A DNA stretch of 64,000 bases from Candidatus Poribacteria bacterium (GCA_965242965.1 OZ251518.1:352001-416000); one strand, 5' to 3'; shown: positions 1-64,000, counted from the first letter of the stretch. Numbers and translations: made by a program. Notes: a model not told the origin generated them from the sequence alone.

Positions 1-1746
1 CGCTTTGCCCGGGTCAAAAATTGCTACCTCCGCGCCGATTTGCTCCTCAAACCCGTGCAAGGTAATGCTATCGCCGACGCGGTGATCTGGCACATTTTCG
101 GCTTGCGCTAGTGCGAGATACTTGATGCACTCGTGCAGGAACGGCAAATAGACAGCACGGATGGGCAAATCGTTCCATTCTCTGTCAATCGTTGATGTCC
201 AGCAGAGGACGCGGCCCGTTCCGTGGGTTTTCTCAAGGAGCGCGGGGTTACCGTCGTCATACTCGGCGATGACGGTAGTGTCCCCTGTTACCACTGCCTG
301 AAAATATCGGTAGATGCGTGCTTTGCCGAAATCGCCGTGGTTCGGTTCTTTGAACGGCGCGAAAATCGGGTGCTCGTAGTTAACGGTGGCGATGACTTGA
401 AACTGCTCGCGAGCGATAGCATCCCCGACTGTCTGGACAAAGGTGCAAGGCATTAAGTCGGCAAGTGTCTGCTGATACACGGTGCTATCCACCCTGTCCC
501 CCGCGGTAACAATCAGTCCCCCTCCCGCGCTGATGTAGTTTTCCAAACGTTGTGCCTCTGTTGAGGTAAGTCCCTGCACGTTGGCAAGGATGACGACATC
601 GGCATTCGTCAGTCCCGCTGCATCCGGCAATTTCGTTGATACCGTCACATCTATCGGCACGGCGGTGTTGCCCACCTCAATTGCGCGTTTGAGAAAGAAG
701 AGTTCATCGCCATTTTGCGCGTCAGGTTCGCCGTTGACACAATGCACCTTAATCGCCTTTAAACTTTGTAACATAAAATAGCGTTTGCTGTCAACCGCGA
801 GTTCATCATCGGGGATTTCCACCCAGCCGGTATGCGTTGCCTCCGTTGGCAAAGGCGGCACTTTGAAGACTGCATCGGCGATGTCATCGGGTTCAATATC
901 CACTTGGGTGGTGCTGACAGATTGTCCATCAATGACAAGGTTCACCGGCACGTTTTCTACCGGTTCGTCGCCGAAATTGTGGAGCCGCGCGATGAGTTGC
1001 GCCGCTTTCTGTTCGGTTAGGACGACAGGCGGAACGCTGAGGCCGGTAATCGCGACGTTGCGCGGGTTCTCGGCACGCACATCGACAAAGGCGATGGTAA
1101 CATCAGGACTCAGTTGATCGGTTTCAATGACGCTCTCCCACCCCTTTTTCTGCATGTCTGCCACCAGATAAATCTGCTTTTGTCCGATGAGGAGCGGTTG
1201 CAGTATTTCGTCGGCTGTCTGAAGGGCATCGAGATAGTCAGTCGCTTCGTTTGTGACTTTGGCACCGTTGATAGCGGTTCGGATATGCGAAAACTCGGAA
1301 CCGAGGGGTGCCACGACGCGCGCTGTATCCGCCGAGAGGATAAGGCACGCGGCATCGGCGGTATCTAAACTGCCTAGGATGTTCAACGCCTCTTTCTTGG
1401 CCGTGGCGAACGTGTCGGCATACTGCATGCTGTAAGAGGTGTCGAGGATGATGACGACGTTCCGCTTACCGCCTGTCTGTTGCGGGTTTACCCCCGGGTC
1501 TGCGGCGAAGTAGGGACGCGCAAAGGCGAACCCTAGCAGTAGGACGATGAGGATGCGCATTAGCAGAAGCAGCATCTGTTTCAGTTTGTGCCGTTGCACG
1601 TTTGTCTGATGCGACATCTGGATGAAGCGTAGCGTGCTGAAAACTAGTCGTCGTGCGCGTTCCCGATTTAATAGATGTATGATGAGCGGCAGGGCGGCAC
1701 CTATTGCGCCTGCCGCTAAAAATAAAGGTGTCAAAAATCCTGGCAT
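1..1746 (-). CDS. BatA/VWA-domain membrane protein (partial, runs off left edge)
   Basis: Manual translation from ATG 1746: MPGFLTPLFLAAGAIGAALPLIIHLLNRERARRLVFSTLRFI (BatA N-terminal pattern), then a VWA MIDAS-like 'ILDTSYSM'; lies downstream of DUF58. Confidence 0.85.
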   Translation of the reverse strand, partial: MPGFLTPLFLAAGAIGAALPLIIHLLNRERARRLVFSTLRFIQMSHQTNVQRHKLKQMLLLLMRILIVLLLGFAFARPYFAADPGVNPQQTGGKRNVVIILDTSYSMQYADTFATAKKEALNILGSLDTADAACLILSADTARVVAPLGSEFSHIRTAINGAKVTNEATDYLDALQTADEILQPLLIGQKQIYLVADMQKKGWESVIETDQLSPDVTIAFVDVRAENPRNVAITGLSVPPVVLTEQKAAQLIARLHNFGDEPVENVPVNLVIDGQSVSTTQVDIEPDDIADAVFKVPPLPTEATHTGWVEIPDDELAVDSKRYFMLQSLKAIKVHCVNGEPDAQNGDELFFLKRAIEVGNTAVPIDVTVSTKLPDAAGLTNADVVILANVQGLTSTEAQRLENYISAGGGLIVTAGDRVDSTVYQQTLADLMPCTFVQTVGDAIAREQFQVIATVNYEHPIFAPFKEPNHGDFGKARIYRYFQAVVTGDTTVIAEYDDGNPALLEKTHGTGRVLCWTSTIDREWNDLPIRAVYLPFLHECIKYLALAQAENVPDHRVGDSITLHGFEEQIGAEVAIFDPGKA

Positions 1747-1751
1747 TTTTT

Positions 1752-2020
1752 TTGTTGTTCGCGAGGCGTTCGATAACGCCGTTGGTGCGTGAACATTTCT
1801 CGCCGTATATCCGTCATTGACGTTGTCAATGACTACATTTTTGTTTTTTGTTGTTCGCGTGGCGTTTGATAACGTCGTTGGTGTGTGAACATTTCTCGCC
1901 GTATATCCATCATCGACGTTGTCAATTTTTTGTTGTTCGCGAGGCGTTTGATAACGCCGTTGGTGCGTGAACATCTCTTCCCGTATATCTGTCATTGACG
2001 TTGTCAATGACTACATTTTC
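1752..2020. repeat. Three tandem ~82-96 bp units carrying a GTAG-hairpin (minus strand GTAGTCATTGACAACGTCAATGAC)
   Basis: Unit starts TTGTTGTTCGCG at 1752, 1848 and 1930; palindrome GTCATTGAC/GTCAATGAC. Confidence 0.85.
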
Positions 2021-2049
2021 GTTTTTTCGTTTTCCGCGTGGCGACTGCA

Positions 2050-2287
2050 AGGCATTGTGCCCACCTCTGTAGTTCGGGAGCGCCCGCTCCCGAACGGGTC
2101 AGGAGCAGGTGCTCCTGAACTACAGGGGTGAGGAGATCTGCCAGCCAAACGCGTGGCGAGGGGAACCCGCTCGGATGCGCGTGGGGCATGGCGAGGGACA
2201 GGCCCTCGCCCTACGGGCCGCGGCGGCGTTTTTTATAGCAGCGCGGGGTCTGTCCCCGCGACGTTAAGCGATTTATGAAACACTCTC
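2050..2287. repeat. Composite REP-like element with right end TTATGAAACACTCTC
   Basis: Modules GTAGTTCGGGAGCGCCCGCTCCCGAAC and GGCGAGGGACAGGCCCTCGCCCTAC, shared with other intergenic arrays. Confidence 0.8.
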
Positions 2288-2304
2288 AAAAAACTTGTCT
2301 CCCT

Positions 2305-3237
2305 TTAGGAGAGTCCGTGGCGTTTTGCCAAATAGGAGGTGAGCGCGAAATCGACAGGGGTTGACGTGCTGAGCAGGTTGTAATCGATATCCGCCTGCCG
2401 TAACGCCAAACTGTAGTCGTCAATAAACTGATTGAAATGGCTCAGATAACTCTCCTGAATCGCCTCTGGGGTTGTTAGCATCTCCGCCCCAGTTTCGGCA
2501 TCGACGAACCGAATGGGACGTTCATACGGAAAGGCGAGTTCCTGCTGCGCGAGGACGTGAAAGACGATAACCTCGTGTCCTTCGTGGCGCAGATGTTCTA
2601 ACCCTTTGATAACCTCTGCCTGGTTTTCGTCGTAGAGATCGGAGATGAGAATGACGAGCCCCCGCTTCGTCAGGCGTTCGGCGATTTGATGCAACGGCAC
2701 GCCGAGTTGTGTGCCTTTCGCGGTCTGGAGCGTCTCCAAAGTCAACAAAATTGCATGCAGATGCGAGGCACTGCTGCGCGCCGGAAAATACTCGTGAAGC
2801 GTCTCATCAAAATAGGCGAACCCGATGGCATCGCGCTGGCGCGCCATGAAATAGGCGAGGGAGGCGATGAGGAAGCTGCTATACTGCAACTTCGTTAGCG
2901 GTGTGCGCTGCGCCGAGTCCGTTGTTTCACGTTCATCAGCCACCGGATACATCATCGATTCGCTGGTATCCAGCAGCAGGTAGCAGTTGAGGTTCGTCTC
3001 TTCTTCAAACTGCTTGATGTAATACCGGTCGGTGCGCGCGTAAGCCTTCCAGTCAATATGCTTGGTATCGTCCCCCGGCATATACTGGCGGTATTGCGAG
3101 AACTCCACGCTGAATCCGTGATAGGGGCTCTTGTGAAGTCCGGAGATAAACCCTTCGACGACAAATTTGGCAATCAATTCCAGATTACCGATTCGTGCAA
3201 GAATCTCGGGGTCCAAGTATCTGCGGCCGTCCCTCAT
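2305..3237 (-). CDS. DUF58 family protein (MoxR-associated VWA-like)
   Basis: [45 protein letters not shown] motifs. Confidence 0.92.
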   Translation of the reverse strand: [310 protein letters not shown]

Positions 3238-3295
3238 AGTCGATGTTTCTCCGAATTGCGTTATTGCGTCATTACATTATTACGTTGTCGCGTTC

Positions 3296-5176
3296 CTACT
3301 TTTTCTTGAGGACGAGGAGCGTCAGATCATCGAACTGGTCTGCTTCGCCTTGGAACGCTATTACCGCGTCGTGGATGTGCTTAATGATGTTCTCGGCGTT
3401 CGGTTCTGGTAGTTTGCTTGCTTCCAAGGCATCCGGTTCAAGCAGTGTTTCATAATCCTCATCCGCAACGTTGATAGTTTCGGTGACACCGTCAGTGTAG
3501 TAGATGACGATATCGCCGCTTTTGAGTTGCACCTGCTCTGCGGCATATTCAGCGATGAGCGGCACCATGTCATTCGGGAACATGCCGAGCGGCAGCCCGC
3601 CGATATCTTCGCCTATCCACTGCGTTGTTCCATCTTGCCGCACAATCAAGGGTGGGTTATGTCCTGCGTTGAGCGTCGTGAGCGTATCGGTATCAACATC
3701 TAGATAGGTGTAGAAGAACGTCGCGAATTTTTCCTCTGTTCCACTTGCATAAAGCAGTGAATTGAGGGTGAGTGCCATTTCAGTGAGTTGTTTGGCTGTT
3801 TCCTCGTCAGGACTCGCGCCTTCCGCAGTTTTTGCGACTTCGGAGAGGAGCCCCGCGCGGAGTGTCGCCATGAGTAGTGCGGCTTGCATCCCTTTCCCGG
3901 AGACATCGGCGATGGCGAGTCCCCAACCGTTGGTATCAAGTTCGAGGCAGTCGTAATAGTCGCCGCCGACGGCACCGCGTGGTTCGTAAAGTCCGGCAAC
4001 TTCATAGCCGGGGATATCGGGTAGCGTTTCAGGGATGAGGTTCTCCTGAATTTTTCGCGCTTCCTCCATTTCAGCCTGTAATTGACGTGCTTCCAGAGCT
4101 TCTTGGTGCAGTTGCGCGTTCTCAATGGCGACACCTGCCTGCTTGGCAAAGGAGTCAAGCAGAATAGCGTCTTCATCGGTGAACGCCGTGATTCTCCCGC
4201 CGCGTTCTTCCTTATCGCCGACGACGAGGACACCTAGCACGTCGCCATCGCGTCCGAGAATTGGCACCGCCATGATGTTATCTGCGCCGAGGCGCACTTC
4301 GTCGCTAGTGTCAGTCTGCGCCGTTCTCCCCTCTTTAGCGACATCTGCCAACGTCTTTTCAGTATCGCACATCTTGTCGGTATCGCCGCCATTATCCAGC
4401 GAGATTATCAGTGGAAACTCAGCGGCCAAGGTTTCTGGAAAGGTATATTTCCATTCGATTTCAGCGTGCTGTGCGTGGCGAAGGAGCAGTCCGCCGGCGT
4501 TTGCATCTAATAGCGATACGGCTTGGTGGACTACTTGCTGTGCTGCGTCATCGGGTTGCAGCAGTTGGCAGATAAGCGGCGCGCTTTCAGCGAGCATAAA
4601 GAGTCGGAATTTTTCGCCTTGAATGCCCTCCATCATCTGCGAGTAGGCGATAGCAATTGAAATCTGGTGTGCGAGGATTGTGAGCAGTTCGTTCTCCCAT
4701 TCCTCCAGTTCGGTTCTGCCTAAAAACCTGCCGAGGCTCAGGACACCGAGCAGTTCGTCGTGGATTTTCAGTGGCACCCAGAGACGTGCATCTATGGCGG
4801 TGCAGACTGCCGCATGCCGAGTGAAAAACCCTTCGAGCCCAGTGGGTGGTGAACCTACCTGAATGAACGGATGTTGCAGTAACTCCATCATATCTTCCGG
4901 TTCCACGGGGATGAGAGGTAGTGTGCTGCCATCGCGCCGTTCGGGTGCAGATGCGGCGACACTGAGGTGGTTGTCCACCGGATGGTATCGCAAAATAGCC
5001 CCGCGCGTGCTCTGCAGCGTGCCGAGTGCAATCCGCAGATAGGTTTTGCTGGACACATTAAAGTTGCTATGTCCGGATATGAGCGTCTGTCCGAGTTGTT
5101 CTAATTCAGACAGACTGAAGATGAGCCGTTGTATTGTTTCTTCGGCTGTGCTGAGCTGCATGTTTCTTGTCCTCAC
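3296..5176 (-). CDS. GAF-GAF-PP2C (SpoIIE) serine phosphatase, RsbU-like
   Basis: VGGDYYD, IADVSGKG, NAGHNPP, YTDGVTE and DDLTLL motifs; two GAF-like N-terminal segments. Confidence 0.9.
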   Translation of the reverse strand: MRTRNMQLSTAEETIQRLIFSLSELEQLGQTLISGHSNFNVSSKTYLRIALGTLQSTRGAILRYHPVDNHLSVAASAPERRDGSTLPLIPVEPEDMMELLQHPFIQVGSPPTGLEGFFTRHAAVCTAIDARLWVPLKIHDELLGVLSLGRFLGRTELEEWENELLTILAHQISIAIAYSQMMEGIQGEKFRLFMLAESAPLICQLLQPDDAAQQVVHQAVSLLDANAGGLLLRHAQHAEIEWKYTFPETLAAEFPLIISLDNGGDTDKMCDTEKTLADVAKEGRTAQTDTSDEVRLGADNIMAVPILGRDGDVLGVLVVGDKEERGGRITAFTDEDAILLDSFAKQAGVAIENAQLHQEALEARQLQAEMEEARKIQENLIPETLPDIPGYEVAGLYEPRGAVGGDYYDCLELDTNGWGLAIADVSGKGMQAALLMATLRAGLLSEVAKTAEGASPDEETAKQLTEMALTLNSLLYASGTEEKFATFFYTYLDVDTDTLTTLNAGHNPPLIVRQDGTTQWIGEDIGGLPLGMFPNDMVPLIAEYAAEQVQLKSGDIVIYYTDGVTETINVADEDYETLLEPDALEASKLPEPNAENIIKHIHDAVIAFQGEADQFDDLTLLVLKKK

Positions 5177-5356
5177 TCATTTCCTATTATACCGCATTAG
5201 GCGTTGCTTTAGGGCGAGCGTGCTCGGGCGCGCCGTGCTTCTTTCAGTCGCGCCCGAGCCCAAACCGCCCGTGGACGCCCGCGAGTTTTCGTAGCGGGAA
5301 ATGGCAGGTATGGGATGGGGAGCCCCGCGAGTGGGGTTCCCCAGTGCGCGAACGCC

Positions 5357-5701
5357 CTATAGATTGTCAATGGCAGATTGTTCGTCGGGGAAGATGCCCG
5401 CATATTTCGCAATCGCCATCATGCGAAATGTGCGCTCCTGTGTTGCCGAGAGCCCACAGAAGTTCAGCGTCCCGTTGCGTTCGTCAAGCGTCTCAATGAT
5501 TTCAATGAGAATTGAGATGCCGATGCTGTTAATCAGCGCGGTTTTCTCAAGATTGATGACGAGTTTGGTTTGGCCATCTTGGATGAGGGTGTGCGCCTTG
5601 GCGGAGAGTGCCTCCCCGAGTGCATCGTTCAGGTACCCCTCTGTCTCAATCACGGCGTAACCCTGTTCATCGCGAATTTGGATATCAAATTTGTTCAACA
5701 A
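5357..5701 (-). CDS. STAS-domain anti-sigma factor antagonist (RsbV-like)
   Basis: 114 aa; 'LVINLEKTALINSIGISIL' STAS phospho-Ser motif; lies between kinase and phosphatase genes. Confidence 0.85.
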   Translation of the reverse strand: MLNKFDIQIRDEQGYAVIETEGYLNDALGEALSAKAHTLIQDGQTKLVINLEKTALINSIGISILIEIIETLDERNGTLNFCGLSATQERTFRMMAIAKYAGIFPDEQSAIDNL

Positions 5702-5848
5702 AACAGAAGCCTCCTTCTCCTCTGTAGCGTAGGTGAGGCAGTAGGCATCGCTCTGCGGAGTCGTTGATACCTATGCAACATAGGCATCGCGCGCGGGCGA
5801 TTGTTCCTACCGGAAAAGACATCAGCACTGCGTAACGTGCGCGATGCC

Positions 5849-6301
5849 TTAAGTCGTTTTCTTCTTGATGACACTGACAGTCGTCCCGTTCGTCCCACTC
5901 TCAATGTCAACTTCGTCCATGAGGGTTCTGACAATTTCTAGTCCCCACCCGCGCTTGTGCATGTCCTCATAGAGCCCCGGCCGCTTCGATGTGCTGGCAC
6001 CGGGCTCATCGTCAAACCCAATACCCTGGTCGGTGACTTTCAACTCCAGTTCGTCATCCTTCATGATGAACTCAATGAACACCCGCTGGTCATTGCTCCG
6101 GCTATGCTCGAAAGCGTTGATGCAGGTCTCGATGAGCGCGAGCTGTATCTCTTCAATCTGCCCCTCGTCAAAGTCCATCAATTCGGCGAGGACGGAGGCA
6201 ATCTTGGCGGCGGCAAGCTCCATATCCGGGTACATCGGGATAGTTAGGAGCACTTCGTGTTTAGCTTCAAGTGACACGCTGCGTTGCCCTCCTTTTTCCA
6301 A
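5849..6301 (-). CDS. Anti-sigma factor Ser/Thr kinase (RsbW-like, HATPase_c_2)
   Basis: E-xx-INAFEH, VTDQGIGFD and RGWGLEIVRTLMDEV motifs. Confidence 0.88.
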   Translation of the reverse strand: MEKGGQRSVSLEAKHEVLLTIPMYPDMELAAAKIASVLAELMDFDEGQIEEIQLALIETCINAFEHSRSNDQRVFIEFIMKDDELELKVTDQGIGFDDEPGASTSKRPGLYEDMHKRGWGLEIVRTLMDEVDIESGTNGTTVSVIKKKTT

Positions 6302-6388
6302 AATTTGTATGGAAGATGGTTCCGGTTATTAACGAAAATTCTGGCGAGAAATGACCGGATAAGGTGCATTCCTCACATTAACGTAACA

Positions 6389-6417
6389 ATTATACCATTT
6401 TTTCAAAAATATGTCAA
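6389..6417 (-). promoter_or_regulatory. Sigma70 promoter of the rsbW-V-U operon
   Basis: TTGACA-N17-TATAAT perfect consensus with TG extension on the minus strand. Confidence 0.8.
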
Positions 6418-6501
6418 AGTTAAATTTTTTCTCAAATTACCCGCGCGTGGCCCATAGCGCGAGAGTGGTTCGGATGAGTGCCTGCCGAGGAACAGCCGAT
6501 G

Positions 6502-7515
6502 CTATTCCTGATGCAACGTCACCGAACGGCGCGGCGGACTAAATTCCTGCGGCGTTAACGGGACAGCCTGCTTCTGATAAACCTGCACCCGATACGAACC
6601 GTTGTCCGGCACGAACATCAAACCGTCTTTACTAACGGCGACAGACTTCGGTTTCCGCAGGTATTTTTGCGGTTCCAAATCCGCCATATCGCGCATCCGG
6701 TTGGGGCTCGCGTTCGTCATCATATAGTCAAGCGCGACTTTCGATAACGTCGCATCGCCAAGGAACTTTTGCACATAACGGCCCTCGGCATTGAAGAGTT
6801 GTATCCGGTCATTGCCGGTGTCGGCGACGTAAACATCGCCGTGCGCGTCTACGTCAATGCCCGCCGGACGGTTGAATTCGCCGATGCCGATGCCGGGTTT
6901 GCCGAATGCGAAAAGGAATTCGCCTTCGCCGGTGAACTTCTGCACCCGGTCATTCCGCCAATCGACGACGTAGACATCGCCGAGTTCGTCAACGGCAATG
7001 CCCCACGGCATGTTAAACTCGCCTTCGCCGGTGCCATAGCTGCCCCACTGCAAGAGGAATTTGCCATCTTTGGTAAATTTTTGCACCCTGTGACTCAGGC
7101 TATCCACGACGTAGAGATTTTCATCGGTATCGAAGGCGATGCCCGCCGGTCCGCTGAGTTGCCCCGCGTCGGTGCCGTGCTCACCCCAGGTACCGATGTG
7201 TTCGCCTTCCCTGTTAAATGCCACGATGCGATGCAGAAATTCATCGGAGACGTAGAGGTTTTCCTCGCTATCGGCGATGATAGTGACGGGCCACGTGAAT
7301 TGTCCATCACCTTTGCCGTAGCCGCCCATCGTCCCGCGGTCTTCGTCATCGACGGTATATTTCCGGATCATCGCGGTGCCATCGCTGCGGCACATGATAT
7401 ATAAACGTCCCTCTTCACCAATGGCGATGTCAATCGGAAAGTTCGTCGTTCGTCGCATGCTGAGACACTTGAGGTAAGGAAAGCCTGCACGTAAGATTCC
7501 GTAAGGTCTTGCCAT
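6502..7515 (-). CDS. NHL-repeat beta-propeller protein
   Basis: Repeated G.GEF..P.GIAVD..G.VYV.D..N.RVQKF. Confidence 0.92.
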   Translation of the reverse strand: MARPYGILRAGFPYLKCLSMRRTTNFPIDIAIGEEGRLYIMCRSDGTAMIRKYTVDDEDRGTMGGYGKGDGQFTWPVTIIADSEENLYVSDEFLHRIVAFNREGEHIGTWGEHGTDAGQLSGPAGIAFDTDENLYVVDSLSHRVQKFTKDGKFLLQWGSYGTGEGEFNMPWGIAVDELGDVYVVDWRNDRVQKFTGEGEFLFAFGKPGIGIGEFNRPAGIDVDAHGDVYVADTGNDRIQLFNAEGRYVQKFLGDATLSKVALDYMMTNASPNRMRDMADLEPQKYLRKPKSVAVSKDGLMFVPDNGSYRVQVYQKQAVPLTPQEFSPPRRSVTLHQE

Positions 7516-7646
7516 AATTCACCTCCCGATAAGATGAGGATGTTTCGTAACTCCGTTTCGGTATTTATCCCCCTTGGGGGCAGGCGAATACCGGAAGGCA
7601 TTGTGCCCACGATGCGCCGCGGTTTGCAACCGCGCCTATCTGAAAC

Positions 7647-8783
7647 CTACGCGGAAAACGGATAAATTTGCTCAAAATTCCCGTTGACTATCGGCGTTGC
7701 ATCAATGCCCATCCACTGCTCTATCAGCGTTCCATAAATACCGCGGAAATCAATGGTATGCTCCATGTCTTCGCCGTGCACCCATCTTGAAAGTTCTAGC
7801 GAGGGGTATTCGGCATAGAGGCCGCCCTTCACCTTATCACCGATGATGAACGCGCCGCCGCCGGTCCCGTGGTCTGTCCCGCTAGCGTTGTCTCGGATGC
7901 GCCTGCCGAATTCGGTGAAGACGAGCATTACGACTTCTTCGGAGGCGTTATGTGCGCGCAGATCGGTGAAGAACGCCTGAATCGCCTCGCCGAGGTCCTT
8001 CAACAAACGCGGGTGCGCCGGGACTTCGTTGGCATGGTTATCGTAACCGCCGTGTTGCGCGTAAAAGAGACGCGTCCCGAGGTCTGCGAGATGCACCCGC
8101 GCCACGTCTCGGAGACTTTTCGCGATGCTGCTTTTCGGATACGCCACATCGGAGGTATACGTCGCCGGTGCCTTCTTGAGCTCGTCCGCGCCGTTGAGGA
8201 CATCCATTCCCGTTTGGCTGAGATAATCCATGACGATGCTGTTGCCGATGTTGCGGCTATACATCTGCTTGAACGTCTCCAGAGCCTGTTCGCGTTGCGA
8301 TTTATCGCCGATGCTGGTGAGCAAGCCGTAGTTATCCAAATCGCCGACGGAGGTGACAGGCGTACCGGCGAGGGCACACGCGCGCGGGAGTCCCTGTCCG
8401 AAACTCACACAGGTTAAGACGTTGTGTCCTCCCGGGTCTAATTCTCGCACGACTCTGCCCACCCAGCCTTCGTCGCCGATTTTTTCAGGTTCGCAGGTGT
8501 GCCAAATGTCCATCGCCCGGAAATGCGAACGGTTTGAATCAGGGTAGCCGATGCCTTGGACGACAGCGACATCGCCTGCGTCAAACATCTCCTTCAGCGG
8601 TGCGGCGTGCGGATTCCATCCAAGTGTGTCGTTCGTCGGTAAGACATCTTCCTCTTTAATCCCTACTACCGGCCGGGAATCGTGGTAAATCCCGTTCGTG
8701 TAAGGGATGAGCGTGTTCATGAAGTCGTTGCCGCCTGTGAGTTGCACGACGACGAGGACTGGTGCTTTGGAAGTTGCAGTCAT
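7647..8783 (-). CDS. DUF1501 family protein
   Basis: LVVVQLTGGND, NRSHF, GGYDNH, TEFGRR and GTDHG motifs. Confidence 0.9.
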   Translation of the reverse strand: MTATSKAPVLVVVQLTGGNDFMNTLIPYTNGIYHDSRPVVGIKEEDVLPTNDTLGWNPHAAPLKEMFDAGDVAVVQGIGYPDSNRSHFRAMDIWHTCEPEKIGDEGWVGRVVRELDPGGHNVLTCVSFGQGLPRACALAGTPVTSVGDLDNYGLLTSIGDKSQREQALETFKQMYSRNIGNSIVMDYLSQTGMDVLNGADELKKAPATYTSDVAYPKSSIAKSLRDVARVHLADLGTRLFYAQHGGYDNHANEVPAHPRLLKDLGEAIQAFFTDLRAHNASEEVVMLVFTEFGRRIRDNASGTDHGTGGGAFIIGDKVKGGLYAEYPSLELSRWVHGEDMEHTIDFRGIYGTLIEQWMGIDATPIVNGNFEQIYPFSA

Positions 8784-8813
8784 TTCAGTCGCCTCCTCCT
8801 GGCTCGGTATGCG

Positions 8814-10208
8814 TTATCCGAGTTGGTATTCGCGCGATGCCACGATGAGTTGTAGCATGCTGACGACTCGGCTTTCCATTTCCTCAGAAGCGTCTCCATC
8901 TTCAAAATTGAGCGGGCCATTCGCCGAGGCGAACTGTGTCAGATACCCGTGCGTGGTGTCGTTCACCTGCATCTGGCCGGCGAGTTCAAGACATTTGTCA
9001 ACGAATGCATCCGGGGCGGCATCGTTCCCTAACGGCTTCAGTTGCGCAATGAAGTCCTGAATGCCCGGTTTTGAGACATCGCTAACCTCCTTAACGGCGA
9101 AGTTAACGCGCGTTGTGAGAAGACCGCCGTCAATCCACTCTTTACCGGTATGCCATCCCTCCACCGTCGGCGGATTGAGGAGTTGTTGTCCCATCAAACT
9201 GGTTGCACCAGCGTATTGTCCCATGCCGGGTTCTGGGCTGTGATGCGTGTTTACCAATTTCAAAATCCCTGTGACGAGTTCTGTTGGGCTTTTGACTTTG
9301 GCGAAGCGCGCCGCCTTGAAAAAGTCAGCGTTGAAAAGCACCCGCAGAATGTGCGCCATATCCCCATCGGATTCCGTGAATGCGTTCGCGAGCGTTTCAA
9401 CCGCCTCTGCATCCGTAGGCGGCGTGACGTTCCACGATGGCACCTGCGGTTCGTCTGCGACGAAGAAGTTGTAAAGATGCCGTGCAATGAATCGCGCGCA
9501 AGCCGGTTGCGCCACGATGATGTCGATGATGTCATCGCCGTTGAGGTTCCCGGTGTGCCCTAAAAAAGTCTTCTCGCCATCGTCGTGTTCCGCTTCAACG
9601 AAGATGAATTCCGGCGAGTAGTAACCGTGCGGGTATAACGGAATCGGTTGCGCGAATGTCCAGCCGGTGAAGGCGCGTGCGCAGTTCTTAATGTCGTCTT
9701 CCGTGTAGTTGCCTACTCCCAGTGAGAAGAGTTCCAGCAGTTCCCTGCCGTAGTTCTCATTGGGTTCCCCCTTGCGGTTCTCGTTATTGTCAAGCCAGAA
9801 AAGCATGGCCGGATCTTGCGAGAGTGCGAGCAGGATATCGCGCATCTTCCCCATACCGACACGGCGAAACGTATCAATCTGGTCTGACGATGCGAGGATA
9901 TGCTGGTTCTTTCCGAGCCCCGTCGCGAAGACGTGGTGCCAGAAAAGTGCCATCTTCTCCTGCAGTGGACATTTGCTGTTGAGCATACGGTATATCCAAA
10001 TCCCGACGTATGCTCCCTCGCCACCGAAGTAACGTTGCAAGATGTCCTCTTCGATGGGTATCCCGCGTTCGGGATGCACGAGTTCCTCGACAACGTTTTG
10101 ATAACCTTTTTGGACGTAAGCCTCAAGTTCGGTTCGCGTTGTGCCGAATCCGGCGCGCCGCATGAGGTGCGCCATCTGTGCGACATTGTTATCATCGTTT
10201 TCTGCCAT
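8814..10208 (-). CDS. DUF1800 family protein
   Basis: HLMRRAGFG, EKMALFWH, NENYGRELLELFSLG and ARAFTGW motifs; ATG 10208 follows GGGAGG. Confidence 0.9.
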   Translation of the reverse strand: MAENDDNNVAQMAHLMRRAGFGTTRTELEAYVQKGYQNVVEELVHPERGIPIEEDILQRYFGGEGAYVGIWIYRMLNSKCPLQEKMALFWHHVFATGLGKNQHILASSDQIDTFRRVGMGKMRDILLALSQDPAMLFWLDNNENRKGEPNENYGRELLELFSLGVGNYTEDDIKNCARAFTGWTFAQPIPLYPHGYYSPEFIFVEAEHDDGEKTFLGHTGNLNGDDIIDIIVAQPACARFIARHLYNFFVADEPQVPSWNVTPPTDAEAVETLANAFTESDGDMAHILRVLFNADFFKAARFAKVKSPTELVTGILKLVNTHHSPEPGMGQYAGATSLMGQQLLNPPTVEGWHTGKEWIDGGLLTTRVNFAVKEVSDVSKPGIQDFIAQLKPLGNDAAPDAFVDKCLELAGQMQVNDTTHGYLTQFASANGPLNFEDGDASEEMESRVVSMLQLIVASREYQLG

Positions 10209-10312
10209 GATGAGCCTCCCATCTAGCGAATTTATCGCGATTTTGCGGTTTTCCAAACGGCATTTTATTTAGATTAACTTAATTTGTAAAAAATGTCAAG
10301 TTTTTTTGTCTG

Positions 10313-10451
10313 GAGCAGGATTATCACGATTATCACGATTTCGCACGATTATAGGGCTTGGTGCATCAAATACCCCGTGGCCTGCCACAAGGGTGCCGGG
10401 GCGTCGGATCCCTAATCTTGTGAAATCTTGGAAATCTTGAAAATCCTGCTC
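10313..10451. repeat. Long imperfect inverted repeat built of ~9-bp CAxGATT units
   Basis: GAGCAGGATTATCACGATTATCACGATT... versus ...AATCTTGGAAATCTTGAAAATCCTGCTC. Confidence 0.65.
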
Positions 10452-10462
10452 TGCTTTTGAAG

Positions 10463-10503
10463 AAAAAAAACGCGGGCAAGGAGTGCTACTCCCTGCCCGC
10501 GTT
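10463..10503 (-). terminator. Intrinsic terminator downstream of the large secreted protein gene
   Basis: AACGCGGGCAGGGAG-TAGCA-CTCCTTGCCCGCG followed by T8 on the minus strand. Confidence 0.75.
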
Positions 10504-10544
10504 AGTATGTCCTTTGTAACTAAGAACGGTTCCTTTTACCTAAA

Positions 10545-11010
10545 ACGATCGCGGGGGACAGGCCCCCGCGCTACGGTAGCCGGAACGGCCCGTTTTTTCG
10601 TAGGGCGAGGGCCTGTCCCTCGCCATGCTGCGATCGCGGGAGAAATCCCCTCGGAGCCTGAAACGATCGCGGGGGACAGGCCCCCGCGCTACGGTAGCCG
10701 GAACGTCCCGTTTTCCCGTAGGGCGAGGGCCTGTCCCTCGCCATGCAACGATCGCGGAGGAAATCCGCTCGGAGCCTGAAACGATCGCGGGGGCCTGTCC
10801 CCCGCGCTACGGTAGCCAAAACCGTCCCTTCTGTAGTTCAAGAGCGCCTGATCTTGACCCGATTGCGATCAGGCGATCGCAAACTACAGAAGGGAGCGCG
10901 GGGGACAGGCCCCCGCGCTACGGGCCAGGAAGAAAAAAATGCGCGGGGGACAGGCCCTCGCCCTACGGTAATCGAGAGATCGCGGGGGACAGGCCCCCGC
11001 GCTACGGTAT
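10545..11010. repeat. REP-like array
   Basis: Multiple CGCGGGGGACAGGCCCCCGCGCTAC and GTAGGGCGAGGGCCTGTCCCTCGCC copies. Confidence 0.88.
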
Positions 11011-11019
11011 TCGGAACGG

Positions 11020-14000
11020 CTATTCCCGCTTTTTCAACGCACCGAACGTCGTCAGCATCCGATTCGATGCGGAAACAGGACCCGGCAACAACCGCGTCAC
11101 TAATGTTTCCCGCTTACCATCAAACGCAACTTCCTCAATCTGATAGTAATACTCAATCCCCGGCTTCGCAGACGTATCGGTAAACGTGTAGGTTTGACGT
11201 TCACCTGTCGTGCCGGCACCGGCGATTAAGGCAGGATTCAAGAGCGTGAAACCACTCCCGCGCTTTTCGCTACGGCGCAGATTGAACCCGGCGTTGTCTA
11301 CCTCGGATTCGGTTGTCCATGTCAAGACGACAGCACCAACTTCGGTGCGCGTCAGCGAGAAACTTGATAACTCAACAGGTAATGCACCGCCTTCACGATG
11401 CCCCGGTGTGCCGATGTCCTCAGCATGGCCGTAATGGAGAGACTCATCAAACGGCTTGATGCGCGATGCCAACACCCAACTCGCACGCTTTCGTCCCGGC
11501 AGCGCAACACCTTTGTCGTAACGCCGAATGATGGAACTCCGAGAACCTTCCTCAAAACTCAACGGTAATGCCCAGGCCGGTGCATCATCCGAACGCCGAT
11601 CGCTGTCCCTATTCCCGACTTCGTCTACCAGATTCCCGTTCCTATCGGCGAGTTGCAGGTAGAACCCTTCGGTACTTAAGAAGGTATCGCGCGCCCTTTT
11701 TATGCGCAGATTCTTCTCATGCAGTGCAAGCAGATCGTAAATTCTGTCCGCCGGTAGATACGAATCCGACGAGGCACGCGCAGGTCCGGCCACGATGAGC
11801 AACGTTTGATTCGGTTGAATCACTTTTTCGCTGAGCGTCAACGTGACAATCGGGCGGCCGACTAAATCCTCGGAATCGACATTCTGGATCTCCAACTCCC
11901 AACGGTTGAGATTGATAGCATCCGTTTTGGAATTGTTGTAGAGTTCGATCCATTGCGGCAGTGTGCGCCCGCCGGAATCCACCATGATTTCACTGAAGGT
12001 GATGCTGCCTTTCGGCGTGGCGGCTTCCGTTTTCACTGCACCATTCGGATACCCCGGTGTGCCGGAAGTGGCGGCAGACTCTGTCACCTTCCTGTCATAG
12101 CCGATACCCGTGAATGCCGATTCTGCCCACGCATCTCGATGATACCCGACGATATCCGCCTTCGCGCGCTGCCAGACCTTGCCTGAGCCGAGGGCATCTT
12201 CAGTGTCACCACCGGGTGCCTCACGCACTTGCAAGGGCCAGACATGCGTATCATAATCGCCTGTCTGTTCACGGACAAACGCATCGGTGTCACTGCCGCC
12301 GCCACCGGCGACATCCACGAACGCCTCGTTCAGACCGAGTTTCTCTTTGGCATTCCGCAGAATCAACAGGAATTTTCCATCATCTGGCAGGGACAACTCC
12401 GATTTGACGAGATACAGGTGCGGTGAGCCTTTCTTCTCCACGGCGGCCGTGGCGGCATCATTCCCACCGGCGAGAGACGTTTTGTCCGGTGACGTATTCA
12501 CAAGCAGCAACAGCCCATTCGCCGGCACGCTCACATCTTCTACAAAAGCAATCAGGGAGGTATCTTCCTTCTTGCCATCCTGCACGATGCTGAGCTCCCA
12601 GTCCTTTAACGAGACTGCAGATCCTGTCACATTGCGGAGTTCCAACCAGTCATCAGCATCGTCACTGCCGTTGCCGAGTTCGTTGAAGACAATAGGACTC
12701 CGCGGCACATCCGTGGCGGCAGCCTTCGGCTCGGACTCCTCAGGAAGATAGATAAGGTTGATAGGCACCTCTGTCCGAGGGGCCAGCTCCTGGTCAGATT
12801 CACCCTGCAATTGGCCTTGCCCTGGCGGTGGCGTTGTCACCAAGCCTTCGCCGGACCCTTTCGCCGGTGCACCGGTGCCCGATAATTGGCTGCCTGTCTC
12901 GTCCACCAGCCGCGTGTCACTCGGCACGGTTAACCCAATCTCCTCCGCGACGCGCAGCGACTGCGCAACATCATTTGCCGCTACCGTATACGCAAACGTC
13001 ACTTTTGTCGAATTCGCGTCTTCCTGAGCACTCCAGATAGCGTGCCGTGCATTTGCCGGCACCTCTTCGCCCAGATACAGCGTCAGATACGGCGGATCCT
13101 CGCCTACATAGCGGAGACCTTCCCGATTATACGTCACTTCCACCTCAATCTTCTCTCCGACGGTATACACACCCGCCGCAGGCTCAACTATCTCCGGTGT
13201 TTCTACTACCTGGAACGGGATGTTCACCGGCACCGTCAACGTATTTGAGGCAAGGCTATCGTTACGCGCGATGTCCTGTGTTGCACCCGCTGGCAACCGG
13301 ATAGCCACGTCTCCCTGAAAACCGAGAGGCGGCGTAATCGTGGCTTTGTAGACGAGGAACGACCCGGAGTTCTTGGCATGCCCTGGCTTGTGGGCTGAAC
13401 CCGCCGGCTGCCCCGGTCTGTCCCTAGTCGGCCACTGATTGGTGGCACGATTGTCCAACCCGATATAGATAGTCTCAACTTGCCACTCGGATCTCACGAC
13501 ATCCGCACCGGTAATCTCCACATCATCGCCGGTAAAACTTTCCCCGACTTCGTCGGCTATCGCGCCCTCCGGCCTGTGATGGTTGAAAAAGCGGAATTCA
13601 ACATCAAAGGGACCTGTCTGGACATCGCTTTCCGTGACAGCCTCACGTAAATCGTCCGCTGTCATCATGGGGATTGCGGTATACGTCGCATCCAGATTCA
13701 CCGCGGCAATCCGTCTATCCTCTATGTGCGTGACACCATTTTTTATGATGCCGGGAATCCAGACTGTCGCAGGGATGGTATCCACCAGATACTTGATGAT
13801 GCCGAAAGCGTATGCGTCACTGTATCTTTCCACAGGCAGGTGGATGAGATTAGTTGCTGCAACCTTGATATCCGGATCGTCTGTGAGGTTGGGGATGCCG
13901 GTAAAAAACGCCCAAAGTTGCCGCTCAAGATCCGCCCCGGTATCAAACTCGTTGCCAATCAAATCTGTTATAATACGCGGGTTGTCAACAGGCGTTCCTC

Positions 14001-15207
14001 TGCGCCATTCCGTATGAGTATTCGGCCGAAATGCTTCTGTACCAAGTTCTATGGCACCGAAAGCGCGATGCCCTTCGGTCTTCAACTTGCCGGCTTCATC
14101 ATAAAACCACCGAAACGTTTTCACGCCGCCCTCAAGCCGAAACGTTAACTCGTCTGTTCCCGTGCCGGACACGTAGATACACTCCGTAAGAGCAGCATCT
14201 AGTTTCGCATAAAACGAGGGAGGATTGTTGGTATCCACCTGCACCGCTTCACTAAACTTCACCTTCACTTCAAACGGATCGCCGGCTCGCAAATAGAATG
14301 CCCGCGGGCTATTGGCCAACGTCACCGCGTTCGCGCCGGTTGGAAGGGCCCAACCGTGGTCGTGCACGAGTTCGCAGGCAGCAGTGTAGGTGTCACCGTA
14401 TTTTCGGTGATCCTCTAGGCACCCTTGACGCACCTGATGGTAGCGGGACGGCCCTGACTGCCCGGCAGGCGGCGCGTTTATCGTCAGGCTTTCCACCGTA
14501 GGATAGGCTGAGACTCTGCCATCTATCTTGGGGTAGTGGATAGTGCCGGTATAGGTAGCAGCTCGTACGGCCCCCGAACCCCACCTAACGAAAGGTTGGC
14601 TATTAGTCGGCGGATTCCCATAGCGAAGCCAACCGCCATCGTCGTCCCTGTCGCCTGACCGCACTTTATAGAGGTATACCACGGTATACGAATACGGTAA
14701 AGTCACAGGCACAGGCCTGTTTGGGTTTTTAAGTTCAAGATTGCGGCTCGTTCCCAGCGTTTTCATCCACGACGGAGGCGAGGTACCGGTTGGACCACCA
14801 ATCTCCCAATTCTCTAAAGATATTACTGATACGTGCCCGACTGTGGCCTGACCAGTACCGGTTACGGTCATTTTAAAGGCGATTGCGATGATGTCGCCAG
14901 CGTTTGCTGTAACAGGGTTTGCACCGTTGTGCGCTTCCATTGCGGTGATTTCAACACCACCATTCTCAAGGCTCAGCGTCCCCTCCGTAAAATCGTCGAC
15001 CCTCGCCAGTTTGCCGTCAATCTGATTACCACTCCACGTTACCCAGTTCTCTGGGTCTGGCGTATTATCCTCGTTGGGTAGTACCATGTCAGGATTCACA
15101 TAAATCCTGAGGTTATTAATTTGATATTGTGCCTGCGCTTCGGGCCCTGTTCCGATGAGAATTACCAAGGCGGCAAGCAGCAAACCTATTGGAAAAAGCA
15201 ATTTCAT
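11020..15207 (-). CDS. Large secreted/surface protein (1395 aa) with Ig-like and two lamin-tail-like domains and a C-terminal LPVEL...LTTFGALK tail
   Basis: Signal peptide MKLLFPIGLLLAALVILIG..AQA; 'IVFNELG..DWLELRN' and 'ITFSEIM..QWIELYN' LTD-like motifs; GGAGGA SD before ATG 15207. Confidence 0.8.
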   Translation of the reverse strand: MKLLFPIGLLLAALVILIGTGPEAQAQYQINNLRIYVNPDMVLPNEDNTPDPENWVTWSGNQIDGKLARVDDFTEGTLSLENGGVEITAMEAHNGANPVTANAGDIIAIAFKMTVTGTGQATVGHVSVISLENWEIGGPTGTSPPSWMKTLGTSRNLELKNPNRPVPVTLPYSYTVVYLYKVRSGDRDDDGGWLRYGNPPTNSQPFVRWGSGAVRAATYTGTIHYPKIDGRVSAYPTVESLTINAPPAGQSGPSRYHQVRQGCLEDHRKYGDTYTAACELVHDHGWALPTGANAVTLANSPRAFYLRAGDPFEVKVKFSEAVQVDTNNPPSFYAKLDAALTECIYVSGTGTDELTFRLEGGVKTFRWFYDEAGKLKTEGHRAFGAIELGTEAFRPNTHTEWRRGTPVDNPRIITDLIGNEFDTGADLERQLWAFFTGIPNLTDDPDIKVAATNLIHLPVERYSDAYAFGIIKYLVDTIPATVWIPGIIKNGVTHIEDRRIAAVNLDATYTAIPMMTADDLREAVTESDVQTGPFDVEFRFFNHHRPEGAIADEVGESFTGDDVEITGADVVRSEWQVETIYIGLDNRATNQWPTRDRPGQPAGSAHKPGHAKNSGSFLVYKATITPPLGFQGDVAIRLPAGATQDIARNDSLASNTLTVPVNIPFQVVETPEIVEPAAGVYTVGEKIEVEVTYNREGLRYVGEDPPYLTLYLGEEVPANARHAIWSAQEDANSTKVTFAYTVAANDVAQSLRVAEEIGLTVPSDTRLVDETGSQLSGTGAPAKGSGEGLVTTPPPGQGQLQGESDQELAPRTEVPINLIYLPEESEPKAAATDVPRSPIVFNELGNGSDDADDWLELRNVTGSAVSLKDWELSIVQDGKKEDTSLIAFVEDVSVPANGLLLLVNTSPDKTSLAGGNDAATAAVEKKGSPHLYLVKSELSLPDDGKFLLILRNAKEKLGLNEAFVDVAGGGGSDTDAFVREQTGDYDTHVWPLQVREAPGGDTEDALGSGKVWQRAKADIVGYHRDAWAESAFTGIGYDRKVTESAATSGTPGYPNGAVKTEAATPKGSITFSEIMVDSGGRTLPQWIELYNNSKTDAINLNRWELEIQNVDSEDLVGRPIVTLTLSEKVIQPNQTLLIVAGPARASSDSYLPADRIYDLLALHEKNLRIKRARDTFLSTEGFYLQLADRNGNLVDEVGNRDSDRRSDDAPAWALPLSFEEGSRSSIIRRYDKGVALPGRKRASWVLASRIKPFDESLHYGHAEDIGTPGHREGGALPVELSSFSLTRTEVGAVVLTWTTESEVDNAGFNLRRSEKRGSGFTLLNPALIAGAGTTGERQTYTFTDTSAKPGIEYYYQIEEVAFDGKRETLVTRLLPGPVSASNRMLTTFGALKKRE

Positions 15208-15276
15208 TACAAATTCCTCCATCTTTGGATGTCGGGGTATCCTTCTCACACCGGTGGAGAAGGCGCGCGTTCTCGA

Positions 15277-15319
15277 AGAAAAACAGGGTAACCGTGGGCG
15301 GGCGCCCACGGTTATCCTG
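15277..15319 (-). terminator. Intrinsic terminator/attenuator in the 5' leader of the surface-protein gene
   Basis: CAGGATAACCGTGGGCG-CC-CGCCCACGGTTACCCTG then TTTTTCTT, about 70 nt upstream of ATG 15207. Confidence 0.7.
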
Positions 15320-15617
15320 CCCCTTAATATCCCAAGTGGGGAGTGAATTTTCCCCGGAACAACGCTGTTTGGCTCTGGGCTGCCGTGAATGAAAAGGGGT
15401 GGTGCAACGCGAAAAGCCCCTTGGCGGCTCTCCGTGTGGAGGCGACGTTGCTAAGGAGCTATCGGTTCGCGCGCGAACCGGCTTGCGCGCAGGAAATCTG
15501 CACGCGTATTCATTGTTGTGGGAGTCAGAGCCGGGGTGGATTGTCCCGCGATGGGGACAACTTTCTTCCCTCCCCCAGGCGCGTTTCTGCCGAGAACAGC
15601 AGGGTATTAACTGCCGT

Positions 15618-15794
15618 TTAGTGAGGGGGGGGGTAAATGGTTATTAGTGTGGTAATCTCAACCGGGTCAACGGAGTTAATGGGAGGCGCGAACGCGGACA
15701 TCACGCGCGGCCGGGGTGGCTGGCGTGTCGCTGTCATGCCATGATGCAGATGCCTAATGGTATCTGCAGAGATGGAAGCAGGATAGAATGTCAT
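15618..15794 (-). CDS. Leader ORF (58 aa) with a C9 homopolymer just before its stop
   Basis: AAGGAG SD 8 nt before ATG 15794; ends ATT TAC CCC CCC CCT CAC TAA. Confidence 0.6.
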   Translation of the reverse strand: MTFYPASISADTIRHLHHGMTATRQPPRPRVMSAFAPPINSVDPVEITTLITIYPPPH

Positions 15795-15855
15795 GTGTTG
15801 CGCTCCTTTCCGTTAATCGGGTCTGTTATCGCACTAAAATTGGTGTAATGTATAT

Positions 15856-15884
15856 ATTATACCACATTTTTGTGCGTTTGTCAA
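15856..15884 (-). promoter_or_regulatory. Sigma70 promoter for the leader and surface-protein gene
   Basis: TTGACA (15884-15879)-N17-TATAAT (15861-15856), with TG extension. Confidence 0.85.
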
Positions 15885-15957
15885 ATTAAAATGTGATTTT
15901 AATGGATTTTCGTGTTTTTTTCAAGGTTTTTTTGAAAAAAATTTGATTTTTCTGTCG

Positions 15958-16712
15958 ACGGTATCCAAAACGGCCCCGATTATCGTAGCGCGAGGGCCTG
16001 TCCCTCGCGATCGTTCACGGTATCCAAAACGCCCGTTTCACCGTAGCGCGAGGGCCTGTCCCTCGCGAGCGTTCGATGGAACCGAGAACGCCCCGTTTCA
16101 CCGTAGCGCGAGGGCCTGTCCCTCGCGAGCTCTCGATTCTCCCGGGCATGGCGGGGGACAGGCCCCCGCCCTACGGTATTCGGAGCGGCTTTTTTAACCG
16201 TAGCGCGAGGGCCTGTCCCTCGCGATCTCTCGATTATCCCGGGCATGGCGGGGGACAGGCCCCCGCCCTACGGTAAAACGGGCCGCCTCCTTCTGTAGGT
16301 CAAGAGCGCCTGCTCTTGACCTGTTTGCGATCAGGCGATCGCAAACTACAGAGGGGAAACGCGACGGTATCCAAAACGCCACCGATTACCGTAGCGCGAG
16401 TGCCTGTCCCTCGCGAGCGTTCAACGAATCCAAACCGCCCCGATTCCCGTAGCGCGAGGGCCTGTCCCTCGCGAGCTCTCGATTCTCCCGGGCACGGCGG
16501 GGGACAGGCCCCCGCCCTACGGTAATTGAGGGCCGTCTTCTCTTGACCTGTTTGCGATCAGGCGATCGCAAACTACAGAGGGGAGCGCGCACCGTATCCC
16601 GGGCACGGCGGGGGACAGGCCCCCGCCCTACGGTAGAAGCGTGGTTCCTCCTGTAGGTCAAGAGCGCCTGCTCTTGACCCGATGGCGATCAGGCGATCGC
16701 AAACTACAGATG
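15958..16712. repeat. REP-like array
   Basis: Many GTAGCGCGAGGGCCTGTCCCTCGCG, GGCGGGGGACAGGCCCCCGCCCTAC and GTAGGTCAAGAGCGCCTGCTCTTGAC copies. Confidence 0.88.
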
Positions 16713-16725
16713 CGGAGCACGCCCA

Positions 16726-17895
16726 TTAAAACGCCGCCTCCAACAACCCCAACATATCCTCCTCCGTGCAAGAGCGCGGGTTGGATTTATAACAGTGATC
16801 CAACATAGAATCCGCGGCGAGTTTGGGGAGACGTTCGCGAGGCAAACCGCAGGCACCAAGTCCCTCCGGCATCCGTAATTCCTCGTTCAATGCGCGGATT
16901 TCGTCAATAGCGGCGCGCGCAGCGGCTTCCGCAGACATGCCAGCGGTGTTTACGCCTAATGCATCGGCGACATCGGCGTATTTGTCCATCGCAAAGGAGA
17001 AGTTGAATTCCATCACGGGCGGCAACAGAATCGCGTTGGCGACACCGTGGGGTATCGGTGCTTCAGTGGATAACTGATGCGCGATAGAATGGACTGCGCC
17101 GAGTCCCTTCTGAAAAGCGAACGCGCCCATGCTCGCGCCGAGCAACATCTCGGTTCTCGCCGTGACATCGTCGCCGTGATGATACGCCTTTCGGATGTTC
17201 GCGCCGAGCATCTTCAGTGCCTGCAATGCGACACCTTCGGAGATAGGGTGATACCTCGTGGCGACATACGCTTCGATGCCGTGCGTGATGGCATCCATGC
17301 CGGTGGCGGCGGTGAGCGGCATCGGCATGCCTACCGTTAACCCCGGGTCGAGGAGAGAGATGTTTGACATATTTAACGGCGTAACGATGGCGCGTTTTCG
17401 CCATCTATCTGTCGTGTTTCGCGAGGTATCGGTGATAATGGCACCTTGCGAGACCTCGCTGCCGGTGCCAGCTGTCGTCGGGATGCAGATGAGCGGCGGC
17501 ATGTTATCGCGGATGCGTTCCCTCCCGCCGACATCGACGTAGTAAGGCTCCAACGGCGGTTCGTGCGTTGTCAAAATGCGAATGGCTTTCGCTGCGTCCA
17601 TCACACTTCCGCCGCCGATGGCGATGATGACATCGCATGCGGCGCGCTTCCACAACGCCGCCCCTTCTTCCGTGCTGATGTCTGTCGGATTCGGTTCAAT
17701 TTCGGTGTAGTCGGCATAAGGGATGTTGGCATCTTCCAACGGCGCGATGGCTTTCGCGAGGATGCCCGCGCGGCGGACACCGGCATCGCTTACCACCAGC
17801 GGTTTTCGGCCACCGAGGTGCTTGACATGCGCCGCTAGGGATTCAATTGCACCCTCGCCACATTCAATGCGCGGCGGTAAAAAGTAGCTATGCAT
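16726..17895 (-). CDS. Iron-containing alcohol dehydrogenase
   Basis: GGGSVMDAAK, IPTTAGTGSE, GMDAITHGIEAY, HSIAH and HGVANAILLP motifs; start overlaps the upstream stop. Confidence 0.93.
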   Translation of the reverse strand: MHSYFLPPRIECGEGAIESLAAHVKHLGGRKPLVVSDAGVRRAGILAKAIAPLEDANIPYADYTEIEPNPTDISTEEGAALWKRAACDVIIAIGGGSVMDAAKAIRILTTHEPPLEPYYVDVGGRERIRDNMPPLICIPTTAGTGSEVSQGAIITDTSRNTTDRWRKRAIVTPLNMSNISLLDPGLTVGMPMPLTAATGMDAITHGIEAYVATRYHPISEGVALQALKMLGANIRKAYHHGDDVTARTEMLLGASMGAFAFQKGLGAVHSIAHQLSTEAPIPHGVANAILLPPVMEFNFSFAMDKYADVADALGVNTAGMSAEAAARAAIDEIRALNEELRMPEGLGACGLPRERLPKLAADSMLDHCYKSNPRSCTEEDMLGLLEAAF

Positions 17896-19834
17896 GCTTC
17901 TCCTGTGCCAGATTTTTCTGGACTTCCTCTACTAAGGCGTTTAAATGCACGTGCCGGAAGAATTCAGACAGGCGTTGCTGTTTGAGTTCTTTCGGGAACA
18001 AAACGAAATTTGCGCACCGGCTTTCGGCGATGGCAAGCACTTCGCGGTATGCCCGGCTCGTTGCGTATCCGACAGCGAAGACGTATCGTTTGCCATATTT
18101 TTGGAGATAGTCGATCAGGCGCGTCGCGCAAAGTTGTATCTGCGCGCTATTCTGGGGAGCGAGTTGGAAATCGTATCGGACGAGTTGTTCCTCTTCCTCG
18201 AACTCTTCGGGGACGGGGCCGTAGAGTCCGGATAGCGTTACCTTGTGAATTCGCTGATGCTTTTCGGGGAACGCCGTTTGCAGTTTTTTCGCCATTAACT
18301 TATGCGTTCGTGAAAGCGAATACGGCTTCTGTCCGGCGCACGGAATAACTAATAGCATCTCCATCTCCGCGGGTGGTTGATAGTCCGCTGGGACGCTGAA
18401 ATCGTCGGGGGTATAGTCTAGTGAGATAGTCGTTTCCGCGTCTTCACGGATGAGCGTGGTTGAATTCTCCGCGGGACCGTAAGGGAAAAGTTCCAATTGA
18501 TTCGGGTTCCGCGCCGCCTTTTCAGCGGCCATCGGCACCTGCACCAAGGTCCGGGTTAGGCGCGTCGCCAATTCAGAGTCTCTCGTGGAGAGCCATTGGA
18601 CTGCATCTCGGATGCTGCGGCCGCGTTGAAACCTTTCGACGTGTCGCGTTAACCCCTCAATTGCATCGTCAGCCTGAATTGCCTCGCGCATATCTGCGAG
18701 GAGTTGCGTCTCCATCTCAAAATTGTGAAGAGAGAGGAGCGCGTAGTATTCGCTTTTAAACTTGCCGGTTGAGGTGGCTTGGTAACTCTTCTCCTCCATA
18801 AACCCCTGCTGCATTTCGTCAAGCGTGATAGATTGGCAGACGTAACATTCGCACGTGAAAGCGTCCATCTCCATAATCTTCAGTTTCTTGAGCGTTTGGG
18901 GATGCGAATAGGCGAGGCTGCGCGAGGCTTGGACGTAAGACGAACTATCAAAAGTGTCCACCCCCATGTAGGCGAGGATGGGTGTCAGGATGCCGGATAC
19001 TCCGAACGCGTGGATGGGGGTATTATCGCGCCGGGCGGCGGGAATTGCCTCGACAACGCCGTTGAGGAGTTCCATGACTGCGGAATCGTTTTTGCCGCGC
19101 AGCGGGACAAGTGAACCGACTGCCAATCCAAAAGAGGGGAGCAATTCGCCGATTTTCTCAAAGACGTTGTCAACGTAACCTTGAATGTCTTTGCCGGATT
19201 GCCCGTGGCAGCAGACATAGAGATAGGGCATATCGGTTTTGCCGCTCAGCCGTTGCGCGACGCGGTGCGCGTTAGCAAAACTCCGCGCCATTCGTTCTTC
19301 TGCTTCGGCGCGCGCCAAGTTCGGGGGGATAGGATAGTCCAACGTCGCGACGATGTCGCCCTCAAAATCGAGTTGTATTTCGAGGATATCGTCAGCCTCT
19401 GTTTCTTTGTGGATGCCGAATTGGGATAAATCTAACCCCGTGTTGTAAAGCAGTTTGAAGCCGCCCGAATCCAAAAAGAGCACGCCTTGGTAATCGCCGT
19501 TCTGTTCGAGGTAATGCTCCCGCATCGACTTTTTCCGCCAATTCGCGAGATATTTCCCGGTGAAGTTGAAGTCGAGAAAGTGCAGGACCTGGGATAGCGT
19601 TGGGGTATCGCGTTGCATGAAGTTGCGGAGGATGTATTTCCAAACCCCGCCGCCGCGCGCGCTCGTGCCGGTGAGGAAATTGATGACAGGGTAGAGAATC
19701 GGTGTTTCCAATTTTCGGTTTGCCGTGCGAAATTGCAATTCGCCGATGCGTCCGTGTTCCGTGGCGGTGACGGTGCGGAAGATAGTGGGCGTGCTGTCGG
19801 TTTTTGTATCGCGGGCGTTTTCGTGTGTGTGCAT
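17888..19834 (-). CDS. TGT-family protein (arcTGT-like catalytic and Zn domains) fused to an ArcS/DUF5591-like domain
   Basis: LDSGGF, LDYP, IHAFG, GVDTFDSSSY and CECYVC...HN motifs; C-terminal PCAGQKPYSLSRTH. Confidence 0.82.
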   Translation of the reverse strand: MHTHENARDTKTDSTPTIFRTVTATEHGRIGELQFRTANRKLETPILYPVINFLTGTSARGGGVWKYILRNFMQRDTPTLSQVLHFLDFNFTGKYLANWRKKSMREHYLEQNGDYQGVLFLDSGGFKLLYNTGLDLSQFGIHKETEADDILEIQLDFEGDIVATLDYPIPPNLARAEAEERMARSFANAHRVAQRLSGKTDMPYLYVCCHGQSGKDIQGYVDNVFEKIGELLPSFGLAVGSLVPLRGKNDSAVMELLNGVVEAIPAARRDNTPIHAFGVSGILTPILAYMGVDTFDSSSYVQASRSLAYSHPQTLKKLKIMEMDAFTCECYVCQSITLDEMQQGFMEEKSYQATSTGKFKSEYYALLSLHNFEMETQLLADMREAIQADDAIEGLTRHVERFQRGRSIRDAVQWLSTRDSELATRLTRTLVQVPMAAEKAARNPNQLELFPYGPAENSTTLIREDAETTISLDYTPDDFSVPADYQPPAEMEMLLVIPCAGQKPYSLSRTHKLMAKKLQTAFPEKHQRIHKVTLSGLYGPVPEEFEEEEQLVRYDFQLAPQNSAQIQLCATRLIDYLQKYGKRYVFAVGYATSRAYREVLAIAESRCANFVLFPKELKQQRLSEFFRHVHLNALVEEVQKNLAQEKHA

Positions 19835-19879
19835 AAGTTGTTTTTGGTTCCTGTCTGTCGAGGGTTATAGATTATTAAT

Positions 19880-19908
19880 ATGATACCACAAACGCGAATT
19901 TCGTGCAA
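19880..19908 (-). promoter_or_regulatory. Sigma70-like promoter of the TGT-like gene
   Basis: TTGCAC-N17-TATCAT with TG extension. Confidence 0.55.
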
Positions 19909-19909
19909 A

Positions 19910-20500
19910 GAAAAAAACGCCTCGCTTTCATCGTAGGCGGCGAAAATCCCCCTTTCACCGTAGGGCGAGGGCCTGTCCCTCGCCATGCCTCGGTCTACCG
20001 AACGTTCGCGGGGGACAGGCCCCCGCGCTACGGAAAAAAACGCCTCCCTGTCACCGTAGGGCGAGGGCCTGTCCCTCGCCATGCCTCGGTCTACCGAACG
20101 ATCGCGGGGGCCTGTCCCCCGCGCTACGGTAAAAAACGGTCCTTGAGGCTCTGTAGGTCAGGATCGCCTGATCCTGACCTGTTTGTGATCAGGCGATCAC
20201 AAACTACAGATGGGGAAACACACATCGGGACGATGAGATCGCGGGGGACAGGCCCCCGCACTACGATAAAAAAACGCCTTCCCTTCACGTAGGGCGAGGG
20301 CCTGTCCCTCGCCATGCCTCGGTCTACCGAACGATCGCGGGGGACAGGCCCCCGCACTACGATAAAAAAACGGGGCTTGAGCCATCGCGGGGGACAGGCC
20401 CCCGCGCTACGGGAACATCGAGACCGGGAGGTCTCGCCTACCGGAAATTGAGCCCCGAGGTCTCGCCTACCGGACACATCGGAATTATGAAAACCCTCAG
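19910..20500. mobile_element. REP-like array flanked by a 36-bp direct repeat
   Basis: 19874-19909 and 20501-20536 are 34/36 identical; right end TTATGAAAACCCTC. Confidence 0.75.
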
Positions 20501-20527
20501 ATTAATATGATACCACAAACGCAAATT

Positions 20528-23500
20528 TCATGCAAATTTGATAAACGCCGCGCTGCAAATGACCTTGGGAGGGACACGGACGGACTGAATAGGTGGCACC
20601 TCGTCGCTTGCCAACGCCGACATATTGTAGCGGTGATAGAGGGTTTTCAACGCCGTTAACAACTCTTCGCCCGTGAGTTCGGCGCGATAGAGGCGGCTGA
20701 TTTCGCGTTTGAGACGTTCTGTTAAGCGGCCGCGGAACGCTCGTTCAAGCGTCCCTATCGCGCGCTCTTCCGAGGTGCTGGCCAGCATCCTTAACTCCCG
20801 CAAAATGTATCGTTGCGCGCGGGACAACGTCTGTTTTGGAAAGGCGTTTCGCGTCCGACAGACTTCCGCTGCAGACGCTTTTTGGACTTGGGTGACGCGG
20901 GCGTTGTGATGGGCCGGAAGCGGTTTGCCTTGCAATTCGGCATCGCACTGGAGCAAGCGAAGGATTTCGGCAACATCGGTAGTCCGTTCAACGCCGTTTT
21001 CATCAAGCAGGACAAGCCGTCTTTGCTGTTCCTGTTCCCCGCGACAGCAGACGTAAGTGCCTTCTACTTCGGCGGGGATGCCGGTGCGAATGCCATCTCT
21101 TAACTCGGCGATGCGCTGATATTCCGCTGGGTTTTGCCGTCTCAATTGCCGCAGCAACTCTTCCGCCTCACTTAATCCGAAGCCCGGTTCTTCGGTTTCT
21201 TCTTCCAAGAGGCTGAGTTGTTCGCCGTTCTGTTCATAAATGGCATACATCGCTTTTTCGTTGAGTTGCTCGGTGTTGTCAAGGATTGCCGCGTCTTCAC
21301 CGATGGTATCGTGGATTTCCTGAATGCGGCATTGGAGTTTCTCGCGTAGCCCGAGGTTGCGTTCAATTCCCAATTCCGGCAGGAAATTGAACCCGTGGAT
21401 TTCGTCAAATTGACTGCCAATCCTATCAATGCGGCCGAAGCGTTGGATTAAGCGCACCGGATTCCAGTGTAAATCGTAGTTGATGAGCATGCCGCAATCT
21501 TGCAGGTTCAATCCCTCGGCGAGGACATCTGTGGCGATGAGCGTCTCTATCTCGGTTTCATCCGACTTCAAGCGATGTTGATTGGCGTTCGGTGCGAACC
21601 GCTCGACGACGCGCCGCTTCCTATCGCTGCCGTGGCTATGGATAACCTCCGTATTCGCTGTGTGCAGGTTTCGGTAGAGATAGTTTGCAGTATCAATATA
21701 TTGTGTGAAGATGAGCCGTTTTTTGCCCTGCAGCGATGGCGATGCCAGCAACGCTTTCAACTTCTGAAGTTTCGCATCCTGCGCAGGCGTGATATGCTGA
21801 ACCTTCTCGAAGATCTGGTTTAGAATACCGATGTCGTTCTGAATCGCCGCGCGAAGTTCAGGGACGTTGAAGTCACGGATGTCGTATTGCGCGGAGGCTT
21901 CGCGGCGTGCTTCCAGAAACTGTGCAATGTCCCGTTCTTCCGGGCTGATGTCGGTTTCATCAGAAGTGCTCGCTTCATAGAGGATTTTCTGGGCATCGTC
22001 ACCGGCTGGCACGATCCCATTTTCAAGCGCGCGGAGGAAATCGACGTGGACGTTATAGAACCGGGAGATAGTTGTCTTGAAGGCGTAAACACTGGATTCA
22101 AACCGTTTGAAGAGCAGAATACGCATGAGGCCCCGCAGGTTTCTACCCGCGCTCTGCAAATCCTGATACGGCGGGACATTCTGACTCTCCTCCTTCACAT
22201 AGTGCCAGAGGCCATACCGTGCATAAGTCAACTGCGCAGCGGTATCCGATTTACCGAGGTAATCGCGAATCTGTGCATAGAGCCCCTGATAGGTATCTTC
22301 AATGCTGTATTCAACCGTCTTGAGGGTGCGCTTCGGAAAGAACTGCTTGGTATCGCCGACGCGGACATAGGCGCGGCGTTCGCGGTTCAGGTAATCGGTG
22401 AATTGCGTTGCATCTACGGGTTCATCTGTCTCGGCATCGTAACCGTACCAACGCAAGATGTGGTTTCGCGTTCGGCGGATGAGAATGTGTTGTAAAAGCG
22501 TCGGGAGGCTCCGTTCCCCGTTCTCAATCAAGCGGAAGTATTCGCGAAGATTTGGCGCGTCCACCGGCAACTGCGTTTCGTCGTTGAGATGGAAAAGTTT
22601 GAGTTGGTGGTAGATATCCCACGCGCTTTTATTGCGCGGTGTCGCTGTGAGGAAGCAGCACTTCTTATCGCCTGTTGTGAGGAATTCCTGCAAGACGCGG
22701 TAGCGTTGCGTAGTGGCATTTCGGAAGTTGTGGCTTTCGTCAACGAGGACAAAATCGCAGTGTCGATAGCGAATATCTTCAAAGAGCAATTCCCGCGCGT
22801 TTTCTTCCCCGCTACTTAAAAGCCCGGTGGAGAGGATTTGCGCGCCGAGGCGGTAGAGGACGTTATAGGATTCCCACATGGACATAAGCGCGGGGGGACA
22901 GAGGATGAGCGGACGCGCCTGTTCAACTTGTTCAAAGTGCTTGACAATCGCCGAACCGATGTAACTTTTGCCGAGCCCGACGACATCGGAGATGAAGACA
23001 CCGCCGTATGCGTCAATAATCCGAATGGCTTGGGAAACGGCTACCTGCTGAAAATCCGCGAGTTGCGCTGTCAATTCGTCTGCCGGTGCGATGCGGCTCT
23101 CATCCGTTTCTACCCTATCTTTTACCAATTCGTAGAGCGTCTTCATGTAGATGTCATAAGGACGAACAAGCGCGAGGGCCCAGGAGGTTTGCATCTCGTC
23201 CATCAACGCCTTGTCAAAATCCTCTGCTTCGTCCCATAACGCGTCAAACCAGTCGCGGAGTTGCACCTGATTGGCGTTGCCGTGCACGACGACGTTCAAT
23301 TCGGTGTTGCTGGTTAACCCTGCCAAGGTAAGATTCGATGAGCCGACGATGGAGATGCCGGATTCATATCCCGCGTTTTTGCCATAATCGAAAATATACG
23401 CCTTGGCGTGGAAACGCTCCTTCGTGTAAACCCTGACTTTCAGTTGTCCGCTAGCAATCATCTCCACGAGAGTTTTGATGAGTTGCGCCGAGTCATCTGT

Positions 23501-23839
23501 CTGCGGCATGAATTCCATGCAGGCGCGGAGGTTTTGCGCTGTGTCACCGACGCGTGCCTTGCGTTCAACGCCGCGTGAATAGCGGCGCGCCGACTGAATC
23601 TCGCCTACAGATGCCAATTGTCGATATCCTTCGGCGAGCTGCTCAATCGTCTCGCGTGTACTCGTATTCCCGATGAGGAGACGGAGCTCGGTGACGTTTT
23701 GCAGTGCTTCCGCGATGCCGGTAAAGCCGGTGAGGAAAAAATATCCGACAGCGAAGCGGGCGCGCTCTGTCTCCTCTAACATGAGAGTGACGTTGTCGAT
23801 GAGTTTTTCGGTGCGATTGTCGATAATGTCTTGTGGCAT
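20528..23839 (-). CDS. PLD-nuclease + SNF2-like helicase (restriction-type subunit)
   Basis: FHAKAYIFD...GSSNLT (PLD HKD), DVVGLGKS, DESHNFRN, LTATP, TDVLAEGLNLQ and QRFGRIDRIG motifs. Confidence 0.88.
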   Translation of the reverse strand: MPQDIIDNRTEKLIDNVTLMLEETERARFAVGYFFLTGFTGIAEALQNVTELRLLIGNTSTRETIEQLAEGYRQLASVGEIQSARRYSRGVERKARVGDTAQNLRACMEFMPQTDDSAQLIKTLVEMIASGQLKVRVYTKERFHAKAYIFDYGKNAGYESGISIVGSSNLTLAGLTSNTELNVVVHGNANQVQLRDWFDALWDEAEDFDKALMDEMQTSWALALVRPYDIYMKTLYELVKDRVETDESRIAPADELTAQLADFQQVAVSQAIRIIDAYGGVFISDVVGLGKSYIGSAIVKHFEQVEQARPLILCPPALMSMWESYNVLYRLGAQILSTGLLSSGEENARELLFEDIRYRHCDFVLVDESHNFRNATTQRYRVLQEFLTTGDKKCCFLTATPRNKSAWDIYHQLKLFHLNDETQLPVDAPNLREYFRLIENGERSLPTLLQHILIRRTRNHILRWYGYDAETDEPVDATQFTDYLNRERRAYVRVGDTKQFFPKRTLKTVEYSIEDTYQGLYAQIRDYLGKSDTAAQLTYARYGLWHYVKEESQNVPPYQDLQSAGRNLRGLMRILLFKRFESSVYAFKTTISRFYNVHVDFLRALENGIVPAGDDAQKILYEASTSDETDISPEERDIAQFLEARREASAQYDIRDFNVPELRAAIQNDIGILNQIFEKVQHITPAQDAKLQKLKALLASPSLQGKKRLIFTQYIDTANYLYRNLHTANTEVIHSHGSDRKRRVVERFAPNANQHRLKSDETEIETLIATDVLAEGLNLQDCGMLINYDLHWNPVRLIQRFGRIDRIGSQFDEIHGFNFLPELGIERNLGLREKLQCRIQEIHDTIGEDAAILDNTEQLNEKAMYAIYEQNGEQLSLLEEETEEPGFGLSEAEELLRQLRRQNPAEYQRIAELRDGIRTGIPAEVEGTYVCCRGEQEQQRRLVLLDENGVERTTDVAEILRLLQCDAELQGKPLPAHHNARVTQVQKASAAEVCRTRNAFPKQTLSRAQRYILRELRMLASTSEERAIGTLERAFRGRLTERLKREISRLYRAELTGEELLTALKTLYHRYNMSALASDEVPPIQSVRVPPKVICSAAFIKFA

Positions 23840-23849
23840 AGAACCTGCC

Positions 23850-25978
23850 TTATTTCAGGAGCTCTAATAGTGCATTTATACCTTTTACGCCGAGCACAGA
23901 CAAAACTGTTGCAAAAGCGATGCTGACAATTCCGCCAAGGACGATCTTCCAGGGAGTCAGCGCGCCCTTCAATGCCTCAACGGATTTTTCAGTGTTCACC
24001 AACTTTTCGTTCATATTGTCTAGTTGCACATCCCGTTTTGCGTCGCGTTCGGCACTAGCGGCGAGATGAGCTTCTGTCTTGGCTTGGAATTTCCCAATCT
24101 GCCGGAGGGACTCGTCAATGCTGCCTAAGCGTGCATCGCGTGCAGTGTCGCGTTCCGCACTGGCGGCGAGGAGTGCTTCTGTCTTGGCTTGGAATTCGCC
24201 AATCTGCCGGAGGGATTCGTCAATGCTGCCTAAGCGTGCATCGCGTGCAGTGTCGCGTTCCGCACCGGCGTTGAGGAGTGCTTCTGTCTTGGCTTGGAAT
24301 TTCCCAATCTGCCGGAGGGATTCGTCAATGTTGCCTAAGCGTGCATCGCGTGCAGTGTCGCGTTCCGCACCGGCGTTGAGGAGTGCCTCTGTTTTCGCCT
24401 GGAATTTCGCGATGTCATCTAAGCGCGCGTCCCGTTCGGCATCGCGCGCTGCACTGGCATTGAGGAGTGCCTCTGTTTTCGCTTGGAATTCCCCAATCTG
24501 TTGGAATAACTCCCCGAGGTGTTCCAAGCGTGCATCGTGTGCAGCGTCGCGTTCCGCACCGGCGTTGAGGAGTGCCTCTGTTTTCGCTTGGAATTTCGCG
24601 ATGTCGTCTAAGCGTGCATCCCATTCCGCGCCGCGTTCTGCACTAGCGGTGAGGAGTGCCTCTGTCTTCGTTTGGAATTCGCCAATCTGTTGGAACAACC
24701 CCTCAAGGTGTTTCAAACGTGCATCGCGCTCGGTATCGCGTTCGGCACTGGCGGTGAGGAGTGCTTCTGTCTTGGCTTGGAATTCGCCAATCTGCCGGAG
24801 GGACTCGTCAATGCGGACGAAGTGTGCATCGCGTTCGGCATCGCGTTCGGCACTGGCGGCGAGATGGGCCTCTGTCTTGGCTTGGAATTTCGCGATGTCC
24901 TCTAAGCGTGCATCCCATTCCGCGCCGCGTGCTGCACTAGCGTTGAGGAGTGCCTCGGTCTTGGTTTGGAATTCGCCAATCTGTTGGAACAACCCCTCAA
25001 GGTGTTTCAAACGGGCATCGCGCTCGGTATCGCGTTCGGCACTGGCGTGAGGAGTGCTTCTGTCTTTGCTTGGAATTCCCCAATCTGCCGGAGGGACTCG
25101 TCAATGCGACCGAAGTGTGCATCGCGTGCAGCCTCGCGTTCTGCACTCGCGGCGAGATGGGCCTCTGTTTTCGCTTGGAATTTCGCGATGTCATCTAAGC
25201 GTGCATCCCATTCCGCGCCGCGTGCTGCACTAGCGTTGAGGAGTGCCTCTGTCTTGGCTTGGAATTTCGCGATGTCATCTAAGCGTGCATCCCGTGCAGC
25301 GTCGCGTTCGGCACTGGCGTTGAGGAGTGCCTCGGTCCTGGTTTGGAATTCCCCAATCTGTTGGAACAACCCCTCAAGGTGTTCCACTCGGGCATCGCGT
25401 TCGGTGTCGCGCGCTGCACTGGCGGCGAGATGGGCCTCTGTCTTCACTTGGAATTCTCCGATTTGGCGGAGGGACTCGTCAATGCGACCGAAGTGTGCAT
25501 CGCGTTCGGTGTCGCGCGCTGCACTGGCGTTGAGGAGTGCCTCAGTCTTGGTTTGAAATTCGCCAATCTGTTGGAACAACCCCTCAAGGTGTTCCACTCG
25601 GGCATCGCGTTCGGTGTCGCGCGCTGCACTAGCGGTGAGATGAGCCTCTGTCTGCTCTTGAAACGCCGCTATCCGCTTGAACAATTCCTCAAGACTATCT
25701 AACCGCGTATCGCGTTTGGCATCTAATGCCTCAACTGCAGTCAATCGTGCATGCGTTTGGGTCTGGAGTTCTACAACGCGTTGGAGCAATTCCTCAGTGC
25801 CGTCCAGTCGTGCGTCGCGCGCTGCGTCGCGCTCAGCACTGGCAACGAGATACGCATCTCTTTTGACATCCAGTTCAGCACTACGTTCTTGTATCTTCTC
25901 GATCCTCTCCAACCGAGGAATGCTTTCGTGACGTGCCGGCTCCGAAGCATTTTTAGGTTGATTATCGGTAGTTTTCAT
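23850..25978 (-). CDS. Tandem-repeat coiled-coil protein with C-terminal TM anchor, split by a 1-bp frameshift near 25047 (about 709 aa if joined)
   Basis: ORFs 25007-25978 and 23850-25010 carry the same 35/28-aa repeats; ACTGGCGTGAGG lacks one base relative to sibling repeats; hydrophobic C-terminus. Confidence 0.75.
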
Positions 25979-26092
25979 CGGTTTCTCCTTGCAAATTTAT
26001 TGTTAAGTATAAGTTTACCATACTTCAATAGGTTTGCGCAAGGATTTTTTTACAATCGATGCACCGCACGCGTGTTTCGCCTGTAATCAAAT

Positions 26093-26519
26093 TAGGGTGT
26101 TTCATAAATCCGTGTAGGAGAAACCTCCAGGTCCTGATATCGGCCGCGCAAGCCAACGCTCGCGGGGGACAGGCCCCCGCGCTACGAAAAAAACTTCTCT
26201 TAGGTCCGTAGGACCTTAATGTCTATAGCACGCGCGTCTGTGAAGAACCCTAAGGTCCTTTAGGTCCTTAATAGATTTTGCCTTACCGCGTGGTTTTGAT
26301 TAAGGACCTAAAGGACCTTGAAAAGGGACCTGCACGTTTTTCTATAGACATATAGGACCTAAAGGACCTAAAACGCGATTCTTGATGATGGAGATCGCGG
26401 GGGACAGGCCCCCGCGCTACGGGAACATCGAGACCAGGAGGTCTCTCCTACCGGGGAGTCGAGACCGGGAGGGCGCGCCTACGGAGAGAAATCGAGACCG
26501 GGAGGTCTCTCCTACCGGC
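26093..26519. mobile_element. Composite REP/MITE-like element with a 37-bp flanking duplication
   Basis: Left end TAGGGTGTTTCATAA; TAGGTCCTTTAGGTCC modules; 26031-26067 identical to 26520-26556. Confidence 0.75.
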
Positions 26520-26538
26520 GGTTTGCGCAAGGATTTTT

Positions 26539-26847
26539 TTACAATCGATGCACCGCGACGAACTCCGGCGTGGCTCCCTCTTCCCAAACGGCAGACGTCC
26601 GCCGGTCTTTTTTGCCAACACCGAAAATAACGAATACGTCAGGGGCAACCGAACGCCTGTTTTCGGGGGTGCCGTAATAGATGAGCAAATTTCCGGACAC
26701 ATACACATCGGGCGCGTGCCGGAAGTGGTGCTCCAACGTCTGAATAAGGGACATCATTACTCTTCGGTGTTTATCGGTTTCTGCCATAGGTTTTCCATCT
26801 GATTCGGGTAGGGTGAGTGTCGGCGCAGAGCGTATTTGTTGCAACAT
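26539..26847 (-). pseudogene. Truncated Uma2-family endonuclease
   Basis: PESDGKPMAE..H, VSGNLLIYY, VAPDVFVIFGV and WEEG.PEFV motifs, then an abrupt stop at 102 aa before the E-x-x-S segment. Confidence 0.75.
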
Positions 26848-26955
26848 CGTTCCATCTCCTTAGGTGAAGAAATGCGCGCATCCCGCGCAGCATCATTACG
26901 ATTCATCAGATAGTATACCACATTTTCCTGAAAAATCAAACCTTTTCTTTCGGTT

Positions 26956-29900
26956 TCAACTCCGCGCCTTCTTAAGCCTAGTTTCAACGAGATTGATAAC
27001 CGCCTCGTAAACGCCATCACGCTCGCCTTGCGTCAATTCCAAGATGTCAAAGATGACGTTGTCAATCGCGATGCGCGCCGGTGAAGGCGATAAAACGTCC
27101 CATTCTTCGGATGCGAGGAGGGATGCATTTACCCCCCCCCTCAAAATTCATGTCTGTTAAGTTAGGGTTAACACATCGTAGCTCTCCCAAATCCGAGGTT
27201 TGGAGTTCTAACTCCCCATATCCTAGGTTTGAGCGACCGTTCACGTTCACCATCAACTGGAAGAAAGTAGAATTGAGGGAGAAACAGAGAGGTATCCTCA
27301 ACTCAAGTGCGCATTGGAGTTCCATAAACTTGCCAGTCACATAACACCCCTCACTGGCATACAATGTTTTTGCCGTTGAACGCATCCGGTGCGCAAAACT
27401 CATATACGGAGGCGGGCGTTTGCCCACATCATACCATCGCCGTCTAGATCGGATGCTCGGCCGCTGAGGCAGTTTCTGGCTTTCACCCGATTCAATGTAT
27501 GCCAACGCAGCGGTGCCTCTTAAGGCTTCTCTCTCCTTTTGACACAGAAAGAGTTGATGTGGTGATTGTTCGGGGCGAATCAACAGGCTCTCAGTGACTC
27601 TCCTGTCGTTGACAATCGGGTGTAAAAACTCTGGCTCAATATGCCACGCCGAAATCGTCTCCGCATCAAGGATGAAAAACTGGTTTGCCCCGCTCATGAT
27701 TCCTCGCCGAATCTGAGCGATGTCGCCGACACGGACGAGTTTATCCGAGCCTTTTTCTAGTAATGTCCAATAGATGTCGGGAGCGCGCAGATACTTCGCG
27801 CCCCATTTGTTTCCGGTATACTTCGTCTTTGCATCCATTCCGGCGGCTAAAAGTGCATCCTGCGAGAGAAGGTGAATTCGATATTCAGGCAGAGCATTCC
27901 GCTGGATTTCGGTTTCGATTTCGTAAAAGATGACAGGATCCAAAATAGCCTCAAACGGTTCGGTAAAGTTAACAAACCGCACAATGTCTTGCAAACCTGA
28001 TGCGCTATCTCTAACCGGGGCGGAGATGAGACAAATAGCAGTGTTGATATTTACGGCTTTGAAGGAACGTCGTGCCGCGTTGTCCAAAACCAGTTTGAGA
28101 TGACACCGCTTAAGGAGGAATTCCTGCAAATCTTTGCCGAAGTCCGCATCTAACCACGATCTGGATGTGATAGTGCAGAAGGTTCCTTTGGGATTTAGCA
28201 ACGAGAGTCCGTGAAAGTAGAAGTAGACGTAGAGATCGCTGTTGCCATCTAGTTTATGCTTCACGGCAGACGCGGGGTTTTCCTTCGTATCCTTCTCCGG
28301 TTGATACCCGAAGAATGCAGGGAACGCCTGATAAACGGAACGCGCCAACTTGGCTTTATACGCCTTCGTGTTAGCGGGTGTAACCGCGTCTCGGGCTAGC
28401 GTCGGGTCTGTGAGTTTTTTCGTTGAAACGTAAGGCGGGTTTTCTATCACGATGTCAAAACCACCATACTGTTTGAAAATCTCAACGAAGGCAATGTCCC
28501 ACACGAAAGGTGGAACTGCATCTGACGTAAGGGCATGCTGGGCACGTTGGAGGTTGTTGAGATTCGCCTGTTGAAGTGCCAACTCCTGTTGCTTTTGCCG
28601 AGTTGCAAGATCTAATTGCGCTGCCTGGGGTTTCTCAATCCCGTCAAGCGTCAGTTGTTCAGCCGGATCTTCAAGCCATTCCTGTAAACCTGCAATGCCT
28701 TCCAAAATTTGGCTTTCCTGCGACTGCAGTGTCTCCCGAAAGAGCAAGTTCTCGGCGCGTTGCACATCCGCTTTCTCACGATATTTCCGCTCACGTTCGT
28801 TGTGATAAAACTTCAGTTTCTCTGTCTGGTGGAATACGATTTTGCGCGAGATGTCAGTCGGCACGCCGCTGCCCAACGCGCGCGTCTGCGCGAGGTTCAT
28901 CCCACCGATGTCCTGCACCAGACTATCGCCGTGACGAATGTTAAACGAAAAATCAGGCAGCAAGGGCTCCTCGCGAATCTGCAGTTCCGCGGTGGAAATC
29001 TCTGCCTCAATGATGAGCGCGAGCCAGAGGCGTAACTCGGCAACTTTGCATGCCCACGGCATCACGTCTACGCCGTAGAGATTCTTGCCGATAATCGCCT
29101 TGCGGCGTTCAAACCTTGAGGTAACAGATGCACCGAGGTGCCGTGCGGCGCGTTCCCCCAGGTCATCGAGAATATGGAGCATGCCGACGAGAAACGAACC
29201 GCTGCCACACGCCGGATCCAACACCGTGAGACGGTTCAGATGCGTCGCGATATCACCCCACTGCGCGGCGAGGTGGGCATCGGCATCTTCCTTCTCTGTT
29301 TCATCGAACGTAAAGAGTGCGGCGTAAAATTGATGCTTATGCGCCTCACCGATGTGATTTGCGAGGTTATCTACGAGCGCGAGACGGCACATCATATCTA
29401 TCTCGATGCGCGGCGTGTAGAAGATGCCGGCATCGCCGCGTTCATCGGTTTCAGCGGAGACACTGACGAGACTCTCGTAGACTTTGCCGATCATCTCGGG
29501 GTCTACGGCGACTTCCTGTTCCAGCGGGGTATCCTCGGCGATGGTGAAGTTATATCCCTCGAAGAACTGGAAGATGTCGCGCCATAAATCATCGGGAATC
29601 GTGGTGGCATACTCGGTATCCCATTCGTTTTCTCGGAATAAGCCGCCGTTGAGATAGGGCGCGTGCTGAAGCGTTTCGCGGATGTTGTCAGGAAAGTAAC
29701 GATATCCGCCGTGAAACTTCTGATTGAAAGCGGCGAAGAAGAGGACGTTGAGCCACTTTGCCACGAAGGTATCCGCTGGTTGCGTTGCGTTTTGATACGC
29801 CTGCCAAAACGTGTGCAGGAAATCGGTGTCGTTTCCGAGCCACCGTTTTCGCTGGATGAAATAGAGGAAGAGGCAGCGGCTGAGGAATTGTTGGGCTGCA

Positions 29901-30565
29901 TCGTGCGCCCACTTTTTATCAGCGGTTTGCGTTTCCAACTCGGTTTGGAGGTTTCTGAAGACGCGCTGATAGTCGGCGAAAAACTGCGCTGTCACGGCAT
30001 CGACATCGAAGGCGGCATCGTGCTGTTTGGTAATTTGCAGAGGTGTCAGCAGCTCTGGATTTGGGAAGAGGCTCTCCTGTTGGCCGTCAATGGCTATCGT
30101 CGCCAGATCGAGCATTGCGATACGTTCGGCGGCGGTGCGGAGTTTTTCATCGGGCGCGACAGTGATGCGCCGGAATCGGTGGCGTGCCTTGTGTTTCTTG
30201 CTTGCCTCGCGGACGAGTGTGACGTTGACGAAGTGCCAGTGGTCTTGCGCAATATTGCTAAAGATGTAGAGCGCGTGCGGGAAGCGCGTCTGCAAGTGCG
30301 CGATGACGCGGCGTTCGGCGGTCTTGCGGGGTGTTTCGGTATTGAGGCGCGCGTATATGATGTGAAAGTCGTTATCCCTACCCCCGGCGGCAAAGCGTCG
30401 CGGTGCCTCGGCGAGGCAGTCGGCGATGGCTTCCGGGATGTTCTCAATCGGTTCATCGATGCGGTGATAATTGAGTTCTACCCAAAAGAGTTCGCGCAGG
30501 GGTTCGATGCCGCGGAGGTTTTGTAGCAGAGTTAAGATGCGTTCGGTGTTTTCGGGTGTTGGCAT
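26956..30565 (-). CDS. Large N6-adenine DNA methyltransferase (Eco57I-like); natural C-terminus out of frame at G9 tract 27132-27140
   Basis: YLNGGLF, GKVYESL, GIFYTP, LDPACGSGSFL and ENPPY motifs; in-frame ORF stops at 27062, helical tail lies in the frame ending 26956. Confidence 0.85.
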
Positions 30566-30639
30566 GCCGTTGTCTCCGATTCTTAAGGTTTACGATATTA
30601 TAGGAGAAAAGCGGATTTTAAGTCAAGGAATTTCATGAT

Positions 30640-30820
30640 CGGCATGGCGAGGGACAGGCCCTCGCCCTACGGGAAAACGGACCGTTCCGGATACCGTAGC
30701 GCGGGGGCCTGTCCCCCGCGAGCGTTCAGTAGACCGGAGCCTGGCGAGGGACAGGCCCTCGCCCTACGGTGTTCGATGCGGTTTCAGCATGGCGAGGGAC
30801 AGGCCCTCGCCCTACGGGGA
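30640..30820. repeat. REP-like cluster
   Basis: Three GGCGAGGGACAGGCCCTCGCCCTAC copies. Confidence 0.8.
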
Positions 30821-30821
30821 A

Positions 30822-32012
30822 TTAGAAGACCTCGCCCATCGATTTTTCGACGATGTTCACCGCTTCTTCAACATGCCCTGTGTTGATATTGAGCGGTGGC
30901 AGGAACCGAAGGACATAATCGTTGGTGCAGATGGTGACGAGCCCGTTTTCGATGCACTTGGCGGCGAGAGGTTTCGCGTCCACTTCCATCACCATGCCGC
31001 GCAGCAACCCTTTCCCGCGCACTTCCTTGACAGGATATTTCCCCTTGAGTTCCAGCAACCCGCCGGCGAGGTAATTCCCCATTTTCACGGCGTTGCTGGC
31101 GAGATTCTCGTCCAAGATGGTCTGCACGGTTGCGCGAGCCGCTGCTGTGACAAGCGGGTTTCCGCCGAACGTCGCTGCGTGTGTGCCGGGGACGAAGCTG
31201 GCGGCTATCTCACGTTTCGCGAGCATTGCGCCGATAGGGACACCGCTGCCGAGTGCCTTCGCCATCGTGATGACATCGGGGACAACGCCGTAACTCTGGT
31301 AGCCGAAGAAGGTGCCGAGTCGCCCCATCGCCGTTTGCACCTCGTCGAAAATGAGGAGCAGGTTATGTTTATCGCACAGTTCGCGGAGCCCCTGCAGGTA
31401 ACCGTCGCTAGGGATGTTGACTCCACCTTCGGACTGAATCGGCTCTACCAATATCGCGCAGGTTTTCTCGTTGATAGCGGATTCGGTTGCGGGCAAATCA
31501 TCAAACGGCACGTAGGTGAAGCCTTCCAGCATCGGTTCAAACCCGACGTGGTATTTCGTCTGCGCCGTGGCGGTGATGGTTGCCATCGTTCGCCCGTGGA
31601 ACGAATTCTCCATCGTGATGATTTCGTAGGCATCCGGTCTGCCGCTGTCTTTGGCGAATTTGCGCGCCAGTTTAATGGCTGCTTCGTTCGCCTCCGCGCC
31701 GCTGTTGCAGAAGAACACCTGGTCCATGTCGGAATTCTCCACTAACATCTTCGCCAATTCTGCCTGCGGTTGGATGTAGTAGAGGTTGGAGGTGTGCAGC
31801 AGTTTGCCTGCCTGCTCCTGAATAGCGGCGACGACGTTCGGATGGCAGTGCCCGAGTCCGTTGACGGCGAGTCCGCCGAGGAAATCGAGATACTGCTTGC
31901 CTTCGGCATCCCAGAGATAGGGTCCTTCGCCTTTGACGAAAGCGAGGTTTCTGTCGCCGTAGGTATTAATGATGTATTCTGTCGCCATCGTTTTGATTTC
32001 AGCGGTTGTCAT
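30822..32012 (-). CDS. argD: Acetylornithine aminotransferase
   Basis: FCNSGAEANEAAIKLARK, SFHGRT, VEPIQSEGG, FDEVQTAMGR, MAKALG and TFGGNPL motifs; start MTTAEIK after GAAGGAG. Confidence 0.9.
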   Translation of the reverse strand: MTTAEIKTMATEYIINTYGDRNLAFVKGEGPYLWDAEGKQYLDFLGGLAVNGLGHCHPNVVAAIQEQAGKLLHTSNLYYIQPQAELAKMLVENSDMDQVFFCNSGAEANEAAIKLARKFAKDSGRPDAYEIITMENSFHGRTMATITATAQTKYHVGFEPMLEGFTYVPFDDLPATESAINEKTCAILVEPIQSEGGVNIPSDGYLQGLRELCDKHNLLLIFDEVQTAMGRLGTFFGYQSYGVVPDVITMAKALGSGVPIGAMLAKREIAASFVPGTHAATFGGNPLVTAAARATVQTILDENLASNAVKMGNYLAGGLLELKGKYPVKEVRGKGLLRGMVMEVDAKPLAAKCIENGLVTICTNDYVLRFLPPLNINTGHVEEAVNIVEKSMGEVF

Positions 32013-32103
32013 GAAAATTTCTCCTTCGGGACCTGCAGGTCCCGTTGATAAAAAATGTGCGGGTAGGCGCGCGTGGAAAGCGCGCCCACGGGCTGAATCA
32101 GTT

Positions 32104-33240
32104 CTACCAGTTGGTATAGGCACCGTCGTCACGGTGATAGCCAGTCGGCGGGCCATATTCTTGGGTTGAGACGTTCGTGATCGCGTCTTCGTTGAATTCA
32201 ATGCCGAGCCCCGGTGCTTCGGGCGGCAAGAGATGTCCCGATTCAAACGGCACTTGCACCGGAAATACATCGGTGAGATCGGACATCGGTGCGCGCGGCA
32301 ATTCTTGCACGCCGACGAGTGAAGAGGACAGACAGAGATGCAGACACGCCGCTGCGGATACTGGCCCCAACGGGTTGTGCGGTGCGAGGTGGATGTAGTG
32401 CGTTTCACACCAGCCTGCAACTTTCTTCGCTTCTGTTAACCCGCCGACGATGCACACGTCAACGCGGCAGTAATCGAGCAGTTCTTCCTCGATTACCTCT
32501 CGGAATGCCCACTTGCTGTCGAATTGTTCACCGATGGCGAGTGGCACCGAGGTTTGCTGTCGTATGCGCCGGAGACTAGCGGGGTTTTCGCTGCGAAGCG
32601 GGTCCTCGATGAAAAACGGGTGGTAAGTTTCCACCTTATTGCAGAATTCGAGACTATCCACCGGATCGAGGCGGGTATGCACATCGATAAGGATTTCCAC
32701 ATCGTCTCCGAGTGCTTGCCGCACGGCTTGCGCCTGCGCGAGTCCGTGTTGCACGGCGCGTCGCGGTTCAAAGTTGCCGGCGGCACCGGTATCATCGGCG
32801 AGTCCCCATCGGACGAATTTCCAGCCGGCGGCGTGGGTTTGGCGGCAGTTTTCGACGAGTGCGTCAATTGAGCCGCCGCCGTTGTGCGGATAGCAGGCGA
32901 CTTTATCGCGTGTGCGCCCGCCGAGAAGTTCATAGACAGGGACGTTCAGGGCTTTGCCTTTGATGTCCCAAAGGGCAATATCGACGGCACTGACAGCGGC
33001 GGATTGAACGACACCGCCGGGGAAGAAGCCGCCTCGGAACATCACCTGCCACAGGTGCTCAATCCGAAACGGATCTGCGCCGATGAGGAACGGTTCAAAC
33101 GAGCGGACAACTTCTGCGAGGGCGAGTGAGCGTCGTCTTAAGCCGCCTTCGCCGACTCCGTAAATGCCGGCATCCGTTTCGACTTTGACGAAGAAATGTC
33201 CGGATGCCGAGACAAAGGATTTGACGTTGGTAATTTTCAT
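32104..33240 (-). CDS. Mandelate racemase/enolase-superfamily dehydratase (DgoD/RspA-like)
   Basis: DIALWDIKGKALNVPVYELLGG, IDVH, FFIEDP, GEQF and APHNPLGP motifs. Confidence 0.88.
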   Translation of the reverse strand: MKITNVKSFVSASGHFFVKVETDAGIYGVGEGGLRRRSLALAEVVRSFEPFLIGADPFRIEHLWQVMFRGGFFPGGVVQSAAVSAVDIALWDIKGKALNVPVYELLGGRTRDKVACYPHNGGGSIDALVENCRQTHAAGWKFVRWGLADDTGAAGNFEPRRAVQHGLAQAQAVRQALGDDVEILIDVHTRLDPVDSLEFCNKVETYHPFFIEDPLRSENPASLRRIRQQTSVPLAIGEQFDSKWAFREVIEEELLDYCRVDVCIVGGLTEAKKVAGWCETHYIHLAPHNPLGPVSAAACLHLCLSSSLVGVQELPRAPMSDLTDVFPVQVPFESGHLLPPEAPGLGIEFNEDAITNVSTQEYGPPTGYHRDDGAYTNW

Positions 33241-33261
33241 CAATTTTCCTCCTTAGTTAAT

Positions 33262-33511
33262 CAGTGTGTTTCATAAATCGTTCAACGGCGCGGGGATAGG
33301 CTCCCGCGCTACGATAAAAAACGCCATCCCTCACCGTAGGGCGAGGGCCTGTCCCTCGCCATGCGTTTTGCTGTCAGACCGCCTCACCCCTGTAGGTCAG
33401 GATCGCCTGATCCTGACCTGTTTGTGATTAGGCGATCACAAACTACAGAGGTGGGCCCGATGCGCGCCTCCAAGGGAGATAACTACCGAAACGGAGTTAG
33501 GAAACACCCCC
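33262..33511. mobile_element. MITE-like REP composite with an 11-bp duplication (AGTTAATCAGT)
   Basis: Ends GTGTTTCATAA / TTAGGAAACACCCCC; duplicate at 33255-33265 and 33512-33522. Confidence 0.7.
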
Positions 33512-33513
33512 AG

Positions 33514-34242
33514 TTAATCAGTATGTGCGAATTGCGGTGCCGTTTCCAATTCCGATGCTTTGGTTTGCGTGTTGACATCTTCACATCCCGGTGGTTGTGC
33601 GCCGCGTATCCAGGGTTTCGGGCGTTTTTCCCATGGCAGTTTCGTGAAGCCGAGCCATCGGCAGAGGCGCGGGATATGTCCAGGGCGCGCAATACGGAGA
33701 TGCTCAATCTCCGGCACGATGATAGGCACTACTTCCCAGCGTCCATCGGGATAGGCGGCATTTTCCCGGTGTCGCGCGATGGGGTTAGGTTTCGGTATGT
33801 CGGTGTTTTTGAGCACCAAGGTTTCTATGTGTCGTTCGATGGCGAGTGCTGCTTTTGCATGGACTTCCATTGCGGTTTTGCCGTGTGCGGTGCAGCCGGG
33901 CAAATCTGGAACGCTGAGCCGGTAATGCCTCCGCCGTTTGCGGGTTATCAAGACCGGATAGTGGCGTAGTTCGGGCATCGTTATCGTCACGGTGTCCCAC
34001 TGCAGTGCATCGGCATATCCCGGGTCGTTCTGATGGTAGGCGATGTCCTGGGGTTCAGGAATCGGATCATCTTCAAGCATCATGCTTTCAAGATGTCCTT
34101 CGATTGCTTCCACGGCGCGCGTCAGCACCTGCTCTACGGTGTCTGCTGCAGTAATGCACCCTGGCAAATCGGGGACGACGATGCCGTAGATGCTGCCCGG
34201 GTCTTTGAAAATCGCAACAGGATATTGCATAAAAGTTTTCAT
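33514..34242 (-). CDS. hicB: HicB-family antitoxin, double HicB domain (copy 1)
   Basis: YPV...VPDLPGC.T..T.E...A.EAI occurs twice. Confidence 0.85.
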   Translation of the reverse strand: MKTFMQYPVAIFKDPGSIYGIVVPDLPGCITAADTVEQVLTRAVEAIEGHLESMMLEDDPIPEPQDIAYHQNDPGYADALQWDTVTITMPELRHYPVLITRKRRRHYRLSVPDLPGCTAHGKTAMEVHAKAALAIERHIETLVLKNTDIPKPNPIARHRENAAYPDGRWEVVPIIVPEIEHLRIARPGHIPRLCRWLGFTKLPWEKRPKPWIRGAQPPGCEDVNTQTKASELETAPQFAHTD

Positions 34243-34311
34243 ATCTCCAACTCCGAGTTTCTAATTTCTTGTCTTAAGGTAGACAGTTTGGTAGAGACCT
34301 CATCAGTTGTT

Positions 34312-34542
34312 TTAGTTCCACTTCCATCCGGCTTGTTCATAGATACTTCGCACCGTCCCGATCGGTATGTCTTTGTTTGGATGTGGAACAGATACCGTGC
34401 CTGACTTGTCGGTGTGCCTGAATTGATGGTGAGATCCTTTGATGCGATGTAGGAACCATCCTTCGCTTTCAAGCTGCTTTATCATGCGTCGCGAGTCTCG
34501 GAGACGTTTCCAACTGGGCCGCTTCGATTTGCGATGTTTCAT
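34312..34542 (-). CDS. hicA: HicA-family toxin (copy 1)
   Basis: L..EGW...RIKGSHHQFRH....VSVPHP.KDIP.GT..SI..QAG. Confidence 0.88.
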   Translation of the reverse strand: MKHRKSKRPSWKRLRDSRRMIKQLESEGWFLHRIKGSHHQFRHTDKSGTVSVPHPNKDIPIGTVRSIYEQAGWKWN

Positions 34543-34554
34543 CTGTCCCCGGCG

Positions 34555-35268
34555 TTAAGCCTTGGCGTGTTCCGGTAGCATCCCTTCGTTTTCGGCGGTG
34601 CTGTCGGTTTCCGGTGGTTGTGCGCCGCGTATCCAGGGTTTCGGGCGTTTCTCCCATGGCAGTTTCGTGAACCCGAGCCATCGACAGAGGCGCGGGATAC
34701 GGCCAGGGCGCGCAATACGGAGATGCTCGATCTCCGGCACGATGATAGGCACCACTTCCCAATGTCCATCGGGACATGCAGCATTTCCTCGGTGTTGCGC
34801 GATGGGGTTGGGTTTCGGTATGTCCCTATTTTTGAGTATTCGTGCTTCCATGTGTCGTTCAATGGCGAGTGCTGCTTTTGCATGGACTTCCATTGCGGTT
34901 TTGCCACGCGCGGTACAGTCGGGCAAATCTGGGACGCTGAGCCGATAGTGCTTCCGCCGTTTGCGGGTTATCAAGACAGGATAGTGGCGCAGTTCTGGAA
35001 ACGCTACCGTTACCTCCTCCCACTGCCCCCCAGCATATTCTGGATATGCCGGATTGTTCTGATGGTAGGCGATGTCCTTAGGTTCGGGAATCGCATCTCC
35101 ATCAATTAACATGCCGCCGAGATGACATTTAATCGCTTCCACGGCCTGGGTCAGAACGTCCTCGACTGTATCGCCCCAGGTATAACACCCAGGTAAGTCT
35201 GGAACAATTACGCCGTAGTCGCTATCCGGGTCTTTGTGGATGACAATCGGATACCTAAAGATTTTCAT
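34555..35268 (-). CDS. hicB: HicB-family antitoxin, double HicB domain (copy 2)
   Basis: Paralog of copy 1. Confidence 0.85.
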   Translation of the reverse strand: MKIFRYPIVIHKDPDSDYGVIVPDLPGCYTWGDTVEDVLTQAVEAIKCHLGGMLIDGDAIPEPKDIAYHQNNPAYPEYAGGQWEEVTVAFPELRHYPVLITRKRRKHYRLSVPDLPDCTARGKTAMEVHAKAALAIERHMEARILKNRDIPKPNPIAQHRGNAACPDGHWEVVPIIVPEIEHLRIARPGRIPRLCRWLGFTKLPWEKRPKPWIRGAQPPETDSTAENEGMLPEHAKA

Positions 35269-35305
35269 AATTCTAACTCCTGTTCCTACTTGGCATTTAA
35301 TGGCT

Positions 35306-35536
35306 TTAGTTCCACTCCCAGCCGGTCTGCCGATAGATATTCCGCAATGTGCTTATTGGGATATCTTTGTTTGGATGCGGCACCGAAGCTTTGCCCGGTT
35401 TGTCGGGATGTCTGAATTGATAGTGATCTCCGTTGGTTTGGACCCAGAACCATCCTTCGCTTTTAAGTTGTTTTATCATGCGCCTTGAGTCGCGGAGGCG
35501 TTTCCAACTGGGCCGCTTCGATTTGCGATGTTTCAT
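35306..35536 (-). CDS. hicA: HicA-family toxin (copy 2)
   Basis: GDHYQFRHPDKPGKASVPHPNKD. Confidence 0.87.
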   Translation of the reverse strand: MKHRKSKRPSWKRLRDSRRMIKQLKSEGWFWVQTNGDHYQFRHPDKPGKASVPHPNKDIPISTLRNIYRQTGWEWN

Positions 35537-35548
35537 CTGTCCCCGGCG

Positions 35549-36247
35549 TTAAGCCTTGACGTGTTCCGGTAGCATCGCTTCGTTTTCGGCGGTGCTGTCG
35601 GTTTCCGGTGGTTGTGCGCCGCGTATCCAGGGTTTTGGGCGTTTTTCCCATGGCAGTTTCGTGAACCCGAGCCATCGGCAGAGGCGCGGGATACGCCCGG
35701 GACGCGCGATACGGAGATGCTCAATCTCCGGCACGATGATAGGCACCACTTCCCAATGTCCATCGGAATAGGCGGGATTTCCCCGGTGTTGCGCGATGGG
35801 TTTGGGTTTCGGTATGTCGGTGTTTTTGAGCACCAAGGCTTCCATGTGTCGTTCAATGGCGAGTGCTGCTTTTGCATGGACTTCCGTTGCGGTTTTGCCG
35901 TGCGCGGTGCAGCCGGGCAAGTCCGGGACGCTGAGTTGATAGTGCTTCCGCCGTTTGCGGGTTATCAAGACCGGATAGTGGCGCAGTTCGGGTAAGGTTA
36001 TGGTAACCCAATCCCACCGTTGGAAGTCGGCATAGTGCGGATTGTTTTGATGAGCGGCGATGTCCTGGGGTTCAGGAATCAGGTCTCCATCAATCAACAT
36101 GCCGCCGAGATGACATTTGATGGCTTCCACGGCTTGGATAAGCACTTCCTCAACGGTATCCGCTGCGGTAATGCATCCGGGTAAGTCCGGAACGAGGATG
36201 CAGTAATCACTATCCGGGTCTTTGTCAATCACGACAGGGTAACGCAT
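35549..36247 (-). CDS. hicB: HicB-family antitoxin, double HicB domain (copy 3)
   Basis: Paralog of copies 1 and 2; GGAGGA SD. Confidence 0.85.
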   Translation of the reverse strand: MRYPVVIDKDPDSDYCILVPDLPGCITAADTVEEVLIQAVEAIKCHLGGMLIDGDLIPEPQDIAAHQNNPHYADFQRWDWVTITLPELRHYPVLITRKRRKHYQLSVPDLPGCTAHGKTATEVHAKAALAIERHMEALVLKNTDIPKPKPIAQHRGNPAYSDGHWEVVPIIVPEIEHLRIARPGRIPRLCRWLGFTKLPWEKRPKPWIRGAQPPETDSTAENEAMLPEHVKA

Positions 36248-36317
36248 GAAACTTTCCTCCCTCTAATCATCTGTCTTGGTGTGGCCAACTTGGCATAAAG
36301 ATGCCATCAATTGTGAT

Positions 36318-36548
36318 TCAATTCCACTCCCAGCCGGCCTGTCTATAGATGCTCCGCACCGCCGTTATTGACAAGTCTTTTTTAGGGTGCTGAACAGAGA
36401 CTTTGCCCGGTTTGTCGGGGTGTTTGAATTGGTAGTGATCTCCGTTGGTTTGGGCCCAGAGCCATCCTTCGCTTTTGAGTTGCTTTATCATGCGCCTTGA
36501 GTCGCGGAGGCGTTTCCAACTGGGCCGCTTCGATTTGCGATGTTTCAT
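36318..36548 (-). CDS. hicA: HicA-family toxin (copy 3)
   Basis: GDHYQFKHPDKPGKVSVQHPKKD. Confidence 0.87.
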   Translation of the reverse strand: MKHRKSKRPSWKRLRDSRRMIKQLKSEGWLWAQTNGDHYQFKHPDKPGKVSVQHPKKDLSITAVRSIYRQAGWEWN

Positions 36549-36566
36549 CTGTCAAAATGTTCGCGC

Positions 36567-37382
36567 CTACCCCGTCTCCAGCGTTGGAACGTTGTCCTGA
36601 CAGTAAACCGGTCGGAAAAGCGTCTGGCGTTTGAACGGCATCTCAGCGAGGTGCTGCGGGTGCGGTTCCCACTTGTGCCACTTGTTACCGACGGTATTGT
36701 AGCAGTGGAAAATCGCGACGCGGTCTGCCATCTCATCTGTCCATCTCGCGCCAGTGTGCGTAATGGCTTCCGTGAAGACTAGCATGGAGCCTGCTGGGCA
36801 CGTGTAGTCCTCCCACAGCGGCGAATCGCGGTTTTCTGTCGATTTGGGTGCGGGGAACGCGCCTTTGTGGCTGCCCGTAAGGAACATCGTGCCGCCGCGG
36901 CCTTTTTCGACAGGGTTCAGTTCCCAAACGACCCGAGTTAAGCCGCTGTGCGCCTTGTCATGGTGCAGATGATACGTATGCGAATTGCCGGGAAAGTTGA
37001 GCATCCCGCGGCCGCCGTGCGGCCGGAAGTTATCATGTCCGTTTTCCCGAATCGTGAGAAACGTTCCTTCCAACCGAAACCCGTAGCAATTTTCATTGGC
37101 ATACCCGGATGTCAAAAACTCATTCATGAACCCGAGGACAACGGGATGATCGATGAGCGTTTCCAAAGGCCCGCCGATTGGAGAACGATGGTGTTCTGGA
37201 ATCGCTTGTGGTTCTCGCTTGAGTTGATAACAGAATTCGCGCATTTCCTCGATTTCTGTTTCGCTCAGCACCGCCGGCATCAGGAGCCAGCCGCGGGTAT
37301 CAAAGAGATACCGTTGCTCCTCTGAAAGCGGCATCGGAGGTAGATTGTCTGCGTTCGTCGTCGGATGTGGCATCAGTTTCAC
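36567..37382 (-). CDS. PhyH-like Fe/2OG dioxygenase family protein
   Basis: QRYLFDTRGW, PHGG, GGTMFLTGSHK, AGSMLVFTEAITH. Confidence 0.75.
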   Translation of the reverse strand: MKLMPHPTTNADNLPPMPLSEEQRYLFDTRGWLLMPAVLSETEIEEMREFCYQLKREPQAIPEHHRSPIGGPLETLIDHPVVLGFMNEFLTSGYANENCYGFRLEGTFLTIRENGHDNFRPHGGRGMLNFPGNSHTYHLHHDKAHSGLTRVVWELNPVEKGRGGTMFLTGSHKGAFPAPKSTENRDSPLWEDYTCPAGSMLVFTEAITHTGARWTDEMADRVAIFHCYNTVGNKWHKWEPHPQHLAEMPFKRQTLFRPVYCQDNVPTLETG

Positions 37383-37422
37383 CTTCTATTTTTTCTCAAA
37401 GATGCGCGTTCTGAAAGCGCGC

Positions 37423-38586
37423 CTACCCGGCATTGTCCAACCGTTCCGTTTCTTTCGCTAACCATGTGCCATAATCGCGGGGCATTTCTGGCATGTCGCC
37501 CAATCCAACTTCGGCGCGCCACTGCAATAAGGGATGCTCCCGATTTTTCTGGGGCAACTCCACACGGGTGCCACGGACAGCGGACTCGAAAATGCCCATG
37601 AGCACCTCAAGCACGTGTCGTCCTTCTTCCCCGCTGCATTCATGTTCGCGGTTTTCGTCAAGGGAGTTGACGTATTCCTCAACGATGCCATAGTCGTCGG
37701 CATCCGCGCCTTTGCTAGCATCAAAGTGCGGGGGATAGATAGGTGCGAGTTTTTCCCATCTGTCATGCGTTCCGTCCGGCACAAAATGCGGCGTTGGCAG
37801 CCACCACGCGCCTCGCAATTCTGACCAGAAGAGTCGCCCCTCGGTGCCGTAGAGTTCCATCGCATAGGCATCGCTATCCACCTTTGGGCACCGGTGTTGG
37901 AGCAGCGTACCGGTAACATGTCCATCGAATTGAAGTGTGGCGGTGACGTATTCGCCCGCGATGATGCCCATCCCACTCGGCGAAGGGAGAACATCGTTTG
38001 GCGTGATGGCACGTCCCCCGGTAGTCGCCTGCGTCACGACGCTCCGGCAATGCCCGCCGAAACGGAGCATGTTGTTGATGACATGCGTCCCGATGTTCAT
38101 GAGTCCATAGCCTGCGTAATACCCCTTGCCGCTGGCGTAAATGTATCGGAGTTCGCCGATTTTGCCTTCGTTGAGGACTTTGGCGACAGCCTGCATCGTC
38201 GGGCTAACACGCCGCTGATGATGCACGACGACGCGCGCGTTTTTCTCCTTCGCTTTCGCCAGCACTGCATCGGCTTGAACCAGATCGATGCAGATGGGTT
38301 TTTCTACCTCAATGTTCACGCCGTGTTCCAGCACGCGCATGGCGAGCGGGTAGTGCGCGTCTGTTGCTGTCGGAATAGCGACGATGTCGGGTGAAGTCTG
38401 CCGGATCATCTCATCTAAATCGGTGAACTGCGCGGAGACGTTTACGATGTCGCCGAGTGCGTCTAACCGTTCTTGCACCAGATCACAGAGTGCGACGATT
38501 TCTGTGCGTGGGTGCGCGTGGTATGCTTTCGCGGCTGATGTGCCGCGGCTGCGGCAGCCTAAAATGGCAACGCGATAGGTTTTCAT
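37423..38586 (-). CDS. Gfo/Idh/MocA oxidoreductase
   Basis: RVAILGC.SRG, ALCDL, EVEKP and GTH motifs. Confidence 0.88.
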   Translation of the reverse strand: MKTYRVAILGCRSRGTSAAKAYHAHPRTEIVALCDLVQERLDALGDIVNVSAQFTDLDEMIRQTSPDIVAIPTATDAHYPLAMRVLEHGVNIEVEKPICIDLVQADAVLAKAKEKNARVVVHHQRRVSPTMQAVAKVLNEGKIGELRYIYASGKGYYAGYGLMNIGTHVINNMLRFGGHCRSVVTQATTGGRAITPNDVLPSPSGMGIIAGEYVTATLQFDGHVTGTLLQHRCPKVDSDAYAMELYGTEGRLFWSELRGAWWLPTPHFVPDGTHDRWEKLAPIYPPHFDASKGADADDYGIVEEYVNSLDENREHECSGEEGRHVLEVLMGIFESAVRGTRVELPQKNREHPLLQWRAEVGLGDMPEMPRDYGTWLAKETERLDNAG

Positions 38587-38729
38587 GATTTTTCTCCTCT
38601 GTTTTGTGTTATTTTAACGTCTTTTGGATTTTAATGTCAAGTTTTTTTGGTGATAAGGCCATTTTTGGGGAGGCGGCGGTTTTGCAGGGTTCCGATGTTT
38701 CAGGAGTGTCAAGGACGGGAGGTATTGCA

Positions 38730-38972
38730 TTGAGACCAGGAGGTCTCTTCCCTACCGGAAGGCATCGGGCCCATCTCTGTAGTTCGGGATCGCCTGATCC
38801 CGAACGGTTCAGGATCGGGCGATCCTGACCTACAGAGGTGAGGCGGTCTGACTCCAAAACGCATGGCGAGGGACAGGCCCTCGCCCTACGGTGAAGGGGG
38901 GGGCTTTCTGCCGCCGCGGCCCCGGTAGGCGCGCCGCCCTATTGCATCGAGACCGGAAGGTCTCGCCTACTG
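38730..38972. repeat. REP-like composite
   Basis: Shared GTAG-hairpin modules. Confidence 0.8.
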
Positions 38973-39004
38973 AGGCGGATATAAGCGCGAATTCGTTTCA
39001 TGGT

Positions 39005-39742
39005 TTACCGCCTTTGTAAACCTAAGAATTCGTAGGGGTCGATGCCCCCTTCTTCAAAAGGAACAATTTTTATGTCCGAGGGAATATCAGCCTCGGTAAA
39101 ATCGTCTCCTTTTGCTTCTTGAATGGCTTCGATACGATTGCAAGCCGCCGGATCGCCTATCATTGTACCGATATATCTAACGATGCCAGGCGGTCCGAGA
39201 TATTCCTCCCATTTGATATGGACGGTGCCTGGGATCATCGGATATACCAAACCGTTATCCATCACGGAGCCCCTGACATCTATTCCTTGATGTGCGAGTT
39301 TTATCTCGACGCGCATCATTAATTCATGCGTCGCAGATTGGCGCGGCCAGATATCGGCTGGCCACCCTGCCGGCAACGGCGGATAGGGCCCGAAGCCGTA
39401 AGGCGACACAGGAACAGCCTCTGACTCCGCCAAGGGAAGTTCGGCATCCGAGTTAGGAGTGCCCTCTGTCTCTTCGGCTTGTTCCGTGGCCGCCGGTGCC
39501 ACGTTGAGGGTGTCGGCGGGTTGCGAGAGGCGTTCAACAAGCTGTGGGTTTTTGATGACCTGAGGGGTGACAATAGGTGCGCTGGGATGCGTTAGATTCC
39601 GTTCTTCTTGTAACTGCTTGAAGGCTTTGTCTTCCGCAGCGAGTTTTTTCATCTCGTGGTGGTACCAGAGCGTGAAGCCGCCAGCAATCACGCAGAAGAG
39701 GAGGAGCGCGCCGAGGAGCACCCGGACATCATGGGTTCTCAT
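39005..39742 (-). CDS. Hypothetical protein with N-terminal TM anchor and Pro-rich linker
   Basis: 245-aa ORF; hydrophobic residues 8-26; 'VSPYGFGPYPPLP'. Confidence 0.7.
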   Translation of the reverse strand: MRTHDVRVLLGALLLFCVIAGGFTLWYHHEMKKLAAEDKAFKQLQEERNLTHPSAPIVTPQVIKNPQLVERLSQPADTLNVAPAATEQAEETEGTPNSDAELPLAESEAVPVSPYGFGPYPPLPAGWPADIWPRQSATHELMMRVEIKLAHQGIDVRGSVMDNGLVYPMIPGTVHIKWEEYLGPPGIVRYIGTMIGDPAACNRIEAIQEAKGDDFTEADIPSDIKIVPFEEGGIDPYEFLGLQRR

Positions 39743-39806
39743 GTTGAGGGCCTCGTCGGTTGTGAGGTTACCTTTTTAAAAGGAGAACCTCAGGCTGAAT
39801 TTAAAT

Positions 39807-40290
39807 GAGGGGGTTTCATAAATCGATGCACACCCGTAGGAGAGACCTCCTGGTCTTGATGTTCCCGTAGCGCGGGGGCCTGTCCCCCGCGAGCGTTGGA
39901 TTGCACCGACGATGGCGAGGGACAGGCCCTCGCCCTACGGTGAGGGAGGGGCGTTTTTTTCGTAGCGCGGGGGCCTGTCCCCCGCGATCTCCATCGTCAC
40001 GATGTGTGTTTCCCCCTCTGTAGTTCGGGATCGCCTGATCCCGAACGGGTCAGGATCAGGCGATCCTGACCTACAGAGGGGATGCGGTCTGACTCCAAAA
40101 CGCATGGCGAGGGACAAGTTTTCCCACCGCCCCACGGCGAAAGGGACCGTTTTTTACCGTAGCGCGGGGGCCTGTCCCCCGCGATCGTTGCATGGCGAGG
40201 GACAGGCCCTCGCCCTACGGTGAGGGGAGGGTTTTTGTCGTAGCGCGGGGGCCGGAGGCAATCGAGACCAGGAGGTCTCTCCTACCGGGG
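39807..40290. repeat. REP/MITE-like composite
   Basis: Left end GAGGGGGTTTCATAA plus shared modules. Confidence 0.8.
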
Positions 40291-40353
40291 AGTGCCGCTG
40301 CGTTCAAATTCATCGTTTATTTATCACGCGTCCGCCGCGGGTAATCGCGGCAT

Positions 40354-42276
40354 CTACGGATAAAATTGATACATCGTCGTATTCAAGAGGACATTCAGTA
40401 AACTCCACATGCTGCCCATAAGATAATCGCCGAGGACGAGCCCGAGGAAAAAGGGAATCACGCGCCGATAACTTTGGATGCCGCCGTGGCGCAGAATCAA
40501 CCATTTTAAGAACAAGGCAATGACGAGCGGTATCCAGAGATCAGACATTTCTTGGTTGCTTGCCATGACGTAGCCGAGCGGATGCAATGGCAGCCAGAAG
40601 AATTTGACGCGCAGATAGGACAATGCCATCATCACCGTAAATCCGATGCCGATGAAAATAACGCCTATCCAGTCCGTGTCAAGTGGATAGGTTATCCAAT
40701 TCGTCAACCGCCCGAAATACTCGCGGCCGTAGCCGAGCGACCAGGGCCCGAAGTAGCCGGAATCCGAGCCGAATTGGTAATAGAGGTGCAGTTGCACCCA
40801 GAAGGCGACGAGGGCACCGAATACGGTTGCGATGAGAATTGTCCAGAGCATTCGCCGTTGCGATATGCGTGCGACTTCGGCAATTTTAAACGCTTCTAGT
40901 TGATGCGGCATCTGTTGCGGACGATAGTCTCGGTTGAAAAAGCACACCGAGAGTGCGGTGAGATTCCGTGCGCCGAGTCGGTGCGTGCCTAGCACGGTGT
41001 TTAAGATGTATCGCGGTGCTTGCCAGTGGTAAGCATGCACAAAAATGCCGGATTCTGCGCGGATGCGCGTCGTCACTATCGGCGTGATGAGGAACAGCAC
41101 GGCGAATACGAACGCCAGCCACACTGCCATCCCTGCCTTGTAAAGCAGAAACGCGAACAACAAGATACCGAGCACAAATCCCCAGACTGCCATCCGATAG
41201 GACATCGGTTCGTCGCGGGCTTGCGTTTGAGCCTCGCGTCCAAGAGAAGTCGCGCTTTTCAACACCGAGCGGAAGTGCCGTTTGCCTGTCCACGCGAAGA
41301 AAAAGCATAACCCGATGAACGCGCCGATAGTCTGCTCGTTGAGATAGGGGAAGTTCGGGATGCTGTGCCATCCTACCGCTCTTGCCAATGCGACTTCGTT
41401 CCGATAGAGGAAATAGAAAAAGGTGGTTGAGAACAGCACGTCTAACGGCATGAGGAACATGATGCCGATGGCGAACGGATAGAAGGCGGTGATAATCGTC
41501 CCATAGAGACTAAACGGCGGCTCGTGAAACGTGAAAAATCGGCGCGTGACAGGGATGTGCGGAATGACCGGGTAGAGATGACTTAATCCGTTAAAGAGAC
41601 TGATACCGGCGGCAATGCTAAACCCTATCCACATCCGTTTATTCCGAAAGAAGCGGGAAGTAGGGTTTGTCATCGCAAGCGGCAGTTGGATGATGGGGAA
41701 CGTGAGGCGTTCGCGTTCTGCCCACTGTCGGCGCAGGATAGTATTGAGGCAGAGAAAGATGAACGCCGTGACGAGGAATAGCAATATCCACGCTGCGACA
41801 ACAGGAACCCACACTCGCAGGTGTTGCGATAGATACAGGCTAGATTCGCCGAGGTAGTAACCGCGCAACGCGTCTCTATCTGAAACGGTGAGCCATTGCG
41901 GGAGGTGATGCCAAAATAGCGTCCGCCATTCGTTTTCTTCCGTGGCGAACCAAGTGCTGTGTCCAAGCACCGACAAGATGGCTTGCAAGACATCGCATCC
42001 GGCTAGAGTTGTGGCGAGGCTGAGCGTGACATAGAGGAATAGCAGTTCGCCTTGTCCGAATGCGAGACTGCTTTTCAGTAGGCGGATAACCCCGTTAATC
42101 AACATCACGGCGGTGAGGATGAAAATCACGTTGGAGAGCGGCACCACCCATGTCGGAAAGGTGTATCGCACCAATTCCATTTGAATGAGGAAATAGCAGT
42201 TGATAGGCGCGGTGATAGCGAAAAGTAGCACGACGCGCCAAGTGAGGGTTCTCTGTTGTGGGGATTTCAATTCCAT
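40354..42276 (-). CDS. Polytopic membrane protein (DUF6785/DUF6784-like putative transporter)
   Basis: ILRRQWAERERLTFPI, TRIRAESG, WLPLHPLGY, PFFLGLVLGD; many TM segments; start position uncertain. Confidence 0.7.
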   Translation of the reverse strand: MELKSPQQRTLTWRVVLLFAITAPINCYFLIQMELVRYTFPTWVVPLSNVIFILTAVMLINGVIRLLKSSLAFGQGELLFLYVTLSLATTLAGCDVLQAILSVLGHSTWFATEENEWRTLFWHHLPQWLTVSDRDALRGYYLGESSLYLSQHLRVWVPVVAAWILLFLVTAFIFLCLNTILRRQWAERERLTFPIIQLPLAMTNPTSRFFRNKRMWIGFSIAAGISLFNGLSHLYPVIPHIPVTRRFFTFHEPPFSLYGTIITAFYPFAIGIMFLMPLDVLFSTTFFYFLYRNEVALARAVGWHSIPNFPYLNEQTIGAFIGLCFFFAWTGKRHFRSVLKSATSLGREAQTQARDEPMSYRMAVWGFVLGILLFAFLLYKAGMAVWLAFVFAVLFLITPIVTTRIRAESGIFVHAYHWQAPRYILNTVLGTHRLGARNLTALSVCFFNRDYRPQQMPHQLEAFKIAEVARISQRRMLWTILIATVFGALVAFWVQLHLYYQFGSDSGYFGPWSLGYGREYFGRLTNWITYPLDTDWIGVIFIGIGFTVMMALSYLRVKFFWLPLHPLGYVMASNQEMSDLWIPLVIALFLKWLILRHGGIQSYRRVIPFFLGLVLGDYLMGSMWSLLNVLLNTTMYQFYP

Positions 42277-42456
42277 CTGTCGCTCGATTTTCGTTGGAGT
42301 GGTTTTCTGAAAACGCAATGTTTTTGATGATAACAGAATTCCATTTGCAATGCAAGTGAAAATGTGGTATGCTATAAATATGAACAGCAATTTTCGGAAT
42401 GGTATCAGCGAACTCGCGCGGGCGAGTCGGCATCGTTTAACGGAGGATTTATTGAT

Positions 42457-42714
42457 GAGGGTGTTTCATAAATACCGAAAGGCATCGAACCCGCCTCTGT
42501 AGTTCGGGAGCGCCCGCTCCCGAACGGGTCAGGATCAGGCGATCCTGACCTACAGGAGGGATGCGGTCTGATAGCCAAACGCATGGCGAGGGCCTGTCCC
42601 TCGTCCTACGTGAAGGGGCGGCGTTTTTTTCATCGTAGCGCGGGGGGCTCGGATGCCACACGCGCCTCCAATCGGGTTTCCCCCGCGACATTGAACGACT
42701 TATGAAACACCCTT
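42457..42714. mobile_element. MITE-like element with 15-bp inverted ends
   Basis: GAGGGTGTTTCATAA ... TTATGAAACACCCTT; GATTTATT at 42446-42453 and 42715-42722. Confidence 0.8.
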
Positions 42715-42722
42715 GATTTATT

Positions 42723-42986
42723 ATGGATTCTGAAACGGTTAAGCGTCGCATCTACGAGACGCTCAAAGCGGGATATTTCAACGATGATGACGATTACGTT
42801 GATGTCTCCAACGGTTCTGGCGATGATATCGAAATTGTCGTCGTCAGCCGAAAATTTGAAGGCCACAATCGATGGAGGCGGGTAGATATTATCCTTGATG
42901 AACTCGTCAAGCACCTGTCGCCGGCGGAATGGGGACATGTGTTCTTCTCTATCGGCGTGCTTCCGGAAGAGGTCCGCTTTTTGTAG
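42723..42986 (+). CDS. Small BolA-like protein
   Basis: 87 aa; 'IEIVVVSRKFEG...RR..I' resembles the BolA core. Confidence 0.55.
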   Translation: MDSETVKRRIYETLKAGYFNDDDDYVDVSNGSGDDIEIVVVSRKFEGHNRWRRVDIILDELVKHLSPAEWGHVFFSIGVLPEEVRFL

Positions 42987-43034
42987 TGGATACGGCGGAT
43001 AATCGAGCCCGGGAGGGCGCGACGAAAGGACAAA

Positions 43035-44738
43035 ATGCACGGCTCAATGATGAACTATCCATTGAATATCGCGCGGATTTTGGAACATGCACGCCGCATC
43101 CACGGCGATAAACGGGTGACGACATACAGTTCCGATGTTCTGCAGAGTTACACTTACGCTGAGTTTTATCGCCGCGTTCAACGGCTGGCGAACGTCCTCA
43201 TCCGGCGCGGTATACGGCCGGGGGATAGGGTGGCGACCTATGCCTTGAATACATATCAGCACTTGGAGCTCTATTATGCGATTCCGTGCATCGGCGCGGT
43301 GCTTCACCCGCTCAACGTCCGCCTCACTGCCGCCCAACTCGCCGAAATCGTGCGAGAGGCAGAGGATAAACTTGTCTTTGTCGATGACAGGTTTGCCTCG
43401 CAGTTTGAAGAACTGCAGGAAGAAATCGGATGCCTACCGAGAATCTTTTGCTCCTCTGAGTCGGACGATTATGAGCCACTTATCGCCGCCGCAGAAGAAA
43501 CGGAAACGTGGGATATTCAGGACGAAAACTGGGCGATGGGACTTTGCTATACGAGTGGAACGAGTGGTGAACCACGCGGTGTCCTCTACACGCACCGCTC
43601 CATGTTCCTTCACACGATGGCGGTGAATCAGGCAGATGTGTTCGGCTTAACGGAGGCGGATGTCGTGCTCCCGCTCGTGCCGATGTTTCACGCGATGGCG
43701 TGGGGATTGCCGTATGCTTCGCTGTTTGTAGGCGCGGATTTGGTGCTACCCGGCGATGCTAAACCTGCGCAGATTGCTGCACTCATCGCTGAAACGGGGG
43801 TAACCGTCGCCGCTGGTGTTCCCACGGTCTGGGGAAAAGTGTATCCCGAATTACAGAAGCGCGCGCGAGATATTGCTTCACTGCGGCTCATCATCGTCGG
43901 TGGGGAAGCGATGCCGATGACGCTCATCAAGGCTTATGAAAAGGAGCTCGGTGTTGAGGTGCGCCACGCCTGGGGGATGACGGAGATGTCGCCGACCGGC
44001 ACGTTATCGACACTCCGCCGCGCACATCAGAACCTGTCTGATACTGAAAAATGGCAGGTGAAGGCACTGCAAGGCAGCCCGGTGCCGGGGGTTGAGATTC
44101 GGCTGGTAGAAGAGAAACGGAGTTCGGATGAACTTACGGGAATGCATCGAGACCGGGAGGTCTCGCCTACTGGGCTGGAGCATTATGATGACGACGCACA
44201 GATCAAAATGCATCGAGACCAGGAGGTCTCGCCTACGGTAGAAGAGAAATGTAGTTCGGATGCACTGCCTTGGGACGGAGAAACGGTAGGCGAGCTGCAG
44301 GTGAGGAGTCCTTGGACAGCGAATAGTTATTACAAAACGGAGCCGATGCCAGAACATTTCACGGCGGACGGATGGTTGCGCACCGGCGATATCGCGACTA
44401 TCAACCCGGAAGGCTATGTGCAGATTGTGGATAGGGCGAAGGCACTCATTCGGAGCGGCGGCGAGTCTATCTCAAGCATCGCATTGGAGACGGCGTTGAT
44501 GGCGCACCCACAGGTGCTTGATGCCGCTGTCATCGGTATCCCTGACGAGCAGTGGGGTGAACGTCCGGTCGCCGTTGTCGTCTGTGAATCTGCGACGGCT
44601 GCGCAACTCAAGGTATGCCTCGCAACCCAATTCCCGAAGTTTTGGATACCAGACCGGTTTATCTTTGTTGATGAGCTCCCGAAAACCAGCGTTGGAAAAT
44701 CTGATAAGCGAGAGATTCGGAGACGAGTTTTATCCTAA
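43035..44738 (+). CDS. Acyl-CoA ligase (AMP-forming) with a 44-aa REP-derived insertion
   Basis: YTSGTSGEPRG, WGMTE, WLRTGD, IRSGGE and LPKTSVGK motifs. Confidence 0.9.
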   Translation: MHGSMMNYPLNIARILEHARRIHGDKRVTTYSSDVLQSYTYAEFYRRVQRLANVLIRRGIRPGDRVATYALNTYQHLELYYAIPCIGAVLHPLNVRLTAAQLAEIVREAEDKLVFVDDRFASQFEELQEEIGCLPRIFCSSESDDYEPLIAAAEETETWDIQDENWAMGLCYTSGTSGEPRGVLYTHRSMFLHTMAVNQADVFGLTEADVVLPLVPMFHAMAWGLPYASLFVGADLVLPGDAKPAQIAALIAETGVTVAAGVPTVWGKVYPELQKRARDIASLRLIIVGGEAMPMTLIKAYEKELGVEVRHAWGMTEMSPTGTLSTLRRAHQNLSDTEKWQVKALQGSPVPGVEIRLVEEKRSSDELTGMHRDREVSPTGLEHYDDDAQIKMHRDQEVSPTVEEKCSSDALPWDGETVGELQVRSPWTANSYYKTEPMPEHFTADGWLRTGDIATINPEGYVQIVDRAKALIRSGGESISSIALETALMAHPQVLDAAVIGIPDEQWGERPVAVVVCESATAAQLKVCLATQFPKFWIPDRFIFVDELPKTSVGKSDKREIRRRVLS

Positions 44739-44764
44739 CCAGAAAGCAAACGGAGGAACCGCTC

Positions 44765-45799
44765 ATGAAAATGAAAGCCGCTATTTACACGGGCATTGAG
44801 CAGATTGCGATTCGGGAGGTGGAACGGAACGAACCCCCACCCGGCTATGTGCTTGTGGATACCAAGCAGACCGGGATTTGTGGCAGTGACTTGCACAGTT
44901 ATTTCGGGCATTGGGGGCAATCGCATGAACACGCCGCTGGCCACGAAACTTGTGGCACAGTCGTCGCACTCGGCGATGACGTTACCGATTTTGAAATCGG
45001 GGACAAGGTCGCGGTGGAATGTTTCTCGCACTGCAGCGCGTGCAAGTATTGCGAGACCGGGCAGTATAACCTCTGCCGGCATCGCGCTTGGATCTCGCCG
45101 AAGATGCACGGTGGTTTCGCCGAATACACGGCAACGCACCACTCTGGGCTGTTTCAACTGCCGGCGACGATGACGTTTGAGGAGGGCGCGCTCGTTGAGC
45201 CGCTTGCTGTATCGCACCGGGCTGTCGCGCGCACCGGTGCGAATTCCCGTGATAGCATCGCCATTATCGGCGGCGGCACCATCGGACAATTCTGTTTGGC
45301 GGATGCCGTTGCCGCGGGGATAAAGGAGACGTTGATTACCGTCAAATATGAACAGCAGGCGGAATTGGCGAGGGCTCTTGGGGCAAACCACGTCGTGAAC
45401 ATCGGTGACACCGATGTGCGCGAGTATGTGAAGGACATCACGGATGGCATCGGTTTTGACGCGGTGGTAGAGACGGTGGGCGGCGCGGAGAATTTCAATA
45501 TCGCTACCACTATCGTGCGGAAACAGGGGGCTGTCGTCCTTGTCGCGGGGTATTACAAACCGCTTGAGGTGAACCTTTCCACTATCGTCTGGTCGGAGGC
45601 GTTTATCACCGGCTCGAACTGTTATGGCTATAGTGGGATGGAAACCGATTTTGAGGCGGCAATCGAACTTATCGCCTCTGGGAAGGTGGATGCGACGAAG
45701 TTGGTAACGCATCGCTATCCGTTTGATGAGATTGAGGAGGCGTTCCGCGTCTCTGCCGATAAAACCTCTGGCGCGATTAAGGTGCATGTGTGTCAGTAG
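44765..45799 (+). CDS. Zinc-dependent medium-chain dehydrogenase (threonine/sorbitol DH-like)
   Basis: GICGSD, GHE, CxxCxxC...C, GGFAEY, LVEPLAV and GGGTIG motifs. Confidence 0.92.
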   Translation: MKMKAAIYTGIEQIAIREVERNEPPPGYVLVDTKQTGICGSDLHSYFGHWGQSHEHAAGHETCGTVVALGDDVTDFEIGDKVAVECFSHCSACKYCETGQYNLCRHRAWISPKMHGGFAEYTATHHSGLFQLPATMTFEEGALVEPLAVSHRAVARTGANSRDSIAIIGGGTIGQFCLADAVAAGIKETLITVKYEQQAELARALGANHVVNIGDTDVREYVKDITDGIGFDAVVETVGGAENFNIATTIVRKQGAVVLVAGYYKPLEVNLSTIVWSEAFITGSNCYGYSGMETDFEAAIELIASGKVDATKLVTHRYPFDEIEEAFRVSADKTSGAIKVHVCQ

Positions 45800-45804
45800 A
45801 AACG

Positions 45805-46230
45805 TCATGGTTCGTAGGGTGAGGGGGGCGTTTTGTTTCGTAGCGCGGGGGCCCTCGGATGCCATACGCGCATGCGAGCGGGTTTCCCCCGCGATCCCCA
45901 TCGTCATGATGTGTGTTCCCCCTTCTGTAGTTTGTGATCGCCTGATCACAAACAGGTCAGGATCAGGCGATCCTGACCTACAGAGGGGAGGAGGTCTGCT
46001 GGCCAAACGCATGGCGAGGGACAGGCCCTCGCCCTACGATGAAGGGGGACCTTCTGCCGCCGCGGCCCCGGTAGGCGCGCCGCCCTATTGCATCGAGACC
46101 GGGAGGTCTCTCCTACAAGAAGGAATCGGGCTCACTCTGTAGTTCGGGAGCGCCCGCTCCCGAACAGGTTAGGATCAGGCGATCCTGACCTACAGAGGTG
46201 ATGACGTTGAGCAATTTATGAAACACCCTG
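45805..46230. repeat. REP/MITE-like composite
   Basis: Shared modules; right end TTATGAAACACCCTG. Confidence 0.8.
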
Positions 46231-46275
46231 GACTAAGTCAAAAACTGAAACGTGCCTCCCCATGCCGCGTCAAAT

Positions 46276-46304
46276 TTGACACTGAATTATGCTGATGCTA
46301 TACT
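46276..46304 (+). promoter_or_regulatory. Sigma70 promoter
   Basis: TTGACA-N17-TATACT. Confidence 0.7.
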
Positions 46305-46329
46305 ATAAACGCGCAGGAGGAAGCAACAG

Positions 46330-46572
46330 ATGAAATTTAGTGAACGGACAAAGGGAGGCGCGTTCAGTGTCGGCGAACTCATTACATGTGATGTCGAAAT
46401 TATGAGCGGCACACCGGTGTTCAAAAACACGCGTGTCCCTATAAAAAACTTAATCGATTATTTGGGGACAGGGGAGAGCCTTGACGAGTTTTTGGAGGAT
46501 TTTCCTTCTGTCACCCGTGAACAAGCTATCCAAACTTTGGAGTTAGCGAAGACTTTTTCCATTGATTTCTAG
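46330..46572 (+). CDS. DUF433 family protein
   Basis: IMSGTPVFKNTRVPI..L.DYL..G.SLDEFLEDFPSV. Confidence 0.88.
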   Translation: MKFSERTKGGAFSVGELITCDVEIMSGTPVFKNTRVPIKNLIDYLGTGESLDEFLEDFPSVTREQAIQTLELAKTFSIDF

Positions 46573-46598
46573 TTATTCGTAATGAGGAGAATACGCTT

Positions 46599-47321
46599 AT
46601 GCCACAGAAGAACCATCAACTCAGTGCGGTGGAGATGGAGCAGTTCAGGAAACAGGGATACCTCGGTCCTTACACCCTCTGCAGTCCTGACGAGATGCGA
46701 GGTATGCAACCCGAAATTGTGAAGGTGCTGGAAACGGACGCGCCAGATCACAGCGCGCGGGAACATAATCGCCATCTCGACTGCGCACTGATTCACGAAC
46801 TCGCCACGCATCCCGCTATTGTCAAACGGATGGCGGCACTCTACGGGCCAGATCTCCTGCTCTGGCGCACCAACTTCTTTGTCAAGGAACCGGGCGCGAA
46901 GGAGATTCCGTGGCACCAAGACTTTAACTATTGGCCCCTTGAGCCGCCTATTATCATCTCGGCGTGGATTGCCGTTGATGCGGCGACGCTGGAAAATAGT
47001 TGCCTCCAGATTATTCCCGGTTCACACCGCAAGGTGGTGCCGCACGTGAAGGCGACATCCGACATGGCATTCGGCCAGATGGGCGACTTGGGGTTTATTG
47101 ATACGGACAGTTGCGTCAATCTGGAGATGCAACCCGGCGAGTTCGTGCTTTTCAACGAGCGGACGCTGCATCATTCCGATGCGAATCGTTCCGATAAACG
47201 GCGCATCGGCTTGGCGGTGCGCGTCATTGTCCCGATTGTCAAAGTGCTGGATTGGGACGCGCCGAAGCACGAACTGATTGTTATCCACGGCGAAGATCCG
47301 GTTCAATTCAATGTCCGATAA
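46599..47321 (+). CDS. Phytanoyl-CoA dioxygenase family protein
   Basis: FFVKEPG, PWHQD, SAWIA, IIPGSH and LHHS..N.S..RR motifs. Confidence 0.9.
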   Translation: MPQKNHQLSAVEMEQFRKQGYLGPYTLCSPDEMRGMQPEIVKVLETDAPDHSAREHNRHLDCALIHELATHPAIVKRMAALYGPDLLLWRTNFFVKEPGAKEIPWHQDFNYWPLEPPIIISAWIAVDAATLENSCLQIIPGSHRKVVPHVKATSDMAFGQMGDLGFIDTDSCVNLEMQPGEFVLFNERTLHHSDANRSDKRRIGLAVRVIVPIVKVLDWDAPKHELIVIHGEDPVQFNVR

Positions 47322-47362
47322 GCGCGATGTCCCATCGTGCAAACTTTCATAAGGAGAGAAAT

Positions 47363-48373
47363 ATGAATCGTCAAATTACCTTAGCCGCACGTCCTGTCGG
47401 CTATCCGAAAACATCTGATTTCAACTTGGTAGAAACCGCGATGCCTACCCCCGGCGAGGGACAGGTATTAGTGAAAAGCCTCTACCTCTCCGTCGATCCT
47501 TATATGCGTGGACGGATTAACCAAGCGAAGTCTTACGCCGCCAATGTCCAAATCGGCGAGGTTATGGTAGGTGGTGTTATCGCCGAGGTCGCGGCATCGA
47601 AGCATGCCGATTTTGAGGTTGGCGATATTGTGAACGCGCACATCGGCTGGCAAGAATACGGTGTCGCGGGAGGCGATGAACTCCGGAAGATCGACCCGGG
47701 CCTCGCGCCTATCTCCACCGGTGCCGGCATCCTCGGTATGCCGGGGTTGACAGCCTACTTCGGTTTGCTGGAAGTCGGCAAGTTGCAAGAAGGCGAGACG
47801 GTGTTCGTCTCTGGCGCGGCAGGCGCAGTCGGATCTGTCGTCGGACAGATTGCGAAGATTAAAGGCTGCCGCGTCATCGGCACCGCGGGGACAGATGAGA
47901 AGGTGGCATATATCCTTGACGAACTCGGTTTTGATGCCGCTTTCAACTACAAAAACGTCGGCGATTACACTGCGAAACTGGCGGAACTTTGTCCCGATGG
48001 CATTGATGTCTATTTTGACAACGTCGGTGGCCGCATTACAGATGCAGTCTTCCCGAATCTGCGTATCAAGGGCCGCGTGGTGATCTGCGGACAGATTTCG
48101 CAGTATAATTTGGAGAATCCGGAGGTGGGTCCGCGTTTCCTGTGGAATCTTATCACGAAGCGTGCGCGGATTGAAGGCTTCCTCGTCTTTGAATTCGCCG
48201 AGCAGCATGCCGAGGCACTCGTCCAGATGGGTGAATGGGTGCAGCAAGGCAAACTGAAATACCGCGAGACGATTGCGGAAGGCGGGATTGCGGCGGCACC
48301 GGCGGCGTTTATTAGCATGCTGAAGGGCGGCAATATCGGCAAACAGTTGGTGAAAATCGCCGAACCGAGTTAA
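47363..48373 (+). CDS. NADP-dependent oxidoreductase (CurA/PGR-like MDR)
   Basis: LSVDPYMRG, GMPGLTAYFG, SGAAGAVGS, YFDNVGG and CGQISQY motifs; AAGGAG SD. Confidence 0.92.
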   Translation: MNRQITLAARPVGYPKTSDFNLVETAMPTPGEGQVLVKSLYLSVDPYMRGRINQAKSYAANVQIGEVMVGGVIAEVAASKHADFEVGDIVNAHIGWQEYGVAGGDELRKIDPGLAPISTGAGILGMPGLTAYFGLLEVGKLQEGETVFVSGAAGAVGSVVGQIAKIKGCRVIGTAGTDEKVAYILDELGFDAAFNYKNVGDYTAKLAELCPDGIDVYFDNVGGRITDAVFPNLRIKGRVVICGQISQYNLENPEVGPRFLWNLITKRARIEGFLVFEFAEQHAEALVQMGEWVQQGKLKYRETIAEGGIAAAPAAFISMLKGGNIGKQLVKIAEPS

Positions 48374-48384
48374 CATCGCGCGTT

Positions 48385-49250
48385 AATTCCGTAGGGCGAG
48401 GGCCTGTCCGAGTTAAATCGCGTCTTAGTCCGTAGGGCGAGGGCCTGTCCCTCGCCAGGCCGGGGGATATGAATACGTGCCTTAGTCCGTAGGGCGAGGG
48501 CCTGTCCCTCGCCATGCCGGAATATGAATGTTCCTCGCCGTGCGGGAGCGTTAAGCGGCGGTTTTCATGATGCGAGAGATCGCGAGGGACAGGCCCTCGC
48601 GCTACGGGAACATCGAGCCGTTGGTGGAACGCGAGGGACAGGCCCTCGCGCTACGGGCCGGGAGGCGGTTATTTGAGGGTGTTTCATATTTCGATGCGTT
48701 CGGTAGGAGAGACCTCCCGGTCTCGATTTCTTCCGGTAGGAGAGACCTCCTGGTCTCAATGTTCCCTCTTTAGGTCCTTTAGGTCCTTAATGTCTATAGA
48801 AATACGTGTCATTACGTTGTCAAGGTCCTTTAGGTCCTTAATAGAGAAACAACGCAGCGTGTCAAAATTTATTAAGGACCTAAAGGACCTTAAATCTTTT
48901 CGTATCGCGGCTGCTATAGACATGCAGGACCTAAAGGACCTGAAGAGGCGTTATTTTCATCGTAGCGCGAGGGCCTGTCCCTCGAGATCTGTCCCGGTAG
49001 GAGAGACCTCCTGGTCTCGATGTTCTTCTGTAGTTTGTGATCGCCTGATCACAAACAGGTCAGGATCAGGCGATCTTGACTTACAGGGCCTGACGCGAGA
49101 GCGATCGCGAGGGACAGGCCCTCGCCCTACGGTAACATCGGGCTGTTTGCAGATCGCGAGGGACAGGCCCTCGCGCTACGGTGAAAGCGCGCCGTTGGTG
49201 GAACGCGAGGGACAGGCCCTCGCGCTACGGGCCGGGAGGAGGTTGTTTCG
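48385..49250. repeat. Long REP/MITE-like composite between convergent genes
   Basis: Shared modules, internal GAGGGTGTTTCATA, TAGGTCC/GGACCTA inverted blocks. Confidence 0.85.
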
Positions 49251-49252
49251 TA

Positions 49253-50197
49253 TCAATACCCCTTCTCCTTATCAATAACGCTGAGCAGGGGTTTGCCGAC
49301 TAGGAGGCGTTCTAGATTATCGCAGAAAAGCCCCACCGTCCGGTCCAGCCGAATTGGAGAGCCACCGGCGACATGCGGCGTGATAATCACGTTCGGCATA
49401 TCCCACAGCGGGCTATCCATTGACAGCGGTTCTTCTGGCGTGACATCTAACCCCGCGCCGCCGATGCTCCCGTTATTAAGCGCGCGGAGAAGTGATGGAC
49501 CGTCGACAATCTTGCCTCGCGTGACGTTAACGAGCAGTGCATGCGATTGCATCGCTTGGAACGCCGCGTCGTCAAACATCCCGTGTGTTTCTGGTGTCAA
49601 CGGCGCGCAAATGGCGACGACATCCGATTGCGCGAGCAGTTCATGGAACCGCTCCATCTGCCACACTTCATGGACGAAGGAAGGGGCATCGACTGTTTCC
49701 GGATCTACGGCGATGACGCGCATATCAAACCCTTGTGCGCGGCGTGCCACGTCAATCCCTGTGCCGCCGAGTCCGACGATGCCGAGGGTGCGTTCGCTCA
49801 GTTCCCATGTTGCGAGTCTGATGGACATGCGGTTGTCCCATGTCCGTTCGCGCACGGAACGTCCGATGCCGCGGAGTAAGCCGAGGATGAGTGCCCACGC
49901 CTGGTCTGCCAGATGCGGTCCGACGAACCCTTTCGCGCTTGTTAAGATGACATGGCTCTGGACAAATTCGGGAAACAGGAGTCCGTCAACGCCTGCGGAA
50001 AGCACTTGCACCCACTTAAGTTGCTCGGCATTCTCAAACAGTGTGCGGTTGAAGCCGCCGAAGACTACCTCGGTATCGCCGATTTCGCGAAGTGCCGCTG
50101 CAGCATTCTCTGCCTCAATGACATGCAATTGTTCGGATACCGCCTCTATCTGCTGTCGGTGTTCCGAGGTTATCTCGGTGTTAATCAAAATCTTCAT
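49253..50197 (-). CDS. D-2-hydroxyacid dehydrogenase
   Basis: SAGVD, GIVGLGGTG, PLTPET, NVTRG, GLDV..EP and TPHVAG motifs. Confidence 0.92.
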   Translation of the reverse strand: MKILINTEITSEHRQQIEAVSEQLHVIEAENAAAALREIGDTEVVFGGFNRTLFENAEQLKWVQVLSAGVDGLLFPEFVQSHVILTSAKGFVGPHLADQAWALILGLLRGIGRSVRERTWDNRMSIRLATWELSERTLGIVGLGGTGIDVARRAQGFDMRVIAVDPETVDAPSFVHEVWQMERFHELLAQSDVVAICAPLTPETHGMFDDAAFQAMQSHALLVNVTRGKIVDGPSLLRALNNGSIGGAGLDVTPEEPLSMDSPLWDMPNVIITPHVAGGSPIRLDRTVGLFCDNLERLLVGKPLLSVIDKEKGY

Positions 50198-50277
50198 TTG
50201 AATTTTCCTCTGTTTGGTGGTATACTATCTAAAATTCAATGGACAACACGTTTTATCGGATGGACCCGAATCGAAAT

Positions 50278-50450
50278 GAGGGTGTTTCATAAATCGCCAT
50301 GCGTTTTGGTGTCAGACCGCATTCCCCTGTAGTTCAGGATCGCCTGATCCTGATCCGTTCGAGATCGGGCGATCTCGAACTACAGAGGTGGGCCCAATGC
50401 CTTTTTCTATCGGTTTTCGCCCATCCCCCAAGGGGGAATAAATACCGAAA
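50278..50450. repeat. Partial REP/MITE-like element
   Basis: Left end GAGGGTGTTTCATAA. Confidence 0.7.
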
Positions 50451-50481
50451 AGTCCATTGTAAAAAAAGGAGAACACTATTT

Positions 50482-51006
50482 GTGATTTACTCACGTTCAA
50501 CCCATAAATTTCATTCCGTTTGGCTAGTCCTCCTCTGCATGGGACTCGCCGTTTTCATGCTCAGCTGCGGTGACGAAGGCGATCTGGTTGAGGACGAACC
50601 GAGCGGTATGACAGATATCGTCCAACCTGTTGCAACACCACCGCCGCCGCCAACACCTGAGCCGCCTGTCCAACCAGTTGTTGAGGAGCCGGTCGTTGAG
50701 GAGCCGGTTGTTGTGGAACCGAAGGTTTCGTTTGAGGCGGACATATCACCGATTCTTGAGGCGCGCTGTGCAATTCCGGGGTGCCACGCCGCCGCAGGTG
50801 CTGCAGCAAGGCTAAACCTCAGTCAATACGACACCTTTAAAAATGGCGGCAATAACGGTCCCGCCTTTGTTGCCGGTGATGGTGATGGCAGCCTCGTCGT
50901 CAAGCGCATTGATGGCGGCGGCATGCCTCCCATCCCACCGCCTCTCAATGACGAGGAGATTCAACTCTTCATTGATTGGATTGATGAAGGTGCCGAGGAC
51001 AATTAG
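50482..51006 (+). CDS. Lipoprotein with planctomycete-type cytochrome c domain (CX4CH)
   Basis: Lipobox MLSC, Pro-rich linker, ISPILEARCAIPGCH...GGMPP...WIDEGA. Confidence 0.78.
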   Translation: MIYSRSTHKFHSVWLVLLCMGLAVFMLSCGDEGDLVEDEPSGMTDIVQPVATPPPPPTPEPPVQPVVEEPVVEEPVVVEPKVSFEADISPILEARCAIPGCHAAAGAAARLNLSQYDTFKNGGNNGPAFVAGDGDGSLVVKRIDGGGMPPIPPPLNDEEIQLFIDWIDEGAEDN

Positions 51007-51048
51007 CCATATCCTAGCATTTTTCCGCTTTTGTGTCAAGGGCGGCAG

Positions 51049-51075
51049 AAAAAACGCCCCGCGGGGCGTTTTTTT
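51049..51075. terminator. Bidirectional intrinsic terminator
   Basis: AAAAAACGCCCCGCGGGGCGTTTTTTT palindrome. Confidence 0.75.
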
Positions 51076-51078
51076 AAT

Positions 51079-51508
51079 CAGGGTGTTTCATAATTCCGTT
51101 TCGGTATTTATCCCACCGTGGAGGGCAGGCGAATATCGCAAGGCATCGGGCCCACCTCTGTAGTTCGAGATCGGGCGATCTCGAACGGGTCAAGATCAGG
51201 CGATCTTGACCTACAGGGGTGAGGCAGTCTGACACCAACACGCATGGCGAGGGACAGGCCCTCGCCCTACGATGACGTGCCGTTTTTTCGCCGTAGCGCG
51301 GGGGCCTGTCCCCCGCGATCGTTGGATTGCGCATGCGCGGACGATGGCGAGGGAAACCCGCTCGGATGCGCGTGTGGCATCCGAGGGCCCTCGCGCTACG
51401 ATGAGGGGGGGCTTTCTGCCGCCGCTGCCCCGATAGGCGCGCCGCCCTACCGCATCGAGACCGGGAGGTCTCTCCTACCCGGAGGGCATCGATTTATGAA
51501 ACACCCTC
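51079..51508. mobile_element. MITE-like element with inverted ends
   Basis: CAGGGTGTTTCATAA ... TTATGAAACACCCTC. Confidence 0.8.
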
Positions 51509-51516
51509 AAAAAAAT

Positions 51517-51562
51517 TGCATTTTATGCAACCTTTCCCTCTTCAATTCGCGTCACTATATAA
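51517..51562 (+). promoter_or_regulatory. Putative ECF promoter
   Basis: GCATTTTATGCAACC-N17-CGTCA, repeated with the same spacing at 54585-54621. Confidence 0.6.
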
Positions 51563-51592
51563 TGAGGCAAACTTTTTTTGGAGGAACCAGCA

Positions 51593-54493
51593 ATGAAAAA
51601 CGTAGATGCTGAACTCATTGAAGCCTTTTTAGATGGCGACGAAGGTGCTTTCACCAAGTTGGTGAGGAAGCATGAAAAGGCTGTCCATGCGCTTGCGTGG
51701 CGGAAGGTAGGCGATTTTCAGGCCGCTGAGGAGATTACGCAAGATGCGTTCGTTAAGGTGTATCACAAGTTGTCCACGCTCAAAAACCGGAACCAGTTCG
51801 CGGGCTGGCTATATGTGATTACAGACCGGCTCTGTATCGAGTGGCATCGCAAGAAACGCGTTCCGATGGGGTCCTTGGAGGCGATGGCACCCGGTGAGCT
51901 TGAGGAGCACTATTACTCCGGGCATCTGGCGGCGGAACGGGAAGCGGCGGTTGCCGAGCGTAAGCGCGAGGCAGTCAAGCAAATTCTCCGGAGACTCCCG
52001 GAGAGTGAACGCACGGTTGTCTCGTTGCACTATCTCGGCGAGAAGACTTGCGAGGAAATCGGCGAGTCCCTCGGCGTGTCAACGAACACCGTCAAGAGTC
52101 GGCTGCATCGCGCGCGGAAGCGATTGAAAGCCGAGGCAGAGTCGCTCCGCGAGATGTTGGGCGATGTCCCCCTTCCAGCGATGTTCACGGGTAATATCCT
52201 ACGTGCTGTTGCGCGTGCAACACCGCCTGCGCCGAGCGGCGGTAACCCGTTAGTGCCGTGGGCGGTGTCGCTTTCAACGGCGGTATTGCTTTTCTTGCTG
52301 GCCGGTTTGGGTGCGCAGCACCTGCTCCGTTTCCAGCAACCGTATAGTTTTGTGGCAGACTCGGCAATGACGGTGGAGATTGTGGATGCGCCGGTGAGTC
52401 TTCCGCAGCAGGCGAAGCCGGCGTTGCGGACGCGGTTCGGCAACACGGCTGAGTCGGGTAAGCACCGCGGTGCTGGTTCGCGGACGGATGCGTTACTTGT
52501 AACCGCTGCTGCGGATGATGCACAGGTCTTGGATGCCGCACAGCGGTGGCATCAAACTAATGGGCCTTCAGGCGGCGCGGTCACGTCCCTTTTTGTCACC
52601 TCTGAAAATGAACTCTATGCCGTTGGAGAGGGGAGCCTTTTCAAGTTGGCTGCCGATAGAGAGACTTGGACTTTCGTCACCGGCGATTTGCCTGTTGACA
52701 ATTTCGGTTCGCCGATGGCAGAGCGGGGTGACACGCTCTATATTGCCTGCGAATCAGAATTGTTTGCGTCAACCGATGGCGGTGAAACGTGGGATTCTGT
52801 CGCGCCATGTCCGCCGGGCAATCGCGCGCTTGCCTTGCTCATTACCGACGATGCGTTTTATCTCGCGCTTGAGGCAGAGGGGATGTTTCGTTCCACCGAT
52901 GAAGGTAAAACGTGGCACCCGTTTAATGCGGGGTTAGCGCAGCCGTTGGCAGTGCGTCATCCGTCGACAGCCAACGCGATTTTGTCAGCCGCTGTTCTTG
53001 GAAACACAGTGTTTGCCGGAACAAGCCAAGGGCTCTATCGCCTTCATTCCAATAGAGAAGTGTGGGAGAAAATGCCGGTTGCAGGCAACCGCAAGATCTC
53101 TTCCATCGCTGTTGTTGAAAACCGCGTCTATTTCTGCGCCGATAAACAGCATGACGAACGTTCGTCGATGCTCTTCGTTTCAATCGACTACGGGGATTCG
53201 TGGGCAGAAATTACGCCTGAACTCCGGCAGAGGATGACACCGCTCACCGTCGGAGGTGTCAAATTAGTAGGCGCAGGGAAAACGGTCTTGGGACTCGGTG
53301 CCGGTGTGATACGTTCTACCGATAATGGCAACACGTGGGCCTATCTCGGTTTCCACCGGGATGCGTTTACCCTCCCGATGTTCCCCGCTGTGGCGTTGGA
53401 CGAAAAGACGTTCTTCTTAACGGGGCCGATGGGAGTCAGGCGTTCAACCGACGGCGGCCACACATGGCATGAATTGATGAATGGCATTGTGCAGACCCGA
53501 GTTTTGGATTTGGCACGGGTTAATAACGTTCTCTACGCCGCAACCTACGGAGGTATCTTCCAATCTGCGGACAGCGGTGAACGGTGGACAGAAGTGACTA
53601 TCGTTGGGTTACCGCCGCATTTTGAGGGCCGTTTAGGACATCCGAAAATTATAGTAGCGAACGGCACGCTTTACGTTAAAGCCTACCACTTGACCGAATG
53701 CTTTCTATTAGAGTTAGTTTCGGATGGGAATGTGTTGGTGCCGGTTGAAGGCATTCCACCGTTTGGAGAAGAGTATGGCGAGTGGTTAAGGAAAAATGCG
53801 GAGATTTTCTCCAAGACGAGCCTTGGTGAAGAAGCGGTGAACGAACTCGTGGGACAGAACCGGCGGGCATTTCAGAAACATGCGCGAGCCGGCGCATTCG
53901 CTGTCAGTGGGGAGACATTCTACTTTGGAGACGAACAGCGGCGGCTCTTCCGATGGAGGTTTGGCGGCAGTGAATGGCACGACACAGGCCTGGAAAATGC
54001 CCGCAGTCTTTCTCCCGACACTGACGATGGTTTCCGGTTAGCCGCTTCCAATGACGTTGTCTATGTTGGAAAAGGTGATGGACACCTCTTCCAATCGCGG
54101 GATAGCGGTGACACGTGGCAGGACATCACCGCGAACCTCCCCGCGTTCGGCAGTATTCAGGAGATAATGTTCGCGGGTTCAGCCGTATGCGTCGCCACAG
54201 ATACGGGAGTCGTCACGTCAAGCGATGGCGAAAATTGGTATCCTATCACCGATGCATCGGAAGTCCCGATTGTGATGCGCGAGTTGGCGATAGACGGCTC
54301 TCGTGTTTACGGTGCAGCTGGTGAGGCTGTCTATCGGCTAAAACACGAGACCTTGACGTGGGTGCAGATTGCATCAGAGCTGCCGGAGGGAGTGACTTCT
54401 CTCGTTGCTGATGGGGATGTGTTGTATATAGGCACAGAGGGACGCGGCGTGCTTCGGTTGCAGGTTAACCGCGACGAGGAGATAGACAAGTAG
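51593..54493 (+). CDS. ECF sigma factor fused to a TM helix and an extracytoplasmic BNR/beta-propeller domain
   Basis: AEEITQDAF, FAGWLY and EIGESLGVS.NTVKSRLHRAR motifs; hydrophobic segment; repeated RSTDGGxTW. Confidence 0.88.
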   Translation: MKNVDAELIEAFLDGDEGAFTKLVRKHEKAVHALAWRKVGDFQAAEEITQDAFVKVYHKLSTLKNRNQFAGWLYVITDRLCIEWHRKKRVPMGSLEAMAPGELEEHYYSGHLAAEREAAVAERKREAVKQILRRLPESERTVVSLHYLGEKTCEEIGESLGVSTNTVKSRLHRARKRLKAEAESLREMLGDVPLPAMFTGNILRAVARATPPAPSGGNPLVPWAVSLSTAVLLFLLAGLGAQHLLRFQQPYSFVADSAMTVEIVDAPVSLPQQAKPALRTRFGNTAESGKHRGAGSRTDALLVTAAADDAQVLDAAQRWHQTNGPSGGAVTSLFVTSENELYAVGEGSLFKLAADRETWTFVTGDLPVDNFGSPMAERGDTLYIACESELFASTDGGETWDSVAPCPPGNRALALLITDDAFYLALEAEGMFRSTDEGKTWHPFNAGLAQPLAVRHPSTANAILSAAVLGNTVFAGTSQGLYRLHSNREVWEKMPVAGNRKISSIAVVENRVYFCADKQHDERSSMLFVSIDYGDSWAEITPELRQRMTPLTVGGVKLVGAGKTVLGLGAGVIRSTDNGNTWAYLGFHRDAFTLPMFPAVALDEKTFFLTGPMGVRRSTDGGHTWHELMNGIVQTRVLDLARVNNVLYAATYGGIFQSADSGERWTEVTIVGLPPHFEGRLGHPKIIVANGTLYVKAYHLTECFLLELVSDGNVLVPVEGIPPFGEEYGEWLRKNAEIFSKTSLGEEAVNELVGQNRRAFQKHARAGAFAVSGETFYFGDEQRRLFRWRFGGSEWHDTGLENARSLSPDTDDGFRLAASNDVVYVGKGDGHLFQSRDSGDTWQDITANLPAFGSIQEIMFAGSAVCVATDTGVVTSSDGENWYPITDASEVPIVMRELAIDGSRVYGAAGEAVYRLKHETLTWVQIASELPEGVTSLVADGDVLYIGTEGRGVLRLQVNRDEEIDK

Positions 54494-54584
54494 TTCTCCG
54501 CGTATATTGGGAGGAGTTGTGCACTTGTTTATACTGCGATTTTGATCTAATCCGGTCGATTGTGACTGAATTTTTCAAAAAATC

Positions 54585-54629
54585 GCATTTTATGCAACCT
54601 CTACTCCCTGAATACGCGTCATTATATAG
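54585..54629 (+). promoter_or_regulatory. Putative ECF promoter (second copy)
   Basis: GCATTTTATGCAACC-N17-CGTCA. Confidence 0.6.
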
Positions 54630-54697
54630 TGACAGCTGAGAAGTGCTCAGCATGTTCGGATATGGAAAAACCAAATGCGAAAATAAGGAATCCCCCA

Positions 54698-55486
54698 ATG
54701 AAACTATTTCAGATATTAACTGTGTGGACGCTCGTTTGCCTCTTGTTTAACTCGGGATGTCTGGACCGGCCCAATGACATAGTTGATATAACAACTGAGG
54801 CAGCCGACTCGGCGGTTGAGACGGCGGAATCCGAAGATGCCGCAACTCCGCCAACGGCCGAGCAAACATTTGCCAAACTGCAAACCGCGTTTCCAACCGT
54901 TTTCGATGCCGAGTTCAAAACGCTCAGGAAAATCGTCAATTCAAAAACCTATCTCGATTTTCTACGGCGGGAGAACTCAATTGATAAAACGGTTCAGGAT
55001 TTTGATGAACTGTTAGAAGTCGTTCCTCCACCGACGGAGCGTTACTTGCCGTTTTTGGAGGAACATTTTAAGAACCCCGGTGACATAGACGTAGTCGGCA
55101 TGCATCGCATGACGATATACACGCGCAACATGTTAGCGCGGCTGTGCGAAAACCCGCAGAACATATTTCTTATCATGAACGATCTTGCGCAGGCCTCTGG
55201 GAACGATGAGCATATTGACAAATGGATGTCCTTCCGCTTTGGAAATCAGGCTCCTGATGTCATTGAGCTCTTCAGCGCGACCGTGGCTGATTTCGTCAAG
55301 AAAGTTGAAAGCGAAGATCAGGCACGTATCCAGGAGCACTTTGAACAATATGGTAGGAATGCGGGGCTGTTATGGCTTGCACTCCGCGAACCTGTTTTAA
55401 TCGGCCACATCTTGAACGATTTTCCGAATACGGACATTTTCCTGCGTTGGGTTGATGGAAAATGTAATCAACTTGATGTGCACTAA
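54698..55486 (+). CDS. Hypothetical lipoprotein
   Basis: MKLFQILTVWTLVCLLFNSGC lipobox; AAGGA SD. Confidence 0.7.
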   Translation: MKLFQILTVWTLVCLLFNSGCLDRPNDIVDITTEAADSAVETAESEDAATPPTAEQTFAKLQTAFPTVFDAEFKTLRKIVNSKTYLDFLRRENSIDKTVQDFDELLEVVPPPTERYLPFLEEHFKNPGDIDVVGMHRMTIYTRNMLARLCENPQNIFLIMNDLAQASGNDEHIDKWMSFRFGNQAPDVIELFSATVADFVKKVESEDQARIQEHFEQYGRNAGLLWLALREPVLIGHILNDFPNTDIFLRWVDGKCNQLDVH

Positions 55487-55489
55487 CCT

Positions 55490-56109
55490 GAGGGTGTTTC
55501 ATAACTCCGTTTCGGTATTTATCCCTCTTGGGGAGCAGGCGACTCCCGCGCCTTCTTGGTAGGAGAGACCTCCCGGTCTCGATGCAATAGGGCGGCGCGC
55601 CTACCGGAGCCGCGGCGGCAGAAGGTCCCCCTTCATCGTAGGGCGAGGGCCTGTCCCTCGCCATCGCTCGCGCAACCCAACGATCGCGGGGGACAGGCCC
55701 CCGCGCTACGGTATCCGGAACGGCTCCATTTACCGTAGGGCGAGGGCCTGTCCCTCGCCATGCTGCGATCGCGGAGAAACCCGCTCGCCTGCGCATATGG
55801 AAATTTCCGAGGGCCCCCGCGCGACAGAGCCTGAAACGCTCGCGGGGGACAGGCCCCCGCGCTACGGTAGCCGGAACGGCTCCATTTACCGTAGGACGAG
55901 GGCCCTCGCATGCCACACGCGCATGCGAGAGGGTTTCCCTCGCCATGCGTTTGGCTGTCAAACCTCATCACCTCTGTAGGTCAGGATCGCCTGATCCTGA
56001 CCCGTTCGGGTGCAGGCGCACCCGAACTACAGAGGTGGGCCCGATGTTTTCCGAATCGTTCGAGGTCTCACGAAATCATTTTGACAACAACGACTTATGA
56101 AACACCCTC
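55490..56109. mobile_element. MITE-like element with perfect 15-bp inverted ends
   Basis: GAGGGTGTTTCATAA ... TTATGAAACACCCTC. Confidence 0.82.
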
Positions 56110-56326
56110 GTTTAATTATAATTCGCACGGTAACTATCACCGCTCGTTTTTCGCCGCTATTGTGTTTTCACAATAGCGGCTTTTTTTGTTTGACAAAAAA
56201 GTGCATTTTTGCTAAATTGAAAAGAGGATGATTCCGCTGGATAATGACGCTAGCAGAATCCCTTTTCTGGCGCGGGTTACCTCAACTCGCGCACGACTTA
56301 AACGACTAACCTAAAGGAGAAATACA

Positions 56327-57163
56327 ATGATGAAACGAACCTACCTGATGACGCTCATCGCGTTGTTTTCGATGATTTTTCTCAGCTACGCGAGCGCGCA
56401 AGTTATCTTTTTCGCTGACTTTGAAGCCGATTCTTCCGAGGCTATCCCGGATGCCAGCGTCAATGACCCGGGCAGTTACGAACCGGAGAACCCCGGCATG
56501 GCATGGGAGGCAGCGTCTGATTTCCCCGAAGGCGGAGAGGGCGCGCTCCACCAGACCGTGGAAGGCTGCGGCAACTCCGGCAACACGCCGTTACCCGGCG
56601 TTGAGGATTTCACCGACGGTATCATTCAGGGTGTTTTCTCGTGGCAAGATGACGATGGCGTTGGATTCCAATTCCGCCGCGTCGGCGAAGACCAGGGCTA
56701 TCTCGTCGCTTTCGGCTATAACGAGACACCGCAGATTGTCATCGGCAGCCTCGCCGATGGATGCTGCCCCTCCGGGCAATGTCTCGACCAGTGCAGCTGC
56801 GAAAACGGCGGCAATGAGCTCCTCGGCGTAGACCACGGTTTAGGCCCAGAGCTCTCGCAAGACAATTCTGTCGCCTACTTTGGGCGGGTTGAAGTGACTG
56901 GCACGCTCATCCAGGTCTGGTATATGCCGCTTGCGGATGTGCCGGATCTGTTTGTCGATTCCGGTGAACTCGGCGATCCGGTCGCGGAGTTCGATGGGGC
57001 AGACCACGGCGGACCCGGCAGTGTCGGCATTTGGCACGAGAGTTGGGGCAACGGCCGCGTCGGCAGTTTGCTTGTCACCGGTCCGGATGGCTTCTCCACG
57101 ACAGATGTCGATCCGCGCGCCAAACTCTCCACGACATGGGGCGATGTGAAAAACAGTTATTAA
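56327..57163 (+). CDS. Secreted acidic Cys-motif protein (paralog 1)
   Basis: Signal peptide; CCPSGQCLDQCSCENGG; C-terminal KLSTTWGDVK. Confidence 0.8.
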   Translation: MMKRTYLMTLIALFSMIFLSYASAQVIFFADFEADSSEAIPDASVNDPGSYEPENPGMAWEAASDFPEGGEGALHQTVEGCGNSGNTPLPGVEDFTDGIIQGVFSWQDDDGVGFQFRRVGEDQGYLVAFGYNETPQIVIGSLADGCCPSGQCLDQCSCENGGNELLGVDHGLGPELSQDNSVAYFGRVEVTGTLIQVWYMPLADVPDLFVDSGELGDPVAEFDGADHGGPGSVGIWHESWGNGRVGSLLVTGPDGFSTTDVDPRAKLSTTWGDVKNSY

Positions 57164-57336
57164 GACGTGGACAGACGTAAATCTATCGTTTCCGGTAGGC
57201 GCGGTTTGAAATCGCGCCTACTGGTGACGTTCTGCGTCCGTCCTGAAAGTTCAGGCTGCGCGCTTTGCAAGTGCTTCTGAGCCTGAGCACGGCACGTTTT
57301 CGTGCCATCCTTCCTGACATACAAAGGAGCGATTTC

Positions 57337-58164
57337 ATGAAGACGCAACTCATCTTTTCGATTCTGATTTTAGTGCTATTTGTTTCTTTTCACGCCGGTG
57401 CCCAGGTCGCCTTCTATGCGGATTTTGAGCCCGGCTCAAACGAGGCGAAACCGAACGCCGCTGTGAACGACATCAAGCGGTATAAACCGGAGAACGCGGG
57501 AACCATCTGGGGCGAAGCAGATTTCAAAGGCGGTAAACTCGGCGGGAAAACTGCGATGGCGCAAACCGCCGAGGGCTGCGGTATCTCTGGCAATACGCCG
57601 CTTCCCGGCGTTACAGACTTCTCCGATGGCATCATCCAAGTGATTTTCTCCTTCGGCGATGACGATAGTTTCGGTGTGCAATTCCGCAGAAAGGGCGATG
57701 ATAAAGGGTATCTCGTCGTTTTCGGCTATAACGAAACGTCGCAAGTCATTTTCGCCGACCTCGCCGATGGATGTTGTCCCTCCGGGCAATGTCTCGACCA
57801 GTGCGGCTGCGAGAACGGCGGCAAGGAATTGGAAGGTGTTCCCCACGGGTTAGGCGGTGGGTTGGACCAGACGAATGCCGTCCCCTACTTGGGCCGCGTG
57901 GAGGTAAAGGGCAACAACGTCAAAGTCTGGTATATGAAACTTGAGGAAGTCAAGGACCTCCATGCTTCTTCCGAAGACCTCGGGGCTCCTATCCTTGAGT
58001 CGGACAAGGCGACGAACAAGTCGGCTGGGAGTGTCGGTATCTGGCACGAAAGTTGGGGCATGGGACGCGTGGATAGCATCCTCGTCACAACCGCCAGCGG
58101 CTTTGATGTTCATGTCAAAGACAAATTGACGACGACGTGGGGCGATGTGAAGAGCGGGTATTAG
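57337..58164 (+). CDS. Secreted Cys-motif protein (paralog 2)
   Basis: AAGGAG SD; signal peptide; CCPSGQCLDQCGCENGG; KLTTTWGDVK. Confidence 0.8.
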   Translation: MKTQLIFSILILVLFVSFHAGAQVAFYADFEPGSNEAKPNAAVNDIKRYKPENAGTIWGEADFKGGKLGGKTAMAQTAEGCGISGNTPLPGVTDFSDGIIQVIFSFGDDDSFGVQFRRKGDDKGYLVVFGYNETSQVIFADLADGCCPSGQCLDQCGCENGGKELEGVPHGLGGGLDQTNAVPYLGRVEVKGNNVKVWYMKLEEVKDLHASSEDLGAPILESDKATNKSAGSVGIWHESWGMGRVDSILVTTASGFDVHVKDKLTTTWGDVKSGY

Positions 58165-58700
58165 GCCGTGCCTATGCTCGGCGCGCGAGGGATAGGCCCT
58201 CGCGCGCGCCCCAGTTTGGCGAGGGAAACCCTCTCGGATGCGCGTATGGCATCCGAGGGCCCAAGCCCTACGAACCAGGAAACGGTTTTTGTCCCGTTCG
58301 TAGGTTGGCGAGGGGAACCCTCTCGCCTGCGCGTATGGCATGCGAGGGCCCTCGCCCTCCGGTGCGATGGAGCGTTTTTTTCACCGTAGCGCGGGGGCCT
58401 GTCCCCCGCGATCGCAGCATGGCAAGGGGAACCAGCTCGGATGCGCGTATGGCATCCGAGGGCCCCCGCCCTCCGGTGAGAAGGAGCATTTTTATCGTAG
58501 CGCGGGGGCCTGTCCCCCGCGATCGCAGCATGGCGAGGGACAGGCCCTCGCCCTACGGTGCAAGAGATGGTTATTTTGTTGCATTCGTAGGCTGGCGAGG
58601 GACAGGCCCTCGCCCTACGGTATATTGGCTTGGCGAGGGAAACCCGCTCGGATGCGCGTATGGCATGCGAGGGCCCTCGCCCTACGATTCAGGAGACGGT
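58165..58700. repeat. REP-like array
   Basis: GGATGCGCGTATGGCATCC and shared modules. Confidence 0.82.
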
Positions 58701-58730
58701 TTTCAGAAGACGGTTTTTAGGAGGCCCACC

Positions 58731-60002
58731 ATGAAAGTTACAAACGTTGAACGTATTCTCGTAGATGTCCCCTTCACCCCGCGCCAACAGCAAATTACCA
58801 CGCAAAGCGTTTCCACTGTCTACAACTGGTCCCTCCTTGAATTGTGCAAGGTGACGACAGATAGCGGGCATGTAGGTTGGGGTGAGACGGTTATCCACTA
58901 TACTTATCGCCGTGTGAGCGATGAGAGCGTGGCGCGCGTGCTTGGAGAAAGTCCCGCCGCCCTCATGAACGATGATTCCCTCGGTGCCGGCTTGCAGATG
59001 GCACTTTTCGATGTGGTAGGTAAGATTTTAGAGGTGCCGGTGTATCAACTGCTCGGCATGCAGTGTCGCGAGGCTGTGCCTATTTCGTGGTGGAGCATTG
59101 ATGCTTCGCCTGAGAGCTGGGCGGCGGAAGCGGCAGATGCCGTTGCGCACGGCTACACCAGCTTTAAGAATAAACCGCGCCCGTGGTGGGATATTATTGC
59201 GCAGGTGGAGGCAGTCGCGGCGGTTGTGCCGGACAATTTCAAGTTGGATCTGGATCCGAACGCTTCCTTGCGCGATGCCGATACAGCCATCCCGATTTTG
59301 CAGAAATTGGCGGCCTATCCAAACGTGGCGATGTTTGAGACACCGATTCCACAGAGTGATGTAGCGGGAAATAAGCAGATTCGGCAGGCTGTTGACAGGC
59401 CGATTGCGATGCACTTTGGTTCGCCGCCCTATACCACTTGCGTTCGTGAGGATGTGTGCAGTGGTTTCGTCATCGGCGGTGGGAAATCGCAGGTAATGCG
59501 CGAGGGGCAACTCAGTGCAGCAGCGGACATGCCGTTCTGGCTCCAGATCGTCGGTAACGGCTTGACGACGACGTGGGCAGGGCATTTGGGGAGTGTGCTG
59601 ACGCATGCCACCTGGCCGGCGATTACCTGCATCAATCTTTATAGTGAGCACCTCATTACGCAACCGGTTCAGGTTTCGGAAGGCGTTCACAAGATTCCCG
59701 ATGCGCCGGGGTTAGGCGTTGAGGTGGACGAAGACGCTGTTGAACGCTTCCGCGTCCCCGCCGAAAAGTTGGATGCTGAGGGTTACACGATTCATCCCGT
59801 GCCGGAGATAATCAAAACCGCTGTTTATCCTGATGGCAGTTGTATCCATATGGCGGGTGATGGGTTGGGTTATTTCAACGCTGGCAACGGCGAGGCGCAG
59901 GTAGAAGGCGCGCGTTTGGCGTTGACATTCAACGACGGTTCTGATGCGTGGGCAAAATTGTTTGCGCAGGCGGGCGAGGCACCGGTGCATGGGGAGTGGT
60001 AA
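58731..60002 (+). CDS. Mandelate racemase/muconate lactonizing enzyme family protein
   Basis: GWGE, ALFDVVGK, FKNK, LDPN, FETP and PGLGVEVDE motifs; AGGAGG SD. Confidence 0.88.
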   Translation: MKVTNVERILVDVPFTPRQQQITTQSVSTVYNWSLLELCKVTTDSGHVGWGETVIHYTYRRVSDESVARVLGESPAALMNDDSLGAGLQMALFDVVGKILEVPVYQLLGMQCREAVPISWWSIDASPESWAAEAADAVAHGYTSFKNKPRPWWDIIAQVEAVAAVVPDNFKLDLDPNASLRDADTAIPILQKLAAYPNVAMFETPIPQSDVAGNKQIRQAVDRPIAMHFGSPPYTTCVREDVCSGFVIGGGKSQVMREGQLSAAADMPFWLQIVGNGLTTTWAGHLGSVLTHATWPAITCINLYSEHLITQPVQVSEGVHKIPDAPGLGVEVDEDAVERFRVPAEKLDAEGYTIHPVPEIIKTAVYPDGSCIHMAGDGLGYFNAGNGEAQVEGARLALTFNDGSDAWAKLFAQAGEAPVHGEW

Positions 60003-60049
60003 TGCCGCGAAGCGCGTCTCTTTCGTCAAGGAAGTCAATCCAAACGCCG

Positions 60050-60712
60050 TTTTTTTTATCCTAGCGTGATGGCCTGTCCCCCGCGAGCGTTGGAGCGCGC
60101 GGACGATGGCGAGGGACAGGCCCTCGCCCTACGATGAAGGGGCGTTTTTTTCCGTAGCGCGGGGGCCCTCGGATGCCAGACGCGCATCCGAGCGGGTTTC
60201 CCCCGCGATGGCTCAAGCACCGTTTTTTTTTCGTAGCGCGGGGGCCTGTCCCCCGCGATCGTCCATCGTCAAGTTATGTTTTTAGGTCCTACGGACTGAA
60301 GAGAACAAGAAACGTTTTTTTTCATTCTGTAGTTTGTGATCGCCTGATCACAAACGGTTCAGGAGCAGGTGCTCCTGAACTACAGGGCCTGGCGCGCGAA
60401 GGATGGCGAGGGACAGGCCCTCGCCCTACGGTAAGGCACGCCGTTTTTTCGCGTAGCGCGGGGGCCTGTCCCCCGCGATCGTTGGAGCGCGCGGACGATG
60501 GCGAGGGGAACCCGGCAGGCGTTGGGCCCACCTCTGTAGTTCGGGAGCACCCGCTCCCGAACGGGTCAAGATCAGGCGATCTTGACCTACAGGGGTGAGG
60601 CAGTCTGACACCAACACGCATGGCGAGGGACAGGCCCTCGCCCTACGGTGAAAGCGGCAATCAAGCCTGGCGAGGGAAACCCGTGCCGTTGGATGATTTA
60701 TGAAACACCCTC
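60050..60712. repeat. REP/MITE-like composite
   Basis: Shared modules; right end TTATGAAACACCCTC. Confidence 0.82.
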
Positions 60713-60845
60713 ATCTAACAGAGGAACTAGACATGGCATGCAAAATGTTAAAACGCAAAATTTACAATGCTCTCATCTGACAAAACTATTGCTTTTTTTT
60801 CAACGTATGCTATAATGATGTCAATTCACATGCTTAGGGAGAAAA

Positions 60846-61409
60846 ATGAATAAAAATAGACTCATCTTTGGCATCACGCTTCTTTTTGTCGGCGCGCTGA
60901 TTGCGGTGAGCATCAACCGCGCACAGAGTCAAAACGATATGGTGGTGAAGGGAAAATACCTCGTGGATACCGTCGGTGCGTGCGGACAGTGCCACACGCC
61001 GCGCGCGGGCGCAGCATTTGATATGGAGATGTATCTCGCCGGACACCCGGCGAATGCCCCGGCACCGCGCTACGATTTTAGCATGATGCGACAGGGCATC
61101 TTTTTGTTAACGGCTCCGACGATGAGTGCCTTCTCTGGCCCCTTCGGGACGAGTTTCGCCTCGAATCTGACACCGGATAATGAGACAGGACTCGGAGAAT
61201 GGACAGAGGCGATGTTCATCGGCGCGATACGCACTGGGCATCATCAAGGCGAGGAGAGCAATCGGAAGATTCTGCCGCCGATGCCGACGAAGCATTACGC
61301 GGAAATGTCGGACACAGATCTGAAGGCGATTTGGGCGTATCTCCGCACGGTGAAACCTGTGAAAAACGAGGTGAGCCCCGCGCTCAATCAGCGAGGGCGG
61401 CCGTATTAA
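60846..61409 (+). CDS. Periplasmic c-type cytochrome
   Basis: Signal peptide; GKYLV...CGQCHTP, NLTPD.ETGLG.W, PPMP and AIWAYLRT motifs. Confidence 0.88.
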   Translation: MNKNRLIFGITLLFVGALIAVSINRAQSQNDMVVKGKYLVDTVGACGQCHTPRAGAAFDMEMYLAGHPANAPAPRYDFSMMRQGIFLLTAPTMSAFSGPFGTSFASNLTPDNETGLGEWTEAMFIGAIRTGHHQGEESNRKILPPMPTKHYAEMSDTDLKAIWAYLRTVKPVKNEVSPALNQRGRPY

Positions 61410-61438
61410 ACCCGCGCTATTAAATTGGGAGAATCTTT

Positions 61439-62499
61439 ATGACATCAACAAACGGGACGGCGCGCATCGCCGTTGTCGGCATGGGTATCGGCCGGCCGAA
61501 CGGTGCTGCGCTTGCACGAAACCCACGCGGACAGGTAGTTGCCCTCTGCGACTTGGTTGAAAACGGATGCAAGCCTTCGCCGCCGATTTGCCGGACGAAG
61601 TCACCTTTTATACCGATTACAAGCAGATGTGCAAGGCGGACGACATTGACGCTGTCTTCGTGGGCACGCCGAATCAGTGGCACGTGCCGATTGCGTTGGA
61701 GGCGGTGCGCAACGGCAAGCACGTCATGGTAACAAAACCGCTCGCGGATTCGGAAGAAGCGGCGCAACAGTTGGTAACCGCAGCGGAAGCGGCGGGGGTT
61801 GTCAACATGATGTCCCTCTCCACCCGCTTCGGTGACAGCTGCCAATATCTCGGTAACCTTGCGCGCGGTGACTACTTCGGCGAGCTCTACTATGCTCGTG
61901 CGCGCAGCGTCCGTCGGAACGGCATCCCGGCTTGGAACCTCGGTTTCATTCAGCAGGGAGGCGGTGCATTCCGCGATATGGGTGTGCATGTGCTTGATGC
62001 AGTCTGGTGGCTCTTGGGATTGCCGAAGCCGGTTGCGGTGCTCGGTGCCGCTGGCGCGAAGTTTGGCCCGCGCGGACGCGGCTATTGGAACCGCACCCGG
62101 CCCCCGAAAGAGACTTACGAGCAATACGCGGCGGATGACTACGCCGGTGGGTTTATCACTTTTGAGAACGGACTCGGTTTGCAAGTCGAAAGTTTTTGGG
62201 CATCGCACCAACCGGACGAATTTCAGATAGAGTTGTTTGGCACGGAGGCGGGGGCGACGCTAAGTCCGCTACGCCTTTTCCGTACGGACGATGAGGGCAT
62301 CTCCGAGGATATCAACGTGAATCTGCCGCCAGGGAAATATAAAGAGGCGTGGGATGCCATCGCTGCGCATTTCATTGAATGCATCCTTGACGGTGTAACG
62401 TGCAAGGCTCCCCTCCGCCATGGGCTGATTGTCCAGCAGATGATGGAAGGTCTGCTTAAAAGTGCGGAGACTGGGCGCGAAGTTCAACTTGACGTTTGA
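61439..62499 (+). CDS. Gfo/Idh/MocA oxidoreductase with a 1-bp frameshift near 61560
   Basis: Rossmann start (RIAVVGMGIG..ALCDLVE) in one frame, remainder (GKHVMVTKP, DMGVHVLD) in another; one extra A in the A4 run joins them. Confidence 0.8.
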
Positions 62500-62533
62500 T
62501 GCCCCTGCAATTCGCGAGCAGTCCGTTAAGACT

Positions 62534-63013
62534 GAGGGTGTTTCATATCGCGATGCACACCTGTAGGAGAGACCTCCCGGTCTCGATGCCGCCCAGTAGG
62601 AGAGCCCTCTGGTCTCGATGTTCCCGTAGCGCGGGAGCCCTCGGATGCCATCCGCGCATCCGAGCGGGTTTCCCCCGCGAGCACCATCGTCAAGATCTGG
62701 TCTCAATGTTCCCGTAGCGCGGGGGCCCTCGGATGCCATCCGCGCATCCGAGCGGGTTTCCCCCGCGAGCACCATCGTCAAGATGCTGTCTTAGGTCCTT
62801 TAGGTCCTACATGTCTATAGAAAAACGTGTCGGCCCTAGTCAAGGTCCTTTAGGTCCTTAATAACACACGCGCGGCCCTGGTAAAATCTATTAAGGACCT
62901 AAAGGACCTTAGCGTTCTTCGCGGGTGCGCGTGCTATAGACATTAAGGACCTAAAGGACCTAAAAGACGTTTTTTTCATCGTATTTGACAACAACGAGTT
63001 ATGAAACACCCTC
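62534..63013. mobile_element. 480-bp MITE-like element with a 9-bp target-site duplication
   Basis: GTTAAGACT-[GAGGGTGTTTCATA ... TATGAAACACCCTC]-GTTAAGACT. Confidence 0.88.
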
Positions 63014-63045
63014 GTTAAGACTGCAATGTTTAGAGAGGCGTGACA

Positions 63046-63759
63046 ATGCATCTGGATATACCAACGCTTTGCAATAGTTTTGCCGAGACAGGGTTCGCCA
63101 TCGTGCCGAATCTGTTCACGCGAACCGAAGTCCAACGGCTGAAATCGGAGTGTGTTGACATTCTGGCGGCAGTCCAAGCAGATACGGGTGTGGAGAACGC
63201 TGCTGGACACGGCGTTTTCGTCGGTTTGGCTGCACGGAGTCCTGTCTTTCAAGAGGCAGTCGGCGATGCGCGATTGCTTGCTATTTTAGCGGAAATTCTC
63301 GCGCCGGATATTGAATTCTTGAGCGATAAATTCGTCTTCAAGAGCGCGTCCACGGACTTCGCGAGCCCGTGGCACCAAGATTGGCCCTATTGGCACGGCG
63401 CGCATAAAGTTTCTATCTGGGTTGCCCTTGACGATGCCACCGTGGAGAACGGCTGCCTCAAATTGTTCCCAGGTTCTCATAAATCCGCCATTATCCACGA
63501 TGGTGATGCGAGTGATGGGCACGGGTTCGGCAATCGCCTTCGTTCCGATGCGGTGGATGAAACGCAAGCGGTGACAGCGGAATTGGAGGCTGGCGGTGCT
63601 GTTTTCTTCCACGATTTGACGCTTCACGCCAGCCATCCGAACCGTTCCGGCGCTGAACGCTGGGTATGGATTCCCACCTATCGGGATGCAAACGCCGAGG
63701 ATAACGATTATCCGTGGGCAGTCGCCGCGAAAGTTGTCCGCGGCGAAAAACGAATCTGA
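63046..63759 (+). CDS. Phytanoyl-CoA dioxygenase family protein
   Basis: PWHQD, SIWVALDDA..ENGCL..PGSH and LHAS.PN.S..R motifs. Confidence 0.9.
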   Translation: MHLDIPTLCNSFAETGFAIVPNLFTRTEVQRLKSECVDILAAVQADTGVENAAGHGVFVGLAARSPVFQEAVGDARLLAILAEILAPDIEFLSDKFVFKSASTDFASPWHQDWPYWHGAHKVSIWVALDDATVENGCLKLFPGSHKSAIIHDGDASDGHGFGNRLRSDAVDETQAVTAELEAGGAVFFHDLTLHASHPNRSGAERWVWIPTYRDANAEDNDYPWAVAAKVVRGEKRI

Positions 63760-63771
63760 AGAGAAGGAGAT

Positions 63772-64000
63772 ATGATGTTTAAAAATCTGAGTACCGGTGC
63801 TATTGGCATCCGGGCGAACATGCAAGAAGGCCTCGCATTAGCGAATGCCGCGGGGTTTGAAGGACTTGACCTGGGTATTGACGAGGCGAGCCAACTCGCG
63901 CAAGAACATTCTGTCCAATTTGTCAAAGAACTCTGGGCAGAAGCCGGCATCAAAATGGGCGGCTGGGGCTTCGGCGTGAATTGGCGCGGTGCCGATGCTG
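63772..64000 (+). CDS. Sugar phosphate isomerase/epimerase (TIM barrel), partial
   Basis: AAGGAG SD; MMFKNLSTGAIGI...LALANAAGFEGLDL; runs off the right edge. Confidence 0.7.
   Translation, partial: MMFKNLSTGAIGIRANMQEGLALANAAGFEGLDLGIDEASQLAQEHSVQFVKELWAEAGIKMGGWGFGVNWRGADA

Follow-up and report, generated by a model that had tools for sequence, protein, structure and literature searches.

In the pyrBI attenuator of E. coli, the leader ORF spans the terminator hairpin and a closely trailing ribosome suppresses termination. Proline-codon leaders are known from Salmonella mgtL and mgtP, and control of Rho by a leader peptide from tnaC. In the classical contingency loci of Campylobacter and Neisseria, surface-protein genes carry a G or C homopolymer in the 5' part of their coding sequence (PMC8355987, PMC5084427). 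The closest described system is that of S. gallolyticus pil1 and pil3, for which leader-peptide phase variation with attenuation was demonstrated experimentally (Danne et al. 2014, PLoS Pathog, PMC3894217). In this system, in-frame repeat states of pil1 stop upstream of a hairpin and display low expression, an out-of-frame change of the repeat lengthens the leader peptide and places its stop within or beyond the hairpin, and repeat number varies at high frequency within and between populations (PMC3894217). An earlier note on the DNA considered here knew of no described system with its exact layout; pil1 provides a demonstrated precedent for the mechanism proposed. Our literature search found nothing tying Poribacteria to phase variation, to slipped-strand events or, in any relevant way, to homopolymeric tracts, and a search of the phase-variation literature for sponge symbionts displayed none on such symbionts among the matches listed.

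The window, a stretch of 64,000 nucleotides from a Candidatus Poribacteria genome, harbored on its minus strand a series of elements whose positions agreed throughout with those of the earlier note, from the promoter and leader start to the C9 tract, the stops, the hairpin and the cargo start. A consensus sigma-70 promoter (15856..15884; TTGACA-17-TATAAT with a TG extension, 12/12 consensus matches) preceded the Shine-Dalgarno (SD) sequence AAGGAG (15803..15808), spaced by 8 nt from the ATG at 15794 of a leader ORF (15618..15794). In its C9 phase this ORF consisted of 58 codons followed by TAA (15620-15618), codons 55-57 being occupied by a C9 homopolymer (15625..15633), the proposed frame switch. 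The position of the leader stop was computed in silico for different tract lengths: it fell 4 nt past the tract with C9, 15 nt past it with C10 and 506 nt past it with C8 or C11. The C10 phase was closed by the TAA (end 15607) of a GTTAAT motif (15606..15611), and C8 or C11 gave access to a long frame (15116..15624) of 168 sense codons without a stop, which crossed the hairpin and ran, out of frame, over the initial 30 cargo codons. Recomputation thus reproduced the two prompt stops, the opening to 15116 and the overlap of about 30 codons that had been claimed before.

The best-conserved part of the leader was a block of 102 nt (15278..15379, minus strand; mean column identity 90 %), containing two hairpins, a small one (GGGG/CCCC) and that of the terminator (alignment A2, model R1); the window copy scored 121 bits against model R1. 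The alignment of leader copies revealed that the small hairpin of c5563 carries one compensatory change. The predicted terminator-like hairpin with its T-run (15277..15321, minus strand; core 15319-15284, then T5) displayed a fold of -35.8 kcal/mol (z=-3.8; 0/200 shuffles equally good) and was located about 300 nt past the leader stop and 70 nt ahead of the cargo ATG. The cargo gene itself (11020..15207, minus strand; ATG 15207, 417 nt past the tract) encoded a 1395-aa protein that carried a signal peptide and two LTD stretches, and possessed its own SD, GGAGGA (15215..15220). An internal promoter downstream of the hairpin had been named as evidence that would speak against a switch; no sigma-70-like site was found on the minus strand between hairpin and cargo ATG at the window locus. 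An Rfam scan of 14900-16500 (E ≤ 1) returned no match in 15250-15900, leaving the leader without an Rfam family. The matches at 15910-16290 were far under gathering scores, and those at 16100-16290 corresponded to upstream palindromic repeats.

This region is read here, with the balance of probability close to even, as a leader-ORF frame switch that would act as an attenuator on a predicted terminator and be toggled by slippage. The strong constitutive promoter would yield a leader of about 600 nt, ribosomes would start at the leader SD and ATG, and the length of the poly-C tract would set the frame in which they exit it. In two phases, translation would end 4 or 15 nt past the tract at conserved stops; the structured leader would then stay bare over about 300 nt, the hairpin and T-run would form, and most transcripts would stop short of the LTD gene (OFF). 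In the remaining phase, about 170 meaningless codons would be translated across the hairpin up to the region of the cargo RBS, and passage of the ribosome would block hairpin formation, open the RBS, or both (ON). Tract length would change, presumably at a useful rate, through replication slippage and possibly through transcription or translation slippage as well. The window locus in this assembly would be OFF (C9, stop 4 nt past the tract). As the tract sits in the leader, the cargo gene would be toggled without being mutated; conversely, the SD and start belonging to that gene might allow its expression in any leader phase, which counts against a switch.

Homologous LTD-leader copies were detected in the window genome (11), in congener G002 (at least 10), in a further congener, G001 (one), and in a second genus, g3 (at least seven). 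The 27 copies studied comprised 20 from the same genus (the 11 of the window genome, eight of the 10 from G002 and the one of G001) and seven from genus g3. Every copy sat ahead of a homologous secreted LTD protein gene, and the cargo protein of the window was 59-78 % identical to the genes behind nine of the ten other leader copies in its genome. The promoter was kept in all copies, with small hexamer changes only and a spacing of 16-18 nt; an SD-like stretch and an [A/G]TG start were aligned across paralogs, c3827 and c4889 being devoid of a clear SD. In a BLAST-type search of 40 relatives, matches beyond the genus were confined to the promoter part, and such promoter matches in other genera stood ahead of tRNA and rRNA genes. 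The sole exact match to a 20-nt motif of the conserved block in genome contigs, in Pontibacter, was judged fortuitous, as were 39 loci with a 19-nt block motif in metagenome contigs, none of which displayed the rest of the block.

The leader ORF was open as far as the tract in all 27 copies. Between start and tract, the 20 same-genus copies totalled no stops in the start-linked frame versus 60 and 44 in the others, and the leader frame of c852 and G1a was still open although shifted relative to the homologous nucleotides. The tract was uninterrupted throughout (27/27), with lengths of C7 (one copy), C8 (eight), C9 (nine) and C10 (two) in the same genus and of C7 (one), C8 (three) and C9 (three) in genus g3. 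Every copy likewise kept early stops that close two of its three phases. GTTAA followed the tract at 9-16 nt in 27/27 copies, and likewise at the majority of other cassette loci; among the same-genus paralogs, 18 of 20 displayed it as GTTAAC, the window copy and G2b as GTTAAT. The terminator hairpin was conserved in all 27 copies, with a T-run that was short in most (3-5 T).

A phase crossing the terminator was present in 24 of 27 copies (17/20 in the same genus, 7/7 in genus g3). The earlier note had held that stops in the long frame of relatives would count against it; the frame stood in these 24 copies and was absent from three same-genus copies, G2c, G2e and G2g. In genus g3 an open frame and the hairpin persisted without amino-acid conservation, in sequence that could not be aligned outside the hairpin, as the note's reading had anticipated; nucleotide similarity past the tract extended between genera over only some 35-90 nt around the hairpin. 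The through-frame moreover stayed free of stops across insertions in c3827 and c5563. As for the phase presently adopted, three of the 20 same-genus copies read through, five were long but ended before the hairpin and 12 stopped within 4-23 nt; in genus g3, three read through and four were short, so that overall 6/27 were in the through phase. The 11 copies of the window genome included three ending at +4 nt, three at +15, two long ones and three through (c2684, c2734, c5563). By their phase, the window locus, c453, c4889, c3948, c4501 and c1165 would be OFF.

Relative to the cargo ATG, the ends of same-genus through-frames ranged from 114 nt upstream to 119 nt downstream. A stop placed at the cargo start for translational coupling was considered and dropped as a general property, being adjacent or overlapping in just 3/17 same-genus copies. 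The long frame ended 14-28 nt ahead of the cargo ATG in 7/7 copies of genus g3, and in 7/11 copies of a second leader family, E, it came to no more than 18 nt from the ATG or passed it. Long-frame ends near the cargo start are thus suggestive across copies, though not uniform.

Taken singly, the long frame of the window locus could be separated only weakly from chance. Its three frames contained 2, 11 and 0 stops across the 506 nt, and in 5000 dinucleotide shuffles any stop-free frame of that extent arose with P=0.021, a value that rose to 0.17 for the interval from tract to terminator only; it is the comparative data that make the frame non-random. In genus g3 a stop-free frame was found in 7/7 copies, at a shuffle P of 0.09-0.27 per copy. 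A frame test was applied in which the frame was picked by zero stops in the first 40 nt and stops were counted from +40 to the RBS. The early-open frame displayed 3 stops versus 60 in the other two frames at 10 same-genus loci, and 2 versus 23 at four loci of genus g3, counts that are not independent across copies because these share descent. Loci in which two or more frames were open early (7/17 in the same genus, 3/7 in genus g3) were left out, as were G2a, G2c and G2g, which had no curated gene start. The long frame of the window locus also contained no ATG, GTG or TTG (P=0.0002), in line with the earlier claim that it has no start of its own; this did not extend to most paralogs, which have starts. 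Absence of starts as a designed feature was accordingly discarded: it was true of the window locus and c1165 and not general, the long frame containing 64 starts versus 228 in the other two frames in the same genus, 20 versus 35 in genus g3 and 68 versus 162 in family E.

The poly-C/GTTAA cassette was not confined to these leaders. It occurred at about 60 loci of the window genome and was enriched across the family, and some cassettes were included in long ORFs, with both in-frame and out-of-frame paralogs. At sister loci such as 4262524, 906659 and 4126299, the homopolymer lay within the cargo ORF. Locus 4262524 (C8) had its cassette in frame with an LTD protein of 1562 aa; its near-identical paralog 2589646 (C10) was out of frame, and so were five C7 paralogs. 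Downstream of the tract, 2589646 and the C7 paralogs retained intact ORFs of at least 660 aa, which implies that frame is regained at times. Over 915 aa, the window cargo shared 60 % identity with a paralog carrying an in-frame fused cassette. The promoter-leader-tract-terminator layout, which the earlier note had suggested looking for across the genome, was found in 11 copies there and again in family E. In that family (n=14), 13/14 leader ORFs closed at the same TAA, 15-16 nt past the tract, which was effectively fixed at C8, and the leader peptide of 57-59 aa was conserved; family E looks more like a fixed regulatory leader peptide than like a switch. Terminator-type loci amounted to at least 25 per genome (11 of the LTD type and 14 of family E).

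None of the sequencing runs listed as containing this stretch was an RNA run. Tract length at the window locus was compared in assembled contigs, which hide rare variants and so neither reveal nor preclude switching: C9 was displayed by the only tract-spanning contig of runs X1, X3 and X10, from three studies, and C10 by a minor contig of run X5 (depth 9.4 of 62.6), whose main contig ended at the tract. A 9-nt in-frame deletion in the leader was found in 4/4 runs, as the sole form in three and as one contig in X5 (9.2 of 40.2 depth). Among cassette pairs at least 90 % identical over 40 nt on each side, 61/64 had equal tract lengths. Loss of mismatch repair was rejected as a driver of slippage, MutS and MutL both being present, so that any hypermutation would proceed without help from a repair defect.

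Such equal tract lengths would fit a fixed regulatory leader peptide, in which Pro-Pro(-Pro) encoded in every frame would make the ribosome pause (EF-P or tRNA-Pro), its position or pace near the leader stop would set hairpin passage or escape from Rho, and tract-length differences among copies would be tolerated drift. All 27 leader peptides indeed carried at least Pro-Pro at the tract, the window locus was C9 in three of four samples, family E kept one frame with its stop in GTTAA, and 8/20 same-genus and 2/7 g3 copies likewise ended at the TAA of GTTAA, 15-16 nt past the tract, two further g3 copies ending at +14 with a TAA just ahead of it. We nevertheless consider this explanation unlikely, if the likeliest of the alternatives. 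Selection for proline would permit CCN codons, yet every tract was pure C; frame and peptide end varied among LTD-leader copies; and the leader stop lay about 300 nt from the hairpin, with an RNAalifold consensus devoid of alternative pairing between the end of the leader ORF and the terminator arms. The scarcity of third-frame stops and the fused ON and OFF paralogs would also be left unexplained. An amino-acid-sensing attenuator of the trp, his or mgtL type was rejected on the same differences of frame and peptide end and the same lack of pairing. A pairing of the C-tract with a G5 about 55 nt downstream, seen with RNAalifold, was rejected as the purpose of the tract, as covariation is impossible for such pairs, a tract of C8-C10 exceeds what pairing would require and copies from genus g3 have no G-run there. 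Conservation of pure C in 27/27 copies argues for something beyond Pro-Pro coding or G5 pairing, because these would let third positions or single C's vary. Another alternative is a gate that is not heritable: polymerase or ribosome would slip on the C-run (tRNA-Pro moving +1 at CCC-C), and some share of the ribosomes, constant or dependent on conditions, would enter the long frame, producing a graded response instead of ON and OFF cells. Shifting by +1 at CCC-C is restrained by EF-P and m1G37, and in endosymbionts polymerase slippage at homopolymers rescues frameshifted genes. Slippage during expression would be compatible with the stability of the tract across samples and near-identical paralogs, and would also account for the intact out-of-frame fused paralogs. 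The shift needed was variable, however, the through phase lying at -1 nt in 6 and at +1 nt in 8 of the 14 non-through copies that possess such a phase, which is unlike programmed frameshift sites, and tract length did differ in the DNA of paralogs, from 7 to 10; such a gate seems improbable.

In another explanation, the leader would be an evolutionary relic, derived from the N-terminal coding region of a fused gene such as sister loci still contain. Frame, three-base periodicity and tract would be leftovers, the strong promoter would simply express the cargo, and the hairpin would be a stabiliser of the mRNA or a leaky terminator. Leader and fused family shared GTTAA and a purine-rich segment just past the tract, where the long frame of the leader coincided with the frame in which the fused genes are coded; the cargo was equipped with a separate SD, ATG and signal peptide, and the long frame of a single copy was not very improbable (P=0.02-0.3). 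A relic would nonetheless decay, and here the tract was uninterrupted in 27/27 copies over two genera, the early stops of two phases were retained, the through-frame remained open across insertions (c3827, c5563) and across sequence unalignable between genera, and the frame test gave 3 versus 60 stops. This origin without present function is judged rather doubtful. A stand-alone non-coding RNA gene, merely located upstream of LTD genes, is very improbable. It would be bracketed by a strong promoter and by a strong hairpin with T-run over a conserved unit of 460-650 nt, with several predicted hairpins and compensatory changes in 4/89 predicted pairs. Its covariation term was weak (-1.45 kcal/mol), though, and the leader had no Rfam match at E ≤ 1; SD, start and open leader frame were conserved; and a homologous gene always followed on the same strand within about 50-390 nt, no promoter-like site separating it from the unit at the window locus.

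The most likely meaning of these observations is that a conserved, many-copy cassette switches a surface-protein gene on and off via the reading frame of its leader, and the earlier note's interpretation of the window locus is partly supported. A broader reading is held more tentatively, as a possibility short of even chances: a Poribacteria phasome, in which a portable cassette of promoter, N-terminal ORF, poly-C and GTTAA would stochastically gate dozens of surface proteins per genome. The cassette would be either fused in frame to its cargo or uncoupled from it, with ON reached via about 170 meaningless codons across the terminator; the cargo would comprise eukaryote-like LTD, LRR/Fn3, TPR, cohesin and TonB-receptor proteins, the LTD repertoire resembling antigenic variation. 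C-terminal halves of the LTD family were conserved and N-terminal halves variable. Sponge symbionts presumably rely on eukaryote-like surface proteins to escape host feeding and perhaps phages; were the phasome real, an animal symbiont would maintain an LTD repertoire with a minority of copies ON per cell. To our knowledge, leader-peptide phase-variation attenuation has so far been shown in one streptococcus only. A frame switch at the loci described here would carry it from this single example into a distant phylum, with genome-scale use and with a route of evolution from ordinary in-ORF phase variation. The recognisable cassette makes the regulation of surface proteins in unculturable symbionts testable with existing data, locus by locus, and annotation pipelines will call many such genes frameshifted or overlook the leader ORFs.

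Compared with known systems, the window locus shares with pyrBI a leader ORF (here its long phase) that runs through the terminator hairpin; coupling in pyrBI relies on UTP-dependent polymerase pausing and not on reading frame, and no repeat tract is involved. The mgtL, mgtP and tnaC leaders offer a short ORF, consecutive prolines near its end and a long untranslated spacer where transcription can end, as here. In those leaders the frame does not vary, different proline codons are used and defined alternative structures or rut sites adjoin the stop; in the present ones, frame varies between copies and the tract is pure C.

Contingency loci have in common with the cassette a poly-C/G of 7-12 nt near the 5' end and surface or secreted cargo, and sister loci of the window genome display in-frame and out-of-frame paralogs of the same kind. 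At the window locus, in contrast, the tract belongs to a separate leader ORF with a terminator, outside the cargo ORF, and the long frame and cargo ORF are out of frame with each other, unlike the classical intragenic arrangement. A frameshift there cannot truncate the protein and must act via transcription or translational coupling.

The strongest resemblance is to pil1 (PMC3894217). Both have a simple-sequence repeat inside a leader ORF downstream of a promoter (translated here by inference), a stem-loop between leader stop and surface-structure genes (here a predicted terminator), leader phases that stop upstream of this stem-loop, a longer leader peptide ending beyond the hairpin (here in silico, in 24/27 copies), unmutated cargo genes and a layout present at more than one locus. 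Relative to pil1, a C7-C10 homopolymer replaces 13-23 GCAGA units, and the long frame runs about 250-400 nt to the hairpin instead of some 30-40 nt. There is no sequence homology between the two, and the present host is an uncultured Gram-negative-type sponge symbiont whose putative system is predicted from sequence. Its leader is structured and conserved, and it occurs at no fewer than 25 terminator-type loci per genome, alongside related in-ORF versions.

The locus lies on the minus strand and displays the arrangement claimed in the earlier note, whose observation is real. A promoter matching the sigma-70 consensus at 12/12 positions and carrying a TG extension (15884-15856) precedes a leader ORF with AAGGAG eight nt before ATG 15794, which runs for 58 codons to a TAA at 15620-15618 and reads the C9 tract (15633-15625) within its last codons. 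About 300 nt past the leader stop stands a terminator-like hairpin (core 15319-15284, followed by T5; -35.8 kcal/mol, z=-3.8), whose folding was equalled in 0/200 shuffles, and then come GGAGGA and ATG 15207 of the cargo, a protein of 1395 aa with a signal peptide and two LTD stretches. No promoter-like site was found on the same strand between hairpin and cargo ATG. The leader outcomes attributed to tract length were reproduced in silico: C9 closes at once, C10 at the TAA of GTTAAT (end 15607), while C8 or C11 leaves 168 codons open, to 15116. Taken alone, this long frame was only mildly unusual, the shuffle probability of any stop-free frame being 0.021 over 506 nt and 0.17 for the tract-to-terminator stretch, and stop trinucleotides matched the shuffle expectation (8 vs 7.7). 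Directly upstream of the promoter, 15950-16730 carries on both strands an array of palindromic repeat units, in which four families of direct repeats and 30 pairs of inverted repeats were counted, GC-rich palindrome arms of 27 nt among them; weak Rfam hits of microRNA type in this array were discarded as artefacts of repeat hairpins.

BLAST uncovered the leader in 11 copies across the 5.7-Mb genome, all preceding a same-strand ORF (1111-1468 aa) whose N-terminus is hydrophobic. Proteins behind nine of the ten other copies (the c1165 gene was left out of this comparison) displayed 59-78% identity to the cargo of the window, whose relatives derive from MAGs of Candidatus Poribacteria, which are sponge symbionts. 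Congener G002 harbored ten copies (eight analysed and two further) and congener G001, a fragmented assembly, one. A covariance model built on the best-conserved block (102 nt, 15278..15379) matched four of 101 genomes of the family, namely this one, both congeners and G004, which belongs to a different genus (10 hits at ~40 bits). The promoter part alone matched in other genera, there driving tRNA and rRNA genes, and is therefore the strong housekeeping promoter type of the lineage; four such promoters (L014, L017, L019, L020), in which A/T-rich sequence lies upstream of TTGACA and an extended -10, preceded tRNA genes and one gene for 16S rRNA. The promoter-leader-polyC-terminator layout, for which the earlier note advised a genome search, occurs at the 11 LTD leaders plus 14 sister loci, here called family E (contig positions 1635662, 1825742 and 5267145, for example).

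The tract was uninterrupted in 20 same-genus copies, as C7 (one), C8 (eight), C9 (nine) or C10 (two), and measured C7 (one), C8 (three) or C9 (three) in the seven G004 copies studied. The aligned copies share an SD-like stretch and a start codon of the form [A/G]TG, and from start to tract the start-linked frame contained no stop in 20/20 copies, whereas 60 and 44 stops were counted in the two others; by these patterns the leader behaves like a translated ORF. Owing to small indels in c852 and G1a, the ORF there reads homologous nucleotides in another frame, the start-linked frame being still stop-free, and these two copies indicate that the conserved property is openness, not the peptide. All seven G004 ORFs reach the tract, with the remaining frames closing at most 26 nt upstream of it. 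GTTAA follows 9-16 nt past the tract in 27/27 copies, and two of the three phases close 4-34 nt past it.

The third phase crosses the hairpin in 17 of the 20 same-genus copies and in 7/7 from G004, where it stops 14-28 nt short of the cargo ATG. Stops in the long frame of relatives, which the earlier note would have taken as contrary evidence, were thus absent in 24/27 copies but present in G2c, G2e and G2g. Three G004 loci (L126, L129, L132) displayed tandem terminator modules with a start-to-start period of 117 nt (39 codons), a multiple of three, and the through-frame is therefore preserved over both hairpins. Between genera, post-tract sequence was alignable for ~35-90 nt around the hairpin only, and long-frame peptides were alike only there; with so little alignable sequence and a frame still open in every G004 copy, the frame is conserved in the absence of sequence conservation, the outcome that the earlier note had named as a check.

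A frame test without discovery bias chose the frame solely by the absence of stops up to +40 and then counted stops from there to the RBS. It yielded three stops in that frame vs 60 in the other two for ten same-genus loci, two vs 23 for four G004 loci, and 11 vs 33, no clear depletion, for 11 loci of family E; loci in which two or more frames were open early (7/17 same-genus, 3/7 G004) were excluded, as were G2a, G2c and G2g, which had no curated gene start. For single copies, the shuffle probability of any stop-free frame was 0.03-0.30 in the same genus and 0.09-0.27 in G004, where three copies possessed two free frames (P=0.002-0.013). The leader copies are related by descent and the frame statistics therefore overstate independence; multiplication over one representative per diverged lineage gave a combined chance of the order of 1e-4, a rough, post hoc estimate.

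At present, three of the 11 leaders in this genome are in the through phase (c2684, c2734, c5563), two are long but stop before the hairpin, and six, including the one studied here, stop within 4-23 nt. The corresponding numbers were zero, two and six for the eight copies analysed in G002, zero, one and zero in G001, and three, zero and four for the seven in G004. Such counts approximate a random-phase expectation and fit either a switching equilibrium or drift. In c5563 (5563640-5564315), ~10 nt are inserted between terminator stem and T-run, which should weaken termination.

Long G/C runs were in excess in the genome, with 588 of length 6, 106 of length 7 and 78, 29, 7, 3 and 1 of lengths 8 to 12. 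By inspection, 29 of the 118 runs of at least 8 directly adjoin one and the same palindromic repeat element, in the order A-rich stretch, C8, palindrome; these, for example the one at window position 38896 (390896 on the contig), form a second class of conserved poly-C tracts. Most remaining runs of at least 8 share a cassette in which a consensus promoter stands 150-280 nt before the tract, an ORF leads into it and GTTAA follows after 9-21 nt. This cassette takes three architectures. In the fused one, the short ORF is the cargo N-terminus. Locus 4262524 (4257977-4262665; C8) is in frame and encodes a 1562-aa LTD protein with 60% identity over 915 aa to the cargo of the window. Six paralogs, namely 2589646 with C10 (90% and 100% identical to it in the two flanks) and 1117342, 1622255, 3449642, 3921206 and 4428800 with C7, are out of frame yet otherwise intact, with at least 660 codons open past the tract. 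The conserved N-terminal peptide of this LTD family continues through the tract into the cargo ORF; loci 906659 and 4126299 (LRR, Fn3, Ig and LTD domains) are also in frame. The second architecture has a short leader ORF and a cargo start 41-92 nt past the tract, for example before a TonB-dependent receptor; the third, with a structured spacer bearing terminator-like hairpins between leader ORF and cargo, comprises the 11 LTD leaders and family E. LTD leaders and the fused family share sequence just past the tract, and the LTD long frame is the fused coding frame, which suggests that the terminator-type leader probably descends from an in-ORF cassette.

In this genome, C8 followed after 8-16 nt by GTTAA matched 51 times, vs once for the reversed control. 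In a sample of the order the pattern was present in 62 of 121 genomes, and within the family of the window in 48 of 73. Matches numbered 40-66 in some genomes, counts inflated by overlapping matches, and tracts reached C13. Genomes of a neighbouring family, G132, G133 and G138 among them, possessed single loci with C13, GATTCAC, 4-5 variable nt and GTTAA, and the cassette therefore extends past the family of the window. Within the window, a G9 on the coding strand (27132-27140) is followed by only ~25 further codons of a 1167-aa ORF (minus, 27062-30565); the ORF has an NPPY-type motif and may resemble a methyltransferase or restriction enzyme. A change in G-run length would affect the C-terminal tail only.

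The main rival to a frame switch is a fixed leader peptide that stalls ribosomes on proline, and family E, with its one fixed peptide, speaks for it. These loci display a consensus promoter, hairpin, SD and GTG, a conserved leader peptide of 57-59 codons with T/P-P-P that closes at the TAA of GTTAA in 13/14, and a tract fixed at C8 or its equivalent, followed by two terminator-like hairpins and unrelated cargo genes (TPR, cohesin/FlgD_ig, others); in 7/11, their third frame remains open until 18 nt or less before the cargo ATG, or past it. Tract stability also favours proline stalling. Logan contigs were considered for four runs, each from a different study: X1, X3 and X10 gave one contig each across the tract, all C9, and in X5 a minor contig (depth 9.4 of 62.6) had C10, the main contig ending at the tract. 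Since contigs drop rare variants, this evidence on tract length is weak either way. Nine nt of the leader ORF (around 15664-15672) were absent from contigs of all four runs, in X5 from one contig only (9.2 of 40.2 depth); the X1, X3 and X10 strains differ from the window by this in-frame deletion, X10 also by 22 substitutions, and three of the four runs carried one extra A near 15835, between -10 hexamer and SD. Tract length was equal in 61 of 64 cassette pairs at least 90% identical over 40 nt either side of the tract, and MutS and MutL were found in the genome. The C9 shared by X1, X3 and X10, the equal-length pairs, the fixity of family E and MutS/MutL are evidence against a fast switch.

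A stalling peptide is, however, disfavoured by four observations: C-runs are pure, LTD leaders differ in frame, their third frame is free of stops, and out-of-frame fused paralogs stay intact. The best-supported reading of the compared sequences is a frame gate set by tract length, which would decide whether leader-initiated ribosomes stop immediately or proceed across the hairpin to the cargo RBS. The ON phase may act through antitermination, opening of the cargo RBS or blocking of Rho, and the phase might change chiefly at the DNA level, or in transcription or translation as well. The comparison strengthens the phase-variable attenuator of the earlier note, in which tract variation at population level and termination are the two essential parts we infer, and the frame-switch interpretation is plausible.

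Searches of the literature on Poribacteria or sponge symbionts and phase variation found no published description of such a cassette, conserved at dozens of genes for surface proteins in an uncultured lineage of sponge symbionts. The frame-gate principle itself is already known from one Gram-positive pathogen, Streptococcus gallolyticus. At its pil1 and pil3 loci (PMC3894217), GCAGA repeats in a leader-peptide gene position the stop; a stop ~30-40 nt upstream of a stem-loop terminator leads to low expression, a stop within or past the terminator to high expression by translation-mediated antitermination, and start-codon, stop-codon and terminator-deletion mutants confirmed this model. The Poribacteria leader, as read from its sequence, would follow the principle demonstrated by experiment for pil1/pil3. 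It differs from them in four respects, namely repeat type, the stretch of leader to be translated, how many loci there are, and the in-ORF versions that coexist with it.

Follow-up and report, generated by a model that had tools for sequence, protein, structure and literature searches.

The locus examined here raises the question of whether a bacterium can encode, in one polypeptide, an enzyme that both inserts a 7-deazaguanine into a nucleic acid and modifies it there, and which nucleic acid such an enzyme would act on. The locus lies in a 64,000-nt stretch of DNA (the window, analysed at its full length) from a Poribacteria MAG representing an uncultivated sponge symbiont. At 17888-19834 the first-pass annotation had described an arcTGT-like transglycosylase fused to an ArcS-motif domain. 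These bounds coincide exactly with one 648-aa ORF; its strand, which had not been given, is minus. The fusion gene and its surroundings comprise the following features:

16726-17895, minus strand: Fe-dependent alcohol dehydrogenase gene (Pfam and NCBIfam)
17888-19834, minus strand: TGT + DUF5591 fusion gene (P0001), 648 aa (ORF call; Pfam TGT and DUF5591; confident AF2 model)
18020-18385, minus strand: DUF5591 / ArcS C1 core, residues 484-605 (Pfam; PDB 2q07 AF0587; hhalign; BFVD matches)
18437-18544, minus strand: disordered inter-domain linker, residues 431-466 (pLDDT <50 in the model; length variable or linker missing in paralogous copies)
18650-19753, minus strand: TGT catalytic domain, residues 28-395 (Pfam; 1iq8 alignment; motif positions; family invariants; Foldseek)
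19874-20536, no strand: GC-rich palindromic repeats of 93-96 nt forming an intergenic array, with a 36-nt direct repeat at its flanks
20528-23839, minus strand: gene of defence type for a PLD(HKD)-SNF2 helicase of 1103 aa (Pfam, NCBIfam, PADLOC)
23850-30565, minus strand: rest of the local defence-like island (profile and locus comparison), with the next three entries
23850-25010 and 25007-25978, minus strand: two paralogous proteins of unknown family
26539-26847, minus strand: short ORF similar to Uma2-family proteins
27062-30565, minus strand: type IIG-like Eco57I/MmeI methyltransferase

Pfam, motif and model evidence agree on an arcTGT-like TGT domain followed by an ArcS-motif domain. The TGT model PF01702 matches residues 28-395 (E 1.1e-21, 77.8 bits, cut-off 26.3) and the DUF5591 model PF17884 matches residues 484-605 (E 5.8e-13, 49.4 bits, cut-off 26), while the AlphaFold2 model (pLDDT 88.6, pTM 0.88) contains two folded domains and a disordered linker at residues 431-466. 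Paralogous copies match residues 8-437 plus 464-644 of the fusion, skipping the linker region. Every motif listed by the first-pass annotation was located in the ORF, including DSGGF (residues 122-126), DYP (166-168), CHG (209-211), HAFG (275-278), DTFDS (293-297, with D296 in the nucleophile position), CECYVC (328-333) and HNF (370-372), the Zn site being formed by C328/C330/C333/H370. The C-terminal motif PC-x3-KPY-x2-S-x2-H is present in the DUF5591 domain as PCAGQKPYSLSRTH (498-511), and the same domain carries LSGLYGPVP (534-542). As had also been noted, a PUA domain is absent: neither PUA nor any other third domain was detected by Pfam at E<=0.01, and no C2 RNA-binding domain was found by Pfam or in the AF2 model. 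Membership of the TGT superfamily follows from scores above the cut-offs of both PF01702 and TIGR00449, from the TIM-barrel TGT fold, and from alignment of D122, D296, D166 and the Zn site to 1iq8. Foldseek comparison of the TGT domain with bacterial and eukaryal TGT chains gave TM-scores of 0.75-0.81 (normalised by target length). The BFVD matches of the DUF5591 domain include ArcS2 of phage nt-1, YaaA and DUF6884 proteins.

A search of 5.8 billion proteins returned 445 matches at E<=1e-3 among 8000 candidates scored, and all 120 matches listed possess both TGT and DUF5591, with 55-97% identity to the query; the gene is therefore not a chance ORF. Judged by its sequence relatives, the fusion belongs to a diverse family without a name. 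In an alignment of 35 fusion proteins with 28-67% identity to the query, D122, S123, G125, D166, P168, H275, G278, D296, C330, C333, H370, P504 and Y505 are invariant, and H210, G211, C328, C499, K503 and S508 are conserved in at least 90% of the proteins. This conservation of both catalytic centres argues for a bifunctional enzyme. One member cluster carries the label Halobacteriaceae, and DUF5591 was detected in three archaea, including Haloferax, and nowhere else among 14 control genomes; if haloarchaea already have ArcS for tRNA, a PUA-less fusion there would be an extra paralogue. A phage origin was rejected, as tblastn of 50,697 phage records gave no match to the fusion and IMG/VR contained only two weak, TGT-only relatives of 24-27% identity. 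Data sources at present annotate the proteins of this family as tRNA enzymes.

The combination of a TGT-like domain with a C1 core is already known in ArcS (TgtA2, NF040592). Reportedly, ArcS was discovered by Phillips et al. in 2010, and a Lys/RaSEA route is said to have been described by Yokogawa in 2019. The fusion resembles ArcS in the order of its domains, in the retained Zn-site cysteines, and in the motif PC-x3-KPY-x2-S-x2-H, as this motif is defined in PMC5699537 and PMC10516641. It differs in lacking C2 and PUA and in scoring 80.7 bits with NF040592, far below the cut-off of 440. In the one bona fide ArcS compared, P0290 (443.5 bits with the same model), the position of DSGG is occupied by SSST, DxP is absent and VDILD is found, whereas the fusion keeps DSGG, DxP, HxFG and DTFDS. 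Since P0290 lacks the first Asp, the TGT domain of the fusion is not of the degenerate ArcS type. What is new in the fusion, by this sequence comparison, is that the catalytic residues are kept and C2/PUA are lost.

Among the NCBIfam models, the fusion exceeds the cut-off of tgt_general (TIGR00449; 80.1 bits, cut-off 47.6) and falls below those of TgtA (TIGR00432; 92 bits vs 350) and bacterial Tgt (TIGR00430; 44.5 bits vs 306.75), and the DpdA model NF041059 gave no match at E<=0.01. The family profile scored 118 bits with arcTGT (1iq8), about 45 with bacterial TGT and 23.2 with DpdA (7ui4) in the PDB. HMM scores thus place the domain closer to tRNA enzymes than DpdA. In trees that were built without full-length arcTGT and without phage DpdA1-4, it stands apart from six bacterial Tgt proteins, the one from its own genome included (SH-aLRT 99-100), and canonical DpdA forms a separate clade (support 100). 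The outcome that the first-pass annotation had named as speaking against its reading, clustering with canonical bacterial Tgt, was thus not observed, and the reading is not refuted on this ground. A bacterial queuine Tgt is disfavoured by both the equivalog score and clade membership, and a canonical tgt is encoded elsewhere in the genome (TIGR00430, 532.6 bits).

The best sequence and fold match of the N-terminal domain is arcTGT, with which it shares the catalytic Asp residues, the Zn site and a GxxVP type of pocket. The pocket motif GSLVP corresponds to GGVVP in the 1iq8 alignment, unlike the bacterial GGLxVGE, and V197/V198 are reported in PMC5699537 to set preQ0 specificity. Unlike arcTGT, the fusion has His in place of Gln at the xQG position, DUF5591 replaces the C-terminal tRNA-binding C1-C2-PUA domains, and the TIGR00432 score is well short of the family cut-off. 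The motif CHG, which had been pointed out as standing where bacterial Tgt has VQG, is indeed present, but its His is not characteristic of DpdA. The idea of His210 as a DpdA-like mark came from His181 of DpdA, as described in PMC10164549, and was discarded, as three aligned canonical DpdAs from Poribacteria carry Gln there; His at this position is common to the TGT paralogues of defence islands, the third TGT-like gene of the genome and short archaeal TGTs. The motifs differ, with GDCGAF and AQG in bacterial DpdA in place of DSGGF and CHG in the fusion; DpdA also has VDH.

Modification of DNA with 7-deazaguanines is known from DpdA/B/C islands and phages. In the bacterial Dpd system, DpdA and DpdB insert preQ0, DpdC (DUF6884/DUF328) makes dADG, and DpdD-K restrict; canonical DpdA is reported to require the ATPase DpdB, and DpdC to turn preQ0-DNA into ADG-DNA (PMC10164549). 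We surveyed the gene neighbourhoods of fusion relatives at 80 metagenome loci, which were reduced to 60 clusters at 90% identity. Dpd-like or DNA-type neighbours were found in 38 clusters, and 42 of the 60 qualify as Dpd-type islands when queC/D/E or YhhQ are also taken into account. The recurrent neighbours are a DpdJ-like helicase (23 clusters), a GHKL ATPase (17), a DpdK-like PLD protein (11), a second TGT paralogue (11) and a DpdC-like DUF6884 protein (10), while queC/D/E or the preQ0 transporter YhhQ occur near the fusion in 18 clusters. A ParB-like DpdB is missing from the annotated recurrent neighbours, and the GHKL ATPase is present instead. The island-borne relatives share 30-44% identity with the query, whose own subclade includes the cassette DpdJ-like > DpdK-like > fusion > YhhQ (L110, L111, L138, L141).

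The DUF5591 domain also aligns with the DUF6884 proteins of these islands (hhalign probability 79%, E 1.6e-5), with C-x3-K and LS[GA]xxG in register, and DUF6884/DUF328 is described as the DpdC family in PMC11888242 and PMC12839542. By these profile alignments, the domain is homologous to both the ArcS catalytic core and the DpdC-type proteins. A further resemblance is to the BRC (BREX-related capture) systems, in which a TGT module occurs with PglZ, BrxC-like and HerA proteins in archaeal and bacterial defence islands (NAR 2026, PMC12839542); some metagenome islands of the relatives likewise contain a Phosphodiest/PglZ-like protein, large P-loop proteins and NurA/HerA. The authors of that paper report finding no DpdC homologue in BRC systems, and ArcS is not mentioned in its main text.

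The closest experimental parallel is Vibrio phage nt-1, where DpdA2 and a DUF5591-only ArcS2, acting through dPreQ0, are reported in PMC10516641 to yield dG+ in plasmid DNA of E. coli. Similar to the fusion, this pair combines a transglycosylase with a PUA-less DUF5591 core, and Foldseek on BFVD matches both members of the nt-1 pair (E 1.2e-9 and 7.1e-5). In six-frame genome searches of the same kind, PF17884 scored 44.3 bits with nt-1 VPFG_00169 and 52.5 bits with the fusion region. On the other hand, both functions reside on one chain in the fusion; the DpdA proteins of nt-1 and 9g are undetected by the Pfam TGT model that gives the fusion 77.8 bits; and nt-1 ArcS2 has a degenerate motif (C-x3-RPY), its pairwise similarity to the fusion being marginal (20% identity, E 0.016).

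The location of relatives in DNA-modification defence islands suggests that the fusion probably writes an archaeosine-like base, most likely into DNA, and the missing PUA/C2 RNA-binding domains point the same way. Our leading reading, for and against which we find the case evenly balanced, is a one-chain bifunctional enzyme that would insert preQ0 and then convert its nitrile, DNA being the most likely target. In the first step, the TGT domain would swap guanine for preQ0 by double displacement, the standard mechanism, in which D296 would be the nucleophile and D122 the acid/base, D166 would recognise the base and the Zn site would be structural. This preQ0 would be supplied by the cell's own queD/E/C pathway: the genome encodes QueD, QueE, QueC and QueF, so a source of the precursor exists, and the first-pass proposal to look for queCDE and a separate canonical tgt was borne out for both. 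In the second step, the DUF5591 domain would use a C499-x3-K503 centre to convert the nitrile group of the preQ0 now in place, giving archaeosine-like dG+ (an amidine) or else a similar amide or adduct. Such an enzyme would do on one chain what phage DpdA2+ArcS2 or bacterial DpdA+DpdC do as separate proteins, and its role in Poribacteria would be that of a solo (orphan) modification enzyme with no linked restriction system. The architecture, the conserved residues, the homologies, the gene contexts and the precursor genes are observed; from them we infer that the protein is catalytically active, in which order its steps run, that it targets DNA and what it makes.

The ATG of the alcohol dehydrogenase gene overlaps the fusion stop by 8 nt, suggesting that the two genes are probably co-transcribed, and the dehydrogenase is directly downstream of the fusion in 10 of 10 loci examined from family f1 and in none of 13 from f2/f3. 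The 36-nt direct repeat flanking the palindromic array bears a promoter-like TTTGCA-18-TATCAT. Profile searches of the window found no ATPase gene next to the fusion (Pfam, NCBIfam) and no preQ1 riboswitch or other RNA element (0 Rfam matches). The PLD-SNF2 gene was rejected as a general restriction partner: it adjoins the fusion only in genus g1 (3/3 loci), its full-length orthologues elsewhere are located 70 kb to megabases away, and orthologues also occur in genomes without the fusion, including those of g5. It is probably not an obligate partner.

Neither the query locus nor its nearest relatives are islands of the Dpd type. Dpd and preQ0 markers are missing from all nine of the query's closest loci (44-60% identity), some of which have clearly housekeeping neighbours (ABC transporter, sigma-70, Lon). 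Searching the query's own genome by tblastn with the island neighbour proteins detected nothing beyond the housekeeping QueC and QueE and a single weak GHKL match, with no Dpd restriction genes. The earlier suggestion of a DNA substrate therefore stands in part: it agrees with the Dpd-like 7-deazaguanine islands of the relatives and the phage DpdA2+ArcS2 precedent, but Dpd restriction genes and queCDE are absent near the query and its closest relatives. Canonical DpdA occurs separately in 20 of 176 Poribacteria genomes. The fusion itself is present in 54 of the 176 and in none of 40 from genus g5, and its identity declines from 87-92% within a genus to 64-71% within a family, 55-61% within an order and 49% within the class. 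This pattern looks vertical and is compatible both with a housekeeping function and with an orphan DNA mark. Apparently vertical inheritance, marker-free nearest loci, the arcTGT-like HMM score, the non-conserved PLD-SNF2 gene and the lack of an evident ATPase partner all count against the DNA reading.

A broader evolutionary proposal, which we offer tentatively and hold to be possible and somewhat doubtful, is that TGT+DUF5591 fusions, in addition to bacterial DpdA and phage DpdA1-4, constitute an independent third lineage of transglycosylases acting on DNA guanine. Such proteins would be independent of DpdB and would introduce dG+ into cellular DNA by a single polypeptide, serving as the M half of compact helicase/PLD + fusion + YhhQ cassettes in many bacteria and haloarchaea; the restriction half would have been lost in Poribacteria, leaving a vertically inherited orphan mark on the chromosome.

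The strongest rival, which we nevertheless judge unlikely, assigns the same two-step chemistry to RNA, i.e., a preQ0 or archaeosine-like modification of bacterial tRNA or rRNA with PUA-free substrate recognition. It would account for the preference of the TGT domain for arcTGT (92 bits with TIGR00432, 118 bits for the family profile with 1iq8), for the solo genes with conserved positions and metabolic or housekeeping neighbours in Poribacteria and their nearest relatives, for an identity that follows taxonomy, and for a genome in which linked restriction genes were not found. However, the fusion lacks the C2/PUA module and is dispensable, given its distribution among Poribacteria, the wider family is located in Dpd-like DNA islands, and the tRNA route is already covered by canonical Tgt/QueF in the genome. 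A less probable rival, and in our view a poor one, is an ArcS-like division of labour, in which DUF5591 alone is catalytic and the TGT domain only binds or flips a preQ0 nucleotide inserted by another transglycosylase. ArcS employs its TGT-like domain in that way, to judge from the architecture of P0290, and 11 of the 60 clusters have an adjoining second TGT paralogue (~415 aa), a GHKL ATPase and a DpdC-like gene; yet the transglycosylase residues are invariant in the fusion, whereas P0290 lacks the DSGG Asp, and 49 clusters have no second TGT in the flank. L006, the only other non-canonical TGT of the genome, was rejected as the inserting partner, as it does not co-vary with the fusion across the 176 genomes: it is present in 21 of them, among which is fusion-less g5, but missing from the two same-genus genomes that have the fusion. 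Action on a free base or small molecule, i.e., formation of the G+ base from preQ0 before insertion or the feeding of 7-deazapurine metabolism, is highly improbable: the order of steps is described as unsettled even for Gat-QueC systems (PMC6884629) and 7-deazapurine secondary-metabolite clusters are reported (bioRxiv 10.64898/2026.04.15.718813), but for both ArcS and DpdC the reported substrate is preQ0 within the polymer (PMC5699537, PMC10164549), a complete polymer-type TGT domain is joined to DUF5591, and no tailoring or BGC-like genes recur beside the family.

The reading of the fusion as a one-chain enzyme that inserts and converts preQ0, most likely in DNA, would, if true, define a minimal, portable single-gene system for writing archaeosine-like bases. 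It would also establish, for annotation, a new transglycosylase lineage, and would unite ArcS and DpdC in a single nitrile-activating fold. For dG+ in DNA, the literature reports that we found concern phages only. For the uncultivated sponge symbiont, the question raised would be the role of an orphan hypermodified base, and if the fusions do constitute a third lineage, archaeosine would be an epigenetic or protective DNA base of bacteria.

The fusion gene is a single 648-aa ORF that fills 17888-19834 (minus strand) exactly. Every motif attributed to it by the first-pass annotation was recovered and mapped, by fusion residue, as follows.

28-395: TGT domain (Pfam E 1.1e-21)
122-126: DSGGF motif
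166-168: DYP motif
209-211: CHG motif
275-278: HAFG motif
293-297: DTFDS motif
328-333: CECYVC motif
370-372: HNF motif
484-605: DUF5591 domain (Pfam E 5.8e-13)
498-511: ArcS-type motif PCAGQKPYSLSRTH

The Pfam scan at E<=0.01 gave no domain besides TGT and DUF5591; therefore, the fusion lacks a PUA domain, as had been proposed from the sequence. Against NCBIfam, it scores 92 bits with TgtA, 80.7 with ArcS, 80.1 with the general TGT model and 44.5 with bacterial Tgt, all equivalog scores being far below their cut-offs. The AlphaFold2 model, for which 35 family sequences were used as input, is confident (pLDDT 88.6, pTM 0.88) and consists of two folded domains separated by a disordered linker (residues 431-466). 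The modelled N-domain matches arcTGT 1iq8 (Foldseek E 1e-20), as well as bacterial and eukaryal TGTs (TM 0.75-0.81, normalised by target length).

A word-indexed protein search with the fusion, in which 8000 candidates were scored, identified 445 proteins at E<=1e-3, and all 120 among the matches listed combine TGT and DUF5591. When 1.84 billion cluster representatives were searched exhaustively, 570 matched at E<=1e-3 (99 at E<=1e-30), many of them full-length (600-700 aa, 30-45% identity), together with shorter N-only and C-only entries, which may be fragments. The data sources label these proteins as tRNA ribosyltransferases or 'DUF5591 domain-containing'. Across 35 aligned members, which share 28-67% identity with the fusion, invariant residues are D122, S123, G125, D166, P168, H275, G278, G291, D296, C330, C333, H370 and N371 in the TGT part and P504, Y505, G539, P542 and P614 in the C-terminal part, while H210, G211, C328, C499, K503 and S508 are kept in at least 90% of members; selection therefore acts on both active centres. 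Many members, though not all, also keep the last His of the ArcS motif. Two longer members, P0185 (880 aa) and P0215 (847 aa), possess behind the first DUF5591 a second, degenerate copy that has lost the Cys-x3-Lys motif.

In the literature searched, 'DUF5591' occurs only in a phage study and its preprint, and the papers found on DpdA with ArcS, on archaeosine synthase and defence, and on DpdA from 2023 on gave no account of a cellular TGT-DUF5591 fusion; the GATOR-GC and phage-paper supplements may list family members. The text of a 2026 BRC paper (PMC12839542) describes TGT modules in defence islands, where a DpdC homologue was not detected, and nowhere contains ArcS; its supplements may also list members.

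Comparison with ArcS rests on one sequence, P0290, which qualifies as a true ArcS (443.5 bits versus a cut-off of 440). Like the fusion, P0290 has the PC-x3-KPY motif; unlike the fusion, it possesses a C-terminal PUA-like region and carries VDILD, without DSGG and DxP. Thus, the fusion, which keeps a complete transglycosylase, is not simply a truncated ArcS. Its pocket sequence GSLVP aligns with GGVVP of arcTGT; the preference for preQ0 over preQ1 is reportedly set by V197/V198 (PMC5699537). The family profile scores 118 bits with arcTGT, 51.6 with AF0587 (a DUF5591 structure), ~45 with bacterial TGTs, 25.8 with Cap10 and 23.2 with DpdA 7ui4.

Two maximum-likelihood trees of TGT domains were built with 35 fusion N-domains; full-length arcTGT and phage DpdA are absent from both, and nine near-duplicate island-paralogue rows were left out of the second. 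The fusion N-domains group together (SH-aLRT 85), and their sister group is the TGT paralogues from the Dpd-like islands of distant relatives (SH-aLRT 89). The first-pass annotation had set the protein apart from bacterial Tgt, and the trees agree (SH-aLRT 99-100), also separating it from three canonical Poribacteria DpdAs (SH-aLRT 100). An hhalign comparison aligns the fusion C-domain with the island DUF6884 proteins (prob 79%, E 1.6e-5) and brings C-x3-K and LS[GA]xxG into register; both motifs, together with a YaaA-like DNA-binding fold, also figure in the Pfam curators' account of DUF6884 (PMC11701544). DpdC has been placed in DUF6884 (PMC11888242) and in DUF328 (PMC12839542). A BFVD search with the fusion matches phage TGT-like proteins, including R9TGF0 of Vibrio phage nt-1, as well as nt-1 ArcS2, a YaaA and a DUF6884 protein. 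R9TGF0 has the same length (464 aa) as VPFG_00171, an unannotated ORF next to ArcS2, and presumably represents DpdA2.

The separate canonical tgt sought in the window's genome (5.7 Mb, 2 contigs) is present (532.6 bits), as are the queC/D/E functions: QueC, QueE (tblastn) and tandem QueD/PTPS. QueF is also encoded, and preQ0 is therefore available. DUF5591 occurs in this genome in the target gene only, and among 14 control genomes in three archaea only. The genome also holds a third, non-canonical TGT-like gene.

G000:C1:2241832-2243031 (locus L006, 1090-2292), minus strand, outside the window: third TGT-like gene, 400 aa

This protein shows DSGG, DHP, LHG and NTVDS motifs, but its Zn-site cysteines are gone (W replaces C330, and G replaces C333). 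On the tree, it groups with short archaeal TGTs. A gene for a 393-aa ATPase, weakly similar to BrxD, lies immediately before it. Of 176 Poribacteria genomes, 21 carry the gene for the TGT-like protein, which shows no co-variation with the fusion.

The fusion has the following surroundings in the window.

8814-10256: DUF1800 gene, downstream of the next gene on the latter's strand
11020-15309, minus strand: 1429-aa protein containing lamin-tail (LTD) and Ig-like domains
16726-17895, minus strand: Fe-alcohol dehydrogenase, start codon overlapping the fusion stop by 8 nt
19874-20536, upstream of the fusion: palindromic repeat array, ~590 bp, GC-rich units of 93-96 nt
20528-30565, minus strand: defence-like island beyond the array, upstream of the fusion, with a PLD-SNF2 helicase as first gene (PADLOC 'HKD+Snf2', E 1.8e-83), a pair of paralogues of no known family (386 and 323 aa), a short ORF resembling Uma2-family proteins (26539-26847) and an Eco57I/MmeI type IIG-like methyltransferase (1167 aa)
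33514-36247, minus strand: three genes in a row (242, 237 and 232 aa), whose products each contain duplicated HicB-like antitoxin domains

No functional link between the dehydrogenase and the fusion is apparent; their pairing is also kept in the related metagenome contigs L063, L122 and L134. Blastn with the repeat unit finds 3724 HSPs across the genome (156 of at least 80 nt). The array is bracketed by a 36-nt direct repeat, present in two copies here and nowhere else in the genome, that holds a promoter-like TTTGCA-18-TATCAT. The array has the appearance of a REP/MITE-type insertion by which the promoter region of the fusion was duplicated.

The nearest genomic loci belong to Candidatus Poribacteria MAGs (92, 73 and 68% identity), and fusion identity drops with growing taxonomic distance in this phylum. 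The distribution is patchy (54 of 176 genomes; 0/40 in genus g5, 12/65 in g6, 16/20 in g15). Several Poribacteria (G031, G045, G055 and others) have a second, paralogous copy lacking most of the linker (matching query 8-437 plus 464-644), and one G031 copy (L049) is broken into two ORFs. Among 23 compared loci, the dehydrogenase lies downstream in 10/10 loci of family f1, and PLD-SNF2 lies upstream in three same-genus loci only; its orthologues elsewhere are away from the fusion and occur also in genomes without it. In families f2/f3, an N6/N4 DNA methyltransferase directly precedes the fusion in 8 of 13 loci, three of which add a MutH-like endonuclease. Canonical DpdA (NF041059, 414-474 bits) was found in 20 of the 176 genomes, not including the window's own; loci L146-L149 (in G064, G023, G021 and G055) are examples. 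At least G021, G023 and G055 also encode the fusion, so the phylum harbours two different lineages of deazaguanine transglycosylase side by side.

Among distant relatives, 80 metagenome loci (30-64% identity) form 60 clusters at 90% identity, 46 of which have at least four other ORFs; neighbours were defined by mechanical ORF calling and BLAST clustering, and related loci are not independent of one another. Dpd-like or DNA-type neighbours occur in 38 clusters: DpdJ-like (23), GHKL ATPase (17), second TGT (11), DpdK-like (11), large P-loop protein (11) and DpdC-like DUF6884 (10). The '-like' labels reflect scores under the cut-offs (DpdJ 182 versus 800 bits; DpdK 45.8 versus 100). Adjoining queC, queD, queE or YhhQ were found in 18 clusters; 42 clusters have either kind of marker, and 18 have neither. 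Two layouts recur, QueC< QueE< QueD< fusion> DUF6884> TGT(415 aa)> GHKL> (e.g., L087 7876-15234), in a clade with one member cluster labelled Halobacteriaceae, and DpdJ-like> DpdK-like> fusion> YhhQ> (e.g., L111 5248-12275), within the query's own subclade. Both island types are uncharacterised; some islands add a PglZ-like (Phosphodiest) protein and large P-loop proteins, others NurA-HerA and a zeta-toxin-like kinase. The nine loci nearest the query (44-60% identity) contain zero Dpd-like or preQ0 markers, and in one type among them, the neighbours encode an ABC transporter, sigma-70 and Lon.

For TGT and DpdA, the reaction is a double displacement that involves two Asp residues, and DpdC turns the nitrile of polymer-borne preQ0 into an amide (PMC10164549), while ArcS/ArcS2 turn it into an amidine (PMC5699537, PMC10516641). 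By analogy, the TGT domain of the fusion would insert preQ0, which the DUF5591 domain would then convert. No RaSEA-type radical SAM partner recurs among the fusion's neighbours. As a product, dG+ would fit the canonical ArcS motif, and an amide or amine adduct is also possible. The target may be RNA, since the fusion is solo in the Poribacteria clade and looks vertically inherited. Nevertheless, the family contexts, the lack of RNA-binding domains and the precedent of phage DpdA2 and ArcS2 lead us to favour DNA as the likelier target of the fusion.
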